Source: Vairimorpha necatrix
Taxonomy: Eukaryota
Length of the DNA stretch: 64,000 bases
NCBI GenBank assembly: GCA_036630325.1
Contig: CP142729.1
Location: 806,001 to 870,000, forward strand
Direction of reading: 5' to 3'
Below, piece by piece: positions 1-64,000 of the stretch. The position numbers and the translations under genes were made by a program. The first letter of the stretch is position 1; each line of letters begins with the position of its first letter. The notes below the pieces were generated by a model that saw only the letters and a program-made list of their open reading frames with translations, was not told the DNA's origin and did not search any database.

Positions 1-2211
1 GATTTCTAATAAAACACTAGTAGAATCTGATTCTATTTTCATTTAGATTAAAACCAATCCAAAATGTTTTTAGGTCTTTATTATCGTAAAAAATCTAATA
101 CTTCATTTTAAACTATAATTAATTTCATTTATGCGAAATTATTATACGCCATATAAAATGTGTAAACTTCGTGCTCTTCTTAATTTATACGTCAATATGT
201 TACATTATAGTAGAATTTGAATTATGGATTTTTATATTATAAATTATAAATTTTTTCTAGATTATTTATTTACCGGCAATAATTATATTATGGATATTTA
301 GCTTTGAAGTAACATATCAATACATTGAAATACGAAGAAGTGAGAAACAATAACAGAATGTACATAGTTGTTTGTCTAAACACCCTATCGGTTTCGGGCA
401 TTTAATAGGATGCTTAAACTTCCTATTTGAGTTCAGATTTATGTGGTTCGAGTTAAAAATCTTTCAGAAATAAAAATTACTGCAATATCTTTTTTATCTA
501 AATTTTTTTTTAGACATAAAGAGCCGATTCGATTATTTTTAAAAAAATATTTGTTTTAGAAACAGGATCAATTTACATTGTATTGTCCAGACAAACATAA
601 ACACCTTATGTTGGACTTCCAATATCTATTTACATATAACATTTATGCATTTTCTCATATTATAAAGTTTTTCTTGAATAAAGTAGTCATTATTCATCAT
701 ATAAAATCAATAATCGTGTAAGACACTCCCGTTACTAGTATTTTAATTCCCTTTGTACAACTCGACTTTCATCATCTATAATAAGACCTTTGCATCCTTT
801 TAAAAAATTTGAAATATCCTGGATAAATTTTCAATTTGTTACTTTCATATTTTTTTTATATAAGTATTATTGTTTTAATTTTTGATTATTGTTTTTTCTT
901 AATATTTTAAAAGTACACTAGCGTATGCATTCTTTTTTTTTTATAATGCTATAAACTTGATTCGTTTATCAGTTTTTTTTATATGGACTTCTACCTATGT
1001 TGGGTGAATTTAAAAAGGAAAGATCATGGATTCTAAAAAAGTTGAAATAACATCTAAGCAAAACTTAAATAGAAAATTAAATCATACCAACCTAATAACA
1101 ATAATAAGGTATCTTCTAAATGTTTTAGGTTCAATTGTTTTATACTAATTATACACATTTTTATGAGTAATATGTTTTCGTTTTTTTTGTGGAAATGTTA
1201 AAAAAATTCTAAAAAATGTCTTTATGATATATTGGATTTAAGTTTTACAAAAACATAATTCGAATAAAGATGTAATTAATATAATACATGCTCTTCGAAA
1301 AATCAGTTTGAGAATCTCAACTAGATTAAATCTTAATGACACAATAAGTATGAAGTTATAAAATTGGTGTGTTTTAAAACACGAAAAAAATAAAAACCAT
1401 TTAACATTATTGGTGTAATATAGTAGAAGTAGATATATAAAAAATATAATGCCATCATTGACTTTATAGCCACAAAAATGGGTTTGTATAAAAATAGAAA
1501 GTTTAATCAGAGTTTGTTAATCTGACATAGATGTGACTTATAGTAATAATGATCTGAAGGTGAAATGAATCCAAATGTATTATATCCCAATTTGTAAGTA
1601 CAAAAAACTATACATTAATGCCGATGCTTTTAAGTCTCATGATATGATGTATACCCCGGTCCCTACGAAATATATCATAAAATATATCATAGAACTCATT
1701 CAAAACGAATTAAAACATAAAATTTAAATTTAATTGATATATTACCGTACATAACGAATTGTCAATTACAAAATACAATTTGATGATTTAATATAAATAT
1801 ATCATTTCTAAATCTTTCTAAACTCATTAAATTTTACGTCTAGTAATACGTAGACCTTTTACAACAAAAAAATGATTTTATAAGTATATAAGCCAAGAAA
1901 AAAAAATATGATTAAGATAAATTTTAGTAAAAATATGCTAAACGAAGTTTTTATGTAGATTAGTATTATTATATTTGTTCGAGCAAATATCAATTAGAAA
2001 TAAACTCTATTAATAATGATTTTCATAAAAAATAAATAATGCATATTTCACGCTTGTAAATGACATGAGGTCTTTACAAAGACACATTATTATAAGATTC
2101 AAATTCAAACTTTTAAGTCATTACTTTAATAGTAATATATCAAAAAAAAAGAAGTGTTAAAGAAAAGTGTTTTTTTGTGTATTGAGAAAATATGTTACAC
2201 TAAGTATTTAT

Positions 2212-3609
2212 TCAATTTCTAAATCTTATGAGATGCAATTGAAGCATTTCCCTATCTTTATTACATACTTCTTCAAGTACTAACTTTCTACATGTTATGT
2301 CAACGTGATACATCTTATGATTTATCATCACAAATAATAAATCATCGTCAGTGATATATAGACACACGGGCATACGATGCTTGGAACTGAGTTTACTAGT
2401 AATTTGATAGAGTAGGAATGGATCATATAATTTTCTAGGGATTTTCAACAGTTTACCATCACATTTGTCAATTACTATTTCTTTTTTTGTGTGTTGATAT
2501 GTGTGTTCATTTTCTGCTAAAGAAATATTTCCATCTTCGACTGTCTTAAATTCGAAAGATTTTGATTTTATTGTCGTCGTTTTATTTTTTCTTTCTTCGT
2601 CGGCATAAAAAAATTCTTGAAAATATTCATTATGTTCGATAGTAGGAGGTACTAAGCAATTATTTATTTTCACGTCACAATATTCTTCCGAGCTCTGAAT
2701 ATAAATGTCTGAAGAAGACTCGCTTTCTTGTCTTGATCCATGAGATTCTTCGTGGTGTTCATTATCACAAGGGCGTCGCTTATGATACTTATCATTGTAT
2801 GAGTTTTTATCAATACAACATCTTTTTGTTTTAAAACATTGCTGTTTATAATCATAACTGCAGCACGGTCTTTTATTTAAATGACATCTACAATTTTTTT
2901 TACGATCATTGGTGCAAGCTCTCGGTCGTGTCTGTTTACAGCACAATCTCTTGTCAATGTAACAACATGAACCTTTATATCTTTCAATTTGACGGGGCGC
3001 TGATTCTAGAGTTAGAAAACACTTTTTGGATTCTGTCATTTTACCTTCATGATCTTTAATGTTACAGAATGATGTTGTTTCTTGCGTATTACAACACGAC
3101 ACGTGAGGTTGGCTTTTCAATGTAAAACCAGATTTGTTGACTAGCATCTGATTGCACGAGCATAGACTTTCGGCCCTTTTATCTGTACTACAACAGGTCT
3201 TGGATTCTACATTCTTTGCTCCGCAACATGATTTAGGTCTCTCTTCCTTTATAGCACAACATTCTTTGGTAGATTCACCTAGTATTTTAGGTCTACATGG
3301 ACAATCTCCTATGCACATTGCGTATTTACTACTGATTCTGTCTTTGATGTATGGGACAAGAGCTCCATTAGAATACAATACCATGGTCTCGGGGCAATCT
3401 TCCCACCCAAATACATAGGCCTTTTCAATGTTCATTTTATTCAATAAGTTTACCATGGCATTGATATTTGTAGAATTAGCTACAACCCCTCGTCTACCTA
3501 CAGCCTTACAAATATCTTCGGGTATTTGTTCGCATGTTCCTTCTGCAATGACAGCAGTAAATGGTCTTATTGTTTTAATGAAAACAATGAGCAAGTTCAT
3601 GAAAAACAT
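2212..3609 (-). CDS. EnP1: EnP1-like spore wall/anchoring disk protein (Cys-rich, secreted)
   Basis: 465-aa ORF with a hydrophobic N-terminus and a CCCC motif just before the ATG. Blocks MNIEKAYV..W...MVLYSNGAL.P...KY..C...CPC and VCLYI....LFV match my recollection of Encephalitozoon EnP1. Confidence 0.8.
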   Translation of the reverse strand: MFFMNLLIVFIKTIRPFTAVIAEGTCEQIPEDICKAVGRRGVVANSTNINAMVNLLNKMNIEKAYVFGWEDCPETMVLYSNGALVPYIKDRISSKYAMCIGDCPCRPKILGESTKECCAIKEERPKSCCGAKNVESKTCCSTDKRAESLCSCNQMLVNKSGFTLKSQPHVSCCNTQETTSFCNIKDHEGKMTESKKCFLTLESAPRQIERYKGSCCYIDKRLCCKQTRPRACTNDRKKNCRCHLNKRPCCSYDYKQQCFKTKRCCIDKNSYNDKYHKRRPCDNEHHEESHGSRQESESSSDIYIQSSEEYCDVKINNCLVPPTIEHNEYFQEFFYADEERKNKTTTIKSKSFEFKTVEDGNISLAENEHTYQHTKKEIVIDKCDGKLLKIPRKLYDPFLLYQITSKLSSKHRMPVCLYITDDDLLFVMINHKMYHVDITCRKLVLEEVCNKDREMLQLHLIRFRN

Positions 3610-3644
3610 ATTGGGGTTAAATTTTTTTCTTTATTTATAGTTTT

Positions 3645-3790
3645 ATTTGTTTGTTTAAATAACTTTTTAATCAACAAACTTAAACAATTTTACAATATTA
3701 CAAACAAACTCAAACAATATTGCAAACAAACTTAAACAATTTTACAATGGAACTTAAACAATATCGCACACAAACATAAACAATGAAACA
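3645..3790 (-). promoter_or_regulatory. Imperfect tandem repeats of (A)AACAAACTTAAACAAT upstream of EnP1
   Basis: About 5 degenerate copies, 40-180 bp upstream of the ATG. Confidence 0.5.
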
Positions 3791-4164
3791 AATTTATTAA
3801 TACAAAAGATTATAATGTAGATATAAATTTAACAGGACGAATATGACAAGTCATGTTTTTTAACATGATAACAAAAGTAAAATAAGTGATGTTATGAAAA
3901 AAGATGCCCATTACCAAGTTGATATTGTCGGTATTTATCCTTAATTCTATTTAAAGAAATTATTGTGCTAGTTGACAACACATATTTTAGTTAATTATTG
4001 AGTTCTGTATGTCTATGATATTTTAAGAATAAATTCCTGATGAATCTCCATTGTTGTAACTATATGTATGTTATTTTTGTACCATACAACACACAATGAA
4101 TGTTTATTGTTTATTTCGCATTATTTTTAATTTTTTAAAAGAATTAAAACAAAGAAATGATAGC

Positions 4165-7100
4165 TGTTGATAATTTTAAATATTTTATATGTAACCCCTA
4201 ATTTTTTATGGAGAATAACAATAAACATATTAACATGGTGGAGAATGAGATAGAACCCATGAATACAGAGATTAGTAGAGATAACATTATAAATGGGATA
4301 CGAAGGTTTGAGTTAATGTCCTTTTTTAAGAATATGGAGGACGAGAGAAAGATTGAGTGGATTATGAGTAGAGCCAGTTACGATTTAATCGACCGGCACT
4401 ACGAGACTATTGTGGGTCATAAAAAAATGACCTTTGTGAAATGGAGACAGTTGGCTTTAGAAGCATTCGGAAATAAAACATTGTCTTTTGCAAAACTGTA
4501 CCGAATGAAGCAGGACAAAGATGAAAGCATTAAACGATATATCATGAATGTAAAGTCTTCTTCACGGATATTTAAACTTAAAGAAGAAGAAGTAATTGAA
4601 ATTATTACAGGTGGGATAAGAGATGAACTTGGAAGAGTAAAAAATTTTTTGGAAATTAGTGGATCTTTGAATGAAAAAATTATTGATAAGTTGACAATCA
4701 TAGAAGAAGAATGTTTGGAAGAAAATATGAGAAAACAAGAAATGCAAGATTTACTGAAGAAACTTGAAAGTTTAAAAATCGAAACTACTAAACAAACCAT
4801 TAAATGTTACAACTGTCAAAAATTAGGACATATTGCAAGAAACTGTTGTATGGGAACCAATTATAATCAACAGGGAAGTAAGAAAGTGAATGAAATAAGC
4901 ACCGAATTATCAGACATTATTAAAAATAAAGAAAATTCAGGTTATTTTTATGGACAAGAGGTTCCTGTTACTTTTGACACTGGATCAACTTACAACTTTA
5001 TCAGTAACGCGGTAGCTGAAAAGTTTAATCTACCATTTCAATGGAATTCTAAAGAAATGATATTTAAGACCTGCCTTGAAGAGCTTTTTATTAAAACAAA
5101 CATACATTTATTGATTTAACGTATAAATACCAAGTTTATCGTTTTAAATTTTTTATTTTACCCAAAGTGAGAATCGAGAAAGTATTGATCGGGAAAAATG
5201 GGATGAGGGAGATGATGAAAATAGAAGATGAAGGATATGTGTGTGAAATCAAAACGGAACCAGGCAAAAAAGTTGTAGAACCCGTATATACATTGTCGAA
5301 GAACATGGAAGAAGGCGTTGGAATGGCGATTCAGAAGCTTTTAAGCAAGGGATACATTCAGGAGTCTAAGTCTACGTGGCTTAATAATATTCGGCCGGTA
5401 ATAAAACCAGATGGTTCCATTCGAGTGACTACAAATTTATTGGCGTTAAATAAACTAGTTGAACTTGACAGATATTCCCTCCCCAGAATAAACGAGATTT
5501 TATGTAATTTGCGTGGAATGATTTTTTTTTCAAATTAAATTTTTGAAAGAGATAGATTTAAAACAGCATTTAGATTTAAACATAGACTATACGAGTGGAA
5601 GGTAATGCCTCAAAGATATAAAAATTCTCCCGCAATATTCCAAAGGTTCATGGATTTTGCACTTAAAGAAGAAATAGGAAAGAGTTGTTTCTGTTACGTG
5701 GATGATATTTTAATTTTTGGCAGAAATGAAAAGGAACACGATGAGGCATATAAAAGAATTAGAGAAGCTTTGGATAGAAACAAGCTTAAAATAAACGAAG
5801 AAAAATCTAGTTTTAAACAGCGTGAAATCAACTTTTTAGGACATCATATAGAAGAAAATAGGATACTCCCATTAGTTGATAAGTTACAAGGAATAGAAGA
5901 TTTAAAATCACCAAAGGATAAGCAACAGCTACAGGAATTTTTAGGAACAATTAACTACTATAGAAAATTTATTAAAGACTGCTCCGGTATATGTAGTCCA
6001 CTGTATGAATTATTAAAAGACAAGAAACAGTTCATTTGGACAGAGGAAGAAGAGAAACTTTTTAGGAAGATCAACAAGATTCTCAAAATGAACACAGGAT
6101 TATTCCAGCCAGATTATACTAAAGATTTTATTTTGACAACGGACGCTTCTAAGTATGGAATCGCGGCAGTACTTAGTCAAATTATTGATAAAGAGGAGAT
6201 ACCCATTGCGTTTGCTTCTAGGAAACAAAAAGACCATGAAATTAATTACGGTATTAGTGAAAAAGAGTGTTTGGCTATGTTATGGGGCATGGAAAATTTT
6301 AATTACTTTTTATATGGAGCGAACTTTGAGGCAATAACAGATCATAAAGCATTAGAAGTGCTTAATAAAGGTGAAATTAACTCCCCGAGAATTCAAAGAT
6401 GGTTAGATAGAATGTCTAGATATTGCTTTAAAGTTACGTACAGGCAGGGCAAAGACATACCCCACGTAGATTGTTTAAGCAGAAATTTTGATTTCGTTGA
6501 AAATGAGGAAATAAAGGATGATAATAAACAAATAGAGGAAGACAAAGAAGACAGGAAGAATATTGAAAATAAAAATAACGAAGAAGAAGAAATTGAATTT
6601 AAGAAGATTAGGGTCGAAGAAAAAGAAATTGTGCGAGCTATTCATTTAGAACTATTACATAGAGGAAAACAATCATTAGAGTATGAAATTAGAAAAAGAG
6701 GACTCAAAATTAAAAATGTAGAAAAGCTAGTTAAAGAAGTAGTAAATGAATGTGAAATATGTTGTCAATACAATTCAAAAAAGAAAAAAAAGTTTATTTT
6801 TGTTACGGCATTCGAAAGAGGAGAAAAGGTTGAGGTGGATATAATAGGCCCAATAGGAAAGCAATATATCATATCAGCAATTGATTATTTTACTAGAGAA
6901 GGTTTTGCAAAAGTTCTTAGTTCAAGAAACGATGAAAAGGTAGTAAGTTTTATAGAAGATGTCAACGAAAAGGTCAAGATAAAAACACTTATATTAGATC
7001 AGTCAAAAGAAAATTTAAGTTCAAAGGTCGTCAACTTTTGTAAGCATCATAATATTGAGTTACATTATACATCTCCCTACCATCACCAATCCAATGGTAG

Positions 7101-7603
7101 AGTAGAGAGATTTAATAGGACACTACAAGATCTAATATTTAAGAATAAGGAAGACAGTTTTTTAAAAACGAAGTTAAAAAGAGCTATAGAGATTTACAAC
7201 AACACGTTTCATACTGGAATCTTAATGACACCCCAAGAAGCAACCTTTTAAATGTACAAGACAAATTAAGACAGATTCAAATTGAAAATATAATAAAATA
7301 CAATAAAAAGAATGGAAAAGGTGAGCAAGAACATTTTTTTAGACCGGGGGAGGTTGTGCTAATCAGACAAGAAGGAAATAGAGGAAAAGGTAGCCCTAAG
7401 TTTAAGGTTCGAGGATGTGTTTATAAAGCTTTAAAAAATAATGCGTTTATAATCAAGATAGGAAAAAAGAAAATAAAAAGACACGCTTCTCAGTTAAAGC
7501 TTTTAGTTGATGAGCCAATTTTGTAGAGGGGGATGTTGATAATTTTAAATATTTTATATGTAACCCCTAATTTTTATGGAGAATAACAATAAACATATTA
7601 ACA
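4165..7603 (+). mobile_element. Ty3/Gypsy LTR retrotransposon F, full length but disrupted
   Basis: LTRs 4165-4235 and 7534-7603 (TG..CA, differ by one T), TSD ATAGC, PBS TGGTGGAGAA (tRNA-Ala-like), PPT AGAGGGGGA. Motifs: CCHC knuckle, FDTGS protease, YVDD RT, TDAS RNase H, integrase. Confidence 0.95.
4208..7524 (+). pseudogene. gag-pol of element F, split by frameshifts, a small RT deletion and a stop
   Basis: ORFs 4208-5119, 5167-5538 and 5605-7251, plus an integrase tail after the stop at 7251. Confidence 0.85.
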
Positions 7604-7880
7604 ATAGCTATAGATCTGTGTACATATAATTATACGAGTTAGAAATTAAATTAAATAAGAAAGATACTACAAAATCAAATATTGATTCGATTTTGAAATT
7701 CAACATTGTAGAATCTCTTAATTAAACTTTAATCGGTACATGACCGTCTGAAACCTGCATTTTAAATTTAAAAAAGTAAATATAAAAAAAAATATATAAA
7801 GAGACTTTAAAATTTATTTTAAATCAACAAATAGATGATTATTTATACATCGGTTTGGGGTATTTTATAAGACAAAGGAG

Positions 7881-8190
7881 CTATAAAAGGTACTCAGAGT
7901 ATTGTCCTATTAATTCCATTCTTACTAAATATATCTCTTGAAACGAAAACAAATTCTTTATTGTTTGGTATTGTGTCTCGGGATCGTATAAGTAAACGAA
8001 ATTGACGACGTGGTTCATAGTCCTGTGCTTATCAGCGCGATTTATCTGTACAGCAACATATGTTCTCCATTGATCAGTAACCACAATAGAACATGATGAT
8101 ATATTATATTGCATTACCTCAAGGAGAAAAGCCGCATTTTTACAGCAAACAAAACAAGTAAGGCACCCGCCATTTATGCATTATTCAATT
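7881..8190 (-). pseudogene. Merlin/IS1595-like transposase remnant
   Basis: SIVVTDQWRTY...HRTMNH..NFV...QTIKNL resembles the ISXO2-type DDE C-terminus. Confidence 0.6.
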
Positions 8191-8295
8191 TTTTTAAATG
8201 TACTTTAATTTATTTCCATGTAAAAAACTCATCTGTTTTTCAAATTTTGGTTTTTTTTGTATAAAGAGTCTTTTCAATATTTCAATGCGGGTTCT

Positions 8296-11270
8296 GTGAC
8301 ACTGGCTGCCTCCCTGGCTGCTCGGTGTGTCTAAATATAAGTTTTTGTTAAACTGTTTATTGGTTTTAGATTCTCTCATGACTCGGTGAAGGGCTGAAAA
8401 TTAGTCCTTTTATGTTTAATTTTTAATTAATGTCAAAGTTGTCAAGAATAGGAGGGAAAAGCATTCTCTTAAGTGACTTTTCATATTATGGCATTATAGA
8501 TAAAAACATACACTTTCTGGTTCGTCTTTTGTTTGGCGACGGTGACGTATTTGTTTACGTCGCTGACTCGGCTCTAATTGAGATTTGACAGCCGAGTGAT
8601 TTCAGTTTAGAAGTTAGTTTTGATTTCGAGAGTCTCAGGAAGGTTGTCGTGTGACAGGTTCCAAACGGTAATGTACCAATTTTTCTTCTCCTTGTGTCTT
8701 TTGTTGATTACATTGACAAGGTTTACGACGTTAAGATATTGAACAATTGATTCGTTTTATTTGGGCCATTGATAGTTTCTTTTTATAGCATGAAGCATTG
8801 TATCTCTTCGACCATAGTTTGTAAGCTTTTTATATGCATCCTCAGGAAGCGCTGGCCTATCTTCGACTGGAGATAAGTTCTTTGTTTTTGTGTTATTTAA
8901 TTAATAATACTGTGTATCTTTAGAATCGATGAGCTCATCTTTTGAGCACTTCAAATCGTTAGTTCGGTTTGACGGTTCATAAGTTCTATTTAATACATCA
9001 GCCTCAATATTTTTTGTGCCTTTCTTGTAGTGTATCGGGGAACCAAATCTTTAAAGTTGTTACCCTATGTTCTAGTTTCATATTATAAAATATATGTTTA
9101 GTTTAGGAACTGTGTGGGCAGTGTATTTAATTATTAGTTTTAAACCAAGTCCAAGGATATAGTTTATAGTGCTATATCCCCAAGCCATTGCTAGATATTT
9201 TTCATAGTTAATAAGTATTTTATTTGCTTCAGGCAGTTTTTTTATCCCCAATCAATAGTCATAAGTTCACCAACTTTTAATTTTTAAAGGCCGCACTTGA
9301 TTCCGTTATTAGAAGTAATTATTGTAAGAACAATAAGTTTTGTAAAGTCTGTTACGTTTGTTGCTATGACAGAATTTATCTATAGTTTTATGTTGCAAAA
9401 TGCGTCCCACATTCTTCATTCCATTAAAATTAATCTTTGTTTAAAAGACCATCGAGTGCATCATATAATGGTTGCGAAATTGTTGCTAGCCGTACAAATA
9501 TTTTGTATGGTAATTAGCAAATCCTAGTTTTTTTTGTAGGTTTTTCAAATTTTTGGTATTTTAAAATCTAAAATCTTTCTCTGATGTTCTCTTTTTGGTC
9601 TTTGAGTTGACTCGTTGATCTTAGATGCCAAAAGTTTACTTTTGTACATTTATAATGCATTTTTTTCTACAACTTATTGTAGAACTTCTAAAAAGCTCTA
9701 ATCAGCTCTTTTTCGTGATCGCCATATACAATTATGTCGTCTATATAGGCCTTTTATTTAGTTTTCATGATATCGCATAAGATGTTGTCCATTATCTTAT
9801 GAAAAATTGCAGGTAAATTCTTAAAACCTTATGGTATTTTAGTACTTTGATACAAATTGTTCTTAAATAAAGGGATGTTTTAAATTTATCCTTAGGATCT
9901 TTTTTAATTTGGAAAATTTTATCCGTTAGGTTTAATACTGTGAAAATCTTTTTGCTCTGTGTCATATCGATAGTTTCATTTATTTTTGGGACCGAGTAAT
10001 TATTGTCCTCTACGATTTTATTTAACCATCTGTTGTAACAGATATTCTATATTTTCATCGGGGGGTTTTTACTGGGGGCATGATTGTATCATGGCTAGGT
10101 TGTCTTTTTATATAACTTGAATTTAATAGCTTTGTTTTTGCTTTTCAGTTACCTTTTATGCCCCATTTAGTATATTTATTTTTTTAACATTGACTCAGGT
10201 TGCTTCTTTTGTATTTATTGTGCCTAATATTTTATTAGAACCTTCTGATGGTTTACTTTAAATACTTTACAACCCTTCTTCTCAAGTTCACCTATCTCAT
10301 GTCTCAATTTTTTTACATTTACAATAGTTAGGGGTTAAATCAAAAGATGAACTGATTATTGGTCATAATGTTGAAGTTGGTCGTTATTTGGATGTTATAT
10401 AAGGTGCAGTTATTTCTACGTACTCTGTTAAAGGGGTTTCTTGTCCAAAGATATTAGTTTTAGTAGTCACTTTTATTTTGTTGTTAAGAAATCTCTTTTC
10501 TTCTACCAGCTTCCAACTAATTAAATTACAAATACTTCTAATATCTACTACTGCATATATTTTATCGCCCGCAATACACACTACCGTTGTCTTGACTTCT
10601 CCTAATGGTGTTTGTAGATTGCTAATTATAATTTTTAAGTACATATTTTGTTCTCTTCCGACATATTTGCGGATTCTTTTTTGCTTAATGCTAACCCTAT
10701 GAATTTTTATTTCCAATTTTCCATTTTTTCATTAAGTATTCTCTCCTCATTAATAATTCTATCTTATTTAAGTAATCCTCGAATAGATACTGGTTGAAAA
10801 AGTAGCCTCTAAATGTTACAAATCCTTCTATAATAAAATGTCCTTAAAATTATTTAATTAGCGATTTCTTTCTAATGCCCGAATCATAAGCAATAGTTAT
10901 AACTCTTGCTAGTCATTCTCTCACTGGTTCATTCAACTTTTGTCTAGCTTCTAGTAATTTAAAAAGTGTAATTTTTCTCTGTCATTTTTTTCAATTCCCC
11001 TTTTAGTTGCTTCATATTACATTTATAGATTTTTCTATTTGTGTAAGTAGAATTCGGGCCTCCCTCTCAAAAATCATAAGGAAAATTGATATCTTCGCCT
11101 TGTCTTGGATAATGTTATGGGATTTGAACTGTAACTCCAAATATTCCAAGTCTGCCTTGGCCTTAAAAATTCTGAATGTTAATCCTTTCATTTTCAGTTC
11201 CGCACCAGCTGCCACGTTGAAAGAGTTAACAAGCAAAAGGGTTAATTTTTTATATAGTATATAGACACCA
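8296..11270 (-). mobile_element. Heavily decayed Ty3/Gypsy element
   Basis: Remnant RT motifs FKNLPAIFHKIMD and YIDDI (about 9720-9830) and protease-like VVDIRSICNLI (about 10540). Boundaries are approximate. Confidence 0.7.
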
Positions 11271-13637
11271 ACCTAATATACAAAGCTCCACTATTTTAAT
11301 ACATTTGTAAATTTTTTTTAATTTTGAAAAATATTTAAATAATTCATATAATTGTGCATTTTTCCTAGATGTTAGATGTTGATAGCACTTATATTTAGGA
11401 GCGCTTATAATTTTGAATTTCAATTTCAAATACTAATAAGATAAATGCTTATAAAATCTTTTGATATACTACTATTCTCATACACATACCACTTCTTTAG
11501 CAAATATATTCTCGGCCAGTGCACTTAGAGTCTGCCCACGTATTCCTCTCTAGCATCTTTAGTGATCGTAATTCTAGTCTTTGTTTCAAAAGGAGATACA
11601 CCAACGCCTTTGTAGCGAAAAATATTGGATGTATGCTTCGAAAAAAAATTAATTTTTAGTTTTTTTTATCGTTCTTTAGTAGTAACTTGACCTTTTTTCA
11701 TCCTGTGTCTTCTCTAAAACTATTACATGATCATATTTATTTCCTAAAGTAAAAGAATAATATTTCTTAACTCTCCATTCACAACTATGGTAAGTCTATC
11801 CTGATTGAAATTTCAGCTTCTCCAATGTCCTTTCTTTTTTCTTCTTGTCAAATTATAAATACAGGGGATCGGGGTATTTTAAAATATTTAGATATTTTCG
11901 TACCGACTTTATTTCTGATCAATTAAAATAAGATCTTCTATACTTAGTCACGTATATATTTTTAACTTCGTGAAAGTAGATTATAACATGTTAAATGTTA
12001 TACATGTTAACCACATCTATTTGTCTTTTCATATAATCAAACTTCCATATTCGACCACATTTGTTGGATAATTCTCTAAGCATCTTTATGAGATTTACAG
12101 TTATGTTTTTTATTCATAAATATTAGAGTATATATTATTTTTACAAGATTTCTAAAGATACTTTATATACTTTTTTATCAATTTTTTATAGAAGTTCTAT
12201 TTCTTTATGAAGAATGTAATACTATAATGATTTTTTCTCTTTCATATGTTTATATGACTCGCCGATCTTGCTATTTACAGTTTTTAAGAAATGTATTGAA
12301 GTTCGGCCAATTCGGATGTTAACAAATCCTTTCGGAAATTTATCTAGTATAGAAAAATTTGGGCCTAAATTCTTAATTATGACAATATGAAACACCAACA
12401 AATAAATTTTTTTTTTAATGTGTATTTTACAAAGAGTAAAATAAAAAAGCAAATTATAGGTTATAATAATAAAAATCTCTTCAAATTATATTATATATGT
12501 CAAACTCGTCTCTATTACAGTATTTTAACTGGAGAATTCATTATTTTTATGTGTATAAATTTTAACGCAAAAGGTTCGTTTCCCGCCAATTTAGAAATTT
12601 TGTATCGATAGAATCACAACGTAAGAATTAAATTTAGACATTATAATGTTATTTGTAAAAAGCAAACCGAATATATTTGACATCATATTTTTTTTGACCC
12701 TTTAAGTATAAATTATTGGTTTGCAACAAATAGATAGAAGTAATATATTCATTGCATGGTGTCGTAGAATTTAGCGTAGGCGGATTTAAATTTTTTGATT
12801 CATGTTGAAATTTCAGTATAATATTTTGATTACAGATATATGATCTATATTTCGTGCTGTATGCTCTATGGACGTTCAATGAATATTTACTCATCATAGG
12901 TCTGTTAATGAAAATACGAACTCTATATATATATATTTATTTTGATTAATATGCTAACTTATGTTTTGCAAAAACGTGGGGTTATCCGATCACATTAGTT
13001 TTTGTTATTATGAGTTATTTTCTGCTTTTTATTTCAAATACATATGGTATAGATGATTAAATTGCTTTTTATAATTTATATTGTCCAGTTAATACCTGAA
13101 AAAAAAGTATTTTTGATGCTCTATCTTAAGTTTTATTTAATTTTAATTTCCTATGCGACCTTGCTAATCAAAAGAATTATTGATTACATTTTTCCATATT
13201 ACAACATGTCTATTTTCTACAAACTATAATTGGATCCACACATTTATCTTTGTTTACTATACGGATTACTTTTAATAGATTTGATAATAAAAAAAACTTT
13301 ATAATTATAAGTGTAGGAAGTGTAACACATGTCAAATCCGGCATTGGCCTTTCTGAGACATTTGACATGTTGTTCTTTAAATATTTTATAATAAATAAAC
13401 CTATGTTTTCATTCCAACAATAGGATTTATATGACATGGAAAATCGACTTTGAACATTCTAATTTTTTCTTATAAGTAAAAAGCAATCAAAGTTATCATA
13501 ATATTTTTTTAATACTCGTATGTTTGTTTTAAGAAATTTGTTTATTCAATTGTTTAAGTTTGTTAATTCACAGTGTTTTCTTGTAGTGTAAATAAACATG
13601 TAAAATATAAATAAAATTTTTATGAGGGTAAATAAAA

Positions 13638-14240
13638 ATGGACCTGCAACTTCTAGTATTCATATTCAACAATGTTAGTCTTAAAGAACAGCCAGACATA
13701 CACGTTGAAGAATTGGTCAATCTAAAAGACAATGTGGCCTATTTTATAAAGACTGATGGTCGAGGAGGAATAGAAATAAAATCAAAAGGTCCAAATGATA
13801 ATGAATGGAGTATGCCTAAGAAAATTGCTGTACATGAAAACGCTGGAGAATTACTTGATAGTGGAGCTCTTATTGTCAAGACTGAAGGTAACAAATACAT
13901 GCTTGCATATGCCCCAACACCGAATGATTTTCAGTTAAAACCAGAAAAATTTAATTATAATATACAAGAATACAATGAAATGGCTAATGACGAAAAAACA
14001 ATCAAAGATGTTTATAATTCCAAACCTAGGTTTATAGAAGGAATACAGGCCGACAAAAGGTCTACATTTTATGAGTATAAACCAACCTCTCAACAAAAGA
14101 ATGCAGCTTCTAGCCCGCAAACGAAAAAAAAGAATACGAAAGTAAAAAACGTTGATGAAGAATCTGTAAGTAGCAACGCAGACAAAGTATTGGTGTCTAT
14201 TTCTGTCATTGGATTTACATTACTACTAATCGCGTTATAA
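13638..14240 (+). CDS. Hypothetical surface protein (signal peptide, C-terminal hydrophobic/GPI-type tail)
   Basis: 200-aa ORF with a GGG motif and AAAA before the ATG, hydrophobic N-terminus, SSN followed by a hydrophobic C-terminus, and AATAAA at the stop. Confidence 0.75.
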   Translation: MDLQLLVFIFNNVSLKEQPDIHVEELVNLKDNVAYFIKTDGRGGIEIKSKGPNDNEWSMPKKIAVHENAGELLDSGALIVKTEGNKYMLAYAPTPNDFQLKPEKFNYNIQEYNEMANDEKTIKDVYNSKPRFIEGIQADKRSTFYEYKPTSQQKNAASSPQTKKKNTKVKNVDEESVSSNADKVLVSISVIGFTLLLIAL

Positions 14241-15542
14241 ATAAATTCTTACAAGTGATTTTTCTATTTGTATATATTTTATTTATTCTACATTTTTCAT
14301 AAGACTATTATTTTATTTGAAGAAATAAATATTATATAATGTTTTTCAGTTCTTATACATATAATAATATTTTTGGAACAAAAATCTTCCATTGTAAATA
14401 GTCAATTAGTTTTGGTGCAATAAGTCGGCATTGTTTTATGATGTTATGTGATGTTTTTGTATTGAACAGTTATAGGCAAACTGAATTTAATCTATATGTT
14501 GCTGCATGCAGATTCACATTTTTTATAAATAAAAAACTGAAGATTATTTAGTGCAAAATGTCCTACCAACATCTGATAAAATTAGAGCGGAAATTTGACA
14601 AAATTAATAATTTTTTTTTTCATAATAGTTCAGATTTTGTAATTACAAAAAATTATCGAATATCTTCCACAAATATACTACGATACAACATCAACTTATA
14701 GCTAAAGGTCCAAAACTTTTAAACCGGAAATATTAAATCGACGTAAAACAATTTATTCAAAAATCTGGCCCTAAAACAGTACACTTTTACATAAAAAATC
14801 ATAGATTGGCGTTTTATCACATCAACATTACAAAAAATTGAACGTATTATATCACTAAGTTGAATCCTATCTACTCATAATCCAAAAAATACATAGAAGA
14901 TATTGGTGAAATAATAACACAGAGCAATGAATTTATCGAAAACTTTTAACAGAAAAGGTATAATATCAAATCTATTAGTTTCTGATGTTTTTTTCTCTCA
15001 AGCATTTAGTACAGATTAAACAAAAATAAAGCTATTTTTAAATAGTAATTTATTATTTCATATGATGATATTTGGTCAATAATATAGCTTTTTTCCAAGT
15101 ATGTGAATGCACAGTTTACAATACGATTATGTGTATTTTTTTCTGTCGTTAATGACAAAATTTATCAAATTTAGGAAACGACTTTTTGATATCAATTCCC
15201 ATTATAACAGCAGTAAAACCTCATTCTTGTCTTATATTGTCAAATTATCTCCATATTTATATGAGGAAATTTGAATTTTAAAACGTCGCACTTACTTAAT
15301 TGTTGACTTTTAACAGGATTAATTGATACAATTGCTTAAACTAATCATAAGTTCTTCGATTTTAAATCCAAAATTGCATTTGACCTCTATATTATGTATT
15401 TTTTTTAAAATTTGTGTCGATATTATTTTTTTCATGTATTTATATATGTCAAAGTCCAAAAAAAATATGTTCTAATCTTTGTTGTCGTTTAGAATATGAA
15501 CAATGTCCTGATAATAGTGTTCGCCCCGAAAACCAGGTACCG

Positions 15543-15565
15543 ATATATATATATATATATATATA
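15543..15565. repeat. (TA)n microsatellite
   Basis: About 11 TA units. A similar tract lies at about 16321-16342. Confidence 0.9.
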
Positions 15566-18500
15566 GCAATAACTTACCGGATTAGGACATATCTTGAAAA
15601 CTCGCTCTCAAATCTCTTATTGAATATTATATAATTTTCCAAAGACGATTATAATATCATAACCGCATAGTAATGAGCGCGAATGTTTTTTTTTTCAAAC
15701 GAATGGTTTAGCAAAAAAAATATATTAAAATCTTACTTATTAAATCACATCCTGATTATATGAGAAATTTTTTGAAGAAATATATTAAAAATATAACATC
15801 TATTTAGAGCACTAACTGAAATAAATAGGACAAATTTGTGAATTTCCAATAAATTTCCCCTTATAAACATCATAAAGTTAATTTGGGGCTGTATTGTGTA
15901 CTGCCTAAGAATAAAAGGCATCAATTTCGACAAGAATAATGACCACGATACCTCTTAAATTTGAAATCTTACTAACTCATTTATGTGTTTTTTAAAAAAT
16001 TGGAATAAACCCCAATTAAAAAATGAAGTAACAATGTTCTATCGACTTGAAACCAAGGACTAAACACATAAGATATTATATACCTTTTTTGATACTTCTA
16101 ACTCTTCTTGGATCGTATAAAAATTTAAATGGAATATAAAGCGGTTGTATCTGTATTTTTGGCAAATCATCTTTAATATAACATTAATATTTTTTGTTTA
16201 GGTACAATTGTATATTTTATTCTATTAATATTAATATTCCGGTTGTAAAGTAATTTTGGACTTTATCTTATTCTTCAACAAGCCTATAAAATATTTTTGT
16301 TAAGACATAAAGTACTTTTCATATATATATATATATATATATTAGAAAAACTGTTTTAGCTAGGGGCGTTCATTAGAAATGATTAATATATTATCAATTG
16401 GGTTTATAATTGAAAAAATCTATTCTTTAAGAAACTATAATAATTAAAGATTATATTAGTACAAAAAAATTGTATTTTTGTAAATAAAAGAAACATCTAG
16501 ATTGAACCCGCACAATTAAAACTTAATAGCTATAACAATCTAAGAAATATAATGGTGAAATTTAAACCTTTCTTTCACTCTGTATTGTAATCCGCCTGAT
16601 GGTATAATTTGTAATATATTTTAGCATGAAAAAGAACTTCGTACTTGTATTTCGTGAAAGATTTTAAACCTAACTTAAAGCATATATTCGTAAAAAGTTC
16701 TTGTTTTGTTGCAAGCATCAGTTTTTTTATTTTTTCTATAAAAAATTACTATATTTCAAAGGTATTCTCATATAATTTCTGGATAAATACATCATTATAA
16801 AGATAAACAAAATAATATGCGCAGAAACAACTTTATATAAATCCATGATACACAACTCTATAACAACTCTTGATTCATTTTTACACAAACTAGTAGTCCG
16901 TAACGTCTAATATAAAATCGATCTCGACCCAACTAATATCTTTAGAAATATGAAATTAAGCAATAATTGAACTAATTTCAGACAACTAATGATATCAATG
17001 GTGATGAAAACATTCATATCTTTATAGCATTATCCTTGGATATAGTAGACTCAAGTTTGTTTATTCGTGCAGCTTTCAGGCTTTTAGGAATTTTTAAATA
17101 TATATAATAGTTAAATAAAATATTGTTTTCCTGAAATAAGAATAGTAGTAGAATTAATAATTCTATTTAGCTAATTTACAAAGCCATCGTTACTAGAGAA
17201 GAGATGTTTAGATGCCTTTATAATATATATACAGGATATAAATAGATTCTCGATGTACACAAACCATATTACTGATAATTATTTAGAATTCACAAAATAG
17301 AAGAGATATTAGATATTATTTCAATAAAAAATCTGAGTATGCTTTTTCGTCATTTTTATAGTACTGTTTTGATTATATCAAATTCTAATACAAAAACTTT
17401 ATACTAAAGCGTAAGTATTTCTCTTTTGGCGTAAAGTTTTATAAATAACTGTTACTTATAGACTGAAATTCATCTCTAATTTAATATGAAAAGTTTGCAG
17501 CTAGTAAATTTTGTTTATGTTACAAAGCTATATCTTATGAGAACATAAAAATTAAAATGAATGAATGACAATAATCATAATATACATTTGAATAACTTCT
17601 ATGTAACTGCCAAATCATGAAAGCGGAAATCCCTTTATGAGCTAGATACATTAGACGGGAGGTAGGACATCTAATATTTTAAAAAAACAAATCTCAAATT
17701 ATATTTAAATTATCAAAAATTATATAATAGAATTGTCAAAAACAAAGCGATATTTTCTTACATAGATAATCCTTTTTTGCCACAAATGGAAAGATAGGAA
17801 TTTGTTAGGAATGGCAAATGAAAAAAACAAAAATACGATCTAAGATGAAAGTTCCAAATGTTTTCAATAAAAATTACTATTTTGGAACTAAAAATTGCAA
17901 TTAATTTCCATAAAACCAAATTAAAAAAAAAACATGCGGTTCATTTTTTCGATAAAACCCTTTTATCTATTATTAATCAATGTACTGATGGATCTTTTTT
18001 ATGTTTGTTTGGTTTAAATTTGATTTACCTTCGTTTTATTCATTAGAGACAAAAATATAAGTTATTGGGCTCAGAATAAAAAATACATAGTACTCTTTTT
18101 ACCGATATTTAATCATAAATTCAGGCGACCTTTATTTATATAAAAAAGATTGCAAAGATCTTTTATAAAACTAATAAAATGAAATAGAATATATAAACGT
18201 GTGCATATTTGTGAGACTACGATAATATCGGGAGAAATACGGAAATATAGCGTGAAGTACTTGATTTTGATCTGGGTATTTAGCAAAGGGATTTAATATG
18301 TTACTTACATTCTTACATTGCTTTGTATGTGGCCATCAAATTTTAAAATTCCAGAGTTGATTAAAAAAATATACAATAAAACACCCGAAAAAGCAAACAA
18401 GGCAATTAGATCCCGTAAACGATATAAGCTTTTGTTAATGATATTTTCCCCGTGATTGTAATACAAAATCAAAAAGGAACACGCCAACGAAGTAATAACA

Positions 18501-21500
18501 GATACTAAATTACAATTATTCGTATCACAATATCAAAGATGGAGAGGATGAATTTTTTTTGTATTAGACAAGTGATAATTTGAGAATTAGAGATATTTGT
18601 TAAGATTTGGATAGTTCAAAATTAATATAAATATTCTTATATAGTATAAACAACCCGCATTATATTAGAGATTTGAATATAAGACGCAATCTGTGGCAAC
18701 ATGATAAAACCCCTATCGCTGTTTCAACTCCCAAATTTATAATGATGGAATATGTTTCTATTTCTTTAAATCTAATGAAAACTATCTAAGTATATACTCT
18801 CTAAGATTTTTTACAAAAAACAGAAAGATCAACATTTAAAGAGTTAAGACACCTCTACTCTGTATGTATTAATGTCGTTACTCGAACATATAATGGCCAA
18901 TATGCCAAAATGCTCTTTAGAATATTGTTATTAACAAATAATTTTAATTTTCCGTTTGAATTCAACCCAGACACTATCGCGATTTGGGCAGGAGGAATGT
19001 AAAATCTTGTTTTGATGAGCTCCCGTCATATATTTGTATAAAACAGATAGATATTCAATAAAATCGGTAGCAAAATCTAACAATCTGTGTAAAGGCAAGA
19101 AAGCTATTCATTACAGCAATAATGTTGGGCTTAATATAGAATACAATAACAGTAAACGTTATTAAATAAAAATCATAACTATTACTTTTGATCGACATTC
19201 ATAAAAATGCAACAGCCAAGAGACTACAATGCAATTGTGAGAAAGAGAACCCTTTCCTTGCAAAAAAACCTTCATTACTATTAAATGCCAAATTTAATGT
19301 TAGTATATGAAAAGGGCTGTGACATATATTTTTTTTCAAATGTAATTATATGCAATCATCTTGTTTACAAGGCTACAAATAATTTTTATTTAAACGATTT
19401 TGTATGTTTTTACAACTTTTACTTTAAATTCTTATGGGTATTCTGCCACATTTTTTTTATAAAATATTTAAACTTCATTTTCGGCAAATATCACTTATAT
19501 TTTTTTATAATCCTTTCATTAGTTTGTTTCAACTTTTATGATTGCATGTTCGCATAAATATTAGTGCATAAATCAATATGCTTTACGTATTTTTGTCATG
19601 TATCCGGGGTACATGGCCATTTTTATAATATCTCTCTAAATAGTTTTTAATGTAAATATGTTTATTGATGGTTTTAGTCTCTCTCTTGGATTCTATATAT
19701 TCCATACCCTTCACAGACAGACTTTCTTTTATAGTTTATTTTTAATTTAAAGATTCTTGTCAACACTAAACTACAAACATTGGCGTACTTACGAATGTAG
19801 TAACGACCATGCAACTTTCGTTTGTTTGTTTGTTTGTGCGACTCATCTTGACATGTAACTTGAAATGCTTGACATGTCTTTGGACATCAATGACAGATGA
19901 CATATTTGACATCTGTTCATGTGATGTAGCAATGTACATCACAATTTTTAACATAATGAACAAAATCAGTCCCACAGAAATATTCTAAATATCTATGTAT
20001 TCACCAAAAACAAAAAATCAATAAATTATTGAATATTCTTATTCGATCATACAACTATACCTAAACATAAATAAAGCAGGCATAATTTACAATATTAACT
20101 ATATGTAAAATCTTTTTCTTTGGGAATAATTCATTGAACTTTGAATTGAACCTAAAAAACTAGCACACTAATAAAACATCTTGTGCAAATAAGTTAATAT
20201 ATAATTAAGTCATGTTTAAAAATTAATTACATTATGTAATTCACCTTTAAAACAGACATAAAGGTATTATAGTATGCTTTGTGGGTTTTAACTTGTGTTT
20301 CGACTCTATGCTCCAAATAATTACTTTGTTGTTTTTGTTTTCATGTAATTTTTTACTGTTTTGTAATTTTAGAGTCGAAAATCAAAGACAATAATTAATT
20401 CTGTTTAAGTGTACACGATCATAGTTTTTTGAAATTCTTTTACAAGAATATTTAAGTATCATTTTTTTTTTTTTGCAATCCATCCTAATTTAATCTAGCA
20501 AAAAAAAACCTCGATTTTTATATATTAGAAGAACCCCCAGATTCCATTTTTTTCTATTATCATTCAGGAAATAATGTAAAACAAATTGATAGATAACTAT
20601 ATTGTAAAAGAAGGTACGATATTCTTAATTTTGTAATATTTATGAGATACAGCCCTTACTTTTTTGTTAGCTCTTGAAAAATACATATATAATTTTTTAT
20701 CCTGTGTAAGGTGTGAAACTAATTTCTGCAATATCATGCATTTATTGGCTTAATTATGTTTTTTTAGTACTTATAAAGAATTATGATATAGAAATGGGCC
20801 AAGTAAACTTTTACGCATTTTTATTATTATCTATGAAGCACGTTGGTGAATTATACTTAACAAACAGCCCCTTGTAAAATAATTACAGATGAGTGTGATG
20901 TGACGTAAAAATGAAGCACTTAAAAGAAAAATTCGTCATATTGAAAACAATAGGCAGGAGGAATTATGTGGATAATGTCGTTATTAAATGATTTTGAAAT
21001 GAGGCTTGGATGTTTTAAAGAAATGCAATATTTGAAGGTCTACATGAACAGTTACAAAAAATAATTACTGGTGCCATTACTAAAGGCTTATTCGTAGTTA
21101 GCTGCTATTTCTTGGATGTACAAGAAAATAAATGAAAGACATTATGTACAATATTGAGTATTTGTTTGGAAAAAAACATAATTTTTGGGCTATAACTACA
21201 TCTAACGTTCCACAAGAATATCACATAAATATATGATGATATAAAATATCACGGAAAATAGTTTTTATGAGTCCTAAATTTTTGAAGAGTTTGTTTTAAA
21301 TAAAAGAAAATCAATTACTCTAATTTGAAAAATAAATTGGAAATTGATTTTAAACATTTAGGGGGAAAAGATGATTATCCAAAGACATAAACTGGATAAA
21401 ATTTTGAAAATCTAATACAGAAAAAAAAGCAACTTTCATAAATTCGCAAAACAAAACGAATATTATAAGAATAGTTCTAAAGTTTTCTAGGCTACCAACG

Positions 21501-21789
21501 ACGCATAAAGAGATAATCTGATATACATGAGAAATCGATAAAACAAGACATATCTTAATATGAACTGGTTCAGATTTCATTTGTAGTATACATTGCATCA
21601 TATAATAGCCCCATGCTTTTACTGTGTCATGAACATTGATATCTAGACTCTGACACTTTCATAATTTTTAATAATTTTTTTCTTTTTATACTTTTTAAAT
21701 TCATGGAACGTTCGTTAAACAACAAAGTCCTCGAAAAAAACCAACCAACAAAATTTTTAATTTTACTTTTAAAACTAAATTACCAAAAA

Positions 21790-22065
21790 ATAAATAAAAA
21801 TAAAAATGTTTATTGTAAAAAATAAAATTGTAATATTTATGCAAAAAAGACACAATCAGCTAAGAAAGAAAAGCTCCGAGTAGATAAAAACTTATCCATA
21901 AAAAGAAAAAATCATTAATAATTGCCTTATATGCCAGCATGCCTTCACGGCCTCTCCTGTAGTGTAAAAAGTTATTCCCGTGGTCTGTAATCCTAAAAAT
22001 AAAATAAAAATTTAAAGTGTAAAAACCGAATTAGCAAAGCGAAGAAAACCCACCGGACATTAAAA
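21790..22065 (-). repeat. Degenerate tandem partial copies of repeat R (R0)
   Basis: Diverged match to R: gtttattgtaaaa..aaagacacaatcagc..gccagcatgccttcacggcctc. A second short copy starts at about 21995. Confidence 0.7.
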
Positions 22066-22345
22066 ATTCATGTTTTTCTTTGCTTGTAAGAGGTAGATAT
22101 AACCCATGCCAAGACCAGAATTATTCAGTGTGACCCTTTCAGAACGGTGACGTTTGATTTTTGTTCACTATACATCCCATATAATGTCGGTGTAGCAATC
22201 TCCGCCGTACCCATTAGACTTGGCTTTAGGAGAATGATTCATTTAAGCCTCAAATCGCGTCTTGAATGACCTATCGGTGAAAAACTTAAAGGAAAATATT
22301 TTAATAACTTGAATGAAGACATTGTCTTACAAGCTTAAAGGTGTA

Positions 22346-22670
22346 AAAAAAATAAAATAAAATTGTTTATTGTAAAAAAAAGACAGAATCAGCAAAACGA
22401 AGAAAAGCCTCCAAGCCACCAAAAACTCCACTAATAAAGAAAAAATCATCAATAAGTGCGTTTACACGCCAGCATACCTTAACGGCCTCGCTTGTAGGAG
22501 AAAAGTTTGTTCCCATAGGATACATCCTTAGTCATAATATGACTAGAGACCCACTTTCATGAGTCTGATGAAAAACGAAAACGCCTGGCTCAATACACCA
22601 TTTAAGAACACGACTCAGTTCAGCGGAACAATACAGCATCAGTATCATGCCCGACCTCTCCCAGGTCAAA
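22346..22670 (-). repeat. Repeat R copy 1 (3' end of the LINE)
   Basis: About 325 bp, about 6 substitutions versus 26528-26850. Sense strand ends AATAAA followed by T-rich (TTTTA)n. Confidence 0.95.
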
Positions 22671-22753
22671 TATAATTAAATATAAGTTTTCTTGTTAGTA
22701 AAATAACATCTCTTTCTTCCATTTCTAGATTTTATTGTTTTTAATTATTCATA

Positions 22754-25700
22754 TTAATTATCCTGTTTTGTTATCTCTTTAAGTTTCTTTTCAAATATAA
22801 TTCTTCTAGAGACAACCATTCTATCTAAGAACTCTATAGTCCAACAAAGTTCTTTTATCTTATCTGGGTTATTTTTTAGTCCGATTTTATTACCAAGGAG
22901 TTGTTTGGTTTTTTCTCGGATATTTGTTTTTGAACAAGTCAGTAGAGGCGGTTTATTTTCAAAAGATGTTCTAATGTCAGTAAAACAGACGCACTCCAAC
23001 AGAAAGTGTTCTAAATTTTCTTGTGGTCCATCACACAAAAAGCATTTGTTTCTATAACTCATTGGTATTCTTTTTGAATATGCTATTGCTGAGGACCACT
23101 TTACTAGATTACATCTCAATCTAGTATATGTTCTAATTTTTCTATTGTTTATTTTGTTCATGACATATTTTATTTGTGAATTTCTTATGTCATATTGGTT
23201 TGCTATTGATGCAGCTAAAGAAGTATTTAGAGTTCTTCGACTTCTTAGTACATCAATTATTTTTGTAGTGATAAATCTACTATCACTTGATTCGTATTCG
23301 TTGCCAACAAATCGTTTTAACCATCTTTGTGTTCTTGAACACCAGGTAGTTTTTCTTTCTTTCGGATTAATTGAGATTATATCCGATATGATTGTCTTAT
23401 TGTGTTTCCACTTGTTGTATGCTCTGAATCTACTCAAAGCTGCTTGTATATGAATTCGTTCGATACTGAACTCGTCCATTACTCTATCTAGTGGAACTAA
23501 TACTCTTTTGAATATCATTCTGATAGATTTTCTTAAGATCCTGTTAATCTTACCTGCTCTTGTACTTGACATTCCCCACAATTCACTGCCATACATTAGT
23601 GTGGGTACTAGTACACATTTTATTAAGATCGCCTTGAAGTAGAGATTGATGCTGCTATTCATCAACTTGGGCATCAAGGCGTCCAAGGCTTTCTTGCCAC
23701 GCATTGCTGCGTCTTTAACCAAGTGTTCTTCTAGCGTGTTTCTTTTAATTAAGACACCTAGATATCTGTATTCAGTGACTTCTTCAATCACACCAAAGTC
23801 TGTACTGAGAGAATATAAACTTCGGAATTCTTGTATGTTAGAATGAGCATTCCATTCTAATACTCCGCTTTTTGTGCAGTTAATCTTCATTCTGTTATTA
23901 ACTGCCCACTTTGAAATTCTATTGATCTTATTATTAAGATCATCAATGTTGTTTCCGAAGACAACAATATCATCTGCGAACATCAGTCCCGGAACTCTCG
24001 TATTTGATCTTGGGATCAAAACTCCTTCTATGCCGTCAAAAATATCATTGATGAATATATTGAACAGCATTGGAGAACAAGGGCACCCTTGTCTCACTCC
24101 TTTTCTGTAGCTATAACCACTTGACGTGTCACCACCAATTTTCACACGCATGGTGGTATATTTATAAATATCCTTTATTGTATTGATTAAATACAATGGG
24201 ATATTAAGTTTTGTAAGCTTTTCAAATAATAAGTCATGACTTACATTATCATAAGCTTTTTCAAAGTCAATGAAACACATTATTGTGTTCAAGCCTCTGA
24301 ATTCTCTTCTTCTCACTATTTCTAGTAAAGATGTAATCTGATTCATACACTCTTCACCTGCTCGGAATCCTGCTTGGTATCTAGAGAGTATATCTTGTTC
24401 TTCGACAAATTGAGTTAACCTGTCATTTATTATCTTGAGATAGATCTTACTAATTGTGTTAATTAAGGAGATTCCCCTATAATTATTCAGATCTGTCTCA
24501 TCTCCTTTTTTGTGAAGGCAAATCATGTTTGCCATGCTCCAATATTCAGGAGTACTATTTCCACAAATATATTTATTAAATTCATGTAGCATGAATTTAA
24601 AGAATTTATCTTCTACTGCTCTAGTCAGTAAGTATTTGTATAGCTCGGTTGGAATCTCATCAGGACCGGCAGCTTTGTTATTTCCACATTTCTTCAGTGC
24701 GGATAGAAATTCTTCATCTGTTATCTCTGGGGGAAGATCAACAAGATCTACTTTATCATAGACATTGACATCTATATCATTCTCTGACGCCAAATCAGCG
24801 TAAAAATTATTTGCTATTTCTAGCTTCTTTGCTCGGCAAGTCTGAAGAAGCTTATTGTGGTCAATTAGAGCCACTTGATCCAAACGAATGGAAACACTTC
24901 TATTTTTCAGCCATTGCCAGAATTCTCGGGATCTGTTACTTTTAAAGAGCTTTATTCCTCTTAAAGCCCAAAGTTTCGATCTATCTTTGCGAATCAACTT
25001 TTTAGTTTCGTCTACTCTCTTTTTGAGATATTCGAATCTAATTGAGTTGATTTCATTGTAATTTTTCATAACAGCTCTTGCTGCTAGACGTTTTTCTTTG
25101 AAGACTTTTAAATATCTCCATCTCATTGTAAGTCCAGTATGGACTCTTCTCTTTTTGTAAATCTTCAAAGATGTACAAACTTTCTGAATAATCTCGGGGA
25201 GATTATTCATGTTTAATTGTTGATTACACAACTTCTTTTTTAGCTTTTTAATCACTTTTGGATTTTCCAGCATTTTCTTATCATAAACTAGTTGATCGGA
25301 GATCTTATCAACGGCAAGTTTAATACTTCTTTTGAGCACTAAGTGATCACTTAATACCCAAGACTTGGATATAATGATCTTCTCATTATCATTACTTTTT
25401 AGTCGAAAGATGGTATCAATTTTCCTCTTAGATCTTTTACCATCTTTGAGGATCCTTGTACCATCGTTGCTGTTATATTTTATTGTAACTGGCAAACCAA
25501 CTACATTTAATTTTTTCTTGAGACTAGAACTCTGCATATTCATATCTCCCATCACTATGATCTCACTATAGTTATTTCTGAAATTCTCTTTTTCTAAAAG
25601 AGAAAATAATCTAGCCAAGGTCTCCCTTTTGAGATCCTTGTTTTGTGGTATGTAGACATTTAAGACTAAATACTTAATCCATTTGCCTGCTGAACTAAAC

Positions 25701-26479
25701 TCAACTACAGTTTGCAGAATGTTTGAGTCGGTTCCTTTTTTGGAACATCTGATCGCTCCATTATTTCTAACCAGAGTTATTAATCCTGGTTTATTTTTTC
25801 CACCACTAGGTGTTTCAACTGTAGTGTATTTTTCAAGTTTTAAAGGTCTTGTAGATTGTCTCCAAGTTTCTTGTAAACACATAATTTCTGGTTTCTCCTT
25901 CTTAAGAAGAAACTCAAGTTCTTCTCTCTTATTAGAGAGATGATTAATGTTTAGACTTAAGAGTTTTATGTTCTCTTTGGTCTTTTTATTTACTTTACTA
26001 GATTTCTCTAGTTCTTTTCTATTATCATTTAAAACTTTAAAGCCTTTAGCTTTAACTGTCTTAATCAATAAATTTGCGTATAGTTTTTCAACTATTATTT
26101 TTGTAAAAGACGTGTCTCTTCGTCTATACTTTCTTGCTGTAATGATGGAATTCTCCAAAAGAGAGTTCTTCTTACATAAGTCTTTGAGGAGATCTTTCAC
26201 TCCATAAGGAATTCTTTGTATCTTGACAATACAATATTGTTCTTGTACTTTCTTCCACCACATATTCTTTCTAATAGAAAAATATTTGAGACTATTCAAT
26301 CTCGTTGTCGTTTGGAAAGTATTTTTAATCTGAGTAAATCCAATTGGATTATGCGTTTTTTTATTTAGAGATTTGAAAATATCACTCTTGTTATAGGAAA
26401 ATAATTTCCTATAATAACAGGACTTTAACAAAGATACTTTATTCATTGTTAAAGTCCTTAGATTCTCGGGCAGGCTCAC
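22754..26479 (-). CDS. LINE ORF2: APE endonuclease + reverse transcriptase + C-terminal zinc finger
   Basis: APE motifs LNIN, QETW, GDMN, SDH; RT motifs YRGISL, DFEKAYD, GVRQGCPCSP, MFADD; zinc finger CFLC...EHFLLEC. First in-frame ATG is at 26446. Confidence 0.95.
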   Translation of the reverse strand: MSLPENLRTLTMNKVSLLKSCYYRKLFSYNKSDIFKSLNKKTHNPIGFTQIKNTFQTTTRLNSLKYFSIRKNMWWKKVQEQYCIVKIQRIPYGVKDLLKDLCKKNSLLENSIITARKYRRRDTSFTKIIVEKLYANLLIKTVKAKGFKVLNDNRKELEKSSKVNKKTKENIKLLSLNINHLSNKREELEFLLKKEKPEIMCLQETWRQSTRPLKLEKYTTVETPSGGKNKPGLITLVRNNGAIRCSKKGTDSNILQTVVEFSSAGKWIKYLVLNVYIPQNKDLKRETLARLFSLLEKENFRNNYSEIIVMGDMNMQSSSLKKKLNVVGLPVTIKYNSNDGTRILKDGKRSKRKIDTIFRLKSNDNEKIIISKSWVLSDHLVLKRSIKLAVDKISDQLVYDKKMLENPKVIKKLKKKLCNQQLNMNNLPEIIQKVCTSLKIYKKRRVHTGLTMRWRYLKVFKEKRLAARAVMKNYNEINSIRFEYLKKRVDETKKLIRKDRSKLWALRGIKLFKSNRSREFWQWLKNRSVSIRLDQVALIDHNKLLQTCRAKKLEIANNFYADLASENDIDVNVYDKVDLVDLPPEITDEEFLSALKKCGNNKAAGPDEIPTELYKYLLTRAVEDKFFKFMLHEFNKYICGNSTPEYWSMANMICLHKKGDETDLNNYRGISLINTISKIYLKIINDRLTQFVEEQDILSRYQAGFRAGEECMNQITSLLEIVRRREFRGLNTIMCFIDFEKAYDNVSHDLLFEKLTKLNIPLYLINTIKDIYKYTTMRVKIGGDTSSGYSYRKGVRQGCPCSPMLFNIFINDIFDGIEGVLIPRSNTRVPGLMFADDIVVFGNNIDDLNNKINRISKWAVNNRMKINCTKSGVLEWNAHSNIQEFRSLYSLSTDFGVIEEVTEYRYLGVLIKRNTLEEHLVKDAAMRGKKALDALMPKLMNSSINLYFKAILIKCVLVPTLMYGSELWGMSSTRAGKINRILRKSIRMIFKRVLVPLDRVMDEFSIERIHIQAALSRFRAYNKWKHNKTIISDIISINPKERKTTWCSRTQRWLKRFVGNEYESSDSRFITTKIIDVLRSRRTLNTSLAASIANQYDIRNSQIKYVMNKINNRKIRTYTRLRCNLVKWSSAIAYSKRIPMSYRNKCFLCDGPQENLEHFLLECVCFTDIRTSFENKPPLLTCSKTNIREKTKQLLGNKIGLKNNPDKIKELCWTIEFLDRMVVSRRIIFEKKLKEITKQDN

Positions 26480-26527
26480 CCATCATATTTTCTAAAATAA
26501 TGAAAGAACCATGGTTTGGGTTTTCTT

Positions 26528-26850
26528 AAAAAAAAAATATAAAATTGTTTATTGTAAAAAAGACAGAATCAGCAAAACGAAGAAAAGCCTCCAAGCCACC
26601 AAAAACTCCACTAATAAAGAAAAAATCATCAATAATTGCGTTTACACGCCAGCATACCTTAACGGCCTCGCTTGTAGGAGAAAAGTTTGTTCCCATAGGA
26701 CACATCCTTAGTCATAATATGACTAGAGACCCACTTTCACGGGTCTAATGAAAAACGAAAACGCCTGGCTCAATACACCAATTAAGAACACGACTCAGTT
26801 CAGCGGAACAATACAGCATCAGTATCATGCCCGACCTCTCCCAGGTCAAA
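26528..26850 (-). repeat. Repeat R copy 2 (between ORF1 and ORF2, overlapping the last ~16 codons of ORF1)
   Basis: Near-identical to 22346-22670. Confidence 0.95.
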
Positions 26851-28449
26851 GTTTGGGTTTTCTTTATTTAATTCTTTAGTTATGTACCAACATGCTTTTA
26901 CAAGCGGTACAAAATTTTTATGCGTTCCAGAGAGTCTTTGCAGCTCTCCTAGAACAGTTGTTTTTGTTAAAGACATAAAGTCGGTGAAGAAATTAACTTC
27001 ATCGCAGATATTAGAACCTCCGAACTTTTCTTTAATTTTGCTTAGTACCTTTTGGCCCACGTGTTCTCTAATCATCAGAAGTACTACTTCCGAATCTTTA
27101 AATTGTTTTATAAGTGGTATATCTTTATTTTCCACATCAGCTAAGGCTGCCCAAGCGTCTCTAGATTGAGGTTTCCCTTTCAATCCGAGTCCAGACACAA
27201 GAGCTATCCTAAACTTACACTTGGAAATAATTCTACCATCCTTAATAATTTTCATAAGAGCTTCTTCAGATAGCTCTTTGGCCCAGTTTTTCTTTGGTAA
27301 AACTGGAACTCTTTTTTGTTGACATTTCTCATTTTTTCTGTCCTTCGTTTTTTTTGTAAAATTTATTCTCTGATTTTGTAATCTTTCCTTTTCATGATCT
27401 TTTTTAGGAATGATATTCTTTCTCTTTACAGCTTCATGATTAATCTTTTTGGGCACTTTTACATTGCCACTAGTTTCTACTTTAAGTGATTTAAATCTAT
27501 TAAAGTTGGTTTTATCTGTGGTTTTACCACTTCTGTTTTTCTTCAAGTCTATCTGGACTTTAGGCTTGAATGTGTGTTTGACAGATGTCCATCCGTCTTC
27601 GTTTATATGGAAAAGCTTGACTCCATTCTTAGGAGCTTTTCTTTTACCAGCTATAATAGCAGAGATAGTTGACAGATGTCTAACTACTGCTTTTTTATTA
27701 ATGAAAGCTAAGTCTAGCTTAACATCTTTTGTTTTAATATTTTTATTAATTATAATATTTGTAGACGCATTTGAGACACCTATACATTTTCTTTTGCCAT
27801 CATCTGACAATCGATCTTCTTCTTCTACTTTGACAGCAGACACGATATTTTTGACATTAATTAAAACATCTTCATTTATGATTTCTAATTTAGAAATATC
27901 ATTGTTTCCAGTAGCTAACTGAAGGGTTTCGCTACTGGTATCATTTGGAACATCGGAGTTATTATCCTTTTGTTCTACACATTCTTTTGAGTGATTCTCA
28001 ATCATCATCTCAATTTTATTTTTTGTTGATTCTGTAAATTGATTACTGTCATCCATCAGATTATTTTTAATCAAATTTTTTAATTTGATATTTTGTTTTT
28101 CTAGCTTGTCATGGAAGAGCTCCAGATATGTCTGCTGAATCAGTAATAATTCAGTAGTGCTAGCTATGTATCTTTTAAGATCACTAAGATCTTTATTGTT
28201 TTCTTTTTTTGATGTGTCAAAAATATCATTTTTATTAATTCTTTCCGAGAGAATTTTTATTTTCTTGAGAAAATATTTCATTTCTCCATCATTTTTGAAA
28301 GTAACACTTGGGAAACTTTTATTAGCATATACATGCTTAGTTTGTTGTTTTAAATACATTTCTATATCTAAATTGTTGTTTGGACCACCAAAGTGGTCAC
28401 TTTTTGCTCTACTGAGCTCGCTCCTGCTTTCTCTTGCTTTACCCTTCAT
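26800..28449 (-). CDS. LINE ORF1 (basic, Lys-rich, probable nucleic-acid chaperone), about 549 aa from MKGKARES
   Basis: Long ORF upstream of ORF2 and inside the TSDs. The ATG is 3 nt from the TSD. No recognisable domain. Confidence 0.75.
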   Translation of the reverse strand: MKGKARESRSELSRAKSDHFGGPNNNLDIEMYLKQQTKHVYANKSFPSVTFKNDGEMKYFLKKIKILSERINKNDIFDTSKKENNKDLSDLKRYIASTTELLLIQQTYLELFHDKLEKQNIKLKNLIKNNLMDDSNQFTESTKNKIEMMIENHSKECVEQKDNNSDVPNDTSSETLQLATGNNDISKLEIINEDVLINVKNIVSAVKVEEEDRLSDDGKRKCIGVSNASTNIIINKNIKTKDVKLDLAFINKKAVVRHLSTISAIIAGKRKAPKNGVKLFHINEDGWTSVKHTFKPKVQIDLKKNRSGKTTDKTNFNRFKSLKVETSGNVKVPKKINHEAVKRKNIIPKKDHEKERLQNQRINFTKKTKDRKNEKCQQKRVPVLPKKNWAKELSEEALMKIIKDGRIISKCKFRIALVSGLGLKGKPQSRDAWAALADVENKDIPLIKQFKDSEVVLLMIREHVGQKVLSKIKEKFGGSNICDEVNFFTDFMSLTKTTVLGELQRLSGTHKNFVPLVKACWYITKELNKENPNFDLGEVGHDTDAVLFR

Positions 28450-28884
28450 TTTAAGCTTAAAGGTGTATACAATTATCTGTATCCGCACACGCCTCCTATA
28501 CTCCGTCACATTGCCAGCTCAGCATTTTATTGGGCTCCGTTGAACATTAGTCTTTACTACTTTTGGTCCCGTGTTACAGAATACGATAGAATGGGGTTCG
28601 GGGTAAGATTTTACTCCACTTCGTTAAATTTTTAGGCTTACTTTGGAAACACATTTTAGATGCACCTGACATAGTCCAAACTAGACCATGCGTTGCAGAT
28701 ATTTTTATGTATTGATACTTTATCACAAGCGTAATGTTGTTTTTGGTCGTAAGATTGTTTCAACACATGATTATTATTTCCTTATTGCTATAAGCATTTG
28801 ATTTCATTAAATAAATTAATTGTTGTCGTGTACATTTTCTAAATCCCGACTGTTCCAACTGCATCATATTAAACCCCTTAAAGC

Positions 28885-28948
28885 CACATGTATTCGAACC
28901 TGACACGTCAATGGCGAGCTCCGCCTCTGACCACTAAACTAAAGCTAT
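28885..28948 (-). other. tRNA-derived sequence (Pol III A and B boxes), possible SINE head
   Basis: Minus strand reads TAGTTTAGTGG...GGTTCGAATAC with tRNA-like spacing. The cloverleaf stems do not pair. Confidence 0.5.
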
Positions 28949-29139
28949 TTTACAGATAAAATACTTTGTTGCTTCTTATTTCATTTTATTCAATCTTCAC
29001 TTTATGTTATACACTTAAAGACAATATTAACATCTGTTTCTATTAAAATGCTCTGTATCTATCTGTGTTATTTATTTAAAATTTAGTTTAATAGACATAT
29101 ACACATATGCCTGCATTTTTTATTAATTCAAAATATGAG

Positions 29140-29655
29140 ATAAAATAAAAAATAAAAATGTTTATTGTAAAAAGACAGAATCAGCAAAACGAAGAAAAGC
29201 CACCAAGCCACCAAAAACTCCACCAACCAGAAAAACATCAATAATTGCGTTTACACGCCAGCATACCTCAACGACCTTGCTTGTAGGAGAAAAATTTGTT
29301 CCCGTAAGTAACAGATCCTTAGTCATTTCTGACTAAAAAAAAATAAAATAAAATTAAAATAAAATTATTTATTGTAAAAAGACAGAATCAGCAAAACGAA
29401 GAAAAGCCACCAAAAACTCCACCAATAAAGAAAAACATCAATAATTGCGTTTACACGCCAGCATACCTCAACGGCCTCGCTTGTAGGAGAAAAATTTGTT
29501 CCCGTAGGTAACAGATCCTTAGTCATCTCTGACTACATATTTCGCGGACCTGATGAAAAACGAAAGCGCCTGGCTCAATACACCATTTAAGAACACGACT
29601 CAGTTCAGCGGAACAATACAGCATCAGTATCATGCCCAACCTCTCCCAGGTCAAA
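29140..29655 (-). repeat. Two head-to-tail free copies of R (full 29336-29655; 5'-truncated 29140-29335)
   Basis: Clear match to R1/R2 with shared subfamily variants. The full copy has the same boundary (CCCAGGTCAAA). Confidence 0.9.
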
Positions 29656-29683
29656 ATAGAAATTTGCACCTAGTTAAAAAACA

Positions 29684-29761
29684 TCGGTCCCGCCCTCCGC
29701 GACGTGGACGCTCTCTTGTGGAGGGTTTCGGTCCCACCCTCCACGACGTATACGCTCTCTT
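29684..29761. repeat. GC-rich 34-bp duplication with hairpin in the rDNA 3' spacer
   Basis: TCGGTCCCRCCCTCCRCGACGTRKACGCTCTCTT twice; stem GTGGAGGGT/ACCCTCCAC. Confidence 0.85.
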
Positions 29762-29796
29762 ATTTGTATACAACACCTACTATACATACAAAAAAA

Positions 29797-30019
29797 GCAG
29801 TAACCTCAAAATGTCGGCATACACCTTCATTCTTACAGTTCTGCTTAAAAGAGTAGTATTCTCCTAAATGTATCTTTGAGCTACGCTTCAGGCTTAAGAG
29901 GCTTTCAGCCTTAATCGAAACGACGTAGCTAAGCAACATAACTTAATAGTTAATCGCACTACCAGTGGTCATCACTTAGAGTTCCTCTCGTACTATCAAA
30001 GTTCACTCAAAAATACTTA

Positions 30020-30061
<42 letters not shown>

Positions 30062-30496
30062 TCTCACGTTCCTCATTACCGGGTGAACAATCCAACACTT
30101 CGTAACATATACACTACGATGATCAGAAGAGACGACATCGAAGAATCAAAAAGCAGAGTCGCTATGATCGCTTGCCTGCTACAAGCCAGTTATCCCTGTG
30201 GTAACTTTTCAATCACCCAATACATAATGAATGTAATTGGGATCGCTAGGCCAAGGTTTCCCTACTAAATACAGTCATATGCATAAAGTAAAGCAGATTT
30301 ATTCCCTTATAATAAACTGATGGTTACCATCCATCATTCATCTACCTTAGGACAGCTGTGTTACTTTTTAACAGCTGTACCGCCCCAGCCAAACTCCCCA
30401 TATATTCTAATAAATAAATATTCAAACATACTAGTGGTTTCACAATACTTCTCCCACCTCTCTACAATATACCGAATATTTATTAAAACATACTAA

Positions 30497-30528
<32 letters not shown>

Positions 30529-30627
30529 GATAAATAACAAGCCCGTTCCCTTGTCTCGTGGTTTCACAAAATTGTAAGTAGGGACAGTAGGAATCTCGTT
30601 GCTCCATTCATGCGCGTCACCAATTAA

Positions 30628-30680
<53 letters not shown>

Positions 30681-32275
30681 ATTCGCTTACACAACTTTAA
30701 CAATAAATGCACTGGGCAGAATTCACTTCTTGTAAATACAAAAAGCTATGTTTTTAATAAACAGTCAGATTCCTTACATAGTAAAAGTTCTAGCATGCTA
30801 GAGCCAATCTTTATCCCAAAGTTACAGATCTAATTTGCCGAATTCCCTTACTTACTTTAATTTAAAATATTTGTTATGATACAAAGACACCTGATGCGGT
30901 ATAGGTACGGTTAAAATTATTTTATTTTTATCAAGTATATATAATTAACTATTTCTTATCATGACAATCCATAGTTAAAATTAAATTTAATTCATTTATC
31001 TTAAATTTATTGAAATATACTGTCATTATCAAGTTACCTTATAATAATTTAATAAAGAATTATTAATCTTTTTTGTTTTTATAAATAACACCGATTCACT
31101 TCAATAATAATTGAAAACCCTAGTCTATATCTATACAAATATATTGTTACTGCCTCCAAGATCGGCTCATTTGTTTCTTCTATATATACTCACATATATA
31201 CTTCAATACAAACAAATTGCACAGCTACCTAAATATTTATTAGAAACATCTCATAAAAGTAGTAATCTTCTTCCATTTTATACAATAATACATTCGGTAG
31301 GTACGTTGTAACACGTTTCTTAGCGGATTTCTACTTCCATAACAACCGCCCTACTGTCTCAATGTATTCATCATATTTATGGTATAATATCTACTATTTA
31401 GAATATTTAATGTTTCATAAGGTTCATCCCTTTTTGCACATCATTCTTACAATCATGTGCCCACTAGTTATACAATAGATTCATTATATAAATTTAATTT
31501 ATATAATTCCATAGAATTAAAGATTTCTCATAGTTAAAAAACTATAACAGTGTCCTACATCTATGTCCTATATAATAATAACTGCTGTCCTGAGAGACAT
31601 TTCGCTGTGAACCAGCTACCACACAGTTCGATTGGTCTTTCGCCACTATACACATCTTAAATCATCGATTTGCACGTCAGAATGATTATGGTCCTCCAAT
31701 AAACTGTTGCTTATCTTCAACCAGAACATGTATAGTTCACTGTGTTTCGGGTCTTATAATTATAACTAATCAAGTTAATAAAGATTAAAAAATTTAATTT
31801 TTATCTTGCTATAATTATAATCTCCTTGGTCCGTGTTTCAAGACGGGTCCTTAAAAATAAGGCTAAACTCCACACATTTTCACAAGTTCCTTCGCAGTAC
31901 TTATTTTCTATCGGTATACCATTATATTTAACCTTAGATATTTCATTCTACCTTTATTCAAACTGCACTACCAAGCAGCTCTACTCAAGTACATTATTTT
32001 ATTCTATTAATAACGAATATAATATTCTCTATAAATATAATTAATAGAATAAACCATTTACAACTCCAATTAAGGATTACAATGGAGGGTTATTTCTTGT
32101 TCACTCGCTGCTACTAAAGAAATCCTAGTTAGTTTCTTTTCCTCCTTTTAATGATATGCTTAAGTTCAAAGGGTTATCAATACATTATAAATATATTAAT
32201 TAGGTAAATAATATACTTTCGTATTCTATTACGACCTTCATCGTTATGGTATCCTATTGATCCCATGTGTGGGCA
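29797..32275 (-). rRNA. Large subunit rRNA with fused 5.8S-like 5' region (about 2.48 kb)
   Basis: Conserved LSU motifs including the sarcin-ricin loop AGTACGAGAGGAAC, GAACTTAAGCATATC and AAGGTAGCCAAA. No ITS2. Ends are approximate. Confidence 0.97.
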
Positions 32276-32310
32276 AATTTAATAATTAAAATTAATTTAA
32301 ATTTAACTTA
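32276..32310 (-). other. Short AT-rich ITS (about 35 nt)
   Basis: Lies between the SSU 3' end (GGATCATAA) and the LSU start. Confidence 0.8.
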
Positions 32311-33557
32311 TTATGATCCTGCTAATGGTTCTCCAACAGCAACCATGTTACGACTTATATCAGATCTAATACATATTGTTCAAGTAGTTTTCACTAATTT
32401 CACAACACATATCATCTTAGATAGCGACGGGCGGTGTGTACAAAGAACAGGGACACATTCAATTCTACTTATTTAATAAAATTTACTAGCAATTCCAAGT
32501 TCAAATATCTCTTACAAAATATTATCCCATAAAGATTATATATCTATTGTATTGCGCGTGCAGCCCAAAATGTCTGAGGGCATAACGGACCTGTTTTAAT
32601 CCTTTCCTTCCTACACTGATTGTGTCTGTCTATTAATAAAAGGGTCTCACGTCTTGTTGAAATTAATCAAAACTTCACAGCATCCATTGAAAACGGCCAT
32701 GCACCACTATTATCATTCTCAGATTAAAAATCTTCTCTGAATAATAAAATATTGGTAAGTTACCTCGCGTTGAGTCAAATTAAGCCGCACAATCCACTCC
32801 TTGTGGTATTCTTCCGTCAATTTCTTTAATTTTCAATCTTGCGATCATACTATCCCCAGAGCCAAAAAACTCAAATTTCTATCATCTAATACAATTAATA
32901 TCATATCACATCGTCGGCATAGTTTACTGCTGGAACTACAATGGTATCTAATCATCTTTGCTCCTCCAGCTTACGTCCTTGTTCAAAAAATACATACAAG
33001 TGTACAGCTTTCGCTTCTGTTCGTCCAGTCAGGGTCGTCACATTTCATCTCTCTCCCAACTATACAGTACACCTCATATTGCTTCTTAAATATAAACTAC
33101 GGACTTTTTAACTGCATCAATCATCATACACACTCTTGGAACAAGTATTACCGCGGCTGCTGGCACTTGATTTGCCCTCCAATTAATCACCTCATATACT
33201 TTTACAATATGAAACAATAGAATATTACTTCCCATAACTGCCTCAGATAAAATCCATAGGTCAAGTTTCGCCCCTGCTGCAATCCTTAGACTTAGTAGCC
33301 GTCTCTCAGGCTCCTTCTCCGGAATATTACAAAGTAATACCGTTACCCGTCATTGCCTTGTTAAGCCATTACCTTAACAACTAGCTGATAGGTCTCACTC
33401 TTACTGTATATGTCTTATGCTACACTTTAACGCAGTTATACTAATTTAATACATTAAATAAAGTGAGTATTACTGAGCAGTCCATTTTTCCATATCAAAA
33501 ACATGCATGGGTTAATCTTAGGGAATAGCGTCTACGTCAGGCAGAATCAACCTGGTG
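32311..33557 (-). rRNA. Small subunit rRNA, microsporidian type (about 1.25 kb)
   Basis: Starts CACCAGGTTGATTCTGCCTGACG; contains GTGCCAGCAGCCGCGG and GTACACACCGCCCGTC; ends GCAGGATCATAA. Confidence 0.98.
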
Positions 33558-35906
33558 TTGTGTATTAAAAATCAATATATTTGATTTTAATCAGTATTTA
33601 TGAAAATATTAGAAATAAATATATTTCTTAATACAAATTCTTTTATTTAATATAAAATATGAAAACTATAATTGTTTAAAAATACTTAATAAATGATATA
33701 ATATCAGATTGGATGAAATAAAATTTTACAAGGGTAAAAAATTATTTTAATAAATCAGCAAATGATTGATTAATCACTGATTCACTGATCAAAATTGTGA
33801 TCTGAGATTAGCAACATTTATAATTGTGTAAATAATGTAATAAAAGAAACATGGATTCTAAATGATGCTTTATAAAGAGTTGAATCTACATGATACTACA
33901 GTATTATACATGAACACACTTATATATTTATCTTAAATTATGATTATTCTAATAATTAAATGATCTATTATCTAATTCTCAGATATAAAATTATTTTGTC
34001 TAATACACATTTGTTTTGTTCATTTGTTGACCCAAACAAATAAACAAGAAACTTGATATCTATATGGTGATAGATGACAATTTGACGTCGATTTACACAT
34101 AAGAAAAATTAATTTGTGGTATCCCACAAGTAATTTATTTTTTTTGGTTCTTTGATTGTTTGATCTGAACGAATTGTTTACAAACAAACAAAGAAAATTA
34201 TAAATATAAGTTTTGCTTTTACCCATACCTAAAAAAATACAGACTAACGATGAATATGAGAAAACAAAGACAAAACATTGTAAATAAAAAAAAATAGTTT
34301 AAACGACCACGACAACATGCTGGAGCATTTTTACCTGCATGGCTACGTCAGATTGAATTCAATAGACACAAAAGTAGCAATATAAACTACAAATAAAAAC
34401 AACGAAACATACAAAACAATGACATTCGAAATTCATATCGAAGGATTAAACAAACGACTCAAACAGGAAATTGTAATTATAGAAGACATTGAAAAGATAG
34501 ATATTATTAGGTGGTGTAAAGATTTTGAAGAACTTATAACTAGTAACAAATGGAGTAAAGTGATAGTATCTAAAGTTCTAAAAACACTCATAAAAGATGA
34601 AAGAGTCGAAAGGGAAGAATTGGAGAATTCTTGGAAAGACATTAAAACATATCTGTCTTCCATCTTTGATCCCAAGGAAGAGGAAAGACTATATGCTAAG
34701 AAACTAAAAAGGATTTATCAAATTAAGTTTAGATCGATAGTACAATATAAAAAAGAGATAAAAAATATATGAACATTTACAAAATAATTTCGGATATGAC
34801 TGAAAAGGAATATGACAAAAAAATAGCGACCGTGTTTTTTAACGGTTTAAGCAAATATACTTATAAAACAAAAATTTTAGAACTACAAATAACAAATTAT
34901 GAAGAGTGTTATGAATATTTACTAGAAATCGAGAAAAATTAACTACGAAATGCAAAGAAATGAACGAATGAAAAAGAAAGAATGAGAAGATATTTGCAAC
35001 GAATATCCAACAAGATAAAAACATTAAGAAGAATTATGAGGAGAGAAAATTTTGCAAATTACATCGCTGGTGTAATCACACGACCGAAGAATGCACCAAG
35101 TATGATCCAAAATATTATCAACATAGAAATAATCAGTAATAAAAAAATATAAATTCAATTTTATAAGGGAAAGTAAGACCAAATTAAAAAGGATTGAGTT
35201 GAATAAGGTAATAAATGTGGCGCGCGAGCGTTGACCCCGTGCAAGCGTTGACCCCCCCCAAAAAAAAAAACATAAAAAAAATAAGAAATAAAAAGAACAC
35301 AAAAAAATTTTAAAATTCAATTTTAATTAAAGTTTTTTAAGCCTCGACATAGGGAAAATTTGAGTTCCTTCTTCAGTTTCACATTTCACTCTGTTGTTTG
35401 AGAGAATTTCTATAATCTTAACTTCTTTAGAAAAAAATGAAGATAATTTTAGTTTTTTTGTTTTTATATTATTATCAAAGTCTTTAGCTACAATGACTTT
35501 GTCACCAATTTCAAAAGTATATTTTGAGATATGAACTAATGAATGACGATCCATTCTTGCAAGGTAATTTGGATCAACTGAACCAGTTTCAGTTTGCTCA
35601 TTAAAAACACTATTCGACAAATCTCTTTTATTTTTTGTCTTGAGTATCATTTCAATTTCTTTTAAGCTATCATCTGAAGACTCGTTCTCATCTTGCGTAT
35701 AGACAGAATTGAATCCTGGTATTCTTAAGAATAAATTAAACGGGACCTGCTTTGTCGCACTATGTTTGGCCAAATTGTAGTTGTAAACTGTTGACGTTAG
35801 CCGAAATATGAGGTTTTAGAGTATTCTTTTTATTATTGCCCATCCTCATAAATTCGAGGACGTATTTATATTTAATTCTGAAACGTTGTTTCAGAATTAT
35901 CATGTT

Positions 35907-38495
35907 TCAGATGTCAAGAAGACAATCTGATTGGTCCGGACTATCCGCCGTCCACACTCTCCCCTTCATCAAATAAGATATCGTCTTTTCAGTTTCGGTT
36001 ACAGCAACTAAATCTTTTCGATTAATATCAAATGTTTTCCCTCCATTACAACTTCTTATTTGATAAGCACCTTTGCCTTTCTTAGTGATAATTTCGAACT
36101 CTTCATCTTCGTATGGTGATTCGAATTTTCTCTTCAATAGTGCGTGTTTCTTTAAAAGAACTGTATCTCCTATGTCTAAGTCATTGGGGTCTGCTTTATA
36201 TAAGTTTCGTTCGTTAGACTTAGCCTTTTTCTTATCTTCTACTTCCATTATTCTTTCTTTAATAATATTTATTTTCTCTCTTTTCTGTCTTACATATTCA
36301 ATTGGATCAACAAAATATAAATCAAAGTCTGATGGTATCTCAATTAAATTGCTTGGAACTAAAGGCTCTCTGCCGTATAGTAACATAAAGGGTGACGCAT
36401 TAAAGCGTTCCACTATACCAATCCTATATTGCATTAACACATACGGGAATACTCTATCCCAATTCTGTTCATGATCTACCATGGCTTTTGATATTTTTTC
36501 TATCATGGTCTTGTTTGTTCTCTCTGCAAGACCATTAGCTTGTGGGTGGTATGGAGATGAATGTTTAAATCTACTTCCCCATAACGATGCTACTGAGTTC
36601 ACTAGTTTATTTGTGAACTCTAATCCCTGATCACTCCTGATCGTTTTGACCGTCCCATGTCTTGAGAATACGTCTTCCACTAGAAATCTTGCTATCTCTT
36701 CTGCCGATTTCTTTTTTAGAACTTTACCCTCAACCCATTTAGTAAAGTAGTCGGTTGCGAGAACAATGAATTTGTGTCCTGATTTCGACTTTGGCAGTGG
36801 ACCGATGCAGTCGATCCCAACTTCCATGAATGTTCCTTCTACATTTGTTGGATATTGTTTGAACGGTCTATTCCTTTTAAATTTTAAACATGTTCCACAT
36901 GTTCTCAATATATCTTTCACTCTATCTCGAGATATTCCTGATCCCGCATGATGTATCTTCAAAAAATTGTACGTGTTATTGGCACAACTATGTCCAGTTA
37001 AGGAATGAGCTTCTAAGATTAATTTCGTAGACGCCCCATCGCCATCTTCCTTGGTTATTGATTTTAATCGGACTCTTGAAAGGCAGTCTGCTACTACATT
37101 ATCTTTCCCTTTCTTATATTCAATCACAAATTCCATGTCTGCCAGGAACATCAACCATCTAGCAATCCTTCCTTGTGGATTCTTGACTTTATAAAGCCAT
37201 ACAAGAGATTTGTGATCTGTTCTTATGACAAATTTTTTATGTAAATAGTTTTTAAAAGTCTTCACCGCATAAATTATTGCAAGAGTTTCCTTTTCAAGTG
37301 TAGGATAGTTCCCCTCAGCAGGCATTAGATTTCTGCTACAGAATCTGATGACCACATCCTTCTGATTCTTTTTCTGTTTGAGAACACCGCCTATACAATA
37401 ATCTGATGCATCTGCTTCTATTATGAACATCTCTTCCATATTTGGGAGTTCTAAAAACGCCGAATTTATTAATTCTAGTCGTAAGTCATTTACAGTTTTC
37501 TCGACTTCAATTTTTGAAAATTCTCTTTTCCTATTGATTATTTCGTTTAATATAAATGTTTTACTAGAAAAATTCTTAAAATAGTTTCTGAAGTAGCCTA
37601 TTCCGCCAACAAATGAGTGTAACTGTTTAATAGTTTCTATCTTTAGCTTATCTTTAAAAGGACCTAGTCTCTTTTCATCTGGGAATACCTTTCCATCCAT
37701 TACTGAATGACCTAATAAATCCACCCTCTTCGTGCAGAAAACGCTTTTCTCAGTACTTATTTTAAGTCCGTTTGCTAACAAGACTTGAAGGACCTCTCTT
37801 ACATCTCTGTGGTGTTCTTCATGCGTTTTACTATATATGGTAATGTCGTCCATATAAACTACGACTTTGGAATTTATTAAATTTCTGAAAACTCCATACA
37901 TTAGTCTCTGGAATGTTGCCGGGGCATTAGTTAAGCCGAAAGGCATCATTCTATATTGAAACTTACCTACTGGTGACATAAAGGCTGTCAACTCTTGTGA
38001 CTCTGGATCCATGGGCACTTGATGATACCCCTTTTCTAGATCTAATTGTGTGAAATATCTGGCTCCACTCAATGAATTAAGGCACTCCTCAATAGTTGGA
38101 GGCTGGCAAACTTCTTTTACCGTTCGATTATTTAATTCTCGATAATCTATACACATCCTGTGTCCTCCCGTGCGTTTTTTAACCACTACTATAGGTGCAT
38201 TCCACCTACTCACGCTTTCTGTTATGATTCCATTTTTAGCCAACTCTAGGCATTCGTTAATTATGAACTCCTTCTTTTTACCGTCCATAGTATAACTTCT
38301 CATATTAGCTATTGTCACGTTGGGGCGTAAATCAATTTTATGGGCTATTCCCAACGTATTGCTGAGACCTTCTTCACGTCCTTTCAGCCTTTCAAAGTAG
38401 TCTTTGACTAATTCCAACGTTGTGTTACATGTGCTGTGAACACTTGGCTGTCGTGATGTCTCTTTAGATATATGTCTTAACTCCAGACAATCCAT
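35907..38495 (-). CDS. pol (RT-RNase H-integrase) of element C
   Basis: YMDD, ADAS, SDQG and LAERTN motifs. The stop codon lies inside the 3' LTR. Confidence 0.9.
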   Translation of the reverse strand: MDCLELRHISKETSRQPSVHSTCNTTLELVKDYFERLKGREEGLSNTLGIAHKIDLRPNVTIANMRSYTMDGKKKEFIINECLELAKNGIITESVSRWNAPIVVVKKRTGGHRMCIDYRELNNRTVKEVCQPPTIEECLNSLSGARYFTQLDLEKGYHQVPMDPESQELTAFMSPVGKFQYRMMPFGLTNAPATFQRLMYGVFRNLINSKVVVYMDDITIYSKTHEEHHRDVREVLQVLLANGLKISTEKSVFCTKRVDLLGHSVMDGKVFPDEKRLGPFKDKLKIETIKQLHSFVGGIGYFRNYFKNFSSKTFILNEIINRKREFSKIEVEKTVNDLRLELINSAFLELPNMEEMFIIEADASDYCIGGVLKQKKNQKDVVIRFCSRNLMPAEGNYPTLEKETLAIIYAVKTFKNYLHKKFVIRTDHKSLVWLYKVKNPQGRIARWLMFLADMEFVIEYKKGKDNVVADCLSRVRLKSITKEDGDGASTKLILEAHSLTGHSCANNTYNFLKIHHAGSGISRDRVKDILRTCGTCLKFKRNRPFKQYPTNVEGTFMEVGIDCIGPLPKSKSGHKFIVLATDYFTKWVEGKVLKKKSAEEIARFLVEDVFSRHGTVKTIRSDQGLEFTNKLVNSVASLWGSRFKHSSPYHPQANGLAERTNKTMIEKISKAMVDHEQNWDRVFPYVLMQYRIGIVERFNASPFMLLYGREPLVPSNLIEIPSDFDLYFVDPIEYVRQKREKINIIKERIMEVEDKKKAKSNERNLYKADPNDLDIGDTVLLKKHALLKRKFESPYEDEEFEIITKKGKGAYQIRSCNGGKTFDINRKDLVAVTETEKTISYLMKGRVWTADSPDQSDCLLDI

Positions 38496-38608
38496 ATTTT
38501 TTTTATATTTCCGGTTTTTAATATATTTTTCCCAAGAGTAATTCTTTTGTTATGGAAATCAATCGCTCCTTTGTTTATTTCCAAGAAATCTCTTCCTAAT
38601 ATTACATC

Positions 38609-39757
38609 TTAGCTTAATGGACACATCACCTGGAGGGGGATTTTGTACCTCTTTCCTTCAATCTCCAGGACTCCATTAATGCTACCATAACTAGAAACTA
38701 TACCAGTGGCAGTTGTTATGCGTTCTCTTCTCATGTTTTCTAACTTACATTCTTGTATGAGACTTTTATCTATAAACGAATGCGATGCTCCTGTATCTAG
38801 TAAGGCATTAACAGTTTTATTATAAATTTTGACTTTTAAATAAACTAAATCAGTTTTATTTTCATTGACTTCGTTGAGTTTTTTAGTGTCTTTAGAAATA
38901 ATTTGAGCCCTTCTAGAACTTGAATAAGCCGCTTTTTCTTTCTTCAGATTTTGGTTTTTGCTCGGACATCTACTCGCATAATGTTGCCCTCCGCAGTTAA
39001 AACATGAAATTTCTGCTTTAGTATCTTTTCTCTGTTTTGTTATTAAAGATGAGTTTTTAGACTTTATTTCTGGTGTAATTTTATTATATTTACCTAATCT
39101 TTTAATAAAATCTTCGTTATCATTTAAGATTTTGATGATGCTCTTCCAGTCCATCGACTCTTTTACTTTGTCGTGAAGAACAGTTGGGAAAAACTCGATC
39201 AGTTCCATTTTGACTGTATTAAACTCTAATTTAGCTTTCCTATTCTGGGTTATAACCTCCATTATGAAATCTTCCAGGCCACTTTCGTTAGGACCAGATA
39301 TTAATATTCTGTATAGCTCTTTGATTTCATTTCTTGTCGTTTGTTTATTTACACCAAATTTAGTTATAAGAGCTTGTTTAAAACTGATGAAGTCAGTATA
39401 TTCGATGTCTTCCATCGCTATCATCCATTTTTTCGCTCTTCCCACGACATAGGGTTTCATATAGGATAGAAGTTTTTCGCCTTTCCATTCCCCTTCTAAA
39501 TACGAGAATTGTTCCAGCCATAGCTCAACTTCCATGCCTCCTTTACCACTGAATGGTCTTATGCCATCCTTCCTGAAGCCCACTGCTTCTAGTAAAGTAC
39601 TTAATCTGTCCTTCTCAACAGATTGGTTTGCGTTGTCGCCAGTGTTGACGTTAGCCGAAATATGAGGTTTTAGAGTATTCTTTTTATTATTGCCCATCCT
39701 CATAAATTCGAGGACGTATTTATATTTAATTCTGAAACGTTGTTTCAGAATTATCAT
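38609..39757 (-). CDS. gag-protease of element C
   Basis: CFNCGGQHYASRC knuckle and LLDTGA protease. An in-frame TAA precedes DVILGRDF. Confidence 0.85.
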   Translation of the reverse strand: MIILKQRFRIKYKYVLEFMRMGNNKKNTLKPHISANVNTGDNANQSVEKDRLSTLLEAVGFRKDGIRPFSGKGGMEVELWLEQFSYLEGEWKGEKLLSYMKPYVVGRAKKWMIAMEDIEYTDFISFKQALITKFGVNKQTTRNEIKELYRILISGPNESGLEDFIMEVITQNRKAKLEFNTVKMELIEFFPTVLHDKVKESMDWKSIIKILNDNEDFIKRLGKYNKITPEIKSKNSSLITKQRKDTKAEISCFNCGGQHYASRCPSKNQNLKKEKAAYSSSRRAQIISKDTKKLNEVNENKTDLVYLKVKIYNKTVNALLDTGASHSFIDKSLIQECKLENMRRERITTATGIVSSYGSINGVLEIEGKRYKIPLQVMCPLS

Positions 39758-40011
39758 GTTTCAGATGTCAAGAAGACAATCTGATTGGTCCGGACTATCC
39801 GCCGTCCACAGTAAACTACTTTATCTAGATGTTTCAGCCATTCCTTTTCTTCTTCAGTTTTAGAATGGTCAACGGCTAACAAACTTTCTTCAAATACATT
39901 TTTTGTATTGTTCGCGTTAAAGTTTGGTTAAACCTTTCTATTTGCCCGTTTGATTGTGGGTGACGGGGCCTACTATGTTTTTGAACAGTAAAAAGGTCGA
40001 AACAAAGGTTA

Positions 40012-43000
40012 TATAAGTGCTTAACATAATTGGGGTTTAATATTATTACTGATTATAACATCCCCCCTCCAGACGGTTAGTCTCCTTCAACATACTTTAA
40101 ATCCCCTACACCCTTAAGATCATAATGCTTTTTTTTCACCAACCTTCCATTCTCTAATCTCACTATATATGAATCCCCTGGACATAGCTCAATCACTCTT
40201 CCCATGTCTAAAAATCGACCCTTACTATACTTACTACATCCCTTTAAATTCTCATTCTTGGCAACCCTAACTATCTGGTTCCTTTTGAACTTTTCTCTAA
40301 ACCAACTTTTGAACTGTTGCGCATACTTTCCCTCTGGACTATTCTCCATACTAACATTTCCTGTATTATCGGTTAAAGCTTCTACTGGCGTGCACTTAAT
40401 ACCAGCATGAAAACTTAAATTATATTTCTCAATAGCTTCATAAACCTTGTTCTCGAATTTCTCTTTTTGGCTCTTTAAAATACTATCTCTTACAGTTCTA
40501 ATAACTCTTTCTACTCTTCCATTACTTCTGTGCGACTCAACGCTGACCTTTCTATGACTAATATCCAAATTTCTACATAGCTCGGTAACTTTTTCGTTGC
40601 AAAACTCTTTACCATTATCCGTAATGATTTCCTCTGGTTTTCTACCCTGTTTACACAAATCCTTGATAAATTCGGCAATTCCAGATGCGTGCTTGCTCTT
40701 CAATACTCTGCCCCATAATCTCCTTGTAAAGTAATCAACTGCCAAAACAATAAACGCTTTCTCATCCCTAAATTCTATTAAATCTAAGCCAACCTTCTCT
40801 AAATATCTTGTCGTGTTCACTAAATCAGTACCGCCACTCGTTTTTCTGGCAGAAATCTGACAAGTCTCGCAATTCTTAAGGACCTTTTCGATCTGATCCT
40901 TAATTCCTGGCCAATAATACTGTTTCCTCAACTCATAATATACCGTTGTTCTGCTTCTGTGGCTCAAATTTACATGACAATCCATTATTAATCTCTCTCT
41001 GTCTTGTTCCAAAGGCATCTCGCCTTCTCTACCACTATCAAATACCCAGTATTCTTTACCTTCTACAATTTTTACATGCTTATTTCTTTTCCCTTCTTTT
41101 TGTCTATCACGGCGTGTTTCATTTCTCTTTTTCTTTGCATCTTTTTCTTTTGTATATATCCTACTTAGCGCATCGGCTACGACCATATTTTCTGGAGTTC
41201 TATATTCTATCACGAAATCAAATTCCTGAATCTTCTCGGCCCATCTATTAATTCTAGCATTCTTAAAGTCGGGCTTGTTTCTTATTTCGCCCAACGCTTT
41301 ATGATCAGTTTCTATTCTAAATTTCCTACCTCTTAATTCATATTCAAACTTTTTAACGCCCCAAAAAACTGCGTACATTTCTTTTTCTGATATACCATAA
41401 TTAACTTCCGTAACGGTAAACTTCTTAGACGCTCACTGTACTGGCACCCATTCTCCTTGATTATTTTTCTGTAACAGTACTGCGCCCATGCCTACATTAC
41501 TAGCGTCAGTCCTCAACAAAAATTCTTTATCATAGTCTGCTATTTGCAGCTTTCCTAGGCCTTTCAATACTTCTTTTAAATTATTAAACTCGTTTTTCAT
41601 ATCATCCGTCCACTTCCAATTATCATTCTTCCCTTTTAAACTATCTGTCAACCTAACTGTCAATCCAGCGTAATTCTTAATAAAATCTCTGAACCAACCC
41701 GTCATTCCTAAAAATCTTCTTACATCTGACACGCATGTTGGTATCGGAAACTCTAGGGCTTCATTTTTCTTTATCTCTGACGGTATTATATCTTCTCCAT
41801 TTAAAGTGACTCCCAATAATTTAACTTCCCGTTGACAAAACTGAACTTTATTTGCATTCAGCTTCATATTGTTTTCCTTCAGTCTATTTAATACCCTTTT
41901 CACTAATTGCTCGTGTTCTCCTATCGTTCGGCTGTACAACACAATATCGTCCATATACACCTCTACTCCTTTGCCTTTCATATCTCTAAAAATCCTATCC
42001 ATAATTCTCTGCAATATCTGCGGGCTATTCTTATATCCCATAACCATAGAGTTCCATTCATAAACCTTGCCATTAAAATCAAACGCCGTCTTATGTTTAT
42101 CCTCCTCCTCTATCTCAATACTATAGAAGGCCTCTTTTAAGTCAAAAACCGTCATATATTTTGCACCTTGTGTAGCTCTTACAACATCTCTTATGTTAGA
42201 CAATCTATACTCGTCCTTTTCTACAATATCGTTCAATGCCATCAAATTACTAACCAGTCTTATCTCACCATTTGGCTTTCTGATTGACCTTATAGGATTC
42301 CTCCAACTTGAATTTGACTCTCTTATCACTTTCCTTTTTAATAAATCTTCTAGATGTAGCTCTGTATCTTTTATCAACGCCTGCGGAACCATTTGTCCCT
42401 TTTTAAATACCTTCATACCCGCTTCAGTATTAATTTTACATTTTTCCAGTTTACAATATTTTATCTCCTCTTTTCCTAACTTAAAAACCTCTCCAAAACT
42501 CTTAGCATACTTATCTAAATTCAATCTGATTCTCTTACTCTCCTCTTTAACAGCATATTCTTTTTGGTTTTTCTCAAATTTGACTATAGTCCTCTTTTTG
42601 TTCTTCTAAAATCTCGCTCCTGACTTGACTCTGATTCCCTACCTACTTCAATTTTGCAACTGTTATCCTCGTTATTCTTTTTATAATAATTATCTCTACT
42701 AATCTTTAGTCTGCATTCAAACACCCTATGCCCTTGTCTATCACAATAGAAGCATCTCGGTACTCTCGATTTTTGTCTTGGTCGTTCTCTACTAATTTCT
42801 TCATTTATAGTCCTAGAAATAATTTTTCTCATTTCCTCATATATCTTTTCTTCCTCCCCTACTTCCTTAATCCTTAACAATAGCTTCTTCCTTATTCCTT
42901 CAATATTTTCTTCCTTTTTGATATTTCTCACAATAAAATCTTTTAAATCCATCGAAGCCAACTTGAACAGCTCACTCTTCCATTTCTCTCTATCCACATC

Positions 43001-43153
43001 TCTCAAATCCAATTCATACAATATACGCTCTAACTCCTGTAACATCTTTCTGACCACTTGGCCACAGTCCTCTCTTGTGAACTCTTCTTTAGGTATCGCC
43101 CCCATATAAGTGCTTAACATAATTGGGGTTTAATATTATTACTGATTATAACA
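40012..43153 (-). mobile_element. Compact Ty3/Gypsy element D (49-bp LTRs), coding region disrupted
   Basis: Identical LTRs 40012-40060 and 43105-43153, TSD GGTTA, PBS TGGGGGCGATACC (tRNA-Pro-like), PPT GGAGGGGGGA. ORFs 42584-43120, 41433-42524 and 40077-41378; a TGA replaces the Trp codon of QWASKK. Confidence 0.95.
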
Positions 43154-44367
43154 GGTTATTTATATGGGAATTGCAGAATTCCTTTCCATTATCGCTTTGA
43201 AGGATCTTGGGCGGACCAGTCATATTGTAAAATAAAAATTTAAGGTTTTTTGTAACCTCATCACCTGTTTTACTTTTCAATGGAAAGGCCCAGGCAAACT
43301 TAGAATACACATCTATTATTGTTAAAATCCAACAATACCCACCGTTAAGCCTTTTATAGCGTGTCATATCGATTAAATCGATCATAATTCGTTCCATCGG
43401 TTTAGAGGCCGTAATATGTACTTGGCGCTCTTTATTTTTTAACGGTTGTGATTGTCCACATGTGATGCATTCGGAAACGATTTTTCTTATAATGTCCCTA
43501 GGAATTTTAAAAAAAACCTTATTGCATGATGCTTCGAATCGGTTAACGCCCCTGTGATGAAGCTGGTGGAAAGCTCTACATTCCACTTCCATGGCCTCAA
43601 GCTGGTCACTATGAAAAACCTTGAGGTGGTTCCCATTGGCCTCGTCCCTTAAATATAGCGCCCCATCTATAAGAAGGTAATTACCGGCTTTTTGTTTCAA
43701 CCGTTTTTTTTGTTGCTTTTCTAAAACAACTTCATTGTCCCTGCCTAGTAAAACTAATTTTAAATTACTGTATTCACTAGCATTTCTGGGAGGAAGAATC
43801 ATTTTTAAGGGGATAAAAAAAATCTTTTTATTTATCAACTAGCGTATGCTTTCCCGTTTTGAAAACGGGATCTAAAAGTTTAGTTTTTTAATATGTCCCT
43901 AATTGGTAATTTTCGTTAAGTTTCCATTTAAGGATAATGAATTTAAAAAAAGAAAACATGATTTTTAAAAAACTTTTTAGCAACATATAAGAAGTTATGT
44001 TGTTTTAAAACATTAAATAATCTCAATGAGATAATTTTGGGAACTTCTAAGCTCAATTTTTGACACTTACATTCAGCTTTTTCTTTGGTTAATTGTTTTT
44101 TGGATTTTTCGTGGAAGGGTTAAATAAATTCTAAAAAACGATTTTGACGATATTTTGGAACTGAGTTTTACAAAAATAATAATTAAATCAAAAAAGTATT
44201 AACTAATAACATACACACTTAGAATAGTCAAATTAAAGCAATAAATCTATATTTGATAATATATTAACGGAAGAGGCACAAAATGTATCGTTTAGAAATT
44301 TCAAAGTCACAAAAAAGAGGGGTAAAAAATTAAATAAAATTCTTTTATATATATGATTGTTATTATG

Positions 44368-47300
44368 TGTGTTTATTTTCCATAATGAGGGGTAAAAATA
44401 ATAAGGATATATAACATCCCCCCTCCAAGACGGTAGTCTCATACTAGAACTCATTAATCCCAAGCAGACCTTTTAAATCATAATGCCGCCTTTTCACGAT
44501 CCTACCATTTTCCAAACTAACTAAGTACGAGTCACCTCCGCAAACTTCCTTGATAACACCATATCCTAAAAACCTTCCTTTCTCATACTTACTACAACCC
44601 GATAAGTTCTCTTTCTTCGCTACCCTAACTCTCTGACCTTTATAGAATTTCTCTCTTTTGCGAGCCACAAACCTCCTACTATAAAATCCTTCAGGTCCAT
44701 TCTCGATCATAACATGGCCCGTTTCGTCTCTTGAGGCCTCAAACGGTGTACATCTCAACCCTTCATGATAGCTGTTATTATAACGCCATATACATCTATT
44801 AACCTTGGCTTCAAAATTCACAGCATCATCTTTCAATATTCCTTCTCTTATGGTTCCTATTACCCTTTCCACTCTTCCATTACTTCTATGACTTTCTACG
44901 CTTACTTTCCTATGTAATACATTTTCCTCTGAACACCAATTCCTCATATATTCATTACTAAATTCTTTACCGTTGTCAGTAATTATTTCTACCGGTTTCA
45001 TTCCTGATCCACACAACTGTTTTAAAAATCCTACAACCGAGCTTCCGCGTTTGTCCTCTATTACTTTTCCCCAAACGATCCTAGTATAATAATCAATCAC
45101 GACCAACACATATTTCCCTAAATCTCTAAACTCAATCAAATCCAAAGCAACCTTTTCCAAATAAAATCTTGAACTAACAAAATCACAACCACCACTCTTT
45201 TTCCTATTATATATTTGGCAAACTTCACACTTCTTTAAAACATCCTCGATATCCTTCTTCATACCCGGCCAATAAAATTCAAACTTCATTGCATAGTACA
45301 CTGATCCTAAACTTCTATGTCCCAAATTTTCATGAGCATTGACAATTAAACCTTCACGCAATTCTTTCTTTGGAATCTCCGCTTCTCTACCAGAGTCAAA
45401 TACCCAAATTTCCTTCCCATCAACAACTTTAACATGCTTGTCCCATTTACCCTGTGCCTGTTTAATACTTCTCTCCTTATCCATTAGCGTTTTCTCATTT
45501 TCATGTACCCTACTCAGTGCATCTGCTACAACCATGGTACTAGGCTCTCTATATTCAATGCTAAAGTCGAACTCTTGAATCTTTTCAATCCACCTGTTAA
45601 TTCTATTATTGTTAAATGCTGGTTTATTTCTAATCTCGATCAATGCCTTATGATCAGTTTCTACCCTAAATCTTCTTCCGCGTAGTTCATATTCAAACTT
45701 TTTAATTCCCCAAAAGACTGCATACATCTCCTTCTCACTGATTCCATATCTCGTTTCCGTAGGCGTAAACTTTTTTGATGCCCACTGTACTGGTACCCAA
45801 TTACCTTGATCATCTTCCTGCATTAAAACAGCACCCATTCCAACATTACTCGCATCCGTGCGTAACAAAAATTCCTTATTATAATTAACAATTGCTAAAC
45901 CTTTTAAATCCCTAATCACTTCCCTTAAACTAATATATTCTTTTTCCATTTCTTCTGTCCATTTCCAATTACTTCCTCGTCCTTTAAGAGAATCCGTCAA
46001 CGCCAATGTACGTTTTGCATAATTATCAATATGATTTCTAAACCATCCAGCCAGCCCAAGAAACTTCCTAACATCTGATACACACTCCGGTTTGGGAAAT
46101 TCTAACGCTTCATTTTGCTTTATTTCAGATGGCAGTATCTCCTTGCCATTAACTGTTACTCCTAACAACATCACCTCTCGTTTACATAATTGAACCTTAG
46201 CCAAATTAATTTTCATACTATTCTCCTCTAATATATCCACAGCCTCTTTCAACAATTTGTCGTGACCCTCTCTTGTCTTACTATGAATCACAATATCGTC
46301 CATATAAATTTCGATTCCCTTACCAATAAATTTTTCAAAAATCCCATTCATTATTCTTTGTAATATCTGCGGTGAGTTTTTAAACCCCATGACCATCGAA
46401 TTCCACTCGTATACCTTTTTATTAAACTCAAAAGCCGTCTTAAACCTATCCTTCTCTTCAATCTCAATACTATAAAACCCCTCCTTTAGATCTATCACGG
46501 TAAAAAATTCAGATCCCTGTGTACTTCTAATAACATCTCTTATCCTAGTTAACTCATAAGGATCCTTCTCTACAATGTCATTAAGAGCAATTAAATTACT
46601 TACTAATCTTATATCACCATTCGGTTTCTCAATCGCTCTAATGGGATTTCTCCAGTCAGATGTCGACCTTCTAATTATCTTTCTTCTTTCCAAATTATTA
46701 ATATAATCTTCCGTCTTCTTCAACAAAGCCTGAGCTATAGCCTGCCCTTTTTTAACAACTTTCTTGCCTTCTTGAGTCTTGATAATACATTTTTCAACCT
46801 TACAAAAACTAATATCTTCATCCTCTCTTCCTCCTACCCGTGAAATAATCTCCTCTAAATACGCGATGCCTCTTACATCCCTTCTCAACAGAACTCTCTT
46901 ATTATTGTCCCTTTTGCTATAATCTTGTATATCCCCTAAATTTTTCTTCTTACGTTTCCCACCATCAACATTATAATAATCACATTTGTCCGAATTGGAA
47001 TCGTCATCACATTTACCCTCTAAGTCTAATTGCACTTTACATTTACCAACATAATTAAAACTACTTTTATTTCTTCTGTCTTCAGAATCTCGCCTCATTC
47101 CCCTACAAAATCTAACACTATGGCCTAACTTCCCACAATTGTAGCAACGCATATTCTTTTTATTTTCCTCACGAGACAACTTATTCTTCTCCTCAAATTT
47201 AGCCCATAACGCTAGGGACAACTCTTCAAATTCTTTTTTTCTCACTTGTTCCTTTTCCTCCTGAATAGCTAGCAACTCTAATTTTTCCTCAATTTCCTTC

Positions 47301-47551
47301 CAACTACCCTCTTGCGAGATCCTCTCAACAATAAAATTTCTCAATAAAATAGAACCTCTCCTAAAAATTTCTAATTTAAATCCACACTCATCAATTTTCT
47401 CTAAAAACAACTCATAAACAATCCTTTTAACCTCTTTTAATATTATTCTAGCCTCTTGGCCACGGTCCTCCTTTGTAGACCCATTTTCTGGTATCGCCCC
47501 CATGTGTTTATTTTCCATAATGAGGGGTAAAAATAATAAGGATATATAACA
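44368..47551 (-). mobile_element. Compact Ty3/Gypsy element E (49-bp LTRs), intact
   Basis: Identical LTRs 44368-44416 and 47503-47551 (TG..CA), TSD TTATG, PBS TGGGGGCGATACC, PPT GGAGGGGGGA. Confidence 0.97.
44444..47518 (-). CDS. Single gag-RT-RNase H-integrase polyprotein of E (1024 aa), no protease motif seen
   Basis: CYNCGKLGHSVRFC, YMDD, TDAS, H..H..C..C, TDNG and RVERV motifs. Confidence 0.93.
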   Translation of the reverse strand: MENKHMGAIPENGSTKEDRGQEARIILKEVKRIVYELFLEKIDECGFKLEIFRRGSILLRNFIVERISQEGSWKEIEEKLELLAIQEEKEQVRKKEFEELSLALWAKFEEKNKLSREENKKNMRCYNCGKLGHSVRFCRGMRRDSEDRRNKSSFNYVGKCKVQLDLEGKCDDDSNSDKCDYYNVDGGKRKKKNLGDIQDYSKRDNNKRVLLRRDVRGIAYLEEIISRVGGREDEDISFCKVEKCIIKTQEGKKVVKKGQAIAQALLKKTEDYINNLERRKIIRRSTSDWRNPIRAIEKPNGDIRLVSNLIALNDIVEKDPYELTRIRDVIRSTQGSEFFTVIDLKEGFYSIEIEEKDRFKTAFEFNKKVYEWNSMVMGFKNSPQILQRIMNGIFEKFIGKGIEIYMDDIVIHSKTREGHDKLLKEAVDILEENSMKINLAKVQLCKREVMLLGVTVNGKEILPSEIKQNEALEFPKPECVSDVRKFLGLAGWFRNHIDNYAKRTLALTDSLKGRGSNWKWTEEMEKEYISLREVIRDLKGLAIVNYNKEFLLRTDASNVGMGAVLMQEDDQGNWVPVQWASKKFTPTETRYGISEKEMYAVFWGIKKFEYELRGRRFRVETDHKALIEIRNKPAFNNNRINRWIEKIQEFDFSIEYREPSTMVVADALSRVHENEKTLMDKERSIKQAQGKWDKHVKVVDGKEIWVFDSGREAEIPKKELREGLIVNAHENLGHRSLGSVYYAMKFEFYWPGMKKDIEDVLKKCEVCQIYNRKKSGGCDFVSSRFYLEKVALDLIEFRDLGKYVLVVIDYYTRIVWGKVIEDKRGSSVVGFLKQLCGSGMKPVEIITDNGKEFSNEYMRNWCSEENVLHRKVSVESHRSNGRVERVIGTIREGILKDDAVNFEAKVNRCIWRYNNSYHEGLRCTPFEASRDETGHVMIENGPEGFYSRRFVARKREKFYKGQRVRVAKKENLSGCSKYEKGRFLGYGVIKEVCGGDSYLVSLENGRIVKRRHYDLKGLLGINEF

Positions 47552-47592
47552 TTATGTAAGTATTTTCTTATTTTTTATTTCGTTTTATCTAG

Positions 47593-47665
47593 TATGCCAT
47601 GGTCGAGTGGTATGCTGTTTGTTTCTTTCACATGGTCCGCGGGTTCGAATCCAAACAAGTGCGTT
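47593..47665 (+). other. Degenerate tRNA-like sequence (A and B boxes) inside transposon B
   Basis: TGGTCGAGTGG ... GGTTCGAATCC. The stems do not pair. Confidence 0.5.
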
Positions 47666-47710
47666 TATTTATTTAAAAAAGATTTAACTTAGACAGGGCT
47701 TTCTGAAAGG

Positions 47711-47898
47711 AGGGGTCAACGCTTGCACGGGATGCAAATCCTAGCGGTCAACGCCTGCACGGCGTTGCATTTACTAGGGGTCAATGCTTGCACGGGATGC
47801 AAATCCTAAGGGTCAACACCTGCACGGTGTTGCATTTACTAGGGGTCAATGCTTGCACAAGCTGGAAATCCTAGGGGGTCAACGCTCGCGTAGCAACC
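47711..47898. repeat. Subterminal tandem array of ~32-bp units ending in the TIR of B
   Basis: Five alternating units with core GGTCAAYRCYTGCAC, then the TIR. Two inverted cores lie at the left end (35221-35259). Confidence 0.9.
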
Positions 47899-50555
47899 AT
47901 AAATAAGATAGACACAAAATTTTTATTAGATACTGGTCCTGAACGAAATTTTATTAGTCAAAGGGAGGCAGACAAGTTAAATCTAGAGATTGTAGAAGGA
48001 CAACCAATGACATATTTTTTGCAAACGGGGAAATGGAAATTATTTGCAAGTTTACTGAAACAAAAGTATTTATTCATGGAATAAGTGGACCGATAAAAGC
48101 TGAATTTTATTTATTAAAAGAACTATCCAAAGCTGTGATAATTGGAAGCCAATTTATGTTAGACAATGAAATGGTTTTGGATTTTAAAAACAAATTCGTG
48201 ATTATCGATGGTAAAGTTCTAAGGATGAACGAGACTGATGACTTAACTAAAGATGAGATTGACAACATTCTATTTGAACGTATAGGATTAATTAAGAATA
48301 AAGAAATTCTAAAAGGAATAAACTTAGAAAGAAATATAAAAAATTATATTAAAGAAAATGAAAATTTTCAAAGAATAAAAATTGCGCCCGTGAAATTATT
48401 TTTTGATGAAAATATAAAAAGTGAAACAATGAAAATACGCAATTATATGGTGCCAATCAAATATGAACAAGGGGCCAAAAAAGAACTTAAACGATTGATG
48501 GAATTGGATATGATAGAAATAACAAGAAATTGTTATGCAGCCCATCGTTCTTAATTGAAAAGAAAAACAGAGAACTGAGACTGGTAGTAGATTATAGATG
48601 GGTTAATAAGTTCATAAGGGACGAAGTATCCAGCATCCCGAGGATTTTTAATATGATAATAAAAAAAGGGCAGTCAAAGTATTTTTCAATAATAGAGCTA
48701 AAAAATGGATTTAATCAGACGGTATTCGATTTTGAGAGTAGAGATTTAACCATTTTTACCATGTTTCCCCGACAATTTAGATATAAGCGTATACCATTCG
48801 GATTGGAATGTGGACCGAAGTTATTTCTAATGACTATAAATAATATAATTGGTAATATAGAAAATTGTGCTGTTTATATTGACGATATTGTAATTTTTGC
48901 TGATACTTTATAAAAACATAATGAAACCGTTAATCAGGTATTAGATAATTTAAGAAAATTTACTGTTAAAATAAACTTTGAAAAGACGACATTTCTTACC
49001 GAAGCACTAAATTTATTGGGAAGTATCATAGAAAATGGAGAAATAAAGATTGATTTAAAAGTGTACACAAAATACTAGAAGTTTTGGAGCCCTTTACATC
49101 GAAAAAAGATATACAGAAAATTGTAGGGATAATCACGTGGTATCGAAATTTCATACCGGACGTAAGCAGGAAAATAGTTTGTATTACAAAACTTTTACAA
49201 AAAAGTTCTAAAGAGCACTGTTCCTTAGAACACTCTGAGGCGTTAGAAAAAATTAAAGAAGATATATTAACGAGAGCACACTTTAAAATGCCAGATTTTA
49301 AGAAAACATTTTACTTGCAAACGGATGCCTCTCTTTAAGGAATGGGAGCAGCATTGTTTCAGGAACATGGAACAATAAATTATTACAGCAAAAAATTTAA
49401 CGATATTGAACGAAATTATTCAATAGTGGAAAAGGAAATGTATGCTATTGTTAAAAGCCTAGAATTTTACCTTGGACTATTACAGGGATTTCATACGGTA
49501 ATAGAAACTGCATTTTTGCGAATAAGGAAATTTCGAAACGAGTAGAAAGATGGAAATTACTTTTGAACGAATTTAACATTACAATAAAAAATATAGAAGG
49601 AAATAATAATAACATAGCGGACCGACTCTCAAGATGTTGCATAATATCGGGGAAAAGAATGACCGAATTACAAAGAATTTTGTAGGAAAGTGCAAGATAT
49701 GAGAACAATACTTTACAAAAAGATGAAAAAGAGCGAATCAAAGTCGATAATGAAAAAAGAAAACGATTTATAGAAGACATGCATGTTTTATCTGTACATG
49801 CAGGAATGAGTACTTTATATCAAAACTTAAAATGTATATACAAAGTCAAAAATATAAGAACAACAATCAGAAAGGTAGTAGAAAGCTGTGAAGTATGCAT
49901 TAAATGTAAGGAGAATAAAAAGAAGTCGAAGATAAAATATATAATATTTTCAGAGAGGATTTTCAGGGTATTATTCAGTAACATATTTGGACCCTTTAAT
50001 TTAAATAAATATCAGCACGATGAGCTTGATAGCAATGGGTATTTTTTGACACTGACCAATGTATATAGTAGATAAACTTTAGTAAAATTTTATACGAAAG
50101 TAACTAATTAAGAATTGTTAAATACCATAAAGGCTTGGATAAAAGAGTTCGAAGCACCTGATACAATTATTTGTGACAATGGTAAACATTATACGAGTAA
50201 GGAATTTGAAAAATTTTGCAATATAGAAGAAATCAAAATAACGAATACGCCAAAGTATCACCCATCATCGAATGGAATTAGTGAACGATTAAACCAAATG
50301 ATAGCTGAAGTTTTAAGAATATACAAAGGAGAACAAATCGATAACGTAACATAAATGATAAACAGAAGATTAAATATCAACTTTCATAGAGGAATTGGAA
50401 TCGCACCGATAACGGTTATAATGTCTTACTCCTATTTTGATAAGGATAAAAAGGAGGTTAAATATGCTTTAAAATTATTGGTAGAGCCCAAACATTTGTC
50501 AAAATCGGAACGAACGGAAATATATATCAATGATGTAGTCTACATAAGAAATTTT

Positions 50556-51813
50556 GGTTAAGTTCTCGACTTACCCCCCTCCCTAAAAAAAATAAAAAAA
50601 AATAAAAAAAAGGGGAAAAAATAAAAAAATAAATTATTTGACCCATAATGAGAATTAAAGAATTTAGAAAACTCATCTATAAAAAAAATGAGTTAATGAA
50701 ATTTTTAATTGCAAAAAACATTTTGAGGGTCCCTATGTGCAATAAATGCAATATACCAATGACTCAAAAACGGACCAACACTGAAAACTATCGTTGTTAT
50801 TTAAGACGTGATGGTAAAAAATGTTCTTACAAAGGAACCATAATGAAACAAAGCGTTTTTAAGAACTCAAAATTGTCTATTGAGGATCTTTTAATATTGC
50901 TTTGCGAATGGGTAAAGGGTTCAAGTAATTTGGCCGCCACGTTAGAACTTGATATAGGTAAATGTACGGTATCAAGATGGTTTACGCGTTTTAATAACGC
51001 CGCGTACGTCTGCTATCCAACATATATAAACAATCAAAGGATTGGCGGCGTCGGTTGTATTGTTGAAATTGATAAAACTTTACTTGTAAAAAGTAAAAAC
51101 CATGCGGGAGGGTTCTTCAATATCAAGTATGGGCAGTTGGAGGCGTTGTGAGAGGGGATGCGAATTCTTTTTTTTTTGAAATCGTAGAAAATAGATTAAG
51201 AGCCACTCTTGTTGAATTAATCACAAGGAAAATTGCTCCGGGGACCACAATTGTGACAGATTGTTGGCGCGGCTATAGTGATATTTAAACAATCAGTGTA
51301 GAATATGAGTATCTACATTTGACTGTGAATCACAGCCAAAATTTTGTTGATAATATAACTGGTGCGCATACTCAGACTATAGAGGGAATGTGGTCGGTTC
51401 TTAAAAGAGAACTAAGAAAAAGCGGAACTAGTCATGGTACTATTATGAATCTTGTAAGAAAGTATGATATCCTAAATATCATAAAAATAGTTTATAATAT
51501 TTCTCTCCAAATTCTTCCAGTTTTACCTCCAACAACTATTTTAATATTTTATCCAGAGCGGGGTACGGAGTTATGGAAAGAAGAACTAATATTTACAATA
51601 AAAATATTTTACATACTTTCCTCAGTGGTGGATACCACAGAAAGATTTACATTAATAGATTCAAATAGATATATCATGAACATCTATTAGATAAAATGTT
51701 AGAATTTTTTGAAATAGGTAAATTTAGTATATGATATTATTCCTGAAATAGATTTTACAATTGTGGAACAATTTTTTTTGTTTTTTTAGGGGGGGTAAGT
51801 CGAGAACTTAACC
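50556..51813 (+). mobile_element. Merlin (IS1595-like) DNA transposon with a disrupted transposase
   Basis: TIR GGTTAAGTTCTCGACTTACCCCCC, 8-bp TSD GAAATTTT. Motifs VEIDK, TDCWRGY, TVNHSQNFVD..TGAHTQTIEGMW, with a frameshift and a stop. Confidence 0.95.
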
Positions 51814-53394
51814 GAAATTTTAATGCTAATAAATATAAGACAGATATATAGGGCCTTGCAAAATTGAAAAATTAGGTGATCTAAAGCTATGGTGTAAAAT
51901 AGAAGGAAGAAGCGAGTGGATTCATGTAAATGACATTAAGGCTACAAGAAAGTAATATAATTGGTTTTTTTTCGGGGAGGGTAGACTGTGGTATCCACAA
52001 GTAATTCATTTTTTTGTTCTTTGTATGTTTGATCAGAACGAATTGTTTACAAACAAACAAAGAAAACTATAAATATAAATTTTGCCCTTACCCATACCTA
52101 ATAAATACAGACCAACGATGAATATGAGAAAACAAAGACAAAACATTGTAAATGAAAAAAATAGTTTCTACGACCACAACAACAAGCTGGATCATTTTTA
52201 CCAGCATAGCTACGTCAAAATTATAAAAAGTTTCCATGTGTATGTAAAATATTTTTATTCATATGAATATTCCCTGTATAATTGCATTTTAGTTTATTTT
52301 AGTACTCAGTAAATATAGTATTACAACATATTTTTATTGTTTCTTTTATTGCTACGCTTACTGATAGCTTTATTGGCCTTGCTCCTATTAGATTACATGC
52401 CCTTCTTTTTTTTAATTTATTTTTGTTTTACAAGAGTACTAATAATTCGTATATGGCTTCTACACATATCAAAAGCCGTTTAATTGTTAACGTTTTTCTG
52501 GCTAATGATAAGATACTGGCAGATTTTATGTATGTAATATGTCGTAATAACATGATAGTGACATAATAAAATTATATTAATTTACTTGTCAAAAATGTTA
52601 GCTTTTGATAAATACTAACAAATTAAGAATGTTTTCTTAGATAAAATTTTGAGGTACAAAAGTAATATATAAAATTATCAAACATAAAGAAAAGAATTTT
52701 AAAAACAACATATATTCATGATCATGCACAAAAAATTTTTGGCCGCAATCAAAAAAATGCGTTTTTCTTTTAAAGATAAACCCAGAAACATTTAAATATA
52801 AGTTAAAGTAAGGAGCTATAACTGTATATTACCAACACGGGCAATCGAAAAAGTTGTTTATTGAAATGAAAATTTTTTTGATGTAATCTAGTATCCCTTC
52901 TTTTAGAAATGTTTTTAATGCTTTATGTATTTAATCAAACCTCTACTTGTAAAACCTTTTTTTTCTTTATTTAATCGGATACTAGTGCAGGAGTATAAAT
53001 ATAAACAAATATGTTAAAAAAATATAAAATTTCTCATTTATTATATGTGTTCTAAAAAAAAATATAAGAATAATATCAACCTATCATAACTCTCGTGGAT
53101 TTATTTTATTTGACCACAAAAAATAATTTTCATGGTTTTTAATATTTAATGAAAACTTTAATATATGTTGTTATGAATATGTTTTTGATTTAGTCAAAGT
53201 TCGTGTGCTTCTTGGGATATATTGTCTTAAACAAAAAATTAGAAAATATCAACCAAACTTCAACAAACCGAATTATTTCTGAAAAAAAGTACAAAATGAT
53301 TTTTTATTAGAGAATAGGGTCTTGATCTGAAAAATATAAACTTTTTTTGCAAAAAAAAAGTCATTAATTTATAAAGAAATAGATATACCATAAA

Positions 53395-56300
53395 AATAAA
53401 AAGATTTATTGAGTTAATTTTGCATCAGTCTTTTTTATTTTTAGCACAGCTTTCTCCGATATCGCTCATAGGGGTTGTCTCCACAGACTTTGGTTTCTGT
53501 GTAATTATTTATGATTTATAACTCCAAATTTCCAACTTCATCTCCTTTGCCGACACCACCTCTTTAACACTCGCCATATTCCCTACTGTGCAAACATCTT
53601 TAGCCACATCTTTCTCTTCTGCATCCTCCTGATCGTATTATCGTCGTCTCAGAGAAATGGACTCTAGAGTCTTCTTCATCACAATAGACTGGATATATGC
53701 TTCAAGGCAGGGTTGGATTACAACTAGTTAATTTACTTTTTGTAATGTTTTGTCACCACTATCCGACGCTCATTTCATAAATAACAATTCTTTGCGGGTT
53801 TATGTAAAAATCCCAACTCATTTCCAAAAGGTAATTTTTTTTTAATTTTTCATTCTCAACTAGAATAAGTCGATCCTGAGTGGTTCTACCAACTTCAACT
53901 ATTAAATTATCTTTCTTCTCCTTGTAAAACACAAGAATATCAGGCTTTTTATGGGACACCTTTACATTAGTAAATATTCCTTGTTTCTACTCTTATTTCC
54001 GCACGATCATTTTTTATGATCTCCTGATTGAGTGTCCACGTATTTTCTTTGTCTTCTTAGCCCCATATTTAATACATAGTAAGAGATGAATGAATCTAAC
54101 TACCTTGTTGTGTTTTTTCTAAAATAAAAACATAACATTCGATCACACTTGGTAGCTAAATGATCCAAAGTCTTTCTATGAGATCCACAATGGGGACAAT
54201 GTCTCTCTCGTTTACAGAAAATATTTCTATCATGTAGGAAGCAATAAATTGCTTCGGATCTAGCCTTATTGTTTTCTTTGACCAGGCAGGTAGAAGAGTC
54301 CTTATTGCTTACTAAATATTGCCCTTAGCTTTAAACAACTTTCCACGGTTTGTTCTTACTTCAATTTTGTTGTAAAGCGCTTCTTTCTGGGATTCTATTA
54401 GGATTTTTTGGGGGCTCTCTCTCACAAAGCTATATCAAATCCTTTGATACTCATTAATTGTAAACAAGCGGTCTTGCTATCCGCTTCTACGCAAAGTATC
54501 GCTGCCCGTCTTGGTTAGCTATTTCTGCCCATCTAATGTCTTATGTATATTGAGAAGCTTTTTCGCTATTATTTTTGATACTTATAAGGCCTCTTCCCAT
54601 TTCAGATCTAGGTAGATATAGTCTTTCCTTGCGGGCAGGCTGTAGATGGGCCTGGTCTTAATAATTACCTGTCGGTTATAAAATGAAGACTTTTGAATTC
54701 TATTGGTTCTAATTTTAGAAGTTCTACATAATTATTCATTACTGATATTGCATGCTTATTAAAAGCTTGAATTATATTCTTACCATTTGATTATGGATTG
54801 CACAGTTTTTTAACCCTTTGTAAGATCTCATTACTTACTTCTTAAATAGTCTCTCTTTTGACAGCATTAAAGGCTCCCGCTGTTTTTCCGCGGCATTTGC
54901 AACCTTTATGCACTTTTTAACTACTGAATCTTTACTACAATCACTACGGTTAGTTGCAGACTTGCTCCTGTTCATTTCTAGACCTACAGCTAAGAAAACC
55001 TTTTTAGTATTCCTCTTCATCAGTTTTAGAACTACATCGTTTTCTGCGAAGATCACAAGATAATCAATAAATAGAAGATTGTTTGTTACATAAAAACTTT
55101 CGTAAGTCTGTATTCCTACTTTTGGGTAAGTTGAGTTCAGTTTCCTGCTCATCCGGTCCATACATAGTACAAACAAAAGCTGCAACAAGAGATCATCTAG
55201 TAAAATTCTTATTTCAATCTTCTCATTCAGTATCGTTTTAGACCCTGATGGTATCTCACTGTGACACCTTTAACCCGTGGCTTTTAACAATTTACTTATC
55301 TATTGAAAGAGATTTAAATTGCTAATACACGTTGATAGATAAGAGGTCTACCAAGTCGTAGGCTTTCTTTACTATTATTGACATAGTCTTCAGCTTCTTT
55401 GCATGCTCATTGTGATTGTATAATAATCATAGCATGTTCTTTTTCTCCTTGGACTTGTCTATCTTTCCTAGTTGGTTCTCTACTGAGAGACCTCTACTTT
55501 AAACAATTAGCAGCCTTCTTTCGTAGTGTATTTCATTGTAAGCTTGTAAGGTTCGATATATAGGTAATAGGCCTGAAGTTATCACCACCCGTATGTACCT
55601 TTGGGTATTAGATAAGTAATCCCTTTGTAGAACCAAGCTTCGGGTTCTTTCCATCCAGGCATATTTTCAGACAATCTTGTAAAGGAATGGACGTAGAGCT
55701 TCACACTTCTTAATAAAGAAATTGAAGATTCCATCACAGCCTCCAGCCTTCCAATTTAGTAAATATTTAATAATATCTACAAATTCTTCTAAGGCGAGAA
55801 AGTGATCCGATATTGGCTATCAGGAATGTAATATAGAATAAACTTCTCGAAACTATTGCAGTCTTCGGATTGCTCTTTCTAAATCACATGTTGAACCAGG
55901 TTAAACTAATATCTTCTTTGCTTACATTGTGAGTACCTCGTCGGCGCACTTAATTATTCCAAAAAAATTGCTTCTATAGAGCTTGAAATTTTGATTCTCG
56001 AGCCTATACTCTCTGAGTCGGCCAGCGACCTCTAGCTTCCTTTTGTATATGGCTTTCCCTTCGTTGAGTATAGCATTGGCTTCAAAATTATCTCGGTGTA
56101 AACATGCAAGCATGTTAAGTTCTGAAAACCTTCATGGCTTCACGCTTTTCTAATTTGAAAGTTATTCAAAAGCCCTGGTCCTTTTGATAAAGTCTACCTT
56201 GTCTTCGATACAGCAATCTTTTTCAAAATACTTTCCATTCAAGACGAAATTTAGGCCTTTACTGGCCATTTATTGATAGCAGATCCGTGAAGCTTACATT

Positions 56301-56960
56301 ATCCTTGCCATTTTTGTCATGTTATAAGGGGGCGGGATTTAACGAAGCTTTCTACCACCTTTTTATGGCATCAAGTATCAACAGATCAACCAATAAAAGA
56401 TATCTCCCTCGTTCTTTCTACCTGGTCCACTCATATGTTCTGGATTAAGCTAAATTTCCCCAAGACAAATTTTTGTGCTTTTAGGTAGAGCTCGGTTTCG
56501 ATAAGACTAGTCCCTTCATTCGAACTGGTATCGCCTTTTATCTTTTGGTAGGATTATTATGAATTCCCGGGCTGTCATTTGTCTACCACTATTACTAGTG
56601 AGTGCTAAGCTTTAACCTTGAATTCTGGTTAACTCATGTCAGATCCAAGTTTTCACAGAACACTTCGGTAGCTTTGTTCCACTTCCTCTTGACATTCTAC
56701 ATAATCTTAGTATGATTGATAGAAATACTTTTTGAGGCCGCTCTGATTCACTCGCTTCGGTATTGACAAGTATTTCTGCAAAGTCTCGGAAGTGGATTGA
56801 TTAGACACACAGGTGTAAGCTGGCCTCTATTATTTTTCTAATGCTTCGGAGATTTGTTTTGTTTGTTTCAGTTTCTTCCACATGCTCTGTCCTTACCATT
56901 GTCTATGATTTTGTATATATAATATATTACTTGAAATTAAGTTCAACTTTCTTAATCTTC
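53395..56960 (-). mobile_element. Decayed RLE-type non-LTR retrotransposon (R2/R4/NeSL group)
   Basis: RT remnant NNLLFID, CPHC...DHLATKC finger, KPDI...IVEVG endonuclease. Many frameshifts. Confidence 0.8.
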
Positions 56961-57699
56961 AATAAACTATTAATAAACATTTTATTCTTTTCTTGCAATG
57001 GATAGATAATCCCATTGCATTTTTAGAAGACTTTAAGTTAAGATCACGTAATCGAAAAAACCTTAATTCTCCTACTAAAATTTTTAATCTTGACTTGACG
57101 GCACACAAAAGCTTTGTCGTGACTTATCACTTATTTCTTTGTAAATAGATCAACATTGTTGCTATATTGGTCCATAAAAACATAAAGCTCGACACAATAA
57201 GCGACAATTGTATGTAAAATCCAAAAGAAAACGTAGTTGTTAAAACATATTTATAGCGCACACGTTCTATCATACTGCGATATACCGACTTCACATTTTT
57301 TCTTCAAAGATAACAATTCTCTCAGACTACAGCCGACGCAAAACAGATCAATAGCAAAATACTCCAAATTTTGTTAAATGGTTTAGTTTTTCATATTGGC
57401 TCGAAATCTATAGGGTTAACGAGCACATCTAAGATCATTTTATGCCACACAGAGTACTTTATGAACCTAAAATACCGGAAGAGAATGTGTCTTTTATGTT
57501 GTATGAATTCGTTTTTAAATTTAGATGAACGTGTTCTTATGCGTGACAAATGGTACAAAACGGGTTGGGATGCATTGGATATTGGAACCCGTTTTGAAAA
57601 AAAGGAAAAATAAAAAAAACAAAAAAAAGTCACAAAGCACTTTTTTTTAAATAATAGAAGACGATTTTTACGTCAACTTTTCATTATTATATAAGATTA

Positions 57700-58030
57700 G
57701 AAGAACTGTAAAAGGTACTCATAGTGTTCGTCCTGGTCTGTTTCATGTCTAGACCACATTTTTTTAGAATTAAACCAAAATCTCTCAATTTGTATATTAT
57801 TGTGTCTCAGGATCTTTAAAGATTACAAATTGATGACGCGATTTACACCCCTGTGCTCCGTCCTAGTGATTCGTCTAATGCGGCATCATATGCTACCATT
57901 GATAATGATCACAATAGAACAAGATAATATATTATCTTGTATTACCTCAAGAGGGATGCCCGCAATTCACTAGTCTAGGGCAAGTAAAGCGCACGCTGTT
58001 TTATCGTTTTTAATTTTCTGAAAAAGAACT
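57700..58030 (-). pseudogene. Merlin-like transposase remnant
   Basis: Similar to 7881-8190 (atattat..tg.attacctcaag; SIVII.QW; PETHNNIQIE). Confidence 0.45.
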
Positions 58031-58149
58031 TTATTTTTTTTCATATTCAATTTTCACTATTCTGTTTCAACCAATTTTGTCATTTTTTAAAGGGATCCTT
58101 GCAAATTTTCAATGCGGAGTCAAAACGGTCATGATATGTACCGGAATTC

Positions 58150-59380
58150 TTGAGGGACAGAAAAAAGGTGTCTTTTCTCATTTGAGATACAACTCTATTA
58201 AAGATAAGTTAAACTTATAATGTTATTTTATTGGATCATTTAGCTACCAAGTGTGATCGAATGTTATGTTTTGATTATATAAAAAAGCACAACAAGGTAG
58301 TTAGATGCATTCATCTCTTACTATGTATTAAATATGGGGCTAAGAAGACAAAGAAAATACGTGGACACTCAATCAGGAGATCATAAAAAATGATCGTGCG
58401 GAAATAAGAGTAGAAACAGGGAATATTTACTAATGTAAAGGTGGCCCATAAAAAGCCTGATATTCTTGTGTTTTACAAGGAGAAGAAAGAAAATTTAATA
58501 GTTGAGGTTGGTAAAACCACTCAGGATCGACTTATTCTAGTCGAGAATGAAAAATAAAAAAAAACATTACCTTTTGCAAATGAGTTGGGATTAATACATA
58601 AACCCGCAAAGAATTGTTATTTATTGTCCTGTATCGCAGGAAGTTTCTTGAATTTAAAATAATTGTTAAAAATATTTTTATTATTGTTTATATTATTATA
58701 TTTATTATGGGCGTATGAGGTCTTCCCATTTCTAGACTAACCCTTCTTGCTAGTGTTTTCCTCTCTGAACATTCTGTACCCTTTCTTTGTGAAGTTCCTT
58801 TTATATTTTATAATGACTTATTCGTCCCTCCCAATATTACAACAAACATATGAGTACTTATAATCGTACCACGAAATATAAGATTTCGTTTTGTTTGGTT
58901 GTTTGTATGACCTCATGATTGGTCATCCTAAATAATTTGAAAAATAAACAAATAAAACTAAATTGAGATGTTAGGCATAACATCACTATTATGAAATGAG
59001 CATCGGATAGTGGTGACCAAACATTACAAAAAGTAAATTAACTAGTTGTAATTCATCTCTGCCTTGAAGCATATATCCAGTCTATTGTGATAAAGAAGAC
59101 TCTAGAGTCCATCTCTTTGGAACGACGCCGAGGATACGATCCGGAGGATGCAGGGAAGAAGGAGTGGTTAGAGCTGTAAGCGTACTGGGAACTTGGCGAC
59201 TGTTAAAGAAGTGGTGTCGGCAAGGGGGATGAAGTTGGAAATTTGGAGCTATAAATCATAAATAATTATACAGAAACCAAAGTCTGTGAAGAGCTGAATC
59301 CTATTAGGGATACCGGGGAAAGCTGGTCTATGAATATCTAATCTTAATGATAAATTAACTTAATAAATCCTTTATTACTT
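58150..59380 (+). mobile_element. 5'-truncated second copy of the RLE element in inverted orientation, with a ~364-bp insert at 58625-58988
   Basis: High similarity to the reverse complement of 53400-54170. The insert starts with TG and is bounded by TTAT. Confidence 0.8.
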
Positions 59381-61200
59381 TAAAAAAAAACGTTTATTTT
59401 GTTTATCTTCCATACCCCTAAGTATAATTTTTCTTTTATATATTTTTATTATTTGTTTACGGGATAAACAAATTAAGAAATATCAAAATATATGTTTGAT
59501 ATGTGGGATACCACATCCTGCCCTCTTCTTCTACTTTAGCCCAATTCCCTTTCTTCCCAATCTCTTTGATCGTGCAATGTCCTTTGTATTATTCGTCCAT
59601 TTTTCCAGTTTTGAAATCTCTAGAAAATACCTTCATATTCATTTTTAAATTTTTGTCGTTATTTTGATTTGACGTGGTTGGACCTGATTTGTATTTTGAG
59701 TCTTTTATGTTGTTTTTTCGTCTGAATGGGCCAAAAAACTGTATTGTTTCTCTAATTTGATGGAGAACAGCCGATTGTTCTATTGTAATTTACGTTCAGT
59801 TTAGTGTTTATCTTATTTGTTATGTCGTGGTGTTCTTTGGCTTGTTTATCCTTAAACATTCAGCAATAAAACTGTTTTGTCTTTCTGCCATTCCATTGCT
59901 TTGGGGTGGTATATTGGAGTGGTAACAAGTATAATTCCTCTACTTTTCTCATATTTTTCAGTAAGTTTTTCTCCGGTAAATTAAGTGCCGTTGTTCATGA
60001 TGATTTTTCGGGTTGGGTGAATTTAACTTTCCATTTGTCTGTACATTTTATTATTGTATCATCGGAGATGTTGTCTAATAGATATACCCTCGAGATCCTT
60101 AAGTAAACATCTGTTGTACAAAGATAATAAGCCCTATAATGGACTGTATCATGTTCAAAAATTTCAAGGTACAAATGGTCCAAATATGTCCATTGCTATT
60201 GTTCCGTAAATTTTATCAGATTCAATCTGTAATTTCTGAGCTTTGACTTTCACTTTCTTGTTTAAGTTACATACATATTCTGCAATTTTTTGTTATTGCG
60301 ATTATTTTATTTTTTAATTTAATTATGTTGTAGAAGGGGAGAATATTTTTATTCAATACTACAATTCCTGGGTGGCCAGCTAAATTATGTATTCTGATTA
60401 GAAATTTTTTGGCTTCGGCGTTTTTGATTGTTATTTTGTCATCTTATTCCGCTTCCAATTTTTTTTTCCGGATTTGTTGTCTGATATTTTCTCTGCATAT
60501 TGTTCTAGAATGTTTGTAAGGTTATTTTCTTGTCTGACTTTTTCTATTTTAAAACATCTTGATAGGTAATCCGCTACAGAATTATTCTCTCCTGCGATTT
60601 GTTTCATGCAGTAATTATGTTCTATCGTCGTCGCATCCCACATTTCTATTCTTCTGCTTATTTTGCTTTTGAACATAAAATTCCTATTGTCTGTATAGAT
60701 TTCGATGTAATTTCTGAGTACTATGTTATTGCACTTATCGTTCGCGTATACTATTGCAAAGTATTACTTTTCCAATATTGTGTAATGCTTTCTGTTTTAT
60801 TAAATTACATGCTCAAATTTACAATTATTCCATGTTCTTGTGATAGTAGTGCGTCCATTCCTAGTTCAGAGGCATCGTAATGCAACGTAATTTTTTTTGC
60901 TGTAGTCTGGCAGTACTAAATTGCCATTGTTCTTTAGTGTGCTTATTAACTTGTTAATCGATAGATTGTTTTCTTTTGTTGGCTTGACCTTTTTTTCGTT
61001 TCCTTTTAGATTTTATGTTAAGCTTGAATTTCTAGACTTAAGTTTTGGGGTATATTTTCTGTACCAATTTAATTTGCCAATTGAGTTTTTGTAGATCTTA
61101 ATTTGCATGGCATTTCATGTTTTCAATTAATTTACTGTTCTTCGTAAGAGGGTACATTTTTTAGTTAAAAATTTTTGTCCCTAAGATTTCGGTGTCTTTT

Positions 61201-61452
61201 TGTGGTACCCACCACAGTCATTTCTTAAATTTTTCTTCCTTTTCAATTTTTAAAAAATATTTTCTGTAAATAAAAAATATGAGAAGAAGGGCACACAAAA
61301 AAGGAAAAGACATAATAACTCAGACAGACAACTAAGGAACATGACTCTTCAGCAAGATCATAAAAACAAACATTTTATATAAAACAAATCATTCATTTGT
61401 TCATTCATAGAACAACAACTTCGTTTCGGGCACCTCCCTAAGGGTTGCGACA
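61201..61452. mobile_element. Solo LTR
   Basis: TG..CA, 252 bp, TSD CTTTT. Removing it restores RT residues EFCTKDTEILG. Confidence 0.85.
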
Positions 61453-62390
61453 CTTTTGTACAAAATTCTGATTTTGCGAAGTTTACGTTTACGTTTACGT
61501 TGTAATGTTTTAATCTTGTAAACAGTTCTTTAAGTGTGTTAAGATGTGACTCGTAGTCCTTTGTAGCAATTATTATGTCGTCAATATATACTGAAATGTT
61601 ACTAATTCCGAAGAGTATTTTGTTCATGATTTTCTGAAAAGCTTTTGGTCCATTTTTTAATCCAAAAGGGAGTCGTTTAAACCTGAATGTTTTACCAAAT
61701 ATTGAAAATGCATCCCATTTTCTGCTTTCTTTTGCTAAAGTAATTAATTAAGTCCATTTGTTAAGTCTAATTTGCTTATTACTTCGATTTTACCAAGTTG
61801 ATAAATAATATCATCCATCTTTAGGATTGTACACTTCGTCTTCAACAAAATTATTAATCTCTTTGTAATCTACTATAAGTCTCATTTCCCCATTTTCTTC
61901 TTCTTGAAAAATGCAAGACTTGTGTTTCTTTCATTGTATTCTTCGATTATGTCAGCGTTTATTAGTCGTTGTATTTCGGCTATTGCGTCTTCTTTAAAGT
62001 TTGCGGGTACGGCATAGTTAATTTTCTTGATTTTTATGTCATTGTTTGAAACTTAGAATTTAACGTTATCTGTATTTATTGGACAATTTTCTTTGGTTTC
62101 TCATTTATAGTTATTTATAAATTCCTCAAGTCTATCTTCTTCCTGGGAGAAGTATTTCCCTTTGGGGTTTTCGAATTCTGTTTCTTCTACATTTATATTC
62201 ATGTTTATGATTGCATTGTTCCAGATTATTTTCCTTCTTTAAAATCTAGTATAAAATCGTTTCTCGAGGTGAAATCTCTACCAAGTAGGATGTTGACTGG
62301 TAGGTTTTTTAGTAAGTAAAATTCGATTTTACATGTCTCGTTTTGATCATTTAATTTTAAGTCTAGTTCTATGGTAGTAATAGTTCTTTC

Positions 62391-63504
62391 GGTGCATCTT
62401 TAGTAACGTGCCGGGATTTTGTTTTTTTAAAAAATATTTTTTTACCCCTAAAATGGACAACATCGATTTAGAAAACTCCGGCACGTTACTAAAGAAAAGC
62501 ACAAAAATTAAACTTGTGAATATACAAAGGCTTTTTTATAACGTTGACACTTGTTTAGAAGCTTTAATTGACTTAGAAGTGCTGAAGGAGCAAAAATCAT
62601 GTTCCAAATGTGGATGTAACATGAGATTGGGTCCTGTCAAGGAAGAAATCGTTACAAGAGTAGCATATCGCTGTTCGAACTACAAATGCAGTGCGCGGTT
62701 GGCTGTGAATAAAGGCTGCAAGGTTCCTCTTCATACATTCTGTGACCTTGTATTTGGAATATTATGCAGATATTCTTACTTTCAGTTGATGGCAAGATTG
62801 GGCGTTTCAACAGCTACAATCTCTGCCGTAAAAAGCAGCCTCAGAAAGATCTATAAAGATTTGCTAAAGAATAGAATTATAATCGAAGGACCCTGGCAAG
62901 TCGTTCAAGTAGATGAGTCTGTTATATGCAGAAGGGGTAAAATAAGATCTCCTACCTCTTCGGACGACTTTATAAGGGACACCGTTTGGATTTTGGGCAT
63001 AATAGATGTTCAAAATCCTTCAAACTTCTACATTACGAGGGTAGAGAATAGAACCATTGAGTGCCTTACTGCTGCTCTAGAGGGAAGAATTTGTGTAGGT
63101 TCGGTTTTACATAGCGATGGTCATCCTAGTTATCCTGGGGTGGCAGAAAATTTATGTCTAAGTCATCAAGTTGTTAATCATTCTATAGGTTTTTTATCTC
63201 CTGATGGTATTCATACAAATAATATTGAGAACGTATGGTCTCAACTTAAGTCTGAAATGACCAAAGAACATGGAGTAAAACGGTCGGAGATAGATACATG
63301 GCTCGATGAATTTATGTATAGGAAATTTATGCTTCGAGAAGATGATATGGAAGACTTCTATAAGGGTTTTGTTGATCTTTTATCTAAACTACTGAATTAA
63401 ATAAGCATTTTTATATCGTTTTCTTATTTTTTTTCAAAATTTTGTTAAATTTTTGTCTGTAAGGGGGGGGGTGTTACCTTCCGGCACGTTACTAAAGATG
63501 CACC
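62391..63504 (+). mobile_element. Intact Merlin (IS1595-like) DNA transposon, 1114 bp
   Basis: Perfect 24-bp TIR GGTGCATCTTTAGTAACGTGCCGG and 8-bp TSD GTTCTTTC. Confidence 0.97.
62453..63400 (+). CDS. Merlin DDE transposase (about 315 aa from MDNIDLE)
   Basis: CCCC-TAAA-ATG start, zinc ribbon, VQVDES, HSDGHPSY and HTNNIENVW motifs. Confidence 0.93.
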   Translation: MDNIDLENSGTLLKKSTKIKLVNIQRLFYNVDTCLEALIDLEVLKEQKSCSKCGCNMRLGPVKEEIVTRVAYRCSNYKCSARLAVNKGCKVPLHTFCDLVFGILCRYSYFQLMARLGVSTATISAVKSSLRKIYKDLLKNRIIIEGPWQVVQVDESVICRRGKIRSPTSSDDFIRDTVWILGIIDVQNPSNFYITRVENRTIECLTAALEGRICVGSVLHSDGHPSYPGVAENLCLSHQVVNHSIGFLSPDGIHTNNIENVWSQLKSEMTKEHGVKRSEIDTWLDEFMYRKFMLREDDMEDFYKGFVDLLSKLLN

Positions 63505-64000
63505 GTTCTTTCACTTGAATTACAACCGAAATGACATGAATTTCTTTATTTCCTTTAGGTGCAAGATCCCATTGTTTCACAAGGCCAACTTTAATATAGT
63601 TTAATCCTGCCCCACAGTCCAGAGTGCCTAATGCTGCGTGTTTTTTGTTAATTGTAACTGGAGTGTCTAACTGATCAATGATTGTTGGTGATTCTTAAAT
63701 AACATAATTCAAAAAGTTTTTATTTTCACCTGATTCCACCATCTGCCTCGATCGGATTTGATTGTTGTTGGGTGTTATGATTTTCCCTTTTCTATAATTT
63801 TTCTTAAAATTTCCCCTCGTGACTCTGTTTATATCAGATCGCTTATTGGTTTAGCTTGTCCACATTCTTAAGAGTGGCCCAGATACTTATGCTTTTTTGC
63901 ACCATTTCTTCATGAATTTTATACGGACGTGTTATTTATTTTTCTCGGTATACTGTATCTTATAATTAGAGCTTCTTCGATTCTTTTTGAGGCGACTGTA

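Follow-up and report, generated by a model that had tools for sequence, protein, structure and literature searches.

Retropepsin counts among the defining features of LTR retrotransposons and retroviruses and is regarded as indispensable for their replication. How, then, does an element manage that carries all the usual retrovirus-like enzymes except this one? The question is raised by a locus of Vairimorpha necatrix (GCA_036630325.1, CP142729.1, positions 806,001–870,000), of which we analyzed the whole stretch of 64,000 nt on the forward strand, hereafter called the window. Element E, at positions 44368–47551 of the window on the minus strand (3184 bp), is a Ty3/gypsy-type LTR retrotransposon of microsporidia that lacks the protease. 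It is almost certainly a young and apparently intact member of an old, ultra-compact Ty3/gypsy lineage spread across microsporidia, with a length of about 3.0–3.2 kb and LTRs of about 40–50 nt (for most members the LTRs are deduced from database contigs that measure about 3.04–3.16 kb and hold an ORF of about 1000 aa), which has lost the protease between NC and RT and retained a short, disordered and hypervariable tether.

The 5′ LTR (47503–47551, minus strand) and the 3′ LTR (44368–44416, minus strand) are direct repeats, identical over all 49 nt and bounded by TG...CA. They are flanked by a perfect 5-bp target site duplication, TTATG, read directly at 47552–47556 (upstream in element orientation) and matched at 44363–44367 (downstream); both features were claimed in the preliminary description. 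Searching the 64-kb window for this LTR with up to three mismatches returned these two copies and no others, with zero expected from 100 shuffles. In element orientation the LTR starts with the TATA-like TGTTATATAT, carries CCCC at nt 25–28, ATG at nt 34–36 and AATAAA at nt 40–45, and ends in ACA. The ATG (47516–47518) is the first of the ORF, hence the reading frame begins within the 5′ LTR. A second ATG, conserved across the family, spans the junction of LTR and primer-binding site, being formed by the A of ...ACA and the TG of TGG. The tRNA-type primer-binding site TGGGGGCGATACC (47490–47502, minus strand, 13 nt) follows the 5′ LTR immediately and overlaps the codons M6-G-A-I-P, while the polypurine tract GGAGGGGGGA, also read directly (44417–44426, minus strand), abuts the 3′ LTR. 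The sequence TGGGGGCGATACC is found only twice in the window, in E and in a second element, D. No tRNA genes were called in the window, and neither ARAGORN nor Rfam called a tRNA beside the insertion at 47590–47660. Self-priming as in Tf1 was considered and rejected, with only 4–6 bp of complementarity between LTR and primer-binding site found by eye.

A single ORF on the minus strand (44444–47518) encodes 1024 aa followed by a TAG stop, in the order Gag-NC-linker-RT-RNase H-IN. It covers 3075 of the 3184 nt (96.6%), in line with the intact frame of about 97% described before. Given the identical LTRs, the perfect duplication and the intact ORF, E has apparently been inserted recently. The protein begins with a Gag-like helical domain (aa 16–122; 47153–47473, minus strand), for which AF2 predicts helices at 16–39, 44–54 and 57–66 and a long helix at 73–122, with a pLDDT of about 87–93 across the helical stretch when run on a 26-row alignment. 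Foldseek gave no significant match for this domain in the PDB; the best capsid-like row, the Arc C-lobe 4x3x, is weak (E 4.8, TM 0.55). Look-alikes of the domain in the ESM Atlas carry zf-CCHC, Retrotrans_gag or Ty3_capsid at 0.89–0.94, which we note as a lead only. Next comes a nucleocapsid-type CCHC zinc knuckle (aa 124–138; 47105–47149, minus strand), ahead of which we count 124 aa where about 125 had been estimated. Its Pfam zf-CCHC match (E 0.0036, 17.8 bits) lies under the cut-off of 20.8, and the residues C125, C128, H133 and C138 are invariant in 26/26 full-length family members.

The enzymatic part follows the Pol order of Ty3/gypsy elements, with the Pfam domains RVT_1, RT_RNaseH, Integrase_H2C2 and rve. 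The reverse transcriptase (aa 219–520; 45959–46864, minus strand; RVT_1 at 296–456, E 2.2e-31) opens with a pre-RT helix at aa 219 and a C-x-I-x-T motif starting at aa 244, has a YMDD motif whose D407 and D408 are invariant in the family, and matches the Ty3 RT structure 4ol8 over aa 273–671 (E 1.7e-54). RNase H occupies aa 521–680 (45479–45958, minus strand; RT_RNaseH_2 at 520–619, RT_RNaseH at 546–650). The integrase (aa 717–1024; 44447–45370, minus strand) comprises an H2C2 zinc domain (Integrase_H2C2, 717–772), a DDE core (rve, 792–870) and a C-terminal domain; it matches PFV integrase (E 1.3e-9), and H729, H734, C764, C767, D793, D848 and E884 are invariant in the family. We rejected an assignment of E to the non-autonomous TRIM or LARD elements in view of the intact 1024-aa ORF and of the catalytic residues of RT, RNase H and IN, which do not vary within the family.

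Between Gag/NC and RT, where a Ty3/gypsy element has its retropepsin, E has only a linker (aa 139–218; 46865–47104, minus strand), which is charged, unconserved and predicted to be disordered; the aligned distance from the knuckle to the RT block is 331 aa in Ty3 and 130 aa in E. No protease family was found by Pfam in the E ORF at E≤1, and a rescan of the 26 full-length members gave no retropepsin family match at E≤0.1 in any of them. The same scan detected Asp_protease_2 in two other elements of the window (E 1.1e-7 and 7.7e-4), which serves as a positive control. Peptidase_A17 rows in 3 of the 26 members were discarded: they score 13.6–14.1 bits against a cut-off of 22.3 and cover residues 483–615, within RT/RNase H. 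As previously claimed, the linker of E contains no D[TS]G motif; across the family the motif occurs in one linker out of 26, which is chance level (shuffle mean 0.60). For E, AF2 (aa 1–300) gives a pLDDT below 50 over aa 145–216, Foldseek against the PDB found nothing at E≤0.001, nor any retropepsin, and no side ORF of at least 50 aa with a protease motif exists in the other frames. A cryptic protease fold, which would have spoken against the preliminary description, was thus not seen. Nor did a longer parent sharing this gag or LTR turn up, either in the LTR search of the window or by phmmer with aa 1–240 against 1.84 billion representatives, which yielded 34 hits, all of them short fragments or restricted to the knuckle. 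Among the 26 members the charged linker measures 31–170 aa (median 49), a five-fold spread, and has almost no conserved positions. One short motif stands out: NK-x(3–5)-[YF], located 5–18 residues past the knuckle (NKSSFNY in E), is present in 16/26 members, where 1000 shuffles gave 3.1 on average and 9 at most. It is missing from the whole subclade P0014, 21, 22, 24 and 26. It could be a retained cleavage site of the NC/PR type.

Is the missing protease a peculiarity of this copy? None of the 45 closest database proteins has a protease Pfam domain, as opposed to 20 of the 75 next hits. These 45 relatives, whose named members belong to Nosema, Vairimorpha and Enteropsectra and which include a 1024-aa protein 98% identical to that of E (P0001), fall into a single clade devoid of protease. 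All 26 full-length members retain RVT_1, RNase H, H2C2 and rve. In the trees, a well-supported branch (98/99) sets the family together with P0045 apart, and a protease-bearing element of the window, A, is its sister (100). It is hence strongly supported that the absence is a lineage trait, as had been supposed from two copies, and the RT tree proposed as a check agrees. Because the clade lacks the protease and its nearest outgroup bears one while being equally compact, the data point to one old loss in the lineage.

Element D (40012–43153, minus strand, 3142 bp) is a diverged and decayed second family member, flanked by the target site duplication TAACC, with identical LTRs of 49/50 nt and the same 13-nt primer-binding site as E. 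Its ORF has broken up into three fragments (178, 327 and 433 aa), and the RT piece falls within the family next to P0005. The resemblance to E in size, LTR length, primer-binding site and lack of an aspartic protease is as first described. Between E and D, pN is well under pS in every segment, with pN/pS at 0.24–0.36 for RT, RH and IN and, among the remaining segments, at 0.35 in the knuckle (16 codons), 0.52 in the linker (30 codons) and 0.54 in the Gag helices; since synonymous sites are saturated (pS 0.77–0.94), these values are not given as dN/dS ratios. The outgroup A (4165–7603, plus strand, 3439 bp, LTRs of 71/70 nt, TSD ATAGC), identified by Pfam, BLASTP and both trees, shares with E the single-frame design, a mini LTR (71 nt) that contains CCCC and an ATG of its own, the ATG spanning LTR and primer-binding site, the 5-bp duplication and the polypurine tract adjoining the 3′ LTR. 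It differs in being 255 bp longer, in a Gag of about 195 aa before the knuckle compared with 124 in E, and in a retropepsin with the motif F-D-T-G-S (Pfam Asp_protease_2, RVP_2). Its RT-IN identity to E is 34% (BLASTP), and it carries frameshifts. A second protease-bearing element of the window (35907–39757) has its gag-PR and pol ORFs split.

Elements that reverse-transcribe without retropepsin are known: DIRS/Ngaro elements and hepadnaviruses do so, and these have no canonical LTR, PBS and PPT and no DDE integrase, in place of which DIRS elements use a tyrosine recombinase. E is unlike them in its DDE integrase with invariant D, D and E, and an assignment to DIRS or Ngaro was rejected, as Pfam rve and Integrase_H2C2 are present, no recombinase was found and the LTRs are direct. 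Within Ty3/gypsy, Tf1 of S. pombe has a single ORF and relies on its protease both for processing and for the excess of Gag. Ty3 makes a 5-bp duplication and uses two frames joined by a +1 frameshift, with LTRs of 340 bp in a total of 5.4 kb. Ty3 of Saccharomyces cerevisiae (PDB 4ol8, 7q5b), the type element of the Metaviridae, is like E in its RT-RH-IN order and CCHC nucleocapsid, and unlike it in having a protease and a junction region between knuckle and RT. DGLT-A of Dictyostelium likewise fuses Gag in frame to Pol, but the excerpted description places a protease at aa 231–425 of its 1437 residues (PMC6101501).

The closest described counterpart is "Aalg retro L" of Anncaliia algerae (Parisot et al. 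2014, PMC4202319), listed in Table S1 as complete, with an LTR of 50 bp, an ORF at 32–3049 and a length of 3127 bp, and placed in Fig. S1 next to Nant_A, Nant_F, Nbom_Nbr5 and Nbom_C in "Microsporidia Group 1". E fits this pattern by eye, with about 3.1 kb, an LTR of about 50 nt, an ORF of about 1000 aa and an ORF start at about nt 32–34 within the LTR. In the excerpts of that source compared by eye, the consensus also begins with TGTTATATAT, has CCC directly before the LTR-internal ATG, gains a second ATG at the ...ACA|TGG junction and continues after a CCHC knuckle with F-N-K-x-S-L-S-Y; it differs from E in its genus and in a primer-binding site starting TGGCG (PMC4202319). The preliminary description therefore stands as to anatomy and lineage trait, but the family's sequence was known before: it was catalogued in 2014 as this consensus with the same anatomy, and microsporidian LTRs of 45–73 bp were already contained in Table S1, as were further Group 1 elements measuring 3.6–3.7 kb whose ORFs encode about 1000–1130 aa (PMC4202319). 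The missing protease was not remarked upon there, as the word "protease" does not occur in the main text (PMC4202319). Our literature search (microsporidian LTR retrotransposons, protease absence, Nosema polyproteins, Nbr5) returned no report of a protease-less Ty3/gypsy element, and Xu et al. 2006 on Nbr elements may describe one.

From its anatomy, E would follow an ordinary LTR-retrotransposon cycle. The 49-nt LTR would act as a host-style mini-promoter, with an A/T-rich, TATA-like start, a CCC motif and an ATG within a few nucleotides; PMC2803860 describes microsporidian genes with 5′ UTRs shorter than 7 nt and a CCC motif shortly before the ATG. Because such leaders are very short, U3 would span about 30 nt and R plus U5 about 20 nt of the LTR. 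Translation would begin within the LTR and yield Gag-NC-RT-RNase H-IN at a 1:1 ratio in one protein of 1024 aa. A tRNA would prime at TGGGGGCGATACC, plus-strand synthesis would begin at GGAGGGGGGA, and the DDE integrase would generate the 5-bp duplication. The flexible linker might allow Gag/NC and the enzymes to function while still joined, in an RNP-like mode instead of that of a matured capsid. That the polyprotein acts without retropepsin cleavage is in our opinion quite conceivable, although short of probable. The further proposal, that the lineage completes its life cycle without an aspartic protease from any source, with one uncleaved protein binding its own RNA, reverse-transcribing it and integrating the product, is put forward more tentatively still.

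The preliminary description had named uncleaved function, processing in trans and a host protease side by side. For uncleaved use speak the five-fold variation in linker length and the few conserved positions, as expected of a tether. To our knowledge, however, all Ty1, Ty3, Tf1 and retrovirus systems studied so far depend on the protease to synthesize or to integrate their cDNA, and Gag, at about 124 aa, is small and gave no significant capsid fold match. We also count against the main reading that the LTR of element D terminates in TA instead of CA. The motif NK-x(3–5)-[YF], if it is an NC/PR-type cleavage site, argues in the same direction and would suit a retropepsin borrowed from a co-resident Ty3/gypsy element (A-type or 35907–39757) that cuts the linker, with RT, RNase H and IN being the element's own. 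Such help would be available, since both protease-bearing relatives lie in the same 64-kb window; moreover, A is the nearest outgroup with the same whole architecture and has ...GTNY... at the spot equivalent to the motif, which fits a retained site. Yet both protease-bearing copies are broken by frameshifts or split ORFs, an RT-IN identity of only 34% means that A and E need not have cleavage specificity in common, and a whole subclade lacks the motif. Dependence on the proteases of other families is also hard to sustain in a lineage that spans several genera, as it would require constant co-occurrence. Processing in trans thus appears rather unlikely to us. A cellular protease that replaces the lost one is clearly less probable; the linker, predicted to be disordered and highly charged, would be an accessible substrate and its variability fits a non-specific cut, but the window holds no candidate protease.

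Compared with uncleaved use, two further explanations carry little weight. Free Gag-NC might arise by premature polyadenylation, if the Asn-Lys after the knuckle is coded AAT AAA and the transcript is cut at the UA of a Tyr codon 9–15 nt further on, which would create a UAA stop. Indeed, N-K in E is AAT AAA with TAT 12 nt later, the excerpted A. algerae consensus has the same codons in the same place (PMC4202319), and stochastic use of AAUAAA is described for E. cuniculi in passages of PMC2803860. On the other hand, the five AATAAA in the E ORF are indistinguishable from the 5.3 given by base composition, the linker of element D has none, and 5/8 N-K dipeptides of E read AATAAA anyway, so that we regard this route as very improbable. 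Least credible, and largely refuted, is that a very diverged protease lies concealed in the linker, or that E is a recent, non-transposing deletion derivative. The interval from the knuckle to C244 is 105 aa in E, just some 29 aa below the roughly 134 aa of A, a difference too small to rule out a protease remnant on length by itself. Other members, however, have only 57 aa there, and E shows no catalytic motif, predicted disorder, no fold match and no BLASTP similarity of its linker to the protease of A. The trait also extends to the 45 relatives from the database, whose ORFs are intact and about 1000 aa long, and E itself has identical LTRs and a target site duplication.

A widespread and apparently active Ty3/gypsy lineage without protease would make it possible to ask in nature whether an element can skip Gag-Pol maturation, leave it to other elements or have the host perform it. 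Its members further set a lower size bound for an autonomous LTR element, with promoter, start codon, R/U5, PBS and PPT overlapping the coding frame in 3.2 kb. If the protease-free life cycle is true, these elements of 3.0–3.2 kb with LTRs of 40–50 nt would be the smallest autonomous LTR retroelements, and polyprotein maturation would be dispensable for this class. Many annotation pipelines require LTRs of at least 100 bp and a full domain set; elements with 40–50-nt LTRs and no protease are likely to be overlooked or misclassified.

Family copies also sit mislabelled in bacterial MAG bins: a scan of genome contigs for the DNA of the relatives gave three loci, all of them in such bins. None of the three has both LTRs, zero repeat families of at least 25 nt were found in them, and one (L003) has no long sense ORF. 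Among the three, locus L001 is informative, at its 3′ end only. The polypurine tract GGAGGGGGGA and its upstream neighbourhood are seen again in this locus and in element D.

Element E (44368-47551, minus strand) is a 3184-bp retrotransposon whose LTRs (44368-44416 and 47503-47551) are identical at 49/49 nt and are flanked on either side by TTATG. The LTR has just two matches in the window at ≤3 mismatches, while 0 are expected from 100 shuffles. In element orientation it starts with TGTTATATAT and ends with ACA; a TGG-type PBS, TGGGGGCGATACC, lies directly 3' of the 5' LTR and GGAGGGGGGA directly 5' of the 3' LTR. A single ORF (47518..44444, 1024 aa) takes up 3075 of the 3184 nt, so that the identical LTRs, the perfect TSD and the one intact frame of the preliminary description are all borne out. 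The same is true for the PBS said to be common to E and element D (40012-43153, minus strand), a diverged and decayed second family member, because TGGGGGCGATACC is matched in the window at those two only. Pfam places a zinc knuckle (aa 124-138, under the curated cut-off), RVT_1 (296-456), RNase H (520-650), Integrase_H2C2 (717-772) and rve (792-870) in the E protein. E is assigned to Ty3/gypsy by its RT, RNase H, integrase (IN) and element ends, but it lacks the protease of that group.

That E has no aspartic protease, as had been claimed, held up. No protease family matched its ORF by Pfam even at E≤1, and no protease motif was found in the other-frame ORFs of at least 50 aa. As positive controls, the same Pfam library detected proteases in two further ORFs of the window, 38609-39757 (Asp_protease_2, E 1.1e-7; RVP, 6.8e-5) and 4208-5119 (Asp_protease_2, E 7.7e-4; RVP_2, 1.3e-3). 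We rescanned 26 aligned near-full-length members, namely the E protein and 25 of its 45 closest matches, chosen because they are close to complete (985-1188 aa). All 26 have RVT_1, RNase H, H2C2 and rve and 18/26 reach zf-CCHC, while a retropepsin family at E≤0.1 was found in 0/26. Weak Peptidase_A17 rows in three of the 26 (13.6-14.1 bits, cut-off 22.3) all fall at residues 483-615, in RT/RNase H and not in the Gag-RT interval, and were rejected.

Measured between the final Cys of the knuckle and the point where the conserved pre-RT helix begins, the linker spans 31-170 residues (median 49), 33-56% of them charged (K, R, E or D). Only one of the 26 linkers contains D[TS]G (P0010, at an unconserved spot), compared to a mean of 0.60 in shuffles, 45% of which have at least one. 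Aligned to Ty3 Gag-Pol (7q5b), the E knuckle falls at Ty3 253-285 and the RT block begins at Ty3 616, which gives a knuckle-RT spacing of 331 residues in Ty3 versus 130 in E. The proposed AlphaFold check, run with AlphaFold2 on aa 1-300 and the family alignment, gave helices at 16-39, 44-54, 57-66 and 73-122 (pLDDT ~87-93), followed by the knuckle and then by pLDDT <50 for 145-216. In a Foldseek search of the PDB this model had 0 matches at E≤0.001, and retropepsins were absent from the rows, which comprised only nucleocapsid knuckles of retroviruses and a weak Arc C-lobe (E 4.8). Together, the Pfam, linker, Ty3 spacing, AlphaFold2 and Foldseek results indicate that a short disordered tether occupies the protease site. 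The conserved stretch from ~aa 219 (L..Y..VF ... C-x-I-x-T) corresponds to what Ty3/gypsy RTs usually have at their N terminus, and the BLASTP alignment of E with the protease-bearing element A begins exactly at E C244.

The protein search gave a sharply set-off group of 45 (E 0 to 1e-104), with the next matches from 4.5e-80. A precomputed protease Pfam domain is carried by 0/45 of these closest proteins, versus 20 among the next 75 listed. The named members belong to Nosema granulosis, Vairimorpha necatrix and Enteropsectra breve; the majority of the others lie on contigs of ~3.04-3.16 kb with ORFs of ~1000 aa, which would fit whole elements sized like E. The suggested tree, built with FastTree (66 rows) and IQ-TREE (31 rows) and with no root inferred, puts the family on one side of a branch, followed by P0045 and then by element A, with supports of 96-100. 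In both trees the remaining Ty3/gypsy proteins with a protease are all on the opposite side of this branch. With the 26/26 rescanned members this confirms the absence as a lineage trait. P0045, a database relative, is also without a protease (knuckle 158-173, RVT_1 from 301). If the root lies among non-microsporidian elements, a single protease loss on the stem of the family and P0045 would explain the pattern.

Element A (4165-7603, plus strand), the nearest outgroup in the trees, is an ultra-compact Ty3/gypsy element of 3439 bp with LTRs of 71/70 nt (one T-run indel), the TSD ATAGC, the PBS TGGTGGAG and the PPT AGAGGGGGA. Its ORF begins inside the LTR, and F-D-T-G-S plus the remaining retropepsin sit directly between knuckle and RT. 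Because frameshifts split it into at least four pieces and its RT-IN is just 34% identical to E, we ruled it out as the parent of E; it is a cousin. Family copies were also seen at three loci (L001, L002 and L003) on short contigs binned in bacterial MAGs whose titles name Clostridium sp. and Turicibacter sp., and one family protein (P0020) is annotated as bacterial. These copies are eukaryotic contamination of the bins.

The family is already catalogued in published repeat libraries. Parisot et al. 2014 (PMC4202319) list 'Aalg retro L' of A. algerae as complete, with an LTR of 50 bp, ORF 32-3049 and 3127 bp (Supplementary Table S1), and by reading, its printed consensus start has the same anatomy as E. 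Short LTRs in that table are S 45 bp, L 50 bp and CK 73 bp. The entries 19, 20 and 45 under three strains in Table S2 are read as its copy numbers, and Supplementary Figure S1 has it in 'Microsporidia Group 1' with Nant_A, Nant_F, Nbom_Nbr5 and Nbom_C. The single polyprotein is mentioned in the main text, where 'protease' occurs 0 times; the available part of a 2026 genome paper (PMC13174016) repeats the single-polyprotein point only. Our literature search, which had the original Nbr description (Xu et al. 2006) outside its scope, found no statement of a Ty3/gypsy lineage without protease, and within it the missing protease appears to be unremarked.

E is probably active, judging from its sequence. 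Its identical LTRs, perfect TSD and intact frame are signs of youth, and a 1024-aa protein 98% identical to that of E (P0001) is present elsewhere according to the protein search. RT D407 and D408, the integrase zinc ligands H729, H734, C764 and C767 and the DDE triad D793, D848 and E884 are invariant in 26/26. In the E-D comparison, non-synonymous differences stay far below synonymous ones in each segment, with synonymous sites saturated, so that no dN/dS is given.

Replication up to integration would follow the steps implied by the anatomy of E, with the Gag-Pol fusion made 1:1 and used tethered and uncleaved. We tentatively favor this uncleaved use, because the linker is spacer-like, varying five-fold in length and having next to no conserved positions, and because the lineage has lasted across genera while constraint was kept on every other domain. 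Processing in trans by protease-bearing relatives, which are present in the same window, is somewhat less likely. It draws, against uncleaved use, on a short motif, NK-x(3-5)-[YF] (often ...NK..NY), that 16/26 members have 5-18 residues past the knuckle (E aa 150-156). With ...N-Y... at the matching place in element A, this motif may be a cleavage site that was retained. Shuffles contain it in a mean of 3.1 and a maximum of 9/26 (1000 shuffles), counts that give no probability since the members are related. The rest of the linker is unconserved; besides a cleavage site, the motif may represent an NC tail or arise by coincidence from AAT AAA codons. That a host protease processes the polyprotein we consider improbable, and release of free Gag by internal polyadenylation, for which the support is no greater than base composition gives, very improbable indeed.

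The first ATG of the E ORF is inside the 5' LTR (LTR nt 34-36), and the second consists of the final LTR A and the TG of the PBS. Both the LTR-internal and the junction ATG recur in elements D and A, and most family proteins start with M-x4-5-M-(A/G). Several relatives have a frame that continues across the PPT and into the 3' LTR and so end in C-terminal tails such as ...G-G-D-V. The coding frame is thus overlapped by the promoter, the start codon, the PBS and the PPT alike. The LTRs of E, D, A, the L001 3' end and the published A. algerae consensus (this last one compared by reading and not by computation) all have a TGTT start, an A/T-rich stretch and CCC(C) 0-10 nt before an ATG, and end soon after. 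The putative partition would be a U3 of ~30 nt and R+U5 of ~20 nt. The 15-20 nt 5' of the PPT (GAGACTAMCCGTCTGGAGG...) are nucleotide-conserved in E (44427-44443), D (40062-40085) and L001 (2700-2722), elements otherwise just ~50-73% identical; this stretch includes a small inverted repeat, AGAC...GTCT, and is translated as ...GETPS..GGDV tails in several family proteins.

Element D is a nested insertion in the integrase ORF of another element (flanks 39960-40011 and 43154-43200), and a 218-aa rve-containing ORF (43146-43802, minus strand) stops exactly at its 5' LTR (...SDNGKEFCNSHINNL|LTR). About 40 bp off the E 5' LTR we noticed a tRNA-like stretch (47590-47660, plus strand) with D-loop-like GTCGAGTGGT and T-loop-like GGTTCGAATCC, which is of interest because tRNA genes are targets of Ty3-type elements. 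No tRNA is called there by ARAGORN or by Rfam (E≤1), and the stretch may be the decayed remains of a tRNA gene; the 64-kb window as a whole yielded no 5S and no tRNA gene. Just past the tRNA-like stretch, a 32-37-nt unit (AGGGGTCAAYGCTTGCACGGGATGCAAATCCTA...) occurs four times, each time with a short TTGCA...TGCAA inverted repeat, and the copies make up a higher-order tandem repeat of 65 nt (47711-47877, plus strand). Rfam identified a microsporidian SSU rRNA (32311-33557, minus strand) and then an LSU rRNA (29668-32196, minus strand), so the window is microsporidian; this rDNA unit (29668-33557, minus strand, SSU to LSU order) sits inside the transposon cluster. Adjoining it, by translation reading, is a 1230-aa ORF (22754-26446, minus strand) with a non-LTR-type RT motif (...FADD...) and an endonuclease-like N-terminal half, and upstream of this a 549-aa ORF (26800-28449, minus strand); this looks like a LINE-type element. 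A 465-aa ORF (2212-3609, minus strand) is very cysteine- and lysine-rich, with repeated CC, CxC and KR runs.
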